NCBI GenBank assembly: GCA_040285855.1
Contig: JAUFOQ010000002.1
Coordinates: 1,798,001 to 1,862,000, forward strand
Reading direction: 5' to 3'
DNA from: Eukaryota sp. GEM-RC1
Taxonomy: Eukaryota
Length of the DNA stretch: 64,000 nt
Shown: positions 1-64,000 of the stretch, piece after piece
Position numbering within the stretch: position 1 is the stretch's first letter
How the letters are laid out: every line of letters starts with the position of its first letter
The notes under the pieces: model-generated
What the model was told of the DNA's origin: nothing
The model's database searches: none
What the model saw: the letters and a program-made list of their open reading frames with translations, nothing else
Position numbers and translations under genes: made by a program

Positions 1-390
1 CGATACAAGCCATATTCGGAGGAAAGATTGTTCATGGAGTCGAATTACCACTAGTGAAACCACTAGTGGAAGAACTGACCACTATTATGGTATCGTGACC
101 ATATGAGCAAATGATAAGTCAAAGCCCTATCATTAATATATGTATTCTTAAGCATCTGTGAGATTCTACGGCAATGAATGTTGCTTTATTGATATCGAGT
201 TCTATGTAGTTTCGTTTTCTATCTCAACGTTTCTGTTCTACAAAGTACTCATTATAACTATTCTCCAATTCCATTCAAAGGGGGAGCTTTACATGACATC
301 AATTGACATCAACACGAATAAAATGAATTGTACCAAAAGTATCAGTATACAACAAAACTGTGAAAGTTCGGTTACAAATATTCTCTTCAA

Positions 391-1200
391 ATGTCCCCTG
401 CTATATATATCGAATTAAACCAAATCTTAACCAGAACAGATCCGAACCATAAGGTTTTGAAACCTATAACTTCAAACGCATCCATAAATACCTTGTTGAA
501 ATCGCTTGTGGATGGCGAAGGGATCCCCCACTTTGTTGGCAGTATATCACAGTTTTTAAGTGATGATGCAATGCCTTCCATGGCTCGGTCTCTTCGAGAC
601 AAAGGTTTTGTTCTTCTAACCAACAGAATTCTAGAAGTAGTGGATCGCTTCCGTTCCTTAAATTTCGATGGAGACAGAAGTAATGTCCTTCCGCTCGGGA
701 ATGATATCACAGTTTCTGATCAAAGCCTTCGAATGGCTCAGCAACTTACCAATGACCCAGCCGCCATATTGCACGATCCATCGATCTAGTGATGGACTTG
801 AGCTCTAACTTCCTAGAGCCTCTTTTCAGCTGAGTTCATCACGGACAAGTCCATGATTGAACTATTGGAAGCCGGGTTAACTTGTGACTATAGTAAAGTC
901 AAAAGGATTATTCATCAGCCAACAGTAGATAGTTTAGCAATTGTTTTGTCTAACCGACAAAAGAGACGTCGTTTGAAGTTGCACATGATACAACAAACAC
1001 TTCAAAAAGCTGAGCAGTTATTTCAGGATTCTTTAATTAGTTGCAGATGCTTTGTACTGAACGTACAATATCGCCAGGTGGCAATTTTGGAATACGTTGT
1101 TCTACAACAATTCAATTACTACTGCTCCAGTTACAACGTACTTTGATACTCCATTCTCTTTACCACAGCGGTAGTTTTCTAAGATTTGTCTTTGAAGAGA
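391..1200 (+). pseudogene. Degenerate coding fragment, possibly from a non-LTR retrotransposon
   Basis: Broken ORFs 391-789 and 853-1146 separated by stops; no catalytic motif recognised; assignment rests on context only. Confidence 0.25.
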
Positions 1201-1391
1201 TATCATAGCAAATGGCTGACTTTAAATGTTGTGAAATTCGGAGTAGTGGAAATTTCTTCCTCTACTGAATAGAACTACACGAGGAAAAGTCATTGTAAAC
1301 ATGGTTGAAATTAAAAAACTAAAATTTAAAAACGGAAACAATGACAGTATCAAAGAATATAAAAGTAAAGTCTACAATCAATCCCAGAAAA

Positions 1392-2447
1392 TCATTTTGA
1401 GAGGTTCCTTCTAATAACACCAACCATAAGATCGATAGTATCCTCCTGGTACCTCAACTTCCAAGTATAATCATTACCTGGAATGAGCGCACTATCTCCT
1501 AAGACAGTTCTGAACTCAAAGATAAACTCACCTCCAATAGAAGCAATCGTTTTTTCCTCGCTGACACGTAAAAACACGTAAAAAAATAATCTTTTCGGGT
1601 TCTAGAGAATCTAATAGAATTCCGTTTTAATTCATCAATTTGGGTTTCTAATTTAGAAATATCTGATAGTCAGCTGCATTTTTCAGTAACTAATGAAGTA
1701 ACACAAACATTCTTAAGTCTTGTAAACAGAAACTTCATTAAAAGAGTTTCCAATTCTTTAACATCGTTTAAAGGAACAAACAGAAACTCATCCCATTGTT
1801 TAAAAGAAAGAGATTCGACAGGAAAAGTACTTAAAATATTTGAAAATTGATCTCCATCAAGTGATTGATTCAAAAAGGATTTTACCAGAGATTGAATGAA
1901 CCACAACTGTGATTGAGTGGAAGTACAGTAATTCGACAGTAATTTCAATCCTTCGTCAGTGATTGCCATCACGTCATCAATCAAAAAGTCTGTAAGCTTG
2001 GGAACAGAAGGGCCAACGAACTCCAAAGCTCTCAAGTCATTTCTTTCATCTGCTGCTTTGATGAATGGTTTTAACCAAGCCCAGGTTACGAGATGAGTTT
2101 TTAGATGGGTTTCAACATGCCCAACTAGTTTGTCTACTTGAAAGTAATGCGTAAGGTAGTAGAAGTCATAGGCATTGTTCTCGTTAAGAATGAATGATTG
2201 TCCATAGAAAGACTTGATGAAAGAAAAGAAATTGAGAGAACTAACAGGAAGATGGGAAAAGTCAATGGGGTTCTCGTCTATCACCAAACTCCAAGAACCA
2301 AAGGGACCGGAAGTAAGTGGAGTGAGCAGCAAGAACAAACTTGTTTACTTCAACAGACTCTTCTCCAAAGGAAATGGTTTGATTAGAGAAAGAAGGTTCA
2401 TCAAGTATGATGGTGAGAGTTTCAGCGGGAGGAAGGGAGAATGACAC
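1392..2447 (-). CDS. BTB/POZ domain protein with possible C-terminal SPRY-like region (frameshifted)
   Basis: ORF 2262-2447 has BTB motif VNKFVLAAHSTYFRSLWFLEF; continues in 1670-2338 (FIKSFYGQ...HYFQVDKL) and 1392-1577 (YTWKLRY...LMVGVI). Confidence 0.7.
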
Positions 2448-3949
2448 GAGGATTGCTCTACACTTTCAGAGAAAGCTTCTTCATACACACCCCTTTTCTG
2501 CCGAAGGACCACATTACGGCATCCATTCAAGAGAACTTGAACTTCTTCTGCGGCCAAATACATAGATAATTAAGACCGTTGGTAAGTTTCAGGCTTTTTT
2601 CCAAATGGGTAACTCTCTATAGTGGTCTGGATGGGAACCAGAATTAAGGTCACACCTGAGAATACTTCCCTTCTCATTTCTGTTTCACGAACTAACCAAC
2701 AACTTTAATCAAAAAACAAGGGGTTCTTGTTCGTAGAACACGCTCAATTCTCTAACATTGAGTTGACTTCTTATCAGATCAGCCTGTTTGTTTGAGGCTT
2801 GTACCAGGTTCAATGAACTTCTGGACTTTATGTTTGGTGGTATATCAAACTTTGAAGGTCTTCGGTTTACACTCACATACTCGCACATTGATTTGCTTCT
2901 GTCATTTTAATTTGTTTAGAATGTATTTTAAATTTCGAGAGAAATTCTTGAAATTTAACTTCTACCATTATGAAAGCTACGAGTCACTGTAGTAATGCTA
3001 TGACTATGACAAACGACTGAGACTAAATCCTAAACCCCGCTCAAACTCCACTACAAAAACATTTGATACAAAAATCCTAAAAAAGGTTAACGTGGTTTTG
3101 AACAAAGACAATCTTAACGGCTGGTGTCAGATCACCACAGATTTTGAACTGTACTCGCTATTCTCCGGAGAATTCTTTACTTAATTACCAGAAGGGCTTG
3201 TGAAAGGGAGGGAAGAAGATGCTCTTTCCAACGGACTCCTAAAAGCAGCAGAATTCAATTACACGTAGTATCAAATGGTTGAGATTAATTAAGATGCTCG
3301 GTCAGTGCTTTTACAAAAAAATGGATATTTTTCATAATGATATTCATACTTCTCATTTTCATATTCATCTCCATTTTTTTGGTTTCTGAGGCTTATGCCT
3401 TACTTTTGGCTCTTGAAACCTCCAAGAATCACCAAAACACATGCTTTGTAGGTCATATGCTTGATATGTGGAGTAAATCCCTCTTCGGTTTATTTCAAAT
3501 CTACTTCTTGTGTCAATTGTTCTTCTACGACTGAAACATAGTCTCCGGTGTAGCTATATCTGTAGCCCTTGAAGCAAGAAGCTCTTAGCGAATGAAGATG
3601 TAATCGGCTCCGTCTCTAGAAGTGCCGAATCTGCATTGCCTGATCTCCTCCCTACATATATGTTGTATTCATCTTCTTCTGGTGGAGATTTTTTCTTGTG
3701 TTTATATAAATAGGACTCATGTCAACAATTTTGACCGTTTTCCCTGCATTTAACCTTCCATTTCATCATGCCCTTCACTTCTGACGTACTTTTGGCTCTT
3801 GGAACAATCTTCATGTCCCTAAATACTGGATAAAGGAACAGTGAAGTACATACACTTTGAAGATTAGACTGATCGAGTCAGCCATTGCTTTAAGTGTGTT
3901 TTGATATTACTGTGCTAGAACCACGACATCAATCAACGATCTCCGCTCC

Positions 3950-4822
3950 TTCAAAACACACGCTTCGGAAGGCACTCGAGTGCGTGCTTGCGCTGCTTAC
4001 TTTTTCATCAAGAAGAAATTGCTCGCACTTATAGCGTATCACAATCTACTGGTTCTCGATGGCTGAAAGATTGCCTTGATTCTGATAAAGCTGAAACTCG
4101 TGGAAGGAAGAAACTATTTACTGATGATGAAGTATCGACACTCTTGGAAGTTGTGAAGACTTCGCCATTGATATTTTTGCATGAAATTCAGCGAATCGCA
4201 CACACCTACTTTGGAATGTCGACATCTTTGCCAACACTATGTAGGGTTTTGAAAAGAGATGGATTCAGTCATAAATCAGCGACCTCAATTCTTCATAAAA
4301 CAAAGTTGCAATTGATACTTACTTTTGAACAGAAAATACATGTGCGTGTAGGTTTTGTACTACAGGAACAATTGCTCTTAGTAGACGAAATATCCATTAG
4401 ACCGGAACATTTTCAGCGATTGTTTGGTTGGTCGCCTAAATCTAAGCCTGTGTTAGGAACTAAGAGAAGATTCCCAGAATGCCAACTATCATTGGTAGTC
4501 GCTATAGATGTAAACGGTTACATCACTTCTTTCCTTCAAGAAGGTCACTTTATCCGTCTTGGCTTTGTTGATTTTCGTTCCCATTTCCTATCATCCGGGA
4601 TTATTTCTCGCTGTCCTGCTCGACGTTCTGTCATCGTCTTAGATGGTTGTAACATTCACCGAAGCTTAGATATTTATGAAGCTATAAAAAAACGGGTATA
4701 AAGTATTTTATATAACCCCCGTATTCGCCTGAGTGTAACCCGATTGAGACATTCTTTAGCATGTTACGTGGAAGAATAAGTAATTTGGCACACCAATTTC
4801 CGAGTGCATCTTCGCGGGATTA
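3950..4822 (+). mobile_element. IS630/Tc1-mariner family DDE transposase (frameshifted)
   Basis: HTH (IARTYSVSQSTGSRWLK, RGRKK), D1 LLVDE, D2 IVLDGCNIH; after an A7 shift near 4690 the sequence reads PPYSPECNPIE (4717-4748). Confidence 0.85.
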
Positions 4823-5423
4823 GAATGTTTGTTGATTAGCGCCCGACAATTGTACATTCTCAAAGCTGGATGGAAACAAAGATGTGTTTATCGTTCACCT
4901 TATTTGAGTGACGAACAGCTCTCTGAATATGAATATGTAGAATTCGAGTAATACAATTCTCTAGTAGAGATCTTAGAACAATCAATAAAAGCGCCAACAG
5001 AACCACAAGTTGCTGCTGAAGATAAAAGAATTGAAAGATGTAGACATCAAAAGACGGACAGATATGTGTTTAGAGGTAGATTTGAAGTGATGAAGTACAT
5101 GATGATGGCTATACGAATAAATAAAAGTCTCTCTCAATTGATGCGAATCAGTTACCAAAAATGCTCTTCATTGGTCATGGCAAAGCGGGAGTTTTCTCAT
5201 AGTTTGACCTATAAATTTCCCATATGACAATCTGTCTGTCATGGTAGACCTACCTGATGCCGTAAAATCAGTGTATTAACAGCATCGTCAAGACCAATGT
5301 CATCTATACGTAGTTCTCTTTGGTAATAAACTGTCGTGTTTGGCGTTCTTTTGACCTTCTGAAACTGGAAATTTGACCTTCACATTCTAAATTGGATTCC
5401 AGTTTGTGATCACACTTTTATCA

Positions 5424-7118
5424 ATGAAGGACGAAGGATCATCTGGAATAGTCTCTAACGGCCTGTCTTTGGCTAATACCATTATTGGTGCTGGAACCGT
5501 CGCTGTTCCAGCTGCCGTTGCTGCATGGGGTTATGGTGGTGCTTTTGTTGGCGTCATTATAGTTGTTCTTCTCTCTATCTATACTATTGACACACTTGTG
5601 GGTGCTGCTGTTGAAAAACAGAAATACACCTTTCAATCTCTCGCTGTTGCTGTTCATTCTCAAAAGCTTGGTGCTATCGTAGCTGGTGCAGTTGCTCTGT
5701 TTGGTTTCGCTGTAACCATCTCTTATTCAGTTCTCGTAGCTGACTCTCTACCCCCAGTACTTTCAAAGATCTCTGGTGTAGCCGTAGGTGAAGTTTGGTT
5801 CACCAATCGATACATGCTATCTATCATTGTCTCCATTGTCGTGTTCGCTCCTCTATGTGTAATGCCTACCCTATCTGGCCTTCGTTATGCTTCAGCCTCC
5901 ACTATCCTCTCTGTACTCTATCTAGCTGGTCTAATCTTTGTAGCATATCTAAAGAAGACCTTTGGTACTCCCCCTATTCGAATCTCCTGAAGAACCTGTT
6001 ACTGAGTTCCTCCATTTATCAGAAAGATCTTGGACTGGGCTTTCTGTTCTTGGTTTCGCTTTCTGCTGTCAACTTAATGCTCTTGTATGTTTCTCTTTGT
6101 TAACTATTAACCATAGACTGCTTTTAAAGAACTGAAGGACAGATCTGAAGCTAAGATGCGTATTGTTGGTAGAATTGCAGTTTTCACCGCTCTCTTTGTT
6201 TATTCTCTAATTGCAATTGGAGGGTATGGTCTGTATGGAAATGCAGTAACTGGAAATGTTCTGAATAGTTTACCTTCTGAGAATACCTATGTATTTGTGG
6301 CTAATTTTGGAATCGTACTAGTTGTTCTATGCTCTTACCCCTTCGCTATGTTCCCTTTCAAAGCAGAAGGCATAGCTCTAATTGAAGAGTATCTTACTGT
6401 GAGAAAGTTAGAAAGGGAAGGAAAGACTAGAGTCACCACTGAACCTAAGTCGGAGTCCTCCTCTAAAGCAGCTTCTGAACTTCCTATCTACGAGGAGGAG
6501 ATTGGCTCTATTACTGGATCTACTGGTCGTGTTGAAGAGGAATCAGATGACTCTGACACTCCGTTAGATGTTGGTTATAAGAAGGAGAGATCTAGAAGTG
6601 ATTCTTTGAAGAAGATTGCGTCTGTATCTGCAATGGATTCACTTATTAACGATGATTCTTCCACATCTGATGAAGAAGATGAAGGTGACGTTATCAAGCT
6701 TCGTCGTAGATCGTCAGCAATGGATTTAGTTAGAAAGATGTCTAATGCAGTCAAAAACTCTGGTTTAAAAACTGATGAGATCTCTATTGCTCTAGATAAC
6801 AACGATGATGATGACGAAACAGTTGAAAATCAAGTCGAAGAACGTGTCAAGTTATCGTCAACTGTTAAGTTTTGGTATTCGATCGTTGCTGTTATTATCT
6901 CTACATCTCTTTCTCTATTGTCTGATAATGTTGAGGCAGTGTTTGGATTAGCTGGATCATTTTTGGCGGCAATTTCTGTTTATATCTTCCCACCTGCCGC
7001 TTATCTTTTGTGTGGTAGACAACATTCTATTGCAACAAAGGTCAAGTGTTATTTGGCTATTAGTTTAGGGTTGGTGATTGGAGTCTTTGGGACTTATACC
7101 TCAATTAGAAGCTTTTAG
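5424..7118 (+). CDS. Amino acid transporter, AAAP/SLC38 family
   Basis: LANTIIGAG motif and multiple TM helices; one-base shift at the C run near 5970; 32-nt intron 6085-6116 (gtatgt...ccatag) joins GFAFCCQLNAL to TAFKELKD. Confidence 0.9.
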
Positions 7119-7453
7119 ATTTTCTGTTTATCGTTTTCTTCTTCTACTGGTGTTGTTTTAGTTTTATAAAACAATTGTTTCATTCGTTTTATTTGAGAGC
7201 TCGTGATGTTTAAATTTCTAAAATATATTTGTGTTCGGTTGTTAAGATCAAAACCTTTAGAGATTGACAGAATCTTTCCTATATCAATGATAATGGTAGC
7301 TTTCAATTTGAGTTCTGTCAATTGACGGTTCATTAATACTATATTGTTCCACTTTGCGGTTTTGCTCTCTTATACAGATGGAAACTCTACAAACAAACTA
7401 CTGTGAATAAACAAGTTCCCAAATACAGCCATCAGTTTATCAAATCTACACTT

Positions 7454-8890
7454 TCACATACAATATTGAATCACAAAAGGGGATGTCAAAACATTTAAAC
7501 TTTTCGATTCTAATTCAATTAGTAATTCGGTATTGGATTTGTCTGTACAATTGATTTCAAGCACTTTCTTGAGGTTTTTTCGTTGCATTTCTTCTAGTAA
7601 TTGATAAGTTTCAAATAGATTTCCCGAATTTACACTAAGAGATCCAGAAATTAAACCAGAAATCTTTTCCTTGGCATTAGAAACTAATTCTTGAAGTACA
7701 AGAAAACCCTTATGGGATTCCAAAGAATTTGCAGGTAAACTTTCTTTAAAAACACCTAAAGTCATGGTCAAACGTTGTTCAAGAATTAAAAGCTCTTCAA
7801 AATTGTCCATGGTCGTTCCCGCAAGAATATCAGGATGATCTAAGTAATTTGTTGTTTCTTTCCACGAATCTTCTTCAACAATAACTGTCTCTTTAGAATA
7901 ATGATCGTCAACGTGATCTTGATGACGTGATGATTGTGATCTAGTTCTACTAGCAACTGGTTCTTTAGAATAAGTAGAATTGCCAGAGGTTTTGGAATTT
8001 TGTCTTTCAAGAGCTATCATCCGATTAATAGCAGCTTTAGTGTTTTTATAAAGTTTTGAATTAGCTTTAAATGCTTCTATTACTGCAGATCTGTTGAGTG
8101 AAGGAAAATCTTTAAACAAACGTTCAAGATCTTGAGTGTCACGAACACTCATAAAGTCACTATCTACTGAAAAGGAGTTCTTCTGAGAATTCTGTGAAGA
8201 ATGACTGGTGGAAGGATTGGAAGGTTGGTAATTCTTCGAAGGATGGTGATGGGCACTTTGACTTGATATAGAAGAATTCTGTGTTATTTTGAGAGTGTTG
8301 AGACGAATTTCTGCCAGGTCTTTGTTGAACCCTTTTTCCTTATAGACGCTCCAAATAGTCTCCTTGTCAATAAACCGTGAGTACTTGTCATTTAGACTCT
8401 GAATCTCTCGGTTTCTTTGATCGGCTAGTCCACGGGCAGTCTTCTTGTCCTTCGTAGTATAGAGAGTTTGAACATATTCAGCAGGAAGAAATTGGTGTAA
8501 CCTTGTCAAAGCTTCTAACTCACGAGAAGAGCCGTGAGACGCTGCCTTTCGGGTAGAGGATCCAAAGCCTTGTTGTTGTTGAGTTCTGGTTTGATCAAAG
8601 TTCCGGGGACTGAGTTGGTCAGAGATGTAAACAGATGCTCTGTTTAAATCAAACTTGCACACTGCAAATTTAGTCCAAAGATCATCAGCGGGAATTTGAG
8701 AAAAAGTTTCGGAAAGGCGATTCAAATCAACTGCATGACGAGTGAGTGTCGATTCAGCAGTAACGGGATCAATATTAAAGACACGTCGAATATGACTGGA
8801 AGGAAGGTTGGGAAAGGACTGTTGTAGATGCTCTATAGGAGACGATCCACCAAAGAATGATTTGACTTTCTGTGGGATCCAACTGCTCAT
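7454..8890 (-). CDS. Multi-CUE-like (ubiquitin-binding) repeat protein, paralogue A
   Basis: Repeated LxxxFPxL..I motifs (LQQSFPNL, LFKDFPSL); C-terminal third nearly identical to 21451-22869. Confidence 0.6.
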   Translation of the reverse strand: MSSWIPQKVKSFFGGSSPIEHLQQSFPNLPSSHIRRVFNIDPVTAESTLTRHAVDLNRLSETFSQIPADDLWTKFAVCKFDLNRASVYISDQLSPRNFDQTRTQQQQGFGSSTRKAASHGSSRELEALTRLHQFLPAEYVQTLYTTKDKKTARGLADQRNREIQSLNDKYSRFIDKETIWSVYKEKGFNKDLAEIRLNTLKITQNSSISSQSAHHHPSKNYQPSNPSTSHSSQNSQKNSFSVDSDFMSVRDTQDLERLFKDFPSLNRSAVIEAFKANSKLYKNTKAAINRMIALERQNSKTSGNSTYSKEPVASRTRSQSSRHQDHVDDHYSKETVIVEEDSWKETTNYLDHPDILAGTTMDNFEELLILEQRLTMTLGVFKESLPANSLESHKGFLVLQELVSNAKEKISGLISGSLSVNSGNLFETYQLLEEMQRKNLKKVLEINCTDKSNTELLIELESKSLNVLTSPFVIQYCM

Positions 8891-8972
8891 GATGAAAGTG
8901 AAATTTGAATTAATAAAATCTGTCTACTAAAGTAGGTCTAGGTTAGGTCGGGTCACAACCTGTTTCAGTGTA

Positions 8973-10079
8973 ATGTCAGACATCAATTCACCACTCCTTA
9001 GTCACTTTCCATCATCAAACTATTCAATCAATGGTTCCTTAGCTAATCCTGGGTTCTCAAAGTCCCACTCTTTTCTTGGTTCATTTATAGTCTACTTCAA
9101 CGACACCAAAGGTAACACACTTCTATGCAGTCGACCCACCCCTCCGATTCCTGTCCCTTACTTAGAGTACTCAGCCATCCCATCTTCTTTTCATAAATCA
9201 TCTGTCTCCTCTGATTGGACACTCTTTTCCCACGAAAACCTCTATGTAATTACCGCTTTTAGTACAGTTGACAGTATCGATGCTCCCAGGTCAGTCATCA
9301 CCGCTTCTGTTGGTCTTGTTTCTAACTCAATCCCCTTCCTACTCTCTCAAGTTCCTCTTCTGCTACCACTCTCTCGTAGAATTGCAAGGTCACTGACGTC
9401 CTTTCTTATGTCATCTGACACGTGTCAATCTGAGCTAGAGAATCTCCAAGACCACCTCCAACCCCCTCAGTCCCTTTTCTCTTTGACTTCTTCCTTGTTT
9501 TCTTCAGTTAAAGTTTTTGGTCCCAAAACAACGATGTTGAGGAAGATGTTGTTGTGTCGATTGAGGATTGTCTTTGTTCTGAATTCAGATAAATTATTGA
9601 TTTCTGAATTATTAAAAATTTGTTTGGGTATATATTTACTGAGTGCATCAAGTAATCCTCGAGTTGCAAATTTAAAATTTTTGGGAAATATTTGTCTGCC
9701 CGATATTAACAGAATTAGTAATTTGAATAGTTTCATTTGCTGCACGACTGAAAAATTGCTTAAAGATGTTAACTTTTCTAGCAAGTTTGATGTGATTGTC
9801 AATGTTACTCCAAAGAAACTTTCTTTTAATTCTTCAAAGTCATTCAATCCTACAGTTTCGGATGAATTATTATTTGAATTTTTAACGGATTGTAAGTATT
9901 CGAGTATTTTTGAATTGAATAATGACTTATTTGAAATTTTTGAATCGGAGTGTGTCGTGTCCAGTGATTTGCCTCTCTATGGTCTTGGAAAGAAAGATTT
10001 ACAATTTGTTGAAGATTTTGTGAATGTTTATGATCAAGATTTCCAGATAATCAAAAAGCGGTGTTGTTGTTGCTGTTGA
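8973..10079 (+). CDS. DENND11/LCHN-like DENN-domain protein
   Basis: FIVYFNDTKGN...LEYSAIPSSFH...DW pattern; ends in KKRCCCCC. Confidence 0.65.
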   Translation: MSDINSPLLSHFPSSNYSINGSLANPGFSKSHSFLGSFIVYFNDTKGNTLLCSRPTPPIPVPYLEYSAIPSSFHKSSVSSDWTLFSHENLYVITAFSTVDSIDAPRSVITASVGLVSNSIPFLLSQVPLLLPLSRRIARSLTSFLMSSDTCQSELENLQDHLQPPQSLFSLTSSLFSSVKVFGPKTTMLRKMLLCRLRIVFVLNSDKLLISELLKICLGIYLLSASSNPRVANLKFLGNICLPDINRISNLNSFICCTTEKLLKDVNFSSKFDVIVNVTPKKLSFNSSKSFNPTVSDELLFEFLTDCKYSSIFELNNDLFEIFESECVVSSDLPLYGLGKKDLQFVEDFVNVYDQDFQIIKKRCCCCC

Positions 10080-10377
10080 CTCTTTATCATTTTGTGATGT
10101 ATATATTTTTTTGTATAGTTTGCTTCTTTAAGGTTAGTTTCTTTTTCTTTCAATGCCTCGTGATAGAGTGTTTTTATTGAGTTCTATTTCTATTCTTTTG
10201 TCAATTGGGTTTCATTTCAGCGGGATTGAAGATCCTTTGTCCAATTGATAAACCTGTAAATCTTACTCTATTGTGCATTTCAATTCGCAATTAAATTCCA
10301 ATATACCTTAAGACTTATAGATTTCAACTTAGAGAGTCCTTCTTAAGAACAATAAATCTTTATTTACACAAAACTAT

Positions 10378-10908
10378 CTACATATCATCATAATGATATT
10401 CTGGGATATACACCTGTTCTGGAGCTGTACCAGACAAATAAGCATCAGAAGAATACATCTGACTATCAACAGTTCCCGAACTTCCTTGATTACCTAACAC
10501 AGGATTCCTCCTAGCTGCAGCCAGAGCACGGAAGAACTTGGGCATGAATAGTCCACTGCCACCCCTGACGAAGGAAGCCTTGAACTTCAGTGTAAGATGA
10601 TCATTGAGAAGAGCAACACCAGTAAGGTTATTAGCACCAAAGATTGGTTGTTGGAAAGCTTCATTTGAAAGACAGGCTAGAGGTACGATAACAGAGCGTA
10701 TTTCACTACCGATGGTAACAACATCCAGGTATAATCGCTGAGTAGTTAAATAGATGGAACCTCTGCATTTTGGAAAAGAAGAACCAATTGTATATTTGTA
10801 TTCTATGTCAACATCGTGGACTTTGTGGATGAAGATTTCATCACTGTGAAAGAAGGGACCATCAGCTGATGACAGAGGGAAATCTGGAAGAAGTAGCGGA
10901 CCAGACAT
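10378..10908 (-). CDS. WBP2-like GRAM-domain protein
   Basis: GSIYLTTQRL and FQQPIFGANNLTG motifs. Confidence 0.8.
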   Translation of the reverse strand: MSGPLLLPDFPLSSADGPFFHSDEIFIHKVHDVDIEYKYTIGSSFPKCRGSIYLTTQRLYLDVVTIGSEIRSVIVPLACLSNEAFQQPIFGANNLTGVALLNDHLTLKFKASFVRGGSGLFMPKFFRALAAARRNPVLGNQGSSGTVDSQMYSSDAYLSGTAPEQVYIPEYHYDDM

Positions 10909-12898
10909 TTGATTGCTTTCAGAATGTGTTTTGTCAAGAGAAAATTAACAGACACACACTTACAAAATTGCCCAGATTCTCCTCCCCCATTCTACTTCTT
11001 GTCCCGTTTTGTCAATCTTTAGCTGCTTCTTCTTCTTCGGGATTTCTCTATATAAACCAACAAGAAATCCTACAAATCCAAATACTAATCCAAATCCTAA
11101 TCAAAACTCAACCACCTGTATCTCTCTTCAACAACACATTTGAAGTCCTCACTTCACACAAGTTAGTGTGGTTTGGGAGACCAATACAATATGATAATAC
11201 AAAGGATTGGATAAAATTCGTATTAATTCTGTATTCTTGCATGATCCAACATGATTTGAGTTGTATATTCTAAAAGTGACTCCCTTTCAGTTTGTACAAA
11301 GATTTCAGAATTGAATATAAAAAATAATTGCATATCATTGTGCATTATTAATCTAGTTTCCGTACTGAAATGCAATTATTTTAAAGGCAAATTTTGTTTC
11401 TTAACATACATACGAGTATCTCTTCATCTTTAAATATATTGTATAAGCAGTGTTTGATTACAAAACAAATTTCCGATGAGAGCAACCATTTCAGCAACAT
11501 GAATATCCCAATGCATAGTGGATGAAAAAGCTACATAATTCAGAAGAACAATCGTATGAATCTCTTACTGTCGATTTGCAGAGAAGTACTTCAAACAAGC
11601 TCTCTGTTTGAAGTGCTGCACTTTAAAGTACATGTCAAAATAATCTTTAATAAACTGAGGTACCAGATGTTTAAATGGTTTAACATAGTACGATTTTTTA
11701 GGACTTTCTTATGTTTCGACATCCAGTGCGCTTTTACCCAGGCTTTAGGTTTTTGGCTAAATTTAATGCGGACCTGTTTAACGATTGGGGAAATAGAGTA
11801 GGAACAGAGTTGTTCAAAAAAAGTCCGGAACTATTACAAGGGTTTGACATTCTTGTAGCTTCTTTAGTGTTTGTTTTTTAGGTAAAGTATATCTCAATGA
11901 AACCCCATAAGATGAAATTGAGTAGAATTTAATTTCTTCTTTCTGAAATAAAGGTAACCATATTTAATAAACTTCGATTAACATTTTAAATTTTTGAAAT
12001 GTTGACAACAAGAGAGGAATACTGATTTGGAGAAGGACAGAGACAGTAAGTAACCGTGGGTCGAAAGAAGCAGATCTTCCAAGAAACGTTCAAGAATGTG
12101 GGATATTTTAAGGAACAGAAGAATCAAAAAGAAACAAAAACTAAAACTCAATATACAAATAATAAACTGGATGCAAATCTTGTTTTAACTTCTTGATTTG
12201 AATGGAATTAACCAAATATGGCGGGGTTTCACCGGCCAGCTAACAAAAATAAAGCTAATTTCTACACAAATACTCCACTCTCTCTTCACTACCATTCATC
12301 CAATGCTCGAACATGTTCATCATGTTCAAACAAGCCATCTTGTTTCGATTCCAATACATTTGACTGGGCACTGTATGACCTTTCTTTTTCCCCTTCAATC
12401 GCTTCTTGACTTCTCCCAGACAATGTTCACTCTTACACTCTAGTAAGCCATGTGGATGAATCCATTCTCTCTTCTCTCTTGATTTGGGCTTTGGGTTGAC
12501 AACCTCAATAGAAGTTTCAAAAACATCTTCATGACATTCTGGACACTTGGACGAAGTGTTTCTCTCATCATTCATAACTGTTAAAAAACCGTTTCTCTGA
12601 AAGAATGAAGTCCAAGTCTTAGTTCTGGATGGTGGACTGTGTTTTAAGTTGGACATTGGCTTCTGACCTAAATCACCAATACATAGTACGATTTTGTCAC
12701 GACTACCGAAAGTTTTTACAATGCTGTTAACCAATTTAGACTCTGTCTTTTGCTTATGGACATGATTTTAGATTTTGTGAATCCTCCATATATGCAAATC
12801 ATAGAAGTCTTTAGTTGCATTGTAGTGAATACATTTAGCCAGAATAAACTTTCTAAATTTATTGTAATTAACAGTTTTGGAATTGTGATCTTCACCTA

Positions 12899-13951
12899 CT
12901 GTGCTTTTCACATGAGATCCTTAATTCACATTTTCACTCCCAATTTTGGACCCAATTTTTTCCTTCCTTCGTTTAGTGTTTCCACACCACTTTTCATTGG
13001 ATGACCATAAACATCACGTTTGTGTCTTTTATAGTTCTCTACACACACTATATCCTTGCTTGCGATGCTCTTGCTTCCTTACTTCGTGTTGATTCAACCT
13101 TTTGTTGAAATGAAATGCCACAAACTGTCACAGATCATCTTTTACACTCCTTCCCAGTCACTGGGTTGGTCTTTGGATCGAATCATACGTTGATTTTATT
13201 TCATCAGAACGACTCTGAAATTGTGAAAGTCTTCTCATGCTTCATCTATCTTTTGTATCGTCACCACCTTCTCTGTTAAGTTGTACTTTATGGACATTAT
13301 CATCATTTGGTTTGTAGATACTGAAATGTAAGGATCTTTTATGAGACAACACGGGTGTGCAGGATCTGATAACTGTGTAGAACTATTTAGCGTCACTGTA
13401 GGATACGTTTCTGTATCATTTGTTTCATAAAGAATACAGTTTTTGCTTATGTTTTTCTGGTCCACTGTCTTTTTATGAACAAGGGAGCGATGAATAGTTG
13501 AGGGTGACACGCTTTTATTGAGATAAGTCTGAACTACTTTGGAGAATTCGTGTAGGAACAGAAGAGGTTTCTGGGAAAGAACATTCTCAATAAAATCACC
13601 GTCATCATTGCTGAGGATACAACAGGAGTCCTGAGGAACTAGTTTGGGGTTAAAGAGATCTTTGATCCATCTACTGATAGTTGTTTGGTGAACCCAGAAT
13701 ACTTGAGAAATTGCGGACAAGAAAAAAGTAAGTATAAAGATCACGAACTCTGGTATCGGAAGTGGTGTGATAACGGAGTTTTGTCAAGTCAGTTATGGCA
13801 ACATCATCCAGACCCCGAACTTCCCTCCTGTTCACTGTAAGCAAGTAAAAGATCAGATTTATAGGACATATCAGCTTGACAAAAATGAAAGACTAGAAAA
13901 TGGGAATCAGGAGTGAAAATTCTTGATAAGCACCCAAAATAAAATCCACAG
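12899..13951 (-). mobile_element. Non-autonomous IS630/Tc1-like element inserted in Fanzor copy 1
   Basis: TA duplication at 12897-12898 and 13952-13953; CTGTG...CACAG ends; removing it restores KWNTWL-GEDHNSKT; contains an HTH fragment (13235-13744) similar to the 3988 transposase. Confidence 0.85.
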
Positions 13952-16900
13952 TAACCAAGTGTTCCATTTCTCAATTTTCATTGTCACAGTTATTGGAATA
14001 TCATCACCTGCTCTCACGGTAGTAGTACCTGATCTCCTTCTAACAAGGTACTGGTGGATTCTTTTATGCTTTCTTGAAACTCTAGACCACTCAGCATATG
14101 TCAATCGTAAGAAGTTGTATTTCTTCAGAGGATTTTGAGTTTCCCTATTTGATTTTGATGCAAGTTGTAGCATATCTCTCTTTCCAATGTCCACATAAAC
14201 CATTTGTTTAGAAATAAAATCAGACCTATCACATTCATTGAAATATTGTACTTTTACTGAAGCTTTCCTTGAATCAGGTTTACATTTCATTCTTTTCAAA
14301 TCCTTTCTCACAAATTGAAAACAAATCGAAATTCCATCAGTTACAGCATAGTTGTTGAATTCAAAATTGGCTTTGTCAAAACTTCTGTCATCATAGTTAA
14401 ACCATCTTTTCCAATAATCCTGTTGTTGAGAATGGGTCAAGTTTTTAATCTGATCAGCAGACATGTAATTAGTCACTTTTGAATGTAAAGGACCAATCTT
14501 CTTATCATTATTCTTATATCCAAAACAGTGCTTAGCCAGTCCCCAAAGAGTTCTTGTGTCTATTGGGAAAAAACAGGGAGTATTCTCTAAACTTAGAGGA
14601 ATTACATTATACAACTTAGCACCCTTTGATTCCAAGTAATCTGAGATTTGAAGAGAATTTCTTAGAAAATGAAGTGGATACTCCTGAATTGTGTAAAGTA
14701 AATTATGAACGTCTACAGTTTCATTGTCGTTAGTAGTGATTGTAGCAGGAAATATGATGTTAAATCTTTGAAGTAATTCTGGAATTTTATCAGCCATTAG
14801 AGAATTAACCTGTTCAAATATTAACATACTGAAATCATCATCAAAAATTTTAGAAACTTCATCAATAAACTTAACATTTTCAGGGTGAGTGGCAGAGTTA
14901 AAAGAATTAATATACTGTAAGGCTTCATCTCTAGGTCGATACAAAATCTGGTCTTTCAACATCTTTAATCGAAATCTGAAGTAACTAGTGAACTTTTGAG
15001 CTTCACGACCTGTTAGTCCTGCAAGTTCTGGACCTAAAACCAAATTACGTTTCTTCTTCATTCCCTTTTCAAACTCTTTCTTACCCATTACTGTATTGAT
15101 AAATCTTTTAATGTACAACTCATAATTGCGGCGAATATTTAGTTCAAACGCAGGCCACATTTCATACTGAGTAGTGTATTCAAAAGCTCTACTGATGTGA
15201 TCAAAATCCAGTTCTGGTATATGACATTGGCCAAATGTATCAGTAACACAGTGCTTATATCCGGGGTAGTTTGAATTGGCAGTATAGATTCCTTCACCAG
15301 CAACAAAATCACGAAGATCTGTATCAATTGTTGATATAGGATGATTATTTGAAATTTTGAATCCATGAACTTCAGATGAAAGATTTCTAATTGAAAGCAT
15401 TGTATGATAAAACAACTTGTAATCAAACTAAGACAAATCTTGTCCAAGACGATAGCGAGCCAACAGATATTCTTTAACACACATTGTAGTCTGTTGTCTT
15501 AACGCATTGTAGAACTGAGATCCTAAAAGCATGACATCTTGAACTTCTTGATGTTTTACCACACTAACAACTGAAGTTTTAATAGAAGCCCATGATTGAA
15601 AAACAATTTTGTCTTTTTGAAATAAAATAAACAATTTAAACGCCAGAATTGAATCATGAAGACAGTAGTTGATTAGAGTTTTCATTCTTTTATCATTTCT
15701 TAAACAATCAACTGGGTGTAAGTGATCCAAGTCTTTATCCAATTTCAATTTAGGCTCAGAAAGTAAATTCCAAGATAAATTGGCTAGACTACAACCATAC
15801 TTGAGACCAATATGCTTTTTTTGCAAATAAGAAGGTATCCAAAACTGTAAAACCACTGTGATCTTTTATGATATCCAGCCATCTACTATGTAAAGGTAAC
15901 TCAATTGGATTTGGAATTGTTCAAAGAGGAATGTCAAGAGCCCACATTCTATTGTCAATTATGGGCAAATCAAAATTGAAAATATTATGTCCAATAAAAG
16001 CATTTGGTTTATATTGATTAACAATATTAGCGTATGTAACCAATAATTCGTTTTCATTTGGGAAGTCCAAAAGATCTAATTTAAAAGCTGGTGTTTCTGA
16101 TTCACTGAATTTGATTTTATAGTTGTAGTCAGTGTAAAGGACGATTGAGTTGTCAAATTGTAACTCACCATTGGATTGCAATTTTGCAATAATGACAGAG
16201 ATCATGATGATTTGTTGATCTGCGAGAAACTCAAGGTCGTAAGCTTCTTTCTCAAAATCATTCATTAACAATCTTCTCTGTTTCAAAGACTCTTTTTCCG
16301 TTCTACGATGTTCATTCAATTCTTTGTTCACTCGTGTAGGAATTCTCTCATTGATATTTCTTGTTTCAATATCAATTATAAAAACTGTAGGAAGGGAGTT
16401 ATCGACAACAGTATCAGTTGCAATGTCAATAAATGGAATTCTTGATTCTTTTTCCTTTTTTCCTTTAACAACTGGAATTTCCTCAAATTCATTCAAAGAA
16501 CCAGTTGAACCTTCAACTACTTGCGAACTTTGACATTCTTCGTCAGTTTTAGGAAATTTTGTACAACCACTAGATTGATCATACAGTCTCTGTTGACGTT
16601 TAGAACCTTGTTCTTGAGGACGATGAATTACTGACGAATGACACTTTTTTGGTTTCCGTTCTAGCCGTCGTGCTTTAGAGTTTTTGACGGATGTGTCAGA
16701 TGAAGAAGAATAACTTGACGAAATTTTATTAGTTACTTCTAGAGTTTTACGACGAGATGACTTACGTGTAGTACTTTCAGAAGTGTCAGAAGATTTATTT
16801 CTTTTCCAGCAGGTTGATTAGTTTTGGGACATTGTGTCTTTCTTCTACCAGTAGAAACTTGAGTTGTTTGTTGAACTTCTATTGTTTGTTGTACTATTTC

Positions 16901-17616
16901 TCCAGACAAGATTGAATTTAAAATTTGTTGAGCAACAGATCGATGTTGACCAGTGTGAGTGTCAATGATGAGATTCAAAATTCTTTTCCTCATTTCTAGA
17001 GCATCATATTCATTGAACAATCGAACTTGAAGTAGAATTACGTTGATATCTAGTGACGCTTGTTCAAATTCAACAAATTTACTCATGTACTCTAAAATAA
17101 AAGGTCCACAGTCACCTTTGGTTTGGTGTTGAGTTACGAAAAGCCTTCCTAAATAATGATAATTGAAAGGAAAAAAACACGCTCATGAAATTGTCTAATA
17201 ACATCTTCGCAACGACCTAAAGTATCTGAAAACTTTTGATGTTGATTTTGAGTAAACATTGGATCAAGGGAATAGTATCTTTTTCTCTTAATATCACAAA
17301 TCAACAGAGTCCAGTGAGTTGCTTCATTATTAAAGATACCATCGTTTATTGGAATAAACAAATATTGTTTGGTTGGTGGTCTGGAAGAATTCATCAAATC
17401 TAAGGTTTCTTGAAATAATTTGTGAAGATGCCAACGATCTCTTTCTTCTTCAGCCAAATTGTCCTCTGTAATTGCAAGTGACAATGCTTCACACGAGAGA
17501 TATGAACATTTAACACTATGTTCAGTAATGTACTGTCCATAAAAGTCTACAATAGTGGTCCATAACCAACTATGAGGTAGCAAAGAATCAATATTGGAAT
17601 GATTTTCAATTAGATC

Positions 17617-17664
17617 GGGTCCAGGATTAGACTCAATGTCCCCGTCCATAGTCAAATCACGGAG
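17617..17664 (-). other. 2A-like StopGo (ribosome skipping) motif LRDLTMDGDIESNPGP
   Basis: Exact D(V/I)ExNPGP consensus, in frame and directly upstream of the protease domain. Confidence 0.85.
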
Positions 17665-18196
17665 AAATTGTGATGACTGGAGATTTATTTTGGATTTTGT
17701 AATGCAACAAGAACCACTACAGTATGGAGTACTATAACAGAAACAAAAAAGAAATAGAAGAGATTTGAGGATCGAGGGACCCATGAAAATCTACATAAAG
17801 ACCTGACGGTCTTGAGTGAAAAGACAACAAACCAAGCAAAGGAGTGATCTGATGATCAAAAGACCCATGGAAGGCTCCTGACAGTGGGGGAGACGAAGCA
17901 CAGTGAGATATCTAACCAACACGAAGTCGATAGACATCTCACTAAGCGAATGATCTTAAATTTCTGTTTGAACTATTTGTGGTTAATGTCTACATTGACA
18001 TGTTGACATCTTGACAAGTTTGAGAATATGTCACTGATACAATAACAGTTGATGTCGTACTAATTGTAACTAACAGTATATGGTATATGATGTGAAATTG
18101 GAAAAAAGAAAACAATATTTATTCTATAATTACAAAACTATGTGTATAAATGATTCCACATCACTGTGGAAAACTTACCTAAATCCATGAAGCAAT

Positions 18197-18499
18197 CTAA
18201 TTGACATCATCCATGGTGTCGTCGTCATGTTTTTCTGAAAGCTCCAATTGGCTTTCTAAGAGCTCCTCATCGTTAAAAGCACATAACCTTGCAGCTTGTG
18301 CTGTCAACATTGCAAGTTTTGATTTATTAAAATCAGTGTCGCAGTTGTCTGAAGTATTAGAGTAATACCCGACCAAGACCTCCCACATTTCATTGGTTTT
18401 GAGAAGGTTTAGATCTCCATAAATAATATTTGCATACCTGGATCTTGTCAACATAACATTCAGTCGACGATAGTCTGTTAAGAAACCCAAACTTTGCAA
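18197..18499 (-). pseudogene. UPF1/DNA2-like SF1 helicase C-terminal fragment (AAA_12)
   Basis: GFLTDYRRLNVMLTRSRY..IIYGD matches helicase motif VI region; 5' part missing. Confidence 0.75.
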
Positions 18500-18958
18500 A
18501 TCTTGTTCTTTATTAAAAAAAGCAGAATGTATCTAGCGCTTTATTATCTCTTGGCAGACATTATGAGCATAAGGTCGGTGAAAATTTCCAGTTAGGCAAT
18601 CTGGACTTTGAGGATATTGATTATTAGATGTATGTACACTGTAGTGTTGTTGTCTATTACTTTTAGAATAAATAATGAGACTTCAAAAAAAAATTACACA
18701 TGTCAACGTTTACATAAGAAAACCTTAAAGTAATTTCTGACGCTGATGTCTCCATCACTTCCCATCACTCCTGGATCTACTTCTCGTACTAGTAAACCTT
18801 ATGTATCTGTTTCCACTAGAAGCAGACTTCGAGCAAAATATCATCAATCTCCAACACCATCTCCTTTTGCTCATTAAATAAATCATTGATGATTTGGTAT
18901 GTTTAGTTTGGTTGTGGAACCCGTATAATTTTAGTCATTGTTACTTTTATTTTTTTGA

Positions 18959-20131
18959 ATGGGAACTCGTATAGTAATCCTTACTTGCGATGGACTTCCC
19001 ATCTTCTCCACAGCCTTTCACACTGATCCACTAGTCTTTCCTGGTCTGGGTTTACTTCATGCCACTCTTGCTTCTTTTGAAGACTGTTCAACCAAACTAT
19101 CCTACATTAAAACCTCTGATTCCCATCTCTTCTTCCACAACTTCTCTTCCCACGATAATGGCATTCGAATGCTCTTCTCAGTTCCCACCACTCTTGACAA
19201 CGATTCAGCTGAACAGATCCTAACTTTCCTTATCCCAATCTTCCATCTTTTCCTTGGCAAACTCATCTCCCAACCTGTATCTTCCTCTGCTTCTCGCATT
19301 GAACGCCTCAAATCTTTATTCGCCACTACTCAACCTCTACTCCACTTCATCTTCATCACCTCCAATGTACCACTAGCTAATCTTCCCTTCTTCCTCCAGT
19401 CCTGTCTTTGTTCTCCTTATATTAGTCCTGCGCTGGTTGCTAGCTCTGATACTAGAATTGAACAACTTCTACTAGATTTGTCGATGTTTGACAAGAGTAA
19501 TAACTTTTTATTCTCGTGTATGGTTTCAACTAACTATCTTTCTGGTATTAATTGGCCAGTCATTTTGACTGCCACGAAAGGTTGTCTGCAAGTCAATATG
19601 TCAATTGTTTCTACTTTGATTGTTCATTGTTTTGCAACCCTCGGACTTTCCTCTTTCGGAGTTATGACGGTCAATTTTGATAGAAAGTATAACGTTTACA
19701 TTTCCAAAATAGGAGATGGATATTACTTGGTCTCCGTGGGTCTAGTTCCTATTGAGCAACGACTTGATACTTTTATTAATTCTACAATTAATTTATTTCA
19801 AAATTTTGAAAATTGGGAGATTTTGTTTGATGCAGCTAAATCATTACCGGTCAATTTTGAATTAAAATCAGATGTTAAAATGTGTTGGTTTGATGTTCTT
19901 GAGGGATGTAGGTTGCTGACACATTCTCCTCAATGTTTTAATGATATTTTAAATATTTTAAAAGTGTTTCCTTCTTCAATTTCTGTTGGTGATCATGAAA
20001 ACAGACTAATTTTGGGTAATTCTTTTGGTATTGTTCTTTCCAACGAACTTTCTGGGTTTGTTGATTCGAATATTTTAAAATATTTCAATTCTTTCGCTTC
20101 CAGTAATCGTGATTTGTTTGTTGCTGAGTAG
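18959..20131 (+). CDS. Fuzzy-like longin-domain protein
   Basis: N-terminal ILTCDGLPIFS...LVFPGLGLLHA resembles the FUZ longin-1 domain. Confidence 0.6.
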   Translation: MGTRIVILTCDGLPIFSTAFHTDPLVFPGLGLLHATLASFEDCSTKLSYIKTSDSHLFFHNFSSHDNGIRMLFSVPTTLDNDSAEQILTFLIPIFHLFLGKLISQPVSSSASRIERLKSLFATTQPLLHFIFITSNVPLANLPFFLQSCLCSPYISPALVASSDTRIEQLLLDLSMFDKSNNFLFSCMVSTNYLSGINWPVILTATKGCLQVNMSIVSTLIVHCFATLGLSSFGVMTVNFDRKYNVYISKIGDGYYLVSVGLVPIEQRLDTFINSTINLFQNFENWEILFDAAKSLPVNFELKSDVKMCWFDVLEGCRLLTHSPQCFNDILNILKVFPSSISVGDHENRLILGNSFGIVLSNELSGFVDSNILKYFNSFASSNRDLFVAE

Positions 20132-20775
20132 AATGTCTTGATATTTATCGAATCAGTTCTTCTATGATTCCTTGTTAGTTTGATTGTGCTAAACCCATCA
20201 GTACATGTACTTTTTGACATTTGCAGAGTCATTAAATACTGTACTTAACGCTTCAGTCTATTACGGCCTTTAAACTATTCTTGGGAAACAAATTCTGTCC
20301 ATCAATGTCTAACTTTAGTATATATTCCGTTGAATTCATTTGATTCTTTGGTCTAATGGTTTCTTTTTACTGACCTGGTTCCGTTCACTGATGATAACTA
20401 TAAGCCAATCGTCTTCAGTTCACAAGAAGACTTCCTCTCACGTTTATTTGTTGTCCTAAAGATTGTTTATTAGTGTATTTGTTAAGTTACCAAGTGCATT
20501 ATAAACCGTTTACTACTAAATACTACTACTGTTTTACTAATTGTAGTTTTATTGTGAGACTCTTATGGGAGTGGGCCACCACCATAACCAGTTGTCCAAC
20601 AAACATACATGCGTTAAAGACTGTTTGCTTATAAGCATGCTAGTAGTTGTGAATTACAACTTGTGACAGTGTTCTGTCACTTGCAATTCACAGATACTAG
20701 CCATTGCTATAATGGCTAAAGTGATTTATAAGTTACTATTTGCAGCGCAAAAACTAAAATAATGATCAATTAATC

Positions 20776-21270
20776 CAGGGCATCGAAAAGTTGAATTGCC
20801 AATACAATTATTTGAATACATTGGTATGAAACATTGATTGGTTCAATTTAAAACACTGAAACATTGATTGGTACGATGTTCGAACATTGGAACATTGGTC
20901 AATTAAAATTTGCGCCTTTTGTCTCAAGACCACAAAACGCAATACCAAATTGCACCTGATAAAGATACAACATGTCCTTTATGAACTAAATACATAACTA
21001 TTATAATTTTCATGTTGTACTACTACTAGTAGTGGCAATATTTGAAACATTGGAACACTATCAAACATTGCAACATCGTGTGGATCAAGTGGTGGTAAAC
21101 TTTATTCGGCACCCAATAAAGTAACCTTCCTACAAAACTATGAAATTGTAAATAATTGGATCAATACCTAACATTGAAATATTGATTGGTTCAATTTGAG
21201 ACATTGACATTGGTATTGGTTAAATACCAATCATTGACATTGTCAATCAATTCAATTTTTCCGGGCCCTA
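20776..21270. mobile_element. hAT-like MITE
   Basis: Imperfect TIRs CAGGGCATCGAAAAGTTGAATTG / TAGGGCCCGGAAAAATTGAATTG; subterminal ACATTG repeats; near-TSD CAATTAA on both sides. Confidence 0.6.
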
Positions 21271-21450
21271 CAATTAAACTGTCATCAACTAACAAGTGGT
21301 CCTCTGAAATGACATATTTACAGAGAGACCAACACCAATTCTCATACAATATTCTGACAATTTAACAAACTGTAACATTGAATGAGTATGTCATGTTGTT
21401 AGTAGGGTAGGTTCAAGTTTTAAATTTGACATCTTCCAAACTGAACCACA

Positions 21451-22869
21451 ATGGGCTTGAGTGATTTCGTTTCAGCTGTAGGATCTATCTTTTCTGGTAA
21501 ACCCAATGTGGAGACTATTCTAAGTGACAGTTTTCCTCTTCTGCCACAACACCATGTTCGAACTGTATTAACCCGAGCCAATGGTGTTGGAGAACATGCG
21601 TCTCACATTCTCTCAAGACATCATACTGATCTAAATGCTTTAATGCTTGATTTTCCACACATTGACCAAGAATCCCTCACAAACCGCTTCCTTGTTCACA
21701 AATGTTCTTATAGCTTAACTAGATCAGAACTTCTCAACCAATCCCCTGCTAATGGCCATTCTTCCAGTGTCCGCAACGTACCTAAGCGTAACAATAGAAA
21801 GAGTGTTTCTCTAGCGGATCTCAATGATCTCAGTAGTAAGTACAGTTTTCTCCCTCCTGAACATATTGAGTCTATTTGTCAAACATATCCCAAGAATTCT
21901 GCTCTTACTCTCCTTATGAACAGAAATCGAGACGTACAAAGTCTATTTGACAAGTTTAAACAGCATCTTGATCATGAAACTATTTGGAAAGTTTATTTCG
22001 AAAAGAACTTCAACAAAGATATGTCAGAAACTCGTCTAAAGAATCTAAAAATATCAAAGAACCCCACATTTCCCAGTCAAAATGTTCAAAAACCTGCTAT
22101 TCCAACGAAACCCAAACCTTCAACCAGCCATCCTAATTTTTCAGTTGAAAGTGACCATTTGAATAGTTACGAAATTCAAGAACTGACTCGTTTGTTTGAG
22201 GAATTTCCTACACTTGATAGGCCAATAATTGAACAACTTTTCAAAGATAATTATAATCTGTATCATTCCACTAAGAGAGCTATTAATCAAACTCTGGTAT
22301 TTCAGAATAGTAATAGCAAACTTTCTCCCAAGACCAATGTGCCCAAAAAGGAACCAGTTGCTAAAGGAACACGATCACAATCATCACGTCATCAAGGTCA
22401 CGTTGACGATCATTATTCTAAAGAGACAGTTATTGTTGAAGAAGATTCGTGGAAAGAAACAACTAATTACGAAAATCATCCTGATATTCTTGCGGGAATG
22501 ACAATTGACAATTTTGAAGAACTTTTAATTCTTGAACAACGTTTGACCATGACTTTAGCTGTGTTTAAAGAAACTTTACCTCCAAATTCTTTGGAATCTC
22601 ATAAGGGTTTTCGTGAACTCCAAGAATTAGTTTCTAGTGCCAAGCAAAAGATTTCTGGTTTAATTTCGGGATCTCTTAGTGCAAATTCAAGAAATCTGAT
22701 TGAAACTTGTCAATTACTAGAAGTAATGCAACGAAAAAACCTCAAGAAAGTGCTTGAAATCAATTGTACAGACAACTCGAATAACGATTTACTAATTGCA
22801 TTGGAGTCGAACAATTTAAATGTTTTACCATCACCTTTTTGTGATTCAATATTGTATGTGAAAGTGTAG
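21451..22869 (+). CDS. Multi-CUE-like repeat protein, paralogue B
   Basis: LSDSFPLL, LMLDFPHID, LFEEFPTLD repeats; homologous along its length to 7454-8890. Confidence 0.6.
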   Translation: MGLSDFVSAVGSIFSGKPNVETILSDSFPLLPQHHVRTVLTRANGVGEHASHILSRHHTDLNALMLDFPHIDQESLTNRFLVHKCSYSLTRSELLNQSPANGHSSSVRNVPKRNNRKSVSLADLNDLSSKYSFLPPEHIESICQTYPKNSALTLLMNRNRDVQSLFDKFKQHLDHETIWKVYFEKNFNKDMSETRLKNLKISKNPTFPSQNVQKPAIPTKPKPSTSHPNFSVESDHLNSYEIQELTRLFEEFPTLDRPIIEQLFKDNYNLYHSTKRAINQTLVFQNSNSKLSPKTNVPKKEPVAKGTRSQSSRHQGHVDDHYSKETVIVEEDSWKETTNYENHPDILAGMTIDNFEELLILEQRLTMTLAVFKETLPPNSLESHKGFRELQELVSSAKQKISGLISGSLSANSRNLIETCQLLEVMQRKNLKKVLEINCTDNSNNDLLIALESNNLNVLPSPFCDSILYVKV

Positions 22870-22998
22870 ATTTAATCAACTATTGATTGTATTTTCTTTA
22901 AACAATCTAGAATTCTTCTTATTACATATCTTACAACACTACTGACAAGAAACACTACGATTCCTTTTGTATCATCGTCTTGGAGGAGGAGGAGGAGG

Positions 22999-23283
22999 TT
23001 AGCAACATATCTCGGATGAGATCAAGAATCTTCTCTTTGCTGGGTACAGAGGACAATGAAGTGCCGCAACGTACTCCCAAAGCCTTCTGCAAAGCTGAGG
23101 GTCACAACTAGCTAGAGAGCGGACAAAGGCACAGTTCACACTGATAACTGAAGGAGATGGGGAACGATGACCTCTGAAGACGTACCAGAGTTGATTAATC
23201 GCCAGTTGAAGGGTTTGAGAATCGGAAGGAACCATCTTGAGCTTGATTTGGTTGCATTGACTCATGAGGAAGTTTGGATTCAA
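22999..23283 (-). CDS. Small hypothetical protein
   Basis: ORF in a gene-sized gap downstream of GST; no family recognised. Confidence 0.3.
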   Translation of the reverse strand: MNPNFLMSQCNQIKLKMVPSDSQTLQLAINQLWYVFRGHRSPSPSVISVNCAFVRSLASCDPQLCRRLWEYVAALHCPLYPAKRRFLISSEICC

Positions 23284-23328
23284 ATTTGAATTTATTGCTT
23301 CTGCTTCTTTTGACTTCTACAACAGAAC

Positions 23329-23943
23329 TTAATACCGCCTCCCACTCAATGTCAACTTCTTAATTGATGGTTTGCTATTAAAATATGTATGATATTTTTC
23401 CAGAGGAGGATACGTTAGCAAAGCTAGCGGAACCTCTCTTGCAAGGGAATCTAAATATGAGAAAAGTGCCATATCAGCATGGGACACTCTTCCTCCACAA
23501 ATGTTCACGGAAGGCAACTCTGATATCTGTACAGCCAACTGTAGTAATGAATCTGAATGCTCTTTCAACCACTTTGCACGCTGTTCTACTACTTTAAAGT
23601 CTGAGAGTGAAGGTTCCATAAACGAAGCATTCCAAAGTTGATGTTGGATTTGGTTGGCGTGCTCTGCCCACATATCTATCGTGGCCTTTTCTGTGTATGT
23701 TTCTCCATATGTGTTGAACTTTCTGGCTATATATTGTAGGATGGCCATATCACCAACAACAAACGCTTGAGATTCATCATCTTTCAATGCTGGCAGTTTG
23801 TTGAAGGGCAATGCGCTTCGAATGGAATCTGAATCTTGGCCGTCAACAAGTACTTCCTCATAATTGACACAGAGTTCATGAAGAAAGAGACGAATCTTAT
23901 CAGCAACGCCTTTTGCAGCGTAGTAGTACAGGGTGATAGTCAT
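23329..23943 (-). CDS. Glutathione S-transferase-like protein
   Basis: TLYYY..KG.ADKIRLFL, LPFNKLPAL, AILQYIARK, SHADMALF. Confidence 0.85.
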   Translation of the reverse strand: MTITLYYYAAKGVADKIRLFLHELCVNYEEVLVDGQDSDSIRSALPFNKLPALKDDESQAFVVGDMAILQYIARKFNTYGETYTEKATIDMWAEHANQIQHQLWNASFMEPSLSDFKVVEQRAKWLKEHSDSLLQLAVQISELPSVNICGGRVSHADMALFSYLDSLAREVPLALLTYPPLEKYHTYFNSKPSIKKLTLSGRRY

Positions 23944-24398
23944 GGAGTATGACAGAAAGGAAAGGAACAATGCCGGCAAAAATGTGACTGAATTTCTTTT
24001 GTGTGAATACAGCAGTTTTTCTTTTTCTTCTTCAATATTTGTGAGAATAACAGTATTGACTAGTCAGTTCTACACTAGCATGGTAGTCAAAGTCGAACAC
24101 GCATTACATAATTGTCTGTCCGTTAAGTTCTATTTATTCTAAGTCGTATAAGGGCAACTGCCGAGTTGACGAGGAGAATTAATCATCTTACAGTCCTTGA
24201 GTGAGTACAATATGTGTCAATCAATTGTTGCAAATCTGTTGTTCGATTAATTCTTTGAGTTCAACAAAAATAGAACCCCTCGAGTAGCTGCCTTCGCTAT
24301 GTGAACGTTATAACCGTCACAACAACAATTTCAGAGAGAATTATCCTACAATTTGAGCAATTACATAATAAAAGTTCAGACTAGGATTATTTCTCCAA

Positions 24399-25359
24399 AT
24401 GACAGACCCTCTCTTAACTTTGTTTACTCACTTCTATCATGAAAACAAAGTCTCACGGCCTCATAAAGTGGCGGAGCTGACTCTCGTTCTATTACGTGAA
24501 GATCCTAATACTGATCTCTCTGCCTCTTCTGAGTTACAAGGGGTTCTCGGTGATTCATTGTCTCTTAATCTTCCGTGGTTACATACAATAGTCTCTCAAC
24601 TAAAATCTGGAGCTGATCCAACTGCACTAATACAACATTACTCCATCAATCCAGCTATTGTAGAGCTATGCAAACGCAAAAAGAAGAAGACAAAAAGTCC
24701 TCCTCTAAATGAACCCGTTCTCAGACAAATCCCGCCTTGGTCCACTATTCCCACCCCCTCTATAGTCTACCTCAACTCCGGTAAACTCTCAATAGACGGC
24801 GTCAGAGTGGAGAAGTCTCAAACCCAGTCCATGGCGGCACTCTCCCCCGAAGAACGCAACCAACTCCTTAGTGTGTCTCTCCAACAACAAGGAAGCAGGC
24901 TCTGCCGTTTCTACCCTAACTGTACCAGACATGACTGTGTATTCAGCCACCCAACATCAGAAGAAGCTGACAGGATGCTCTCAGGTCTAACCCCCTCAAC
25001 TAAACCCCCGGGTACCCCCCCTGTGTAAGTACTATCCTAACTGTAGTAGGGGGGCTTCTTGCTTCTTTGTTCACCCAGATTCCTCTTCAACTAGTCAGAC
25101 TAATACGCTTACAAGTCAAGATTTGGATAAGTCTAAAGTTCCTTGTAAGTTTGGTTTACAGTGTAAGAATCGTCGTTATTGTAGTTATACTCATCCCAAA
25201 GATCCTTGCTTGTTCTATTTCTCGAACCCTTCCTGTTGTAGAAAGGGCTTTAGTTGTGCTTATAATCATGAAGATGCTTGTCCTAGTGGAATGAAGTGTG
25301 CTAAGCCTGGGTGTACTTTGTCTCATTTGGAAACAGTGCAAACTGAAAAAAGTTCATAG
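24399..25359 (+). CDS. Tandem CCCH zinc-finger protein, Nab2/ZC3H14-like (frameshift at C run near 25016-25021)
   Basis: CRFYPNCTRHDCVFSHP, CKYYPNCSRGASCFFVHP, CKFGLQCKNRRYCSYTHP and two further CCCH fingers. Confidence 0.75.
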
Positions 25360-25596
25360 TTTTTAGTTATGGTGTCATTTTCTGCGTGTGCCTTTATCTT
25401 TTTTTAAAAATTTATTTCAAAATAATCAAAAAAAATCTTGTTTGGTGAGACAAAAAGTCCACCAAACATCCCTTATCTTAACAACTGTTTTATTTATTTC
25501 AAAAGTCTAATCATTTTCAAATGTTCATTGATTGATTGCTGTTTGTACTTTGGAATTTATCAAAAAGGTTTATCAACGAATTTTAAATAATTTACT

Positions 25597-27163
25597 CTAC
25601 ATAATCGAACAACTCTTTTCTTTTAACGGAGGTTCAGAATCAACAAAAGACCTTCTCTTTCTGCTCTCTTCTGACGTATCCAATTCAATCAAATTTGACA
25701 CGTAATCAAGCTGACCCCCACTGACTTTCTTCTTTTCACTCACAGCATCACGTACTGATTGCAATAACTTCTGGTCAAAATCTTTAACTACAAATACAAA
25801 GTCATTTCGATAATAATGATAGACATCTATCTGGGATTCAGATAAATCAAGTAAAGATGCAAGAGCAGGTTCTAAATCACGTGATTTGGACCTGGAAACT
25901 TGCCTAATTGCAAAGATTGTTCGACGATCAGGATTGTAATCCTCACCAGATAGATTCAGTTGCCCAATGCTCTTGTGTAAGTACAAGTTATTGAGGTAGT
26001 TCTCATAACTAGGATGATTAGCTTGGAAAGAGAGAAAACAATGGCAGTTAGAAGAGAATCAAAACCAGCTGAGTGACAGGAAACTTCCAGAAACGGAATT
26101 GTCTGATACCCATTCACAAATGACAGCAGTTTATTGATTGACTCGTCACCCTCGTCACAATCAAACAATAGCTGTTGATCATTGTTAACCACAAGACTTT
26201 TAAAGACTTCTACCAGAGAAAGACGTGCAAAAGTCCCTATTCCCTGCGTTATTTTACAAGTATCATATACTTTGGGAAAGTTCTTTGAAACAAAATCCTT
26301 AAATAACTGTAACGAAGTTATAGAGAGACCATAAAAGATTGTAGAAACAAGAACTAAATCTCCCAGTCCTCCATGACAAACAAGAGGCTTTCCACAAGCA
26401 ATGATGTGATCAAAAATCAATCTGACCCCAATCACGTTCTTGATTTGACCGTCTCTGGACTCGTCAATCCTCTTATCATACGAGTAAGCACCCTCAGCAT
26501 CGAACTTGTACACTAAAGAGTGTCACCATCAGTCACACTACGCCAAGTGGTGTACTGATTTTGAACAGTGTTATGGACGAGGAACCGTTGTTTTGGGGAG
26601 AGATTCTTTAGAGGGAGGACATCCAGAGCATCGTTTTCAGCAAAGGAAGTAAGAGTAGAGGTAAGTTCGGTTAAGTAGTGAGAATCTTCATCAGAGGAAA
26701 CAAAGGGAACTTGCTTCCTCTTCTTACGAACCTCCTTGACAAGAGTTTCCCGTAGTTTCGTTTCTTGAGTGGGTGTTAAGTAAGAGACACCTTCAGTAAT
26801 CCAGGTTTGGAGATTAAGTCCGTGGTTTGTAAGAAATTCTAGAACTCCAGTGGAGAGAGTTAGATATTGGTTGTTTTGAAAGTGTTTGTTGTACTTTTGG
26901 TAGACGTACATGTGGTAGGATTGAAGTGATATGGTGTTATCAGGTTGTTTGGTTGAGCAAGTAATACCGAGCTGGAAAACACAGCAGGGAGTAAGAGCAG
27001 CTACTTCTGACATGAATCGTTGCTCAACTGTGTCAAGAGGATTATGTGTGAGTTGTTCGAAGGTAGAACTAAATTCGAAGTCACAAGAGACAAAGTCGCA
27101 ACTAGTGATATTCTGTTGAATCTCTGGCCATTTTTCAAGAAAAGAGGAGTTGGAAATGTACAT
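25597..27163 (-). CDS. PARN/CAF1-family DEDD ribonuclease with R3H domain (split by frameshifts)
   Basis: FVSCDFEF, QLGIT, FLTNHGL, QRFLVH (R3H), KPLVCHG..DL, YDT, HSAGFDSLLT. Confidence 0.85.
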
Positions 27164-27273
27164 CTGCTGCTAGTTGGAAGAAAATCAAAATTTGGCCAAT
27201 AACTTATTCCAACTATTGGCAATAAGACATTTTCCTTACATCGTTCCTGTCTTCTGTTCAGAACTTCAGAATT

Positions 27274-29251
27274 ATGGGTGTCTACGGATTGACTACATGG
27301 CTGAATAATCAAAAAGGCTTCAACTACTACTTCGATCTCAATAGATTTCAAACAACTGAGTACCATCTTGCAGCCGATTTTCTCAACATTTGTCACAATT
27401 TCTCAAGTTGCTTTGCCCCCCACTTCATAGAAGGTATTGATGGAGTCTCTCTTTATCGCTATGCTGTCGAACTGTTCTCTGAGCTGAGAGCTCGAAACAT
27501 TATTGTCCATCTCTTTGTAGAGATTCCAAATCAAGAAGACCTACTCTTTAAGTTTGACCGTAGCAAAGAGATATGGGAGACGGAGTATATTGCTATGATG
27601 GAAATACCGGAAGAAATGTACGAGTCTTCTCACAGAAGTCTTCCACTTCACGGATCGTTTGGATTCATGCAAGCAGCACATCAAACTGGTCATCGTTTGG
27701 TCTTTGTTCCTGGTGAGGGCGACAGTTACATGGCTCATGCAGTAGCTTCCGGAGTTTGTTCTGCCGTCTGGAGTTCAGATTCGGATTTCTTAGTGTTTCC
27801 CAAATGCAGAATGTTGGAACTACGAAACTTCAAGATGGTATTGGAAAACTTGCAACAAAACAAAAAGTGTAAACACAAACTTATTTCATCTGAAGACATT
27901 GCTCGTCGTCTGAAACTTACTGAAGCTGATCTCATTACATTTAGCAGTGACTGCAGGTTGTGATTTTACCAAGTCAAGTCTAGAGAAGTCTAGACATACA
28001 AAAATGATCTCTGGTCACACATTCTCAAGCAAAAGGATCAGAGATATTGCCCATCAATTGTCCAATAAGAAACTTCGTCCTAAGTTTCTTGAAATGTGGG
28101 GAAGTATTTTACAATCGAACAAGGAACTCTCATCGCTAGTCGATTTTTCCAAAAGATTTTATTACTACCACCTCATCGAATCAAATGCTATTATACGTGC
28201 CCAACCGAGCTCTTCATCACGTGATTTTGCTGAGTTCTTAACGCATTGGAACAATTTCTATTTCTCTCGTGAAATCCTTAAGTTTGATCCCTCTTTAACC
28301 TACAATAACTTTAACCTGACAACAATTGACTATAATCTGACTATTGGTAATCACGTATTGTATTGTGTTTTGAATGAAGTTGGTCTTTCAAAAGAAATTC
28401 TTTGGGTTGGTCAACTTGATGCTGATGCTGAGGTTTTTGTTTTTGACAAAGTGAAACAATCTCTGAGATCAGACTTTTGGCCCACCAACGCTTCTCCTAA
28501 AAAAGCCTTGTCCAATAATCCCAGGGATAGAATTGAGACTGCGTTTACTCTTCTGGCACATTGGGTTGACTATCACAACGTTCCTTCCTCCAATGTCTTG
28601 GATCAATTAGCCAAATTGTACGAAGCAAAACCGAGTCTATTATCAGTTGTTTTCTATGTATGGTTTTTATCTGCTAGTCAGATTCCGTTTGTTAAATTCT
28701 CGGATCTGGTTTTGCTTGCTTTTGTTGCTGTGAATGGCCAGCATGCCTCTTTTAATTTTGGTATTGAATTTGAGACTAATTATGAATCATTTGTTCTCTA
28801 TAAGGCTCTTAGTTCAACTCTAAGCAGTATTTTTCGCTTCAATATTTTGATGGGGTTTGAGGATTCCGTTACAATACTAAGATCTATTAACTTCACTTTC
28901 TATTCCTTCCTAACTTCACAGTGTAGTTTTTCAGAATCTCCATCAGTCAGTGATTGCCTAAACTTAGTCTCAGATATGATTGAACTTCCTTTAGATGAAC
29001 ACGAGGTCAGACTAGTCCACTTTATAATGTCTGTCGTCAATTCTGATGAAACAACTGCCATTCCTGATATTGATTTGGGAAACGTTTCCACTTGGGACGA
29101 TACTTACTATTATGAGATTCAAGAATTGAAATCCCCTATACTGAGTGATTTTGATGTTGTTAGTTTAAATGTTGCCAAGATTAATGTCAGTCAACCCAAG
29201 TCAAAGCCTGTTGGAACTTTGAATCCATTTGACCTATTAATGGATGATTGA
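27274..29251 (+). CDS. XPG/FEN-like PIN-domain protein, Asteroid/FAM120-like (frameshift near 27945)
   Basis: MGVYGL, ADFLN, GEGD, SSDSDFLVF, AGCDF motifs. Confidence 0.75.
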
Positions 29252-29449
29252 TTAGATATTGAATACTCAGTTTCGTGTAATTTAATGTAAATATAAACTT
29301 TTATACTTACTCATCAGAACGCATTGAAGATTTGGTTAAAACAGCTGAATAGCTAGAGTGAGTATTATTAAATAAAAACGTACAGATTTAATTCATTCAC
29401 AAGCTGTTTATTGTTTTACTGTCATTAACATTCAATGAGAGTAATGCTT

Positions 29450-30171
29450 ATAGTTTTTTCTATCTCGCCCACTACAATACTTTCAAGTAGATGTACTCAT
29501 TGATGTGCTTGAAACCCATCTAAACACTCATCTCGTGACCTGGCCTTGGTTAAAACCGTTAATTAAAGCAGCAGATGAAAGAAATGACTTGAGAGCTCTG
29601 GAATTCGTTGAGCCAATTCTGATCTGTTGATTGATGACGTGATGGCACTTACTACTGAAGAGTTTAAAACTCTGTCCAACTACTGCACTTCCACTCAATC
29701 ACTTGCGGTTTATTAAGTCGATGGTGGAATTAGTTCTTTATAAAAAGTTTAGATTTGATTGAATTTTCGAACATCTTAAATTCTTGTCCAATTGAAGCAT
29801 TTTCTTTTCAAGAATGGGATGAGTTTCTGTTTGTTCCTTTAAAGGAAGTCAAAGAATTAGAAGCCGATTTAATGAAGTTTCTGTTTACACGAGTTAAGAA
29901 TGTTTGTGTTACTTCGTTAGTTGTTGAAAACTCTTATTTAAACTCCGACATAACTAAAATACGGACTAAAATTGCGGAGTTAAAAAGCAAATTAATTAGT
30001 TTCTCACATTCTAGCAAAGATTCACGATTAACAGTCACTGAAGATAAAAAAAGTGTTTCATTTTTTGAACTGTATGCATTTGGACCAGGAAATATCCTGG
30101 GCAATGCTCCACTTCTTCCAGGTAATGAGTTTACTTGGTACTCTTTTACAGACAGGTATCGTGTATTATGA
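29450..30171 (+). pseudogene. 5'-truncated paralogue of the BTB gene at 1392-2447
   Basis: Direct nucleotide similarity (ctcatctcgtgacctgg, gcagatgaaagaaatgacttgagagct, WDEFLFVPL) with indels. Confidence 0.75.
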
Positions 30172-30514
30172 ATAACAAATCCAAATATTGTGTGGTACTG
30201 GATATTAATATCTTGCAATGAACATTACAATGTTTTACTATGTACACATGACATTAAGGAACAATTGTTGAGTTCCATGTAAATCTATTGGAAAAACACC
30301 TATGGCCATTTAACCACATAAATGAGTTCCAATACAAGCAAGAAAATGTGTTTGTTTGTATAAGATATAAAGCTGCTTGCATTGGGACACCTACGATAAG
30401 TGTCCTTATTTGAAGCATTCCATTACAATAAATGATCCTATTTTGAATACAATACGATACAAATACCGTGTATTGTACAAGGTCTAGAAAAATACAATAA
30501 CAAATACAATCCTT

Positions 30515-31156
30515 TTAACTACGTCTGATAGCAGGGGTTGATGCCCCGAGATAATGCTGTGTCGGAGGACATGGATAACCAGAACCGACAGGATAAGCAG
30601 GAAGAGGACCGAATCTACGCTGGAAGCCTAGAATACAATTGGAACCCGCCGCAATGATGATAAAGAGCAGCACAATGAAAACCATTGTCTTGTAGGATAT
30701 TGGTTCCACAAAACTGTTTATGGCTTCAGCAATAGCACGAACAGAGATGGCTACGGTTTCTATACCATTAGGATCCATGTTCATACAGTGAAACATCGTC
30801 TCACAGAAGCTTTGGGCTTGTCCACTTTTGGGTCCATCTGCACACTTGGCATCTTCATAGGACTTTTGACAATTCTGTATCTCAGTGATAAGGCCTTCAG
30901 AGGATCTGGCAGTTCTCAAAGAAATATCTCCGCGGATAGCGAGAACAAAGAGAACTCCAATGCAAAATAGACCAATAACACAGCAGATATTGAAGGTAAG
31001 ACGGACATATCCTGAAATGATAACCGGGATTTCAAGATGTCTGGAATAGGATGGGGCATAAGAGTAGGGGATGTCTCCACCGTAGCCATGAGATGGATGC
31101 GGTATAATGTTGTACCGCCCTTGATTTGGTGAACCGTTCATTGGTTCAGGTTGCAT
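30515..31156 (-). CDS. Brr6/Brl1-like nuclear envelope protein
   Basis: ISGYVRLTFN, two TM helices, four conserved Cys (C..SY...C, C...FHCMN.DP), AEAINSFVEPISYKT. Confidence 0.85.
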   Translation of the reverse strand: MQPEPMNGSPNQGRYNIIPHPSHGYGGDIPYSYAPSYSRHLEIPVIISGYVRLTFNICCVIGLFCIGVLFVLAIRGDISLRTARSSEGLITEIQNCQKSYEDAKCADGPKSGQAQSFCETMFHCMNMDPNGIETVAISVRAIAEAINSFVEPISYKTMVFIVLLFIIIAAGSNCILGFQRRFGPLPAYPVGSGYPCPPTQHYLGASTPAIRRS

Positions 31157-31435
31157 TTGATCAAAGAAATATCGAATCGATATCAATGTCAAATTAAATC
31201 ATCTTCTCTGATGTAATTGTTTTCTCCACTAAATCTCGATAAGTCATATAGTTTGTATGTAGCGATTCTCAGATTCAGTAGTGGTAATAGCCCTGAAGTA
31301 GATGAGTTAGAATTCAAATTTTAGGTATATAAATAAAACCGAGCAAAAATATGAAAAAAAAATGAAATACTAACATACTATTTAATCTAAACGATACACA
31401 ATTTAAATATTTTAAATATCAAGAACCCCAGTCAA

Positions 31436-32942
31436 TCACGATTCCTTTGCAGCTTCTTCATGAAGAACAGTTTTGAGCTGAGTCAGCTTGTTCTCATAAT
31501 CAGACATTTCCTTTTCAATAATGTCATCATCAACACGTTTTTGTTTAACGACATTGTTCGACAACGAATGTAACATTTTCAAAAAACTCTTTACTTTTCT
31601 ACTCGATAACAAAGTTACAGAGTCACCAGATTGATCCGCTCTCGCAGTTCTACCAATTCTATGGACATATGTAGAAGTTGAGGAGGGAGCGTCATAGGAG
31701 AGAACAAGAGAAACCTGGGAGAAATCAAGACCTCTAGAAATGACGTCAGATGCAATCAAAATTGATAGCTCATTGTTTCTAAATTTGGTTATGGTCTGAT
31801 TTCTTTTCTTTTGACCTAATTGGGAAGAAAATTCAGATATTAAATTGTGTTGATCGCCAAAAGCGACTTGTAAGTATCGCGCAAGTCGATGTGAATTTTC
31901 ACAAGAATCACAAAATATTAAAATTTGTGCAGATGGCGATTCCTTCAGGAAAGACTTCACAATTAACTCACAAACTAACGGTTTAACTCCTGTTTGAACA
32001 ACATAGTAAGACTCATGGAGGTTCTTGGGCACAGCAAACTGGTGACTCTTGGAAGCTTCCGTAGTGATCAACAGAGGGTTGGTGAGTTTGAGAGTTGAAA
32101 TGTAGGACTGACGAGGAATGAAGGTGGCAGAGCAAACGACTTTTAAAGGACTTTGAGTGGGAAATTTTAGATTTTTTAAAAAATTAGCAGAATTAAATAA
32201 ATTATCAGACGTTGATGGTTCAGTTGGATGAAGTTTCTTATAACCTAACGAAACCTTATCTTCTAAAAGTTTAACAAAATCTTGAAACGAGTCATTTAAC
32301 AATCGATCAACTTCGTCGAAAACAACGACAGATAAACGTGACCAATCAACAAAGGTCAAATTTAAATGATCAACCAATCGGCCAGGTGTAGCTATAACAA
32401 CATCCGTACTCTTTAAAGCTTCCTGTTCTAGAGCAAAGGATCGCTGTCCAACAAGAAGAGAGACTCTAGGGAAAAGTTGAGAGAGAACAGCATGTGTTTG
32501 AATAGCAAGATCTCTGGTGGGTGAGATGACAAGGGCTTTAATGAAGGAACCTTGGAGAGAGGCAGTTTTGGCAAGGATGGTGAGAGCAAATGCTAGAGTT
32601 TTACCAGATCCAGTAGGACTAGCGATGCAAATGTCACGAGTAGAAGGGGTGATGGTGCAGTTGTGAAGGATTTGTTCTGTTGGAGGAGGAGGTACAGAGG
32701 CAGCAGTGAAGAAAGAAACTGCTTGAAGAGAATATAGGGAAGTGATGTTGAGTTGTTTCATTCCCTTTTCTGAAGGGTTTTGGTAGGCCAATGTCTTTGG
32801 GATCGTATGATGTAGATGAGGGGTATACTACAGACCATCCTGAAGGAACTTTTGATGGTTGTTCTGGTTGGGATTCAACCTTGACAAGAACACGGCGATC
32901 TGTATCATCAGACTTCCTTCTCTTTTCGCCTGTCACTGTCAT
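31436..32942 (-). CDS. DDX51: DEAD-box RNA helicase, DDX51/Dbp6-like (frameshift near 32765)
   Basis: RDICIASPTGSGKTLAF, PTRDLA, TPGRLVDHL, DEVD, SAT, SRGLD, HRIGRTARA. Confidence 0.8.
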
Positions 32943-33039
32943 TGGTGGAAAAGAAATAAAAGGTATTTTTTTTACAAAATTTATCTGCATACATTAATCG
33001 ATCAAAAAATCTTTGTTCACAACAAAACTACTGTAATAC

Positions 33040-33500
33040 GGTATCCAAATAGTATAATGTACTGCAAATGTCCAAACTTTAAGTCGTCAGACTGGAATTT
33101 TTCCATCATTTTCTGATGAACTGACGGTTGTTAATGTGATTACTGTGGATGTTTGTAAAAAAAGTACATTTAGAGATGCTAAAAATGGAGAGAATCTCCT
33201 TGATTGTTCAGAACAATTTAAGATAAACAAATACGATGTTGCTTGACTGCTCTCAAAAATACAAAGCATGTTGATTACAACTTTTACAATTTTCCAATTT
33301 TAATTTATGGTCGACTTGGTAAGGATGCTCTTTGTTTTATCTCTGACGTTGGAAAAGTTGTTAGGAGAAGAATTTGATCAAGCAAAAAGTTTGATCGTTG
33401 TTCTGGTTGAATCGTATGGTCGTTACAAACAGTAAATCAGTTCTTCTTATGATCTCGAAAGCTTTTTCAACTCCTAGTGTTTTCTATAAAGAAAAAGATT
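33040..33500 (+). mobile_element. Degenerate RLE retrotransposon tail, relative of 58020-58721
   Basis: Shared nucleotide blocks gtgattactgtggatgtttgtaaaa and aatttatggtcgacttggta. Confidence 0.75.
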
Positions 33501-33734
33501 CTGTGAGTTTCCATGACAGTGTGCACATATATAGGAGCATTATATATTGCATATAATGCTAGAAGCTTTTCAAAAACACGTAAAAAGACACGCAAACATT
33601 TATTTCGCATTAGCTTAGCTAAAAATAATCGTCGCGCTTTTTGTGCTTTTTTAATGGACATTTCAAGTGCCGTTGCGTCTTCTTTAGTCATTCGCTTTCC
33701 TCAACACTGTAATTTTAATTTGAAGGATTAAGAA

Positions 33735-34350
33735 TGGGTAATTAACATGCGTTTGAGATTGGGGCTCTGGCGTAATGGCTCACTTCAACAGTCGAAGTGT
33801 ATCTGTAGTACTTCAAAGCCTGCTTCGTTTCACCACATTGTTAATTGCCCTAAATTTATTCATATGAAATCGGTTCTTCATAACAGTATTCGTGATCAAT
33901 ATCTTTCTTTATTTCTTTCTTAATTTACATCAAACGGATTTCACGGTAAAATTGAACCTCTATTGTCCGCATTTTTTGATTCTTTCATTCGTGATAAGAG
34001 TCGTGGTGATTTTATTGGTCCATGGTTAAATTGTCAAGAAGTTGTTTTGGATTTCACCACTGTGCATCCATGTAATGATACTGCTAGTAGCAAAATATTG
34101 GATGATCAGCTGTCACCTTTGGATAAAGCCGAAGAAAAGGAATGTCGTCGTTATTGTGTTATATTTCTAAATTGAATTCACAAAGACATAATGATTTAGT
34201 ATTTCAATTTATGGGAATTTGGGTTCTGCAGCTCAAACGTTTTTGTCATCTTTTAATCAATTGTGTTGCGAATTTGGCGAGAAGTTTTTCGATTTATCGT
34301 CTCGTTTCTTCTACTAGTAAATGTCGTTCAATGTTTCCAGTATTTTTTTG
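33735..34350 (+). mobile_element. Degenerate non-LTR retrotransposon 3' region (Zn knuckle plus restriction-like endonuclease)
   Basis: MRLRLGL, CICS...HIVNC...HNSIRD, IEPLL, RGD, LDFTT, broken by stops and shifts. Confidence 0.75.
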
Positions 34351-34556
34351 ACTGTATTTTGATGAAACTCCTTGGGGGTCAAGACCATATGTAATGTTTA
34401 CGTCTTTAGACTTTATGAATCTTTAACTTAAAGACTTTAAGAGATAAAGAATCTTTTTTTATTAGTAAGAAAGGTATTGTAGCATTGAATTCGTCTTTTG
34501 CGTCGTGATTTACATTTCTTTATTTTGAGGTACCACATTTAAGTGACTGTCATCAT

Positions 34557-36191
34557 TTACAATTGTTCTCGAAGCTCAGCAATAGCTAGTTTCTGTTCTT
34601 GAACAATTGCCTTTAAGGCAGTCAACTCTTCCTTCAAAGGAGCGATTGCCTCTTCAATTAAAGGTTGGACATCCTTTTCTGAAAAAGTATTCTCATTAGG
34701 GGGAGTATTAACTCTGTTGTCACTATGAACTTCAACTGAAACTTCAGGCTCGGGTTGAACTTCAGGTTCTTCTGCTTCAACTTCAGGTTCTTCTGCTTCA
34801 ACTTCGGGTTGTTTGGATTCCGTAACAGGTTCTTCTGCTTCAACTTCGGGTTCCTTAGTTTCAACTTCTTCTTCACTGTCAGTTTCGTCAAAAATAGCAG
34901 GATTTTTAGCTTCAACCACAGGTTCGGTTTCAACCTTGGGTTCTTCTTTTGGTTGTTCCACAACAGGTGGTTCTTCAGCTTCTACAGTTTGTTGAGTTAA
35001 ACCTTGCTCATCCAGCTCAGCAAGAACTGGACCACTGTCCTTACCACTAACCCACTCCTCAGCAGTAAGGGAGGCTTTACCGGCAAAAGTAGCAGGGAAA
35101 ATGTCCTTATCCATACCAGCTATAATTAGTTATTAGATTGTAGACATACCAGCTCTACGGGGAACCTTGAATGACACGGGTTCAACTGATCGTTCAGTAA
35201 GCTTGAAGATTCTCATCACCTCATTCTTCTCCAAATCCAAGTAACCCTTGGGTAGCACACACATACCTCTAGCGGGAACATTAGAGACAAACTCACTAAG
35301 TGGCTTGAGATAGGGTGCACTAGATAAAACTTCGAAATATCGAATGATACCTTCTCCTTTTCCAGTCATATACAACATACATGTATCAGGATCATATGCC
35401 GGTAAGAACAGAGATGAAGCTTGATCAAGAGAGTGGACATGCAGGGGTTCGGTTAGAGATTCTACGTTCCACAACTTGATTTCACGACCAACGGGTCTTC
35501 CAAATCCACAAGTGATGATGATATTGAAGTTGGTACACCACACAGCCTTGAATCCCTTAGCTCCTTCATGAGCCTGGACAGAAGAGATTAACTCTCCACT
35601 ACGAGGATTGATGACGTACAAGTGCTTATCTTTGCAAGAAGCTGCCAACTTGCTACCGTCAAGGTTGAAAGTAATGGAGTTAACTTGTTCTGGGGTGTTG
35701 TAGTGAGAGATTTGAGATCCGTCATCAATGTTCCAGACACGGATTCCATCCTGACCTGCAGTAGCAATGATGTTCTTTGCTGTCGGATGCCATACAACGC
35801 AACCAGCTTTGCGCTCGTGATGGAAAGTGGCAAAAGCGTCTTCGGCATAAAAACTGTCGGGAATTCCGCCTTCAGGGATTCTCCAAATTTTTACGGCACC
35901 ATCATCACCAGCAGTGGCAATGACGTCTTCGTCAAAGGGGTCAAAAGCGATGTCAAGGATATCACGAGAATGGCCGCGGATTGTTGAGGGATTTGTACCA
36001 ACTTTTTCAGGTCTATCAGCAGGGAGAACACAGACGGCTCCAGCTCCAATACTGGTCATAACAAATGCCAGCCATTTGGAGTTTACACATGAAAGTCGAC
36101 CGTCCCAAGCAGTAGAGGAAGCTTTTATACCAGTCCAGATGGAGTCCTTGAGGAGTTCACCAAAGACGTTTCGGAATTTAGAAATGGCCAT
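34557..36191 (-). CDS. Coronin
   Basis: SKFRNVFG, WD40 repeats, GKGEGIIRYFE, EPVSFKVPRR; 30-nt intron 35120-35149; acidic EPEVEAE repeats and C-terminal coiled coil. Confidence 0.95.
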
Positions 36192-36221
36192 TTTGGAAGT
36201 AGAAAAAAGTTGTGTTGGGTT

Positions 36222-36989
36222 CAGCAATGTAAAAATATCTTATTGTTATCTTATTGTTTTTCTGACATTCAACAATAAATATATTGTCTGGATTGATATC
36301 TTATCTTATTTATTGGTTATCTTGAGTCAAAACAATAAATATATCTTCAATAACGACAGTAACAAATCACTAAGAACAAGAATTTGATCACATTCATCAA
36401 TTGTAGCCTGATTGTATTGAGGAGTGAGGTACTTTATTAAATTTTCCAATAGAAGTTTGATCCCACAGATCAACATTGTACAACAAGAACAGTTGCTTTC
36501 CTAACGCTTTTGAGTTCAAATTTGGTTTAGTGTTTCCTGAAGTCCTTCTTAGCTCTACTGAAAAGCATTCCAGATGTGAATGCTTTATTCGGTACCCAAT
36601 AAGCTAACCTTCCTACAAAACTATGAGCATCCCATATTCATTTCTAGTTACAAGTATACAATATAAATCTATATATTTTAAATCTTGATTAGTTCGTTGC
36701 TGTTTACGTTTGTTCAATCTTTTGTTTGAGCCACCGTGACTGCATGCTCTCTGTTACTTTGGAGTTCAAATGCTTCAACACAATTCTACTTTTTTCTAAA
36801 TTGACATCAAGATAAAATCAGGTTACAGAAAGAAAATGAATGTTCTTGAATTATGTTATCTTATTGAAATATATCGTATATTGTTGAGTTTTCAAGATAA
36901 ATATATTGTGGAGAGAGAGTGTCACAATAAGATAACAATAAATATATTTATTGTTATTGAACAATATATTTATTTATTTTACATTCCTG
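36222..36989. mobile_element. hAT-like MITE immediately upstream of coronin
   Basis: 8-bp TSD GTTGGGTT (36214-36221, 36990-36997); TIRs CAGCAATGTAAAA / CAGGAATGTAAAA. Confidence 0.85.
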
Positions 36990-37002
36990 GTTGGGTTTAA
37001 GT

Positions 37003-37606
37003 CATGGAACGCAAATGTTCCGTACCGGAGCGATTTTCGGCGTACCGTACCGTACCGTACGTACGGACGTACAATACAAGTACCAGTACTGTACTTTTGA
37101 CCGATTAAAATACATACCTATAATTACTATTTTGACATGATGATCCAATGTGAGATTTTAACAGTTACCATCGTCATGTATTCAACTGCTAGACATTGCT
37201 CAGGATATCAATAACGTGATTGTCGCACTCAGTCAAATTTGGGGTACATCATTGATGACCACAACTTTTCCAAAATGACATTAGTTCACACGAAGCTCAA
37301 GAATCACATAAAATTAACAACAATATCATCTTCAACTTACAATGCAATAAACTAGTGAGTACTACGAAATATACCATAACAAAGAGCCCAAAAACCCAAA
37401 AATTTTTGTGTCTAAACTATTAGAATGCACAGAAGCCAATTGCAATAGTACTATGTTTGACGAGGGAATAAACCTCCACTCCAAAATTTGTATCTGTAAA
37501 TCATTTTAGGTCATTCATAAATAGGCTTCAAATAAAATCAAATCACATCGGTACGGATAAACAAAATCGGTACGTACGGTACGTACCAAAGATTTTGCGC
37601 ACATTG
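37003..37606. mobile_element. hAT-like MITE with subterminal CGTAC repeats
   Basis: 8-bp TSD GTTTAAGT (36995-37002, 37607-37614); imperfect TIRs CATGGAACGCAAA / CAATGTGCGCAAA. Confidence 0.8.
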
Positions 37607-37946
37607 GTTTAAGTGTCTGGTAAAATGAAATGCCTTCATGTTCAACTAGAACAATTTTCTTTATTATGAGAGATACTGGTATGTAACACTAGCAGTACTA
37701 GTAGATGAGACTTGATTGGCTCAGAAGTGTAAATTCAAGGAATGATTATGGACTGCAATTAATGCTTCCAATTTTTGAAACACTTTACAATTTGTCAAAA
37801 TACAGTATTGTCAACATTCTACTTTCAAATAAAATTGTAACAGTAAAAGAGTCTTGTATCCTCTGCTGAAGTTTCCACTAACTTCAATAGTAAAGAAATT
37901 ATAAATTAAAAAATGTAATTAAAAAAGGCTAAAACAAACTAATAAA

Positions 37947-39638
37947 CTAAACTTTTCTCCCCTTCTTCGGTGGTTTCGTCGATCCCTTCCTTCTATTTTT
38001 AACATCCACTTTGTCATAGAAATGCTTTCCAGTCTTCTGCTTGTTCGTCGTCATTCTAGTCTTTAACGGGATAATCTGAATCTTAGGTCGGTCAACTTCC
38101 TCCTCTTCTTCTACTACCTCTTTACCATCAGAATCCTCTTCTGAGTTGGATTCTTCATCTTCTTCTTCCTCCTCAACAACTGGCTCCTCAAATGGTTCAT
38201 CATCGTCATCTTCACCATCAAACACCTCATCCCAATCAATATCGTCTTCACTTTCCTCTTTCAATTCGTTCACGTCATCCTTTTCTTCCAACTCATCATT
38301 AATTTCTTGTTCTACCACAACTTCATCGTCTTTTTTCTTAACCAGACTCTCATCGAAATTAGGAGGTTTAATAAACCAAGGTACTTTACCTCGTAGAAAG
38401 TCGTTTAGAACCATTCTAGAGACAATTACAAGGTCAGGTTCACCTCCTTTTAATAGCTTTCCACTATTATTTGCAACTGCTTTGAGAAAGTCTTCCCAAT
38501 CCTCGAACTTACCAACGTTATAGGAGTCACGGAGAACTTTGTGATTGACTCTTTCCAGAATCATTGGAATGATTGCAACTGGATCAGGAATGAGTTCTGT
38601 TCTGATTGCTCCCTTTAAAACAGATGATTCAGGAGTTTCTGACCCTAACCCAATAGTTCCAGGACAATCAATCAAATAAATACGTTTCATCAGAGTCACA
38701 AACTGCCAAACCTTAGTCTCACCAGGGATTGGCGCCACATTCACACACTTCTTACCCTTTAATGCATTAATAATAGAACTCTTTCCAGTATTAGGATACC
38801 CAACCAAACCAACAGAGATTTGAGGCTTATCATGATGAAGTTTAGCAAACTGTCTCAAGAGATTTAACAAAGCTCCCTTACCAAATGGCTTATTCACCGA
38901 GGCTTTGAAGGCTAAGCATGGATATTCCTGAGAGATTAGCTTAACGTACTGCCTAGTACAAGAAACAGGCACCAGATCCACCTTGTTGATCAGAAGGACT
39001 AAATGACGATGCTTATGTTCCGGTCGCTTCAGCATTTGCTCTAAATGTCTCGATCTAGTACCCAGGGGATCCCTGGCATCTAGAACCTGGATGATGACGT
39101 CAGAGGAGTCAACTACACGGAAGAGCTCTCCCCAGATACGTTTACTTGTTCCCTTATCAAAGATGGGTTCAGGGATGAACTTATCGGCTTCTACTTCTGG
39201 TTCTAGGTCGTCAAAGTCTTGGCCTTGGTTATTGGCTTTGGAAGCGAGTTCTTCGAGGGTTTCTGCTTCTATTCTGGGCTTTTTACGGCGTCTGGTGTGA
39301 CCGAAAGTCTCATCAAAAGGTTCAATGTCAAGGATCTTGGCTTTTCCAGAGGAGTTGGTCGTGTCAGAAACCAAGGAGAGTGGGAGCTTCTTTTGACGAA
39401 GTAGAACTGAGTAAGGGGAGTTTGTGGCTTCAATGGCTTCACGGAATTGAGATAACTGGTTTTGACCAACAACTCGGGTGTTACCAAACCACTTGCGGTT
39501 GGGAAGAATACGTCCATCAGAGGACGTGGTACTAGAAAGAAACTGACCACCAACAACTTTGCCATGTGTGTCCAGCTTAAGCCGGGATCGGTACATTTTC
39601 AACCGTTTAACGGTTGATTTAGTGCGCAGAGGTCCCAT
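37947..39638 (-). CDS. NOG2: Nucleolar GTP-binding protein 2
   Basis: RLKMY, PNRKWFGNTRV, SKRIWGEL, DARDP, NKVD, GYPNTGKSS, DCPG (circularly permuted GTPase). Confidence 0.95.
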   Translation of the reverse strand: MGPLRTKSTVKRLKMYRSRLKLDTHGKVVGGQFLSSTTSSDGRILPNRKWFGNTRVVGQNQLSQFREAIEATNSPYSVLLRQKKLPLSLVSDTTNSSGKAKILDIEPFDETFGHTRRRKKPRIEAETLEELASKANNQGQDFDDLEPEVEADKFIPEPIFDKGTSKRIWGELFRVVDSSDVIIQVLDARDPLGTRSRHLEQMLKRPEHKHRHLVLLINKVDLVPVSCTRQYVKLISQEYPCLAFKASVNKPFGKGALLNLLRQFAKLHHDKPQISVGLVGYPNTGKSSIINALKGKKCVNVAPIPGETKVWQFVTLMKRIYLIDCPGTIGLGSETPESSVLKGAIRTELIPDPVAIIPMILERVNHKVLRDSYNVGKFEDWEDFLKAVANNSGKLLKGGEPDLVIVSRMVLNDFLRGKVPWFIKPPNFDESLVKKKDDEVVVEQEINDELEEKDDVNELKEESEDDIDWDEVFDGEDDDDEPFEEPVVEEEEEDEESNSEEDSDGKEVVEEEEEVDRPKIQIIPLKTRMTTNKQKTGKHFYDKVDVKNRRKGSTKPPKKGRKV

Positions 39639-39691
39639 AAGATGAAGATGTTGTGGAAATGGCCATTTTCAGTCTTCCATCTTAGTCTCTT

Positions 39692-40480
39692 ATGATCGAA
39701 TCAATCTCTGTATCTCCATTAGTTCTTTTTAATGCTCTAGACCATCATACTCGTCGTAGTTCCAGTGCTTCTTTTGCCGTTGGAATTCTTTTTAGGTTAT
39801 ATTTATGAAGGTGAAGCTTTCCTCACCAACTCTTTTCCTCTGAAACACTTCAGTGATCTTTCAGTGTGTTGACATCTCTTAATTCATCCTAGGATTTTCC
39901 TGACACTGTTTCTTTTATATCGAACTTTCTACGAACAAGCACACAGCGACCTACTTCCATTTGCCCTTCTGTTGAAGAATTCCTTGGATTCTACTGTACT
40001 TCACTAGAAATTGAGCCTTTCACCCGATCTCTATCCTCATATCTCCAAGAACACCAAGTACCACTTGTTATATCTGTCGATACATCCCTGGCTGAGAAAG
40101 ATGTCAAAGTTTGTGGCTATGTCCAAGATCTTTCCACTCGAACTTTCTCCTCCATGGAAACCTCCATCAAAGTCTCATCTTCAGAACAACCAATGCTTCA
40201 AGTTATTGGCCACTCTGCCCTCAACGAGACTCCCCTATCTAGCATCGGAACCCTTACTTCAATGAAGGAAGACATTGGAGCTCTTAGATCATATCTCGAA
40301 GATCCTTCTGTACCTAAGGATGATGACGTGACCAAGGAGATTGGATCTGTTTTAGGAAGGTTGGCTAGTGAGACTGGTGAACAGGCAAGTCTCCAGGTTA
40401 AAACCCTAGTTAGTTTGAGAGCGCTTGCAAAGGAAATTATGGAGAGAAATGTTTTGTTAGAGGAAAAAATGAGAGCATAG
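39692..40480 (+). CDS. MPN/JAB domain protein, eIF3f/Rpn8-like (frameshifted, possible small intron)
   Basis: Manual translation from ATG 39692: ISVSPLVLFNALDHHTRR...VGILLG...TNSFPL; C-terminus in ORF 40154-40480. Confidence 0.65.
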
Positions 40481-40806
40481 GTTCTTGATTGATAAATTTA
40501 AGCATATCATTACTTTTACACGTTTCCGTATAACTAACTGTTCCATGACTAAATTGATGTTTCTGTTAAATAGTTGAATCATGGAGTTTGAAGGAATAGA
40601 GATTTTGAACAAAAACAGTGGTTTATTGTTTAAACACAACGAGTAAAAACGTCATCGGATATCCATTTAGGAACTAAGAAGAGTAGTTTTTTTGGTAATT
40701 TTTGTAGTGGTTTCTGTTTTTAATTCACTTCTAGATGGTAATCAGAATTCATCAGATACAGAAACAGACTGTTGGTGAAGAAGACGTTGATTTACTGGGT
40801 TAGAAA

Positions 40807-41758
40807 CATACCTAGGAAATACACGAACACATTTCCAAATACAGATACAAATACAGAATACAGATACAAAAATACAGATACAAAAATACAGATACAGATA
40901 CAAAGACATCATTAGTCACAAGATTCACTGTTGACGTGGCATTGTACTTCTTATTGTTGTTAGACCAGTTTGTATTGTATATACACAGTTAAACATATAT
41001 TGGATCACATGTATTCCAAATTTGTGTTCCAACCTTTCGGTGTTTTGCTTTTTGGATCGCGTAGTCTTGCTGGTGAACAATTTTACAAGGATTTTGAAGA
41101 ACTTTGTAAAGAAAAGAAGCGTAAGTTTCGAAAGTCTGAGTGGAAAAAGGGTATTGTGTTTTCCATTTATAGGAATATGCATTTCTATTTCTCTCGATCA
41201 GTTAAACATATGTTGGTACAGCCCTGAAGTCCTCATATTTTATTTATAAAAATCATTTAGTTCCCGTTCTACTAGTACCCTAAGGTATAACATATATAAC
41301 AGTTTTTACGTCAGTTCAAGTCTAAGGATGTAAATTACTTCAAAACTCAGTTATCATCAGTGTGACTGTTATTCGAAAAACTTCTTTTCCCTTTGTAATG
41401 AGGTTTCCCTCCTTCTTTAAGATATTCTTCGGTACGCCGAAAGAAGATGGTGTTTTAACATCAGAGAGATGATTGGAAAGAACATACATTGAGGAATAGG
41501 GAAACAACAAATGCTATTGTGTGTGCTCATCCAACAATTTCGAGTCGGATACACATCTGATGTCTTTTTTATCCTTGAAGCAAATTTGCTGACGCTGTTT
41601 ATTATTGCAGTAGACTGATGGGAGCTTCTTTGTCAGTTTCAATTGAAGGGTTTGAAGAAAATAGACAAAATACACATAATACAGAATACACGATACAAAT
41701 CAATGTTAGGATACAGATACAAATACAGGATACAGTGTATCTGTATTTCCTACTGTAG
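40807..41758. mobile_element. MITE-like element with GATACA(A/G) subterminal repeats, containing an RLE retrotransposon fragment (40925-41227)
   Basis: TAGGAAATAC inverted near both ends; gatacaaatacag arrays at 40840-40905 and 41690-41735; FVFQPFG..FG tail motif inside. Confidence 0.5.
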
Positions 41759-41764
41759 GTAGAG

Positions 41765-42535
41765 CAGGGGTGGGAAAACAATATTGCAATAAATATATAT
41801 ATTTTTTAGCCACAAAATAAATATTGCAATTCTGAAATAGTGCCAATAAATATTGCAATATTCCAACAATATGAATCATATTATGTATTTATTACAAAAA
41901 AACTCACATATTCTATTGTTCATCATCATCAGAAATATCTGAAATAATCTCAATACCATTATCTACATCTTCGAATTTGTATTTTGTACTGCTCATGATA
42001 TGTCTTAAAGTAGCTTCATCCCAAAAGTCACTGTTCTCCTTCATCATTATTTGCATTTCAAGACTCGCAGGTTTAAGAGAAAATCTGTGGCAATTGATCA
42101 CTCTCTTTAACTTACTGAACAGTCGTTCACATGTGTTAGAGGTAGAAGGAATAAAGTTTAAATCAATGTACCTAGACTCTGTTTCTTTGGGCTTCGTCAT
42201 TAGAAGTAATTATGACAATGTAGAATCAGAAGTGTGAGGGAAAGAATTTACATTGTACTTCTAGTAAACAGTCGAACTGAGCTCAAATGACAGACATTAT
42301 GACAATACACCATCTAGAAATCATTACAGATAAAGCAACAAAGACAACAAACCTGGTTTTGGAAGTCCAAATGGTGATGCAAAACAACGAAATGAACAAC
42401 TCGAAGTATATTGACCAATATTGCAATAATTAACCGGTGTAACAAACAATATTGCTCCACCTCAAAGAGCGGAAATAAATATTGGAGCAATATTTATTGC
42501 AATATTGGAAGAGCAATATTGTTTTCCTACCCCTG
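41765..42535 (-). mobile_element. Internally deleted hAT transposon
   Basis: 23-bp TIR CAGGGGT(G/A)GGAAAACAATATTGC; 8-bp TSD AGGTAGAG (41757-41764, 42536-42543); hAT dimerisation fragment FIPSTSNTCERLFS (41913-42200). Confidence 0.95.
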
Positions 42536-42538
42536 AGG

Positions 42539-43059
42539 TAGAGTGAGCAAACACGCGGTGTTAAGGATTTTGGCAGCGTGTCAACACGTACTAACACGTG
42601 TTGACACGCTAAACACATAGTGACTTCATTTTGGAAGATAAACTTAGTCCCAGGGCTCATTAAAACGTGTGTGGTGGTATCGAAATACAGTACAGAGTGT
42701 TTGGATCATGAAATAGTCTGTCTCCTCATAAGAAAGTAATTCTTTTGGATTTTTGCTGTTGTCAAAGACACGTGTTGACAAGCGTGTTAACAACAATTCT
42801 CACTTTTCTATCATTCTTGTAATAAAGTTAGCTTAGTCAAGCACCATTGCTATATTTCTGAATATTCGAACCTTTATAAAGGCAGAAAGTACCAATCGAA
42901 ACATACTAGTACTAAACTGTGATTGAGACGAGTACTTTACTCTCAGGTCATTAAAAGACCAAAATAACACCAAAACTTTACGTGTTGAAATACTCCATTT
43001 CGGTGTTGAGGGATTTTGGCAGCGTGTCAACACGTACTGACACGTGTTTGCTCACTCTG
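42539..43059. mobile_element. hAT-like MITE
   Basis: TIR (T/C)AGAGTGAGCAAACACG; internal direct repeat ggattttggcagcgtgtcaacacgtact (42565, 43011) and 15-bp inverted repeat 42575-42610. Confidence 0.75.
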
Positions 43060-43274
43060 GTTAGAAACAATATCTTGGTGTGTATCAGCAACCACAAAAG
43101 GTATAAATTTATTGTATTTAAACCATTTTTGGAATTTTTAAGGTAGAAATATGCTTTATTATAGTGGTAACATCAATGCTAAAAAACCAACATCGACGAA
43201 CCAAAAAGCAGTAACTAAAATAAAAGACTCATGTACAATCAGTACTGTAAAAATGTAAAAATTGAACGTTTGAA

Positions 43275-44684
43275 TTAAATCATCATGTCATCAGAATAAG
43301 ACACGTTATACTTACTCATTAATCCAAATGGAATTTCAACATCAGAAAACTCTGCCAGATACAGCTGAAGAGCAGATTTGGCACATATGATATCCACACA
43401 CTCTGGCCTTCTTAGCAATGGATGAAGATGTCGTTGATATCGTAGAGATGGGAAAACTGCTTGAACAGATTGCCGACGGACTGATTCCTTGATTTGAGGA
43501 TATAAGGTATTATGAGTCAACCAGTTGTCATCACGAACCTCGTTTACAACTTCCTGTAGAGAAAGATCGTCTTGTTCACCCTTTTCAATGTAATCCAGGC
43601 AGTAAACGTTGTCCTTTGGTAGATCTAATCCAAGATCTGCAAGAGCCGCGACAAGTAGCACTTCGCGTTGTACTCTCATTCGTTCTTTCTCTTCCCTGTC
43701 AGCTTGAATCCTTTCTTCCTCAGCATTAATGAATTCTTGAACTTCTTCTGCTGTTTTTCTTCCTTGAATAAAGTCATCTTTAATAGTAGCGAGTTTGTAA
43801 ACTCCTAGATGTTCGAATTTGACTGTCCAAATTGCTCTACGGACTTCTACGACAAGAATTTCATCTGAGACAAATTGCGGTATTTTGCCCAGCTTTTCAA
43901 TAAGCAGTTCTTGTACACAAACCTCTTGATCTTGGGTTCGTTCTAGCAGATGCATGCAGTGGCCTAGTGTTGCTTTGAACTCTGTTTTTCGAAGGCCATT
44001 GTTCATGAAATCAAAAGCAACAGTTTCAGTAAAATAGTTCAACCATTGTTCATTGTCAAAAGAGAAGGTAGCAGACAGATAGTTCTTCATGTACTTGAAA
44101 CGTTGTTCACGAAGTTCCAGCTTTCTTAAGCGGAACTGTTCACGTTTCTGTCTGAATTCGCGGTATTCATCATAGGAGTGCTTCCACATTGACATTTGTC
44201 TTACATCAGAGATCCTGAATCTTCTAGCAAAAGAATCAAGAGGCAAGAGATCATCGTTGTCGAGTCGATACTCTTGTTTAGCATGTTGGCGAGAGCAAGT
44301 GAATTCAGGGTTGTAGGAGAACCCTAGGCACTTACCCCATTTGGCTGTTCTCAAAAAAAGTTTGTATGAAAGATGATACTGTTTCCAGATGATTTGGCGT
44401 TCATTATCAGAACCGTGAAGCCAATGAAGCGCAAGAAGCATTCTTGGTTTGATGATAGGAGTTTTGAAATGAACTCCTAAAAGAATACGAAAGACGTGAT
44501 GTGGTTGACTAAGAGGGTAGATGGGATTCTCTTCACAGGCTATTTTCAATGGTGGTTCTGAGGAAAGTGAATCAGGTGAGGGAGAATGAGATCTCCGGCG
44601 CGGAGAACCCGCATCAATATCAGATTTGTCTTCCTGATCTTCGTAAGACTCATGATGAGTTCCAGGGGCGATCATTGTAGCCAT
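43275..44684 (-). CDS. Uncharacterised protein with a possible XPA-C-terminal-like motif
   Basis: Intact 469-aa ORF; AKQEYRLDNDDL...F.ISDV and RE.LL..AL..LGL.L..D...C..YI motifs. Confidence 0.5.
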   Translation of the reverse strand: MATMIAPGTHHESYEDQEDKSDIDAGSPRRRSHSPSPDSLSSEPPLKIACEENPIYPLSQPHHVFRILLGVHFKTPIIKPRMLLALHWLHGSDNERQIIWKQYHLSYKLFLRTAKWGKCLGFSYNPEFTCSRQHAKQEYRLDNDDLLPLDSFARRFRISDVRQMSMWKHSYDEYREFRQKREQFRLRKLELREQRFKYMKNYLSATFSFDNEQWLNYFTETVAFDFMNNGLRKTEFKATLGHCMHLLERTQDQEVCVQELLIEKLGKIPQFVSDEILVVEVRRAIWTVKFEHLGVYKLATIKDDFIQGRKTAEEVQEFINAEEERIQADREEKERMRVQREVLLVAALADLGLDLPKDNVYCLDYIEKGEQDDLSLQEVVNEVRDDNWLTHNTLYPQIKESVRRQSVQAVFPSLRYQRHLHPLLRRPECVDIICAKSALQLYLAEFSDVEIPFGLMSKYNVSYSDDMMI

Positions 44685-45706
44685 TGCAGTAAATAGAATT
44701 GAGGCTAGGGGTTAGAAAAATGCAATTTTAAATTTCTCTCCAGAAGATTTTGACTGGAGCATTCTGAAATCCTTATCTTGTCAATTTTCACCTATAGTCA
44801 TTGAGTTGGCTTCAAAGAGTGGGCAAACAGAGATTTTCGCGTTCAATCTTACCATTTTTATAACGCATCATTAACCAATGCTGATCATAGTTTAACATCA
44901 ATGTATTAGTGTAAATAACAATAACTGATACACCTAGACTGCAGTATTAGACCACAAATTCACCAACTTCACTATTCTGACCAATTTCTACGTCTTCGTC
45001 GTCACTACAGGCTTCTACGATATCATAACCCCTTTTCCAACCAGTCCTGTAACAGGGTTAAAGAAGTGAACGAATCTGCTCCTCCTCTTACTTCTAATGG
45101 ATTCAGACAATTTATTTAGTAGTGATTTAAAAAGTTACAGTATCTGAGCACTTTACATTGATATTCGGTGGCCCGTCGTCTATAAAAAGTGCGACATTAC
45201 CCACAAGTCAATTAAAAAAATGACTTGACTTGGAAATGACTTGACTCAAGTCGATCTACTTGTGAATTGAGTGACATTGGACAACTCTAGTTCTAAGACA
45301 CACTTAACGATTTCATGTACAATGTAGTTATTATTGATTACGTTCAATTGTTTAAGCAGAAATCTAAATTGAAAGTGTACTAATTGGAGTAAAAGTACAG
45401 TGTTTAACATTTACAGTGTGTTTTAATATCGTTTGTGAACACAGTTTTGGTCGTTTCTTCAGAGTGGCCAACGGTGGAAGCAAATGCTGACCGAGGCTTA
45501 GATAGTGAGCTAATGTAACTACAAAAAAGCGGATTAATGTGCGTAAAAAAATACACTACAAGTGAACAACAAATAAATAAAGACTATTAAAACAAACTAT
45601 CTAACGAACTACCCAATTAGTTACAAAACAACTTGGACACAATGAAACTACGAATGAGTACTGAACATGTAAAACATGTGATCTATTTGCAACTTCAATT
45701 TCCTAG

Positions 45707-46114
45707 ATGGATTCCCCCAGCTTTCAAAACACTTGGATCGTCTACCCTATCTACTTTGATTCAAAAGTCTCTCGTGTTAAAGGACGTCGTGTTTCAACTG
45801 ATCGATCGATACCTCATCCAACACTTGATGAACTTAGCAAAACCCTAGACAGTCTTAGTGTCTCTTTTGAAAAACAAATCCACAAAAGACATCCTCAATC
45901 GTGGGAATTCCCAGGAAGAATTCTGATAAGGAATACGGATGGACTTTCACTAAAGAAGACTGAACTCTTCTGTAAGATGGGCGAACTTCTTCCTCAAATT
46001 CGTAAGGCAGAACCAGCTCCTTCTACCAGTGCTCCTAAGCCTAAGCAGAAGTCCAAAAGAACAAGAAACGCTAGTTTCACTCTCTATTCTTTCTGTATAC
46101 TTTTCTTGTGTTAG
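45707..46114 (+). CDS. SRP19: Signal recognition particle 19 kDa subunit
   Basis: WIVYPIYFDSK..R.KGRRV, P.L.EL, KRHPQSW..PGRI; 3' end uncertain. Confidence 0.9.
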   Translation: MDSPSFQNTWIVYPIYFDSKVSRVKGRRVSTDRSIPHPTLDELSKTLDSLSVSFEKQIHKRHPQSWEFPGRILIRNTDGLSLKKTELFCKMGELLPQIRKAEPAPSTSAPKPKQKSKRTRNASFTLYSFCILFLC

Positions 46115-46559
46115 ATCAAAGCTGTATCCTTTCTTTGTCCTTTTTTTGCTTTGTGCTCTGTTCATCAATACATTCTTGCTGTGAAACTGTTTATACCTTG
46201 TCAAGAGAGACATATAATACTGTTAATTGAATGATTGTTCATAATGTACACTAATATGATTTACACCAAATGAAATCTCATTTTGCTTCCATTGTGTCTT
46301 TATAACAACAAGGAAGAATAACTTGTATGTAATAGTGATTCATTGACATTTGCAAACACATTCGCAAATACAGCACACCGTTGATCGTTCTCACATTCCA
46401 ATTACTAGTACTTTAATTAATCTAATACTAGCCAAGATGGGATAGGCTAGTAACTATTTTGCATAGGTGATTGTTAGGGAAACTAGAGTACATACAGAAA
46501 TAAAAAGAACTTAGAAGAACACATACAGTTTCCAAAATTTTTGATGATGAGTTTTCTGC

Positions 46560-46842
46560 TCTTGAAATGGCTGAAAAAGGAAAAAATACAAAGTACTGTC
46601 ACTTAATTGACCAATTGAATGTTGACAGATACAATTCTTTTGTGTTTCAACCTTTTGCGATGTCGATATACGGTAATATTGGATCAGCTGCACAAGGTTT
46701 TTTAACTTCCTTTGGTAAATTGTGTGCTGAGTACGGTAAAGTTTTCAATGAAAATTTATGGTTGAGTAGGTTAACGTTTGCGTTGTTTCGTTCAATGGTA
46801 TATTTTAATTCAATTTTAGGTAAGTTGTTCGGCTATGGATAG
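46560..46842 (+). mobile_element. RLE non-LTR retrotransposon 3' fragment
   Basis: AEK.K..KY...FVFQPFAMSIYGNIG..A..FL tail motif, like 58089-58721. Confidence 0.7.
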
Positions 46843-46910
46843 AAGGATCATAGTTTAGATACTTTAATTAGTGTCTGTTAGTTATTAACTTCTGCAAATG
46901 CATTTATTTC

Positions 46911-47271
46911 CATAGCTTGAAATTATGAACTCAAAAAAATAATTATTATTATTATTATGATTATTATTATTACAAGCATAATTCCATAATATTGATAATT
47001 ATGGCAATGATAGCCAAACAGAATTTTGTAGTGGAAAACAATCGAAACTCATCTACATGTACGTTTACTACTGGTTATAATGAGGGTTTTCTTCTTCTTT
47101 GAGATCAGGAAGCTCAGAAACCTTCTAACTTGTAGTATAGAGCAAGACACAAGACAATAATAGGTGTGTAATTTCGACAAGTATGGTGAAAAAAAGATTA
47201 TTATTATTATTATAGAGATTATTATTATTATGACAAATTATTATGGAAAAATTATATAATTTCAAGCTATG
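46911..47271. mobile_element. hAT-like MITE
   Basis: Perfect 16-bp TIR CATAGCTTGAAATTAT; 8-bp TSD TTTATTTC (46903-46910, 47272-47279); subterminal (ATT)n. Confidence 0.92.
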
Positions 47272-47334
47272 TTTATTTCTCTGATTGATCATAAACCCCG
47301 TTTTTTACAGTAAATCTCTACTCTTTATTACTTG

Positions 47335-48579
47335 ATGTCAGAGATTATCAATTTAGCCTTCGGAGGACCGTCATGCAAGCTAGTCTCTAAACTATACCAA
47401 CATCTTCTTCTACACGACCCAGAACAGCTGGACATCAACCGTTTTGCTTCTTCCCACCACCTCAACTCAATGTACGGACTCTTCATTGACCACTCTACTG
47501 TCTTTGGATCTGCCACTGTCCTCTCATCCTCTTCCCTTGATGAAACCCCTTCTTCTACTCTTCCCTCAGTCACTTCCCCTACCCGAGACTCACTGGATGT
47601 ACTCCTATGGCACCATTCCTTCATCCTTCGTTCCCTACTCCCCTTGGAATTACTCTGGGTCATTTTCTTCATTCTCTCATGGTCTGTCATCAGACCCTGA
47701 TTTCACGTCATCACTACTTGAATCAATCAGAAAATTGATTGAACAATGTGATAGTCCTTCTTGCTTCCAAGTTTCCTCTGAGTCCAATGGTTGGGCAGGG
47801 TTAGCTTCTTCTGTAATTCCTTTGATTTCGGATGATTTTGGACTTTCGTCTAATAGCATTCTTTTGATAAGGAAACTGACCGGAAGAATTTAAAATTGTG
47901 GAATAATTCAATTTTGTCTAAAGCACAGGCAATCACTGAACTCAGGAAGTGTTGCACTTCAGTGATCCCTTTGGTGACGTATAGTGATTGGAAGTTTGAC
48001 GAATATTTCAATTACTTAATTAATTTGTACAAACCTCTTCTAAGTGACGGAAAACTCAAAATGTGTTATTTCTATAATCAAATAATCACTAATAATTACC
48101 GAAATATTCTAGGAAGTTCATTGCTTTATCCTACACCTAAAAAAGACTTCAAGCAATGTATTGGTGATCCATTCAATACCTCTAGGGATTTAAAATCTTT
48201 TATTCCTTTTGATTCGAATCAGGATGAAGAAATTAATTACATTTCACAGATTCTTGTTTCTGGAGGTGTTGAACCGACGTTAAATTATTACAAATATTTG
48301 AAAAATTGTTTTTCGCCAAATTCTTTTATTTATGCGAGTTCAATACCCAATCATGAAACGTTCTTCACCAATCAAAATGAGATGGAAATGGAAAGTTTCC
48401 CTGTTTTAAGCAATCTTTCAAATGGTGGGCCAGTTACTTCATATATTTCAAATTTGTCTCAAAATCTGAAAAAACTTGATCGTCATTTGTTTGATAGTCA
48501 TGATTCTATTTCTGATCTTGATTTTGTTACAGTGAAAGAGGAAATAACTTTAGTGAACGAGGCGTACTTGGAATTTTAA
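47335..48579 (+). CDS. Misato/DML1-like tubulin-related protein (frameshifted)
   Basis: MSEIINLAFG N-terminus and IRKLIEQCDSPSCFQV...GWAG. Confidence 0.7.
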
Positions 48580-48729
48580 TTGTGTGGTGTTCTTTAAGAG
48601 TTACCATTAGACATCGTTTAGAATTTTAATTATTTAAAAATTATTAAGTCTATTGAAGAATTAGTCAGTATTTATCTTTGTTTCCTATGACAAATGGTTC
48701 AATCTAGTTAGTTATCAAGATCAATCCAA

Positions 48730-49063
48730 TCAAACCAATACTCTTGCCTTCATAAATCTCCTCAGCTTCTTCTTCATTCCCTTTCCAATGTCATTGTCTT
48801 GCAATACAACCATTTCCAAACATTTGTTAGTTAACAATTCATTAAATAAAAGCATGATCCCTTCTGAATGAAGAGAATTTCTTCTTAAATTTAAATAAAC
48901 CAGCGATGAAATCATTTTACCCCAAAAACTCTTCACCCCATAACCACATATCCCCAAACTGATACACTTATACCTTCTTTGATGGATTCCATACATCTTT
49001 TGATATCAAGTGTTGAGCTTCTTTCAAGATAGAGACGTGTTTGCAGGTATTCGTTCTTAGACT
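48730..49063 (-). pseudogene. C-terminal fragment of a ribonuclease-inhibitor-type LRR protein
   Basis: SSLVYLNLRRNSL..EG and NKCLEMVVLQDNDIG repeats; upstream part jumbled. Confidence 0.65.
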
Positions 49064-49328
49064 TGTGAACCGTGTTCATCCATGTCATGAATAAAATCAA
49101 CGTTGTACAACCATCCTACTACACATACATCACATTGATCAACATGTTCGACAAATGTGCATTTACTCCTTCTTATGATAATCTTTCATCTTCTCATTCT
49201 GACCGTCACAAGCTGAAAGCACATGTCGACTTGGAAATCTTGATTGATCATGTTTTTCTTGTGTTCATAAAGTTCAGTCACTTATGCTAGTCTATTATCA
49301 CTATCTATTGTCTTTTAGTTGTCATCTA

Positions 49329-49503
49329 AAAGATGTGTTTTACAAGATGTGTAATACAACATTCGTAATACAAGATGTGTTTTACAAGATGTGTTTTACA
49401 AGATGTGTTTTACAAGATCTGTAACACAACATTTGTAATACAACATTTGTAATACAAGATGTGTAACACAACATTTGTAATACAAGATGTGTAATACAAG
49501 ATG
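49329..49503. repeat. Minisatellite array (TACAAGATGTGTTT and TACAAGATGTGTAACACAACATTTGTAA variants)
   Basis: Directly visible tandem units. Confidence 0.9.
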
Positions 49504-50787
49504 AAACTATCATAAATACCTATATTGTCCAATCTTTTCAAAATTAAATATAATTCAAATAAAACACACATCCCAATCTTTTCATCATTTTTCAAATACT
49601 CTTTCAAAACATGAAACAATTCCACAAGCACATCACTACAATAACGTTCATCAACATTATCCCTATTAATCACATCGGTAATGTAACAGTTTCTTATTGT
49701 TTTCACTTCCATACTTGATGAAGAATCAGACCCAATACAATCTAGTACATTATCGACAATTGACTGAATTCCAATAGTTAAGTCCACTCTCAATTGTTTA
49801 TAAGTAGCAACACGATCATACTCCAAAATAGGCGACAATGATATTGTTTCATAAGTCACATTGTCAGTTTGTTGATATTCACATATGGAATCACATTTTT
49901 CATTTTCAAAGCTTTCAGTCTGAACTTCCTTGAGACAAAATCGTTTTTCATCATCAATAAGAGGAAACACTTGGGAACTTTTTTCTTTCTATACCAGCAC
50001 TGACATTCTTATTTAATAATAAATTCTTCGTTGGTAAAGGGGTTTTCTTCAAACGGGGAAGTGATGGTAGAGTAATGTTGCCGCGTGGTAATTGAGGAAG
50101 TTTAGACTTTTTCACAAAAATCTCTGGGGAATTTTTGTTAAAAATTGAGTCACAATTAATAAATTTGGGAGGAATATCAGTTTCATCTTCTTCATCATTT
50201 ACCACAAAATCATCTAAACTTGTTGAAATTGTATCACTGTCAGATTCATCACCAGAATCGGATCCTGATAGTAGTGCTTCTGTTTCAAACAAATGTGATT
50301 TGTCTAAATGATTTTTGTCCAAGTCAATAATTTGATTATCATTATTTTCAATAATTTTTTCATCAACATTGTCATCAACAACTTCATCAACACCATGAAC
50401 AATTTCAGGAACAACAACATCATCCATAATTGGTACACTCGATTCTGCACAAAAGTTTGCAAACAATGAATTAAAATGATTGAAATCTCGTTGAAGACAA
50501 TGTTGATTTCCCAAAACATACAGATCAATAGTGGATGGCTTAACAGGATGAAAAGTTGAATAATACCATTGATACAATTCCAAATTTGGTACTGGATAAC
50601 TTCTTCCAATGCTTAAAATCTTTAAACTCCTCCAAGACCTAACCCTACTTAAGGTCACATAAAGTTGGGCATATTCCCAAAACTGAATAGCAACTTCAAT
50701 CCCGTCAATTGTTAATCCTTGGGATCGATGCACTGTTATCGCCCAGCAAGGTCTTAGCGGAAACTGAATTCTTTTCATGGTTTTCAT
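49410..50787 (-). pseudogene. PIF1-family helicase C-terminal fragment plus acidic tail (Helitron-like)
   Basis: RIQFPLRPCWAITVHRSQGLTID and QLYVTLSRVRS (motifs V-VI); an in-frame stop at 50818-50820 shows the N-terminal part is absent. Confidence 0.85.
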
Positions 50788-50789
50788 GG

Positions 50790-53700
50790 TTGTTGACGAA
50801 AATTGAGAAAAATCAAATCACAAACTCCAAATATCTCTTTGTTCCCCTTAGTGATACCATGACTAGAAATGCTAATTATTCCAGAGAAGGTGTCACTGGT
50901 TCTCATTGGGGTTTAGCCATTATAGACTGTTGTGAAAAGGAATGGATCTTCATTGATCCAATGTTAACTACCGTCGATATGAGTAAGTCTATGGTAAAAT
51001 CAGCTGTAGACATATTATCCGAAGTACTTGTGCCATGGGGGTATGTTTTCCGTTATGTGCCTGTGACTAAAACACAGTCTGCTAACGACTGTGGAGTTTA
51101 TGTCATTGCGTATATTCAAAAATATGTTGAACTTTTTAAAAGACTCACGTACGTTCCGTCTCTGATGTATTTGGAAACTTATTTGGTCCAAGTGAACACT
51201 GAACTTCAAGCAGACATATTTCGTGAAAAAATTCTGGATGTATTGTCTCAACAAGGGACACTTTATCTACAACAACGTCAAACCACAGTAGCTCCTATTG
51301 TACCATCGTTACCCATTCAACCTCCTGCCGGTAAAGAACATCCAACCACTTCAATTCCTCTCACAGGTTCACGTCTTGCTAGCACTAAAACATCTACTGG
51401 TTTTAGCACTAAAAAAAGTAAGGCCAAAATTTCTGATATTCCATCACCACGAGGTTCACCTTTAATTCAACGAAATCAATATAGAACCACCAGCTCCCTT
51501 GTATCAACTGGTGCCACTCCCATACGAAAGACTCACCGCCGTATGTCCACATTGGAATCATCTGAATTATCATCTGAATTACCTCCATCACCATCTGAAT
51601 TACCACCATCACCATCTGAATTACCACCATCTGAACTACCACCAAAATCACAGGCCTCCATTATGTCGTATCCATCGCCAATTCAAGAAGAAATCCATAA
51701 AATGGAAGTAAATCTACATACTGAGCCTATCGAACAAGAAATACAAATTCAAGTCTTTCTTAAATCCCCTTTACTTTGGAACAATCTGCCAACTTTTTGT
51801 TTAATTCATGTTCAAAGTGATTTTGCCAAAAAAGAAAGAATTAATGGCAAAAATGTTCAACTTGTTCAAGATGATGATGACATTGAAACTGTTGAAGGTG
51901 AAGCTGAAGATCAATTAGAAGTTAAACGTGATTCTTCTGTTGATCCGATTGTTTCAATTTCCATCCAGATCATTGATCACAATGAGTTTAATGAAAAACA
52001 CTTATTTTCTTATGGCAATTTTGAGACTACAAATTTGGATTTGTGTACTTTACATATTTCAGATAGTGAATCCAGTATGCTTAAAAACTTCATCTCCTTC
52101 ATTACTCAACATTGTCCGCGATTGTTTATGAGTTATGACTTTCACTTAGATACATTTCCCTTTCTTGTATCACGTTGTCAAGTCTTCAAAATCAATACAA
52201 CGTTTACTTTTCCAGAATTTAAACCCTATATTCCCTTTTGGTTCAACAAATGGTGTAAGGAAACAACTTTTGGTCCGTTTTGTAGTCTCGATTTGAATGC
52301 TGTATTGAAGAATTTTTATGTCTTTACTGGTGGCCGTTTTTTGGAAAATGTTGTTCAAATTTTTCTTGAAATGAATAATTTTTCTAAAAATGAAACTGTC
52401 AAACGCTTGGAAGAACTTAAGCATGACTCTGATCCTGATGAAGTTCAATTAGTCAATAATGTCCAAAACTTGCATGGCATAATTGACAGTATTAATGTTT
52501 TAGTTCCAGACAATCCCAAAGTGAAGGTCGATAAGATTAAAAAGAAATTTGGAGAAAGTAAATGAACTTTGGGCCAAGGAATCGACAAAACCGCTATTGT
52601 TGAACAACTCAATTCAACAATTACCTCTGATTGAATACTTGTTGGCTGACCTATTGGATCCCAAAAAGCAAACCTTACGTTCAAAGTCACCAATGAAAGT
52701 GGTTAAGAAACGACTAGACAATGTTGTATCCAAAGCGAAGGTTAAATTTATTGAATCTCGTGTTAAGAGAGCTCACCAAGTAAGAGTCCGTAGTACTCTC
52801 TTTTTGAAACATTTTTTTGTTCATAATTTTCACCATTCAGGTATTTTAGAATACATTCAGAAGTTACTGCCTGCTACTGTTCCAAATGTAACTGTTAAGG
52901 AAGAAATGAATTCTGATACAGATGAGTCAACTGATGAAGAAACAGATGTACCTTCAGAGTCTATCGATGCTGCTACTCCTCCTATTAAATTAGAAAATAT
53001 TGAAGATGCGAGTGATGAACCTAAACCTGAACCTGACCTTTGGACTAAAATTCAAACTACTAAAATTGAATTGCCAGACTGGAAGAATTTTTTTACGTTG
53101 AAATCAATGGAACAAGTGTTGTCTATGATGACGATTAGGGACCACAAACTTGTAAACAATCAGAATCATATTAGGACTGTACAAGAATCGTTAACAAACA
53201 TAATTTCTAAACCAAATGAGGCCTCAACTCAAAAACAGTTTGCTCAACATTTCTTGATGCATTACATTCCTCGTTTAGAACTAGCTGCTCGATCTGTTGG
53301 ACTTGATAGAATTGTGTTTCCCAGTAGTCATCGTTTATCTCGTATATTGCATTACATGGCTACTGAAATTATAACGAATTACAAGACAAACATGAGTGAA
53401 CACTTTCACGAATATGTTTTTCAAGTATTTAATTTGGTTACCCTGAAAAAGATAGACTTAACAAGCTTACTGATAAGAATCAACGACAAGAGTTGTGTAC
53501 AAAGCTTAATGAAGTCAGACAGTTGATCATTAATGGGGAAATTTCAAAAATTAATTTTCAAGACGTTGAAGTGTTTCCTGATCCCAATTCTAGACTGAGT
53601 TTACTATTTTTTAACTATTTGTTTACTTTTTTTGAAGGTAAAATGGAAAAAACAATCTATTATGCTGAAAAAGTAGACCCTTTGAAATTCTTAAGTCATG

Positions 53701-55577
53701 CAGTGTATTTGAAACGTCTTGTTGAAGACTCTTGTACTGGTGTTACTGCCAACAATCCTTTTCCTCTGACCAAATCACTGATTCCTAATCATATCAGATT
53801 GGACACTACATGGTTTAAAGAAGTTTATGCAGCAGAACTTATAGGAAGCTATGATGACGTTCGAAAAGATATTTGGCACTCAGTTTTGAAACCAAAGTGT
53901 CTTCCAAAGTCATTGTCTCATGACTTCAAATACAGTTCTATTTCTACAGATGAAGTTAGCTGTAGTTTAATAATGATGCGGAAAGATCTGCTTGATGGGA
54001 GAGGAAATCCTCATAAGAAGGTGAAAGCAGTTGACTACACAGCTACTGAAAGGTACATTGATTCTTTGAGTTCCACAGAAATTCAAAACTTAAATTTGAA
54101 ATCCAAAAGAATTGTTGCTATTGACCCTAATCAGCATGATTTGATGTACTGTGCTTCTTTAAAATCTAAGGAGGAAAAGGAAATCGAAGGTTTCGATACG
54201 TCAGCCAATCTCAGAAGAAGAAAGATTTCTCCAAAATCATCAAAGAAAAAAGGAAGCTTGAAAAAATTAAAAAAGGAATTGAAGGATTGGAAAGATGCAC
54301 CCACTATTGACAAACCATCAACTGTCAAGTTGAAAAATCGTGATGATTGGAAAGTATTCAGATACACTGCTGGGGAGCGCAATGCCGATATTAAAAAAGT
54401 CTCCATGGAAAAGAAAAAAACAAGGAAGGAAAGAAAAAGAGCTAAGAGAAAGAAGAGGAAGCTGGAGAAGAAAATAAGACGATATAATCTCCACCGTTTA
54501 TCTGAATCCGAACGGTTACAACAATACTCTACCCAATTTATTCACATTCCAGATGGCAGACGCATTGACATAAATGGGCAACAAATTTTAGATCAATGGG
54601 GCTCTAATTCGCCAGGTAGTAAATCTTGTGAATTGACTCAGTATTCTGCTTTTGTTCTTGGCAAAGAAATTACATGTTCTTTATTACGATCACCCACTAC
54701 TGATCAAAGAAATACTGAAGGAATTTACGAAGAAAAGTGGTTTAGACGGAATCGTCTCACACAGTATTCAAGAAAGGAACGAAGTGAGAAAAACATGCTT
54801 CACAGATTTGCTCTCCAGTTTGGAAACCCAGATGAAGTCGTTGTTGGGTATGGAGACTGGAACGACACTGCTTTTCGACGAAGAAGAGGTAAAGCATCGA
54901 CTGTAAAAGGTGCTTCAATTCGGAAATTATTGAGAAAATTTGGATTTAAAGTGTTCCTAGTTGATGAATTTAAGACCAGCAAATGTTGCTCTGCTTGTGT
55001 TTCCAGAAACGACGAAGGTATCTGTTCCAATCCTGACAGGATAAAAGTCACTGATCCTCATTGGAAGAAGAAGTTACAGAAGGAAGAGAAAGAATTAAAA
55101 AAGGAAATTATGGAACACAATCAATTAGACAATATTGTGGAGCGTAACTTTGATGAAGAATGGACAGACCAGTTGCCATTATCGAAAGAAAGATTGAAGA
55201 GCAAAAAAGTCTCACCATGGGGCTTAGTTGAATGTGCTAAATGTCATGTCCTCTGGAATAGAGACTTCAATTCTGCTATCAATATTTACAATATTGTAAA
55301 TGGAACCATTCAAGGTCAAGGTAGACCTGCCATCCTCGAGAGACCAAAATCTCAAACAACACCTGTCGTGGATGGCGGGAATACAGATCAGATTCCTAAG
55401 AAAAAGACTGTGAGTAAGGGTAAGGGTAAGGGAAAGCGTCCTCTAACAAAAGTCAGAGGTCCTAGCAAGTGTGGTATATGTTTTCAACCTGGACATAACA
55501 GAGCAACTTGTCCAAATAAGCCTAAGAAAGATGTACCCAAGGACTCACACGTAAACCAGAAAGATCAGGAATCTTGA
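50790..55577 (+). CDS. Fanzor polyprotein copy 2: Ulp1/C48 protease - degenerate DEDDy exonuclease - Fanzor RuvC - CCHC knuckle (5'-truncated; two compensating 1-nt shifts)
   Basis: SHWGL (50904), FIDP, TQSANDCGVYV (Cys 51090); DPIVSIS, SESSMLKNF, PRLFMSYD; RuvC AIDPN (54123), YGDW, VDEFKTSKCCSAC (54966), CAKC..WNRDFNSAINI (55263); CGICFQPGHNRATC. Confidence 0.9.
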
Positions 55578-56030
55578 ATCTATGAAGTTAGCTCGTTTTA
55601 AAAGACTTTGCGAATGAGGATATTTGTCTAATAATTTAGACATTTGTTCAAACTGTGAGTTTTGCTCTATATGAGATCATGAAAATGTGAAGGGTTATGC
55701 CTTTTGCATTTGGAATGAAATTCACAGCAGCGATCTATTCTTCTCAAAAACTCTACTCCCAACCAAAAGATGTACTTAATCTTATAGGAGAAGTAGTTGA
55801 TGTTAGTTTCTCAGTGATGAATGGAAATATATTATCAATTGATTTCGATGAAAAATTAAATAGATTTAATAGTTTTATTTCCAGCATAAGAGGCAAAGAT
55901 ACATCTGTAAAGATACATTGCGTAATGATTTCCAAAAATTGATTGATATTGCTAAATTATTACATCATGATAATTTTGTATCTTGTGTGTTTGATATTGT
56001 TAATAATTATTTATAGTTATAAATTTTGAT

Positions 56031-57104
56031 TTATTTTTTAAATGATTCTAAACTCACTCTACCTAAAACCTCACCTCCTTGCACTGTTAAATGATTCCGT
56101 TCCAAGTTCAAATGAGCTAGGCTTTTGTTTGACTCGAGAGCTGACCCAAGTGCTTTCAACCCGTCATCTCCAATGTTATTCCATCCAAGATTCAAAAGTT
56201 TCAGTGATGAATTCATCAAAAGTCCTTCTGCCAATGCTTTAGATCCAACAACTCCTACACTATTACGATAGAGGTAAAGAGAGCTTAATGTGTGATTCAA
56301 GGAAAGGGCTCTGCCAATGGCCGTAGCGCCGTCATCCCCAGTACTAGTATCACCAAGGTTTAAAGAAGAAAGAGACTGATTAACTTCAAGGCTTGAGCAA
56401 ATGAATTCAACACCAGTGTCATCAATGTGATTACCTTGCAATTGCAGAATTTGTAATGAAGAGTTGACACGTAAGCATTTGGAAATATGACGTGAACCTG
56501 AAGGTCCAATCAAATTTGATGAAATGTTCAACTCTTTCAGTCTGTTTCCCAGCAACATTCGGCTTAACTCCTGAGCTCCTTCATTAGTAATTCTGTTGTT
56601 ATTGAGAAGAAGTTTCGATAGAGTTCTGAAAGATCCCATTGCATTAATCAAATAAGAAAGATCTCTGTCAGTTAAAAGAGAAGCTCCCAGGTCTAGTTCA
56701 TAGAGTTGAGACAAGAAGACATCAGAACTAGGACTAAGAATGTCAAAATAGAAGCATGTCATTTGAAGCACATGAATAGAATGAAGTGGTAAGATAAGAC
56801 TGTGAAATACTGCCGGATCCCGTACGTTTGATAGATGGACGTCAGATGGTTGAACCTTGAGGAAGGAAAAGAGATTTGACCATTGATTGAGATCAGAAGA
56901 GTCTATTTGGATATGAGATTGGTGAAGTAGTTCTCTTATTGCTTTTAGGTACAAGGAAAAGAATCGTTTACTAATGATACCGATCTTCAAGTAAGAGGAG
57001 GACATTGCGTCGTAAAAGTAGCTCAATGACTGACATGCCTTACCACATCTTTGATCAAAGAGATGTAGGAAGACGATGATGAGGAGGCTATCCGTTAGAT
57101 GCAT
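56031..57104 (-). CDS. NLRC3/ribonuclease-inhibitor-like LRR protein, C-terminally truncated
   Basis: Regular 28-aa repeats NxSLxxLxLxxNxIGxxG; stops mid-repeat. Confidence 0.85.
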   Translation of the reverse strand: MHLTDSLLIIVFLHLFDQRCGKACQSLSYFYDAMSSSYLKIGIISKRFFSLYLKAIRELLHQSHIQIDSSDLNQWSNLFSFLKVQPSDVHLSNVRDPAVFHSLILPLHSIHVLQMTCFYFDILSPSSDVFLSQLYELDLGASLLTDRDLSYLINAMGSFRTLSKLLLNNNRITNEGAQELSRMLLGNRLKELNISSNLIGPSGSRHISKCLRVNSSLQILQLQGNHIDDTGVEFICSSLEVNQSLSSLNLGDTSTGDDGATAIGRALSLNHTLSSLYLYRNSVGVVGSKALAEGLLMNSSLKLLNLGWNNIGDDGLKALGSALESNKSLAHLNLERNHLTVQGGEVLGRVSLESFKK

Positions 57105-58019
57105 CTTGATTTGACAATAACGATTACAAAGATATTCGTTTTGGACGTCAAATTCATATCACTGTAGACTTGGTGAGCAATATTTTAAAAATCAATGGAA
57201 GTGGAATGGATCTGTCAGTTAGTGTGATTCAACAGAATGATTTCTTTTATCCATTTGTCAGGATCCCTGACAGAAGGATGAGTGTGTATATTTTTGACGA
57301 AACATCACTCAAATATTCTTAAATACGACCACATCCAACAGTTTTTCTAATTTGGGACTCAATTTTGGTATCTTGCGTGTATTACCTTGGATTTCCAGGT
57401 TTTAACTAAATGTTACTTTTTCAATAAATTTCAGAAACTGCATCTGTTTAGGATATACTATCAGTAGTTGGCACACACTTCCTAATGAGTAAACAAATAC
57501 AAATAGATTGATCGAGAGAACAAAAGTTAAATCAAGCAATAAATACTGAACTAATGCAGAATTATTTCTGGCTTCAATTGAAATATCTCTTTGAAAGGGA
57601 ACATAACTCTTGATGCACTTCAATTAGAGAGAGTTTACTGTACTAATAGAGATTACTATTATACATATCAAATGCGTCCGTGTTATTGTTGTTCAAATTG
57701 AAGTGTTCAGTCACCTGAACCCTTTACAGCTAATTCATCTTTGTGAACAAATTCAGAAAGGAATTGCCGTCTCAGACCAAAAAAGTTGTTTATAAGTTAT
57801 TCAACAGCTTGAACTACAAACTTAGATCCGTTCCATTGAACTACTAAATTGACATGAATTCCTTCTGAAGGTGGAACCTCACCAACATTTTCAAAGAACT
57901 CTAAATTGTCAATAACAAGATATTGATCCTTCAGTAGCTCAAAACTAGAAGAATCACAATAGAAATGATAAAATTTGTCCTTATCGACAACACGTGTGAA
58001 TAACAATCTTCGATGTTTC

Positions 58020-58721
58020 TTCTGGCCCTCTAATTTACCCAATGATCTTCAATGCAAATGTGGTAAATAAGTTACTTTTTCTCACCTTTTGAGTTGTAAT
58101 CGTTTCATTACTTATAGAACTTGTATTCATGATGCTGTCAGAGATCAAATTCTTGCCATGTGTAAGTCCTACAAAATCGAATCTTTCGTTGAGCCACTGT
58201 TGAGATCACTGGAAATCAATAATTCAAAAAATAGTGATTCTGATAAGACTTTTGGTAAAAGAAGAGCTGATGTCATAGTTCCATCAGTCAACTATGAACT
58301 AACCGTTGTTGATGTGATTACTGTGGATGTTTGTAAAAGAAGTGCATTCAAGGATGCTAAAAATGAAGTTTCTCCACTGAATTCTTCAGAACAATACAAG
58401 AGAAACAAATATGATGAACCACTGACTGCTCTCAAACATATTAGACATGTTGAGTACAAATTATGTCCTTTTGCAATTTCAATTTATGGTCGACTTGGTA
58501 GAGATGCTCTTTGTTTTCTCTCTGATTTTGAGAAAGTGGTCAAAAAGAATGAACAAAAATTTGATTTCAAATTTTGGTTGAATCGTATTGTTTTTACAAT
58601 ATTTAAAACCATTCCTATCATGATTTCAAAAGCTCTATTAGCTCTCAGTGTTTTTTATGAAGAAAAAGCTGATGTGAGCTTTAATGGCAATAATTGTTGC
58701 TTTAATGATAATGAGTTCTAG
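58020..58721 (+). mobile_element. 5'-truncated non-LTR retrotransposon tail (Zn knuckle plus restriction-like endonuclease, CRE/R2-like)
   Basis: CKCG...HLLSC...HDAVRD, VEPLL, RRAD, VDVIT, E.YK..KY, PFAISIYGRLG. Confidence 0.85.
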
Positions 58722-59054
58722 TATTTGTGTTTATTTTAGTGTTTTTGTTCCATAAACTGATATGAATAAAAAAAACACGTGTGAGAACAGGATCAAAATA
58801 CACGATACCAGTTCCCAATGATTGAGGGACATTCATATAAGAGCACACCCGCTTTCTTACTCCAAGGTCAAAGGAATATCTACAACAAATTGAATTGTAG
58901 CTTTGATCAAGAGGCTGAGGCCCCATAGCAAACATCAAACATTGATCAATTTCAAATTCAATTTCAGTCAGTTTTTCCTCGACATCTGGTAAAGGATGGT
59001 TAGGATGAGCTAGTTGAACTATTACTGGAATCCAAGATCCTAAGTTAAGTTTGG

Positions 59055-60600
59055 TTAAGTTGGTAAAAACATGTTGTTTCCACTTAAGGTTGATTCAATG
59101 AATACAATCTTATCCCTAGGTTTCAGAGTGTGAATAGCAACATCTGTGCCTTCACATGAATTAAAAGGAGCTAATTCCCTGTCAAAGGAATGATTTGGGA
59201 CTAGATTAAGTTCAGCGCTGAATACAATGGAAACATCTTTGAATAGTTGACCGGCAGAAACAGTTTCATAGTGTAACCGGCATAATACTAAGGCCAGTGC
59301 AACAACAAACTCAAGTAAAATTCCATTAGATGCTTCCACAAGAGGGCCTTTAACTGGAGCAGCAAAAGGAACCAGGGTTAACCTCACGAATTCCAAGTAC
59401 TGCTCACGTGATTCAAACTTAGCAGCAATAATAGTCAAAGCTTCAAGTAAACACGTCTCATTAACTGGTGGACACAACCTACACCCAGAGAAGTCCTTAG
59501 AAGCAAAAGAAGCAAAGGGAGAACAACCTCGAGGAGGAAGTAATAGGGCAATACCATCCCTCATCATCTCCAAATTACTGGAGACACTATAAGCCGGGAA
59601 AACTCCTCCCAAAGCAATTAGGCAAATTGACTTAAGAAATACAGACGAAGTGTCTAATTCTAATAGATGGACTGGATCAAAACTAGACATTAAGCGGTCA
59701 AGATTAGATACAATAAAATCGTTGAAATGGGATTCTAATAACTCTGGACTTGCTTTTAGTACTTTTTTTATAGGAATACTTACCAGCCCAAAGCGGATAT
59801 CCACGAAAGCGAAAATGAAGCTGAACCTCATCAAAATTCAAAGCAAGTTCTGAAGGATCTAACGAAACATATGGACAAAGAATAAAACTACCAACACGAC
59901 AAGCACCAGGAAGAAATATAGAGGGTCGTTGCATACCGAAAATACAGTGTCAGGAATGGAATCCAACAAATTGGAATCAGAACCAGTAACAACACAAACT
60001 GGTGGTCGAGCAAAGGCACTCCAATTCAATGCAAACAGCACACATTGTCGAAAGGCAGCAAAACATTCCTTAGATCCAAGAGAAAGTCCATCATCAATGT
60101 AAGCCACAATGCGTTTTCGAGCGAAGTTCTTTGTCAAACGTAGACCTAATAGTTCTTCAGCTTCTTCTGTAGTAACGAGCTTTGTAAGGAAAAGAGGATT
60201 GGAATGAATGGTGGTCGAGAGAATAGTTGCTTCAATTCTACGAAAAAAGTGTAGATGTTTCATGAACAGCTTTTCATAGGTAGGATAGGTGCCCTTGTTA
60301 TAAGCCTTAAACTCATTCAAAATCTCAAGACCTAGCTCAGTGAAACCAGATGGTGTGCTGATCAAAAAGCAAACACAGTGGAGAGAATTAAAGTACTTAT
60401 TGGATAAAGACAACGCAGAGTGGGTTTTACCAGTTCCAGAGCGCTGAATTATTGACAAAACTAACAGATGATACGGGGCAAGATCAACAGCACCATGGGC
60501 TAAAATGAGATCGTAAATGGAGTCCGCAATCCCGGAATGATTAGATGATAGAGGAAATCTTGCGAATGTTTCAGTGAATAGAGCATTGTCGGAGATGAGA
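59055..60600 (-). pseudogene. P-loop NTPase, Crinkler-like, frameshifted
   Basis: Walker A SIIQRSGTGKT and Walker B-like VAYIDD; broken into three ORFs. Confidence 0.5.
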
Positions 60601-60712
60601 TGAGATTCTGTTGTTTCGCCTCCAAATGAGGTAGCTTTGTTGGAGGTTCAGTCATATGCAAGTAAAAAAACATTTATCATAATAACTACTACATGTAGTA
60701 CGTGTACACCAA

Positions 60713-61602
60713 TTACAAAAGATCCAATAAATCTGCAACAGAATCCACAACCAAATCAGGACACTCTGACTCAGAAACAGTTTCTAGATCCTTCAACGAG
60801 TGAACACCAGTTTCAGAAACAAAAATAGTGGCAACCCCAGCTCGTTTCCCTGCTAAAATAAAGAAAAGAAGTCGATCATACCAAGTATATCTGTATTCAA
60901 TCGATCACCAATCATACAAACTTGCTCTGGAGAAACATTACAATCATCTATTATAGACTGAATAATATCAGGTTGCGGTTTTCCAACGACAATATCGGGA
61001 GAACGTTGTGCAGCAGTTTGTACAAACTTGACGACAGCTCCAGCTCCTGGCATGGTCTTGCTCCAAGGTGTAGGAAAGGTACAGTCCTCGTTGGTCGCGA
61101 TGAACTTAACCGATAAATCTTCTAAAACAACAGCACAATGAGCCATTTGAGTATAATTCGTATATCGGCTCAATCCTACAACAACCGCATCAGGCTTTAG
61201 TTGGGAGGCTATGTGTGCTTTAAGCATAGAGTAACAACCATTGAAAGCCGGAAGAACAGTGAGATGTGGACTTAAAGTGTCAATCAGACCATCCTGACCA
61301 AGAACTAGAACTGTGCTGTCCTTGGTGAAAGATCGACGCAAGTATCGCAGCGTTTCAGCTGCACTGGTTCTAACATAATGAGCCGATGTAGAGAAACCAA
61401 ATCCGTTAAGCTTGGAAACATAGTCATCAACCGTTAAGGTAGAATTGTTGGTTACAAAGAAGACCGATTTGTGATTAGTCACACATGCTCTGACGAAATC
61501 GATGGCACCAGGAACAACTTGATTCTCAGAATATAAAGTGCCATCAACATCAAGACAAACAACAGCGGAGTGAGGCAAGAGATGATGAGAAGTACTTGAC
61601 AT
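60713..61602 (-). CDS. HAD class IIA phosphatase (phosphoglycolate/4-nitrophenyl phosphatase-like)
   Basis: LDVDGTL, FVTNNS, FIATNED, VGKP, MIGDRLNTDI; 29-nt intron 60853-60881 gives the ILAGKRAG..TGV..PD C-terminus. Confidence 0.92.
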
Positions 61603-61627
61603 TCTTTTTTCTACACCACTTTTTATC

Positions 61628-64000: not shown

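Follow-up and report, generated by a model that had tools for sequence, protein, structure and literature searches.

Predicted fusion of a C48-type protease and a PolB-type exonuclease domain to Fanzor1 in a multicopy gene family of Eukaryota sp. GEM-RC1

In a 64,000-nt stretch of Eukaryota sp. GEM-RC1 DNA (contig JAUFOQ010000002.1; hereafter the window), three overlapping ORFs carry a C48 protease, a PolB-type exonuclease domain, and a Fanzor nuclease, which raises the question of whether these are parts of one protein. The original prediction was that they form a single polyprotein and that two small repairs would restore an ORF of about 1600 aa. The ORF listing bore out the overlap on the forward strand and the shared frame of the first and third ORFs. 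Based on sister sequences, the fusion of protease, exonuclease, and Fanzor1 in one gene appears real at the level of the family, whereas the claim does not hold for the copy studied here (the 50787 copy). This copy is a relic that is 5′-truncated, frameshifted, and unable to make the full protein. Its features and those of the adjoining DNA are as follows.

49954..50787, minus strand: 3′ fragment of a Pif1 helicase that retains only its final motifs and is truncated at the junction listed next
50772..50791, no strand: 5′ truncation junction with a 9-nt tandem duplication; sisters match from 50787
50691-52565, plus strand: ORF1, stop to stop, overlapping the next ORF
52525-53526, plus strand: ORF2, stop to stop, overlapping the ORFs on both sides
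53433-55577, plus strand: ORF3, stop to stop, in the frame of ORF1
50787..51131, plus strand: C48 (clan CE) protease (Pfam), SENP8-like, lacking the first 59 residues of sister P0228
His 50904, Asp 50955, Gln 51075, Cys 51090, plus strand: C48 catalytic set (motif positions)
51250..51780, plus strand: low-complexity linker rich in Ser, Thr, and Pro, without Gly-Gly; it includes a 21-nt tandem repeat (51571-51631)
51780..52580, plus strand: PolB-type 3′-5′ exonuclease domain, likely inactive (Pfam; alignment to Pfu-type polymerases; family alignment)
51807 (ExoI His), 51813 (ExoI Gln), 52152 (ExoII Thr), plus strand: exonuclease motifs; the ExoIII position is lost with break 1
52542..52551, plus strand: break 1, a frameshift; sisters have one more 11-nt unit of a short tandem duplication
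52680..53450, plus strand: N-terminal part of Fanzor1 (WED/REC; tblastn to family B and RCL Fanzors), containing an acidic insertion
53446..53450, plus strand: break 2, a frameshift in an A5 run
53451..55350, plus strand: Fanzor1 REC, RuvC, and TNB, with D54123, E54966, and D55263
54987, 54996, 55233, 55242, plus strand: zinc ribbon cysteines within Fanzor1
55310..55399, plus strand: another candidate RNA hairpin, located within the ORF immediately past the last RuvC motif
55470..55511, plus strand: CCHC zinc knuckle (sequence; weak Pfam zf-CCHC_2 match, E 0.016, below cut-off)
55600..55749, plus strand: candidate omegaRNA scaffold with two long hairpins and many G-U pairs

Domains and reading frame of the 50787 copy

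Pfam Peptidase_C48 matches ORF1 with an E value of 6.7e-6, above the curated cut-off and covering profile positions 74-184 of 217 only, and the predicted His-Asp-Cys set with its oxyanion Gln is present. The N-terminal W-L-x-D segment, lost here with the missing 59 residues, is found in sisters. An Atlas query with ORF1 returned leads that were all below 0.9; other Atlas matches reached 0.95-0.96 to C48 clusters of approximately 220 aa, SENP8 among them. For the whole domain, the best solved-structure matches are SENP8/NEDP1/DEN1 and NopD-type CE proteases (E 7e-4 and 6e-7), the SENP8 match being made with sister P0004. The label "deSUMOylase-like" therefore needs revision: among solved structures, SENP8/NEDP1 and NopD, not Ulp1, come closest, which makes NEDD8 an equally likely substrate. 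The enzyme is predicted to strip ubiquitin-like tags, with NEDD8 and SUMO not separable at this low identity. The catalytic Cys is retained in 12 of 13 family-A occurrences, and the catalytic residues persist between families A, B, and C at 26-41% identity; in the second protease domain of family B, Ser replaces Cys (11/11). A "self-processing" role was also proposed, but Gly-Gly is absent between protease and exonuclease in all seven protease-bearing proteins tested, and self-cleavage at Gly-Gly was rejected, the linker having no such pair.

The second N-terminal domain likewise exceeds its curated cut-off (DNA_pol_B_exo1 on ORF1, E 2.9e-7). The idea of an end-processing module is not supported for family A, which lacks the catalytic acids. 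ExoI reads HVQ in 14 of 15 family-A occurrences and DVQ in the other, ExoII has Thr in 23/23, and the family alignment places Asn at the ExoIII position in sisters; because of these replacements, the family-A domain is likely inactive. When DEDDy residues were required (D and E in ExoI, D in ExoII, Y-x3-D in ExoIII), family A failed, whereas RCL and family C passed; the domain is likely dead in family B as well. A YLLAD motif initially taken as ExoIII was dropped after the family alignment. The exonuclease fold was not resolved in a single-sequence model of ORF1 (pLDDT 38) or in an alignment-based model of P0209, which did resolve Fanzor.

In the Fanzor part, the RuvC triad is intact, with the codons at D54123, E54966, and D55263 as proposed and aligned to those of SpuFz1 and PpFz1. 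ORF3 matches both proteins (E 9.9e-14 and 8.9e-8, respectively) and Pfam Cas12f1-like_TNB (E 3.2e-8), and a glutamate lies directly ahead of the zinc ribbon, as in Fanzor1. The published Fanzor1 motif, D-X(125,275)-[TS][TS]-XX-C4 zinc finger-X(5,50)-RD (PMC3627910), is found in sister P0014 (D161, T445-S446, C449/452/531/534, R540-D541) with a first spacer of 283, eight beyond the quoted range because of a basic insertion. At E <0.001, a structural model of family C matches no structures other than Fanzor1 (seven matches), and together with the PDB matches it points to a Fanzor1 with a large REC lobe as the closest relative. Among sisters, the RuvC motifs are invariant wherever matched. The CCHC knuckle sits in a basic C-terminal tail of about 80 aa (stop at 55575-55577) and is retained in P0034 and P0192. 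Both RNA candidates, chosen from 22 scanned windows, fold more stably than all of 200 shuffles (z -3.8 for 55600..55749 and -4.1 for 55310..55399); Rfam gave no match at the locus.

The gene start had been placed at 50709. Sister matches begin only at 50787, and the bases upstream are the antisense Pif1 helicase fragment. Break 1 had been read as one extra T; instead, 17 sister proteins cross the site with an 11-nt offset. With P0003, 18 of the 19 sisters reaching it cross in frame, and the sole exception, P0243, is shifted by a different loss, so the frameshift is private to the 50787 copy. An intron at break 1 is unnecessary. Adding one A to the A5 run at break 2 does repair the frame, and sister P0151 has exactly this state. 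Nevertheless, no intact ORF of about 1600 aa can be read from the 50787 copy, because of the 11-nt break 1 and the loss of the gene start before 50787.

As a side observation, an XPG-like gene (near 27940) and a CAF1 gene (near 26025) of the host appear frameshifted by eye, to which we attach little weight. One CAF1 break is compatible with a 29-nt intron, which weakens host-gene frameshifts as proof of assembly error, and a check of the XPG-like frameshift found no match.

The fused gene in sister copies

The window holds another, very diverged copy with the identical domain order (approximately 30% identity to the 50787 copy).

12255..17790, minus strand: copy 1 (family C), with C48, exonuclease, and Fanzor1
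17643-17617, minus strand: 2A motif of copy 1
12900..13951, minus strand: Tc1/mariner-like insertion in copy 1, 1,052 bp, with TA on both sides and 5-bp inverted ends

Copy 1 has intact exonuclease motifs (DIE, ExoII D, YCLHD) and is broken by a stop at 15428-15430, by frameshifts, and by the insertion, which was seen as a gap relative to sisters and has a 32% match to a DDE_3 ORF at 3919-4701. In its sisters P0203, P0209, P0212, and P0215, the exonuclease is joined to Fanzor. Since copy 1 repeats the domain order and dozens of sister proteins exist, chance juxtaposition is excluded.

The sisters disperse over at least 12 contigs in one organism, with dispersed copies about 88-98% identical, and occur as intact ORFs in a second. 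Of the 246 proteins compared, eight sisters hold the protease Cys motif, the exonuclease, and the Fanzor N-terminal motif in one ORF (P0005, P0194, P0223, P0225, P0228, P0229, P0237, and P0245), so that the Fanzor N-terminal part is joined there to the exonuclease without a break. Six of the ten RCL proteins in two clusters, from the second species (TZLM3-RCL; KAL0225525.1 is an intact RCL protein), extend in one ORF from the 2A motif through RuvC-III (P0033, P0178, P0193, P0219, P0220, and P0221); at 1,394-1,494 aa, they comprise the exonuclease and an entire Fanzor, and on P0033, P0178, and P0193, Pfam detects both exonuclease and TNB. Protease and RuvC motif occur together in none of the 246 proteins, and the three-part protein of approximately 1,650 aa is for this reason pieced from overlapping sisters. 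The sister search thus returned partial single-ORF joins and no complete protease-to-RuvC protein.

Within the family, the protease behaves as an optional cassette present in zero, one, or two copies: it is absent from RCL and P0209, doubled in family B with a dead second copy, and swapped between families in the chimeras P0195, P0199, P0237, and P0245. The exonuclease domain is retained in all four families whose N terminus is seen, even where it is dead. In four families, the sisters begin, ahead of the first domain, with a 2A/StopGo motif that the original prediction overlooked. The core GD(V/I)ExNPGP, which is the 2A consensus (PMC3708506), is found in 28 of 29 sister occurrences and in copy 1, and is missing from the truncated 50787 copy. 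Such motifs are rare in cellular genes (PMC12846837), and by itself the motif is insufficient for ribosome skipping (PMC3708506).

The prediction named no precedent for a protease-exonuclease-Fanzor architecture, and we likewise found no description of this layout in the literature. The extra domains are absent from all 160 viral or metagenomic Fanzor loci surveyed. A word-based search for Fanzors of >1,250 aa returned none, and it is insensitive here, because P0033 exists yet went unfound. As queries, P0033 retrieved RCL proteins only and P0005 GEM-RC1 proteins only.

Proposed function and competing explanations

We consider it probable that the locus derives from a multicopy mobile gene of this anaerobic protist, which encodes one protein of approximately 1,650 aa with a SENP8-like protease, a likely inactive PolB-type exonuclease, and a Fanzor1 predicted to cut DNA under RNA guidance, likely aiding spread of the element. 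In this reading, translation would begin in a variable tandem-repeat leader, which the 2A motif would free, leaving a mature protein that starts at a fixed proline. The guide would be an omegaRNA from the 3′ end of the element itself, and Fanzor with this RNA could cleave the empty site or the sister chromatid. In family C and RCL, which keep the exonuclease intact, the enzyme may trim the cut 3′ ends, so that clean re-ligation is disfavored; the domain of families A and B might persist as a noncatalytic DNA-end-binding or structural module. At the target, the tethered protease may act on nearby host proteins involved in repair or silencing and remove their NEDD8 or SUMO tags, and a moving enzyme, if any, would come in trans. 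A bolder scheme, which we hold to be doubtful, is that of a new kind of eukaryotic RNA-guided element, a StopGo-released polyprotein in which Fanzor brings a swappable, host-derived proofreading exonuclease and deNEDDylase/deSUMOylase to a guide-chosen site and steers repair for transposase-free copying.

An equally doubtful reading regards the added domains as passengers. The 5′ cassette of a non-LTR retrotransposon (repeats, 2A, protease) would have been captured by a Fanzor gene along with part of a polymerase, both serving chiefly as an expression leader with no role in cutting or spread. The loss, doubling, and swapping of the protease and the death of the exonuclease in two families fit this, as do the non-LTR ORF2 proteins that carry 2A motifs, some with N-terminal deubiquitinase domains (PMC13405545). 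Against it, the catalytic residues of the protease (families A, B, and C) and of the exonuclease (C and RCL) are retained despite overall identities of 20-40%, and the exonuclease domain is retained in four families, dead ones included. It is unlikely, to a slightly greater degree, that break 2 is genomic and family A a split gene, with full-length protein arising from occasional -1 frameshifting or splicing, if at all, and the protease-exonuclease half mostly separate from the RuvC half. Break 2 may indeed be genomic, because eight of the nine family-A sisters reaching it have the shifted state and about ten further proteins begin right after it; moreover, GT-AG segments of 29 and 41 nt at the site would restore the frame and fit host introns in size. 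Against this, P0151 and every other family read through (in frame in P0030, P0050, and P0189), and either intron would remove residues that families B, D, and RCL conserve. The canonical slippery site for frameshifting is X-XXY-YYZ, which this run is not. Elsewhere, homopolymer runs that the window shows intact are each shorter in five to seven sisters. One-base frameshifts in 51 sisters fall at 13 sites, of which 11 are ≤6 nt from a run of ≥5 identical bases (background 14%); some of the 13 sites adjoin each other, and real slippage mutations also favor homopolymers. Break 2 is likely, though unproven, homopolymer under-calling in the assembly.

We regard it as distinctly improbable that a Helitron-like element carries the gene as cargo and that the adjacent helicase is its RepHel. 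Fanzor1 does occur in Helitron2 elements, often 5′-truncated (PMC3627910), Peptidase_C48 is a stable extra domain in Helitron-like elements (10.1101/2024.02.08.579435), and a 3′ hairpin is present at the 50787 copy. The helicase, however, is nearer PIF1 (E 2e-8) than Helraiser (1e-4), forms a single-member cluster, survives as a 3′ fragment only, and has no counterpart beside copy 1; it is likely a host gene outside the element. No ORF scanned matched an HUH Rep domain, and the helicase does not qualify as a RepHel, although one may act in trans as mover. Neither a target-site duplication of at least 6 nt nor inverted ends were found around the 50787 copy, and the intact 1,473-1,491-aa proteins contain no reverse transcriptase domain. 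An excess of 3′ copies, suggested by cluster sizes of 6, 7, and 26, was not borne out among the matches listed, a measure that is weak either way. Finally, an assembly chimera or chance adjacency of unrelated genes is scarcely credible: the 50787 copy abuts a truncated host gene and sisters have many indels, but four diverged families share the domain order, which is also found on at least 12 contigs of one organism and, in a second organism, within intact ORFs. A chimera is thereby refuted for the family, and only the 5′ junction of the 50787 copy could be misjoined.

Comparison with known systems

The gene shares with Fanzor1 (SpuFz1 8GKH, PpFz1 9CF0; PMC3627910, PMC10432273, PMC11423790) the WED/REC, RuvC, and TNB sequence, the fold of the family-C model, the D-E-D triad, the C4 zinc ribbon, a multicopy gene without transposase, and a structured RNA candidate at its 3′ end. 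Known and sampled Fanzor1 proteins are single-module and about 600-850 aa long, whereas the GEM-RC1/RCL proteins reach 1,400-1,650 aa or more, with a 2A motif, the exonuclease, and optionally a protease preceding the nuclease and, in certain families, a CCHC knuckle following it. Fanzors with OTU, chromo, or RING domains, cited in the original prediction as known, were found neither in Bao and Jurka 2013 (PMC3627910) nor in a literature search. The host role of Fanzors is an open question (PMC10432273), and the fused enzymes point to steps that may limit Fanzors, namely post-cut end processing and the ubiquitin-like tagging of host factors for repair or silencing.

The N-terminal layout resembles that of 2A-bearing non-LTR ORF2 proteins (PMC3708506; Josephin/OTU deubiquitinases, PMC13405545), with GD(V/I)ExNPGP ahead of the first enzyme, a ubiquitin-family protease as optional N-terminal module, and a single long ORF. 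Unlike these, the Fanzor polyprotein has an RNA-guided-type nuclease in place of reverse transcriptase or APE, and no poly(A) tail or target-site duplication was seen here; 2A-like motifs are thereby extended to an RNA-guided nuclease gene. Helitron-like elements also keep C48 as stable cargo (10.1101/2024.02.08.579435), and the Helitron2-borne CRe-1/2/3 carry Fanzor1 in 5′-truncated copies (PMC3627910), but those systems pair C48 with RepHel and have a separate Fanzor gene, whereas here C48 lies within the Fanzor ORF and there is no Rep. In contrast to SENP8/NEDP1/DEN1 and NopD-type proteases, the present protease is fused to a nuclease.

Fanzor-tethered exonucleases have been engineered by fusing TREX1, TREX2, and T5 to evoMmeFz2 (PMC12923547); those fusions are artificial and impair activity, whereas the one described here is natural and PolB-derived. 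Because the engineered fusions impaired a Fanzor2 (PMC12923547), a natural exonuclease-Fanzor could be useful to editor design. Six of the ORFs are intact and need no repair before expression, and a ready comparison set exists in the natural variants, whose exonuclease is active or dead and which have zero, one, or two proteases.

Layout and left edge of the flagged copy

Three overlapping + strand ORFs were found again at 50691..55577, where the original prediction had placed a C48 protease, a PolB-type exonuclease, and a Fanzor in one polyprotein.

Open reading frames of the flagged copy (ORF scan)
50691-52565, +: ORF1, overlaps ORF2
52525-53526, +: ORF2, overlaps ORF1 and ORF3
53433-55577, +: ORF3, overlaps ORF2

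As proposed, the Pfam profiles Peptidase_C48 (E 6.7e-6, profile 74-184 of 217) and DNA_pol_B_exo1 (E 2.9e-7) match ORF1. ORF3 matches the TnpB/Fanzor zinc domain (E 3.2e-8; Pfam) and the sequences of the solved Fanzor1 proteins SpuFz1 and PpFz1, and the RuvC codons lie at the predicted positions. The window comes from a eukaryote; its host genes contain short introns of the GT-AG type. Two folded RNA candidates, picked out of 22 windows, lie at 55600-55749 (z -3.8) and 55310-55399 (z -4.1); copy 1, the second Fanzor element of the window, gave no comparable folding signal.

The flagged copy survives as a relic. Sister matches begin at 50787, and the copy has lost the 2A together with 59 residues of the protease; the start proposed at 50709 reads antisense Pif1, not element gene. 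A single-copy Pif1 helicase tail adjoins the junction on the left, on the opposite strand, and ends at the same point, and the seam carries a 9-nt tandem duplication. A single deletion or inversion would account for both truncations. Just beyond the Pif1 fragment is a 14-nt tandem array (12 copies, 49303-49526). The informative objects are the sisters of the flagged copy and the intact proteins of RCL, the Fanzor family of a second species.

Sister proteins and their modules

By exact look-up, the products of ORF1, ORF2, and ORF3 fall in 90% clusters of 6, 7, and 26 proteins (15 of the 26 listed), named Eukaryota sp. GEM-RC1 at NCBI. Further look-ups and searches yielded four families; all sister proteins are gene-caller predictions, not observed proteins.

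Fanzor families
A (includes the flagged copy): 2A, C48, exonuclease, Fanzor, zinc knuckle
B: two tandem C48 domains, Ser replacing Cys in the second
C (includes copy 1): protease present in the window copy, absent in P0209
RCL (Eukaryota sp. TZLM3-RCL): without protease

At the level of the family, the sisters bear out the proposed single-gene fusion. In 8 of 246 stored proteins, one ORF carries the Cys motif of the protease together with the N-terminal motif of Fanzor and joins protease, exonuclease, and Fanzor N-terminus, but none of the 246 contains protease and RuvC together, so that the whole three-part protein of ~1,650 aa was pieced from overlaps (P0228 up to break 2, P0151 across it, and P0014, P0024, and P0025 beyond). 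Six proteins of RCL, 1,394-1,494 aa long, span the whole stretch between 2A and RuvC-III without interruption. The three-domain architecture very probably exists as described.

All three Exo motifs are intact in RCL and family C. In family A, the ExoI acids are replaced by His and Gln in 14 of 15 proteins (Asp in one), the ExoII Asp by Thr in 23 of 23 (also in family B), and the ExoIII position aligns as Asn. Whole sister protease domains match SENP8 (E 7e-4) and NopD (E 6e-7); stand-alone C48 clusters of ~220 aa, one named SENP8, score 0.95-0.96 in Atlas, a score uncalibrated for protein parts. The linker contains no Gly-Gly, which argues against the self-processing originally suggested.

In each of the four families, a GD(V/I)ExNPGP 2A stands immediately ahead of the first domain (in copy 1 at 17643-17617, -). 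It is preceded by tandem repeats with units of ~22, 33, and 38 codons, which differ between copies and which the gene caller translated. Front cassettes have been exchanged: P0195, P0237, and P0245 carry a B-type protease on an A-type exonuclease, P0199 a B-type protease on an A-type linker, and the 2A of P0209 is RCL-like (14/21 identical).

Copy 1 (17790-12258, -) has the domain order of the flagged copy and is so strongly diverged that tblastn joins the two at the protease only (~30%). Its protease is broken at 17180-17149 (-), where the frame is restored by an intron (32 nt, GT-AG) or, alternatively, by a shift of one base in a T run.

Other sequences in the window
12900-13951, -: Tc1/mariner-like insertion in copy 1, 32% to the DDE_3 transposase ORF at 3919-4701 (+)
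21100-21143 and 36583-36626: 44-nt repeat (93%) whose translation is the tail of sister P0151, which a different mobile element thus seems to interrupt
46504-46972, +: no Pfam match; by eye and by its motif, presumably the C-terminal end of a non-LTR retrotransposon of the restriction-like-endonuclease type; (ATT)n tail follows
7421-8923 (-) and 21445-22894 (+): ~480-aa ORF pair, up to 91% over 492 nt, no Pfam match; likely a further repeat family
43275-44711: orphan ORF of similar size
63069-63917: MITE-like; 32-nt inverted arms, 785 nt between, 16-nt tandem repeat at one end
27914-27963 (XPG-like) and 25956-26058 (CAF1/PARN-like): host genes that look frameshifted, possibly assembly indels
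1461-2149/29475-30138 and 33101-33518/58279-58689: dispersed two-copy repeats, ~75% identity

Origin of the frameshifts

Break 1 (52542..52551), originally read as one extra T, is crossed by 17 sisters with an 11-nt offset: a short tandem duplication has one unit fewer in the window, a loss private to this copy. P0003 also reads across the break, and P0243 is shifted through a different loss. At break 2 (A5 run, 53446-53450), the proposed repair is the state of P0151, and P0030, P0050, P0189, and RCL read through as well, but 8 of 9 family-A sisters carry the window's shift. Across 51 sisters, one-base shifts were counted at 13 sites. Of these, 11 lie no more than 6 nt from a run of at least five like bases (chance expectation 14%), and 8 no more than 6 nt from a run of at least six (5.9%); the count leaves out two break 1 bins and includes some neighboring sites. 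Homopolymer runs whole in the window are shortened in 5-7 sisters each. PMC11316075 describes Illumina-corrected Nanopore assemblies, those named GEMRC from R9.4 and those named RCL from R9.5; by matching names, we read the NCBI labels GEM-RC1 and TZLM3-RCL as these assemblies. Homopolymer under-calling in repeats is, by our own estimate, the likeliest source of the shared shifts, and a fairly probable one; a genomic shift is the less likely alternative.

Distribution, proposed function, and known systems

Among the best 150 of 1,083 relatives (E <=0.001), P0033 alone exceeds 900 aa and alone matches an exonuclease profile. The longest Fanzor ORFs measure 703 aa among 80 viral loci (the best of 439) and 821 aa among 80 metagenomic ones (the best of 381; 21 of the metagenomic ORFs are truncated at the 5' edge), and none of these loci carries an exonuclease, C48, or 2A. 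In one viral locus (L079, 2541-7196), a 1,552-aa ORF immediately upstream of the Fanzor matches the exonuclease profile (E 8e-6) and is probably a viral DNA polymerase encoded by an ORF of its own. A tree of 33 rows groups family A with RCL and two further Fanzors of GEM-RC1 in a single clade (SH-aLRT 100) and places family C, on a long branch, outside it, but the test does not reject a common origin of family C and the rest (p-AU 0.3). So far only two named organisms show the layout, in collections where eukaryotic genomes are thinly represented.

According to PMC10432273, Fanzor1 proteins cut DNA with a guide RNA that stems from the 3' end of their element, and they are considered to help transposon spread, also in trans. 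The element's Fanzor1 would likewise cut DNA, guided by RNA from its own 3' end, and help spread; the 2A would set a fixed N-terminus behind the variable leader, the exonuclease, where active, would trim cut ends, and the protease would strip NEDD8 or SUMO close to the target. We propose these roles tentatively, with slightly less than even confidence; the account as a whole we hold to be somewhat probable.

Further domains are frequent on Fanzors (PMC10530073). The comparison literature comprised parts of PMC3627910, PMC10530073, PMC10432273, PMC10711439, PMC10691335, PMC11423790, PMC6338049, PMC11316075, PMC3708506, PMC12846837, PMC13405545, PMC12923547, and 10.1101/2024.02.08.579435. C48 and PolB terms are absent from two supplements of PMC10530073, whose figure S1B, on Fanzor domains, may bear on novelty. 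Within the open-access literature searched, we found no description of a Fanzor with a fused protease, exonuclease, or 2A, in line with the original view of the layout as undescribed. The family is a genuine, seemingly undescribed Fanzor1 variant, with modules known from other elements: C48 in Helitron-like elements (10.1101/2024.02.08.579435), DnaQ-like exonucleases in LTR polyproteins (PMC6338049), and 2A together with deubiquitinases in non-LTR ORF2 (PMC13405545).
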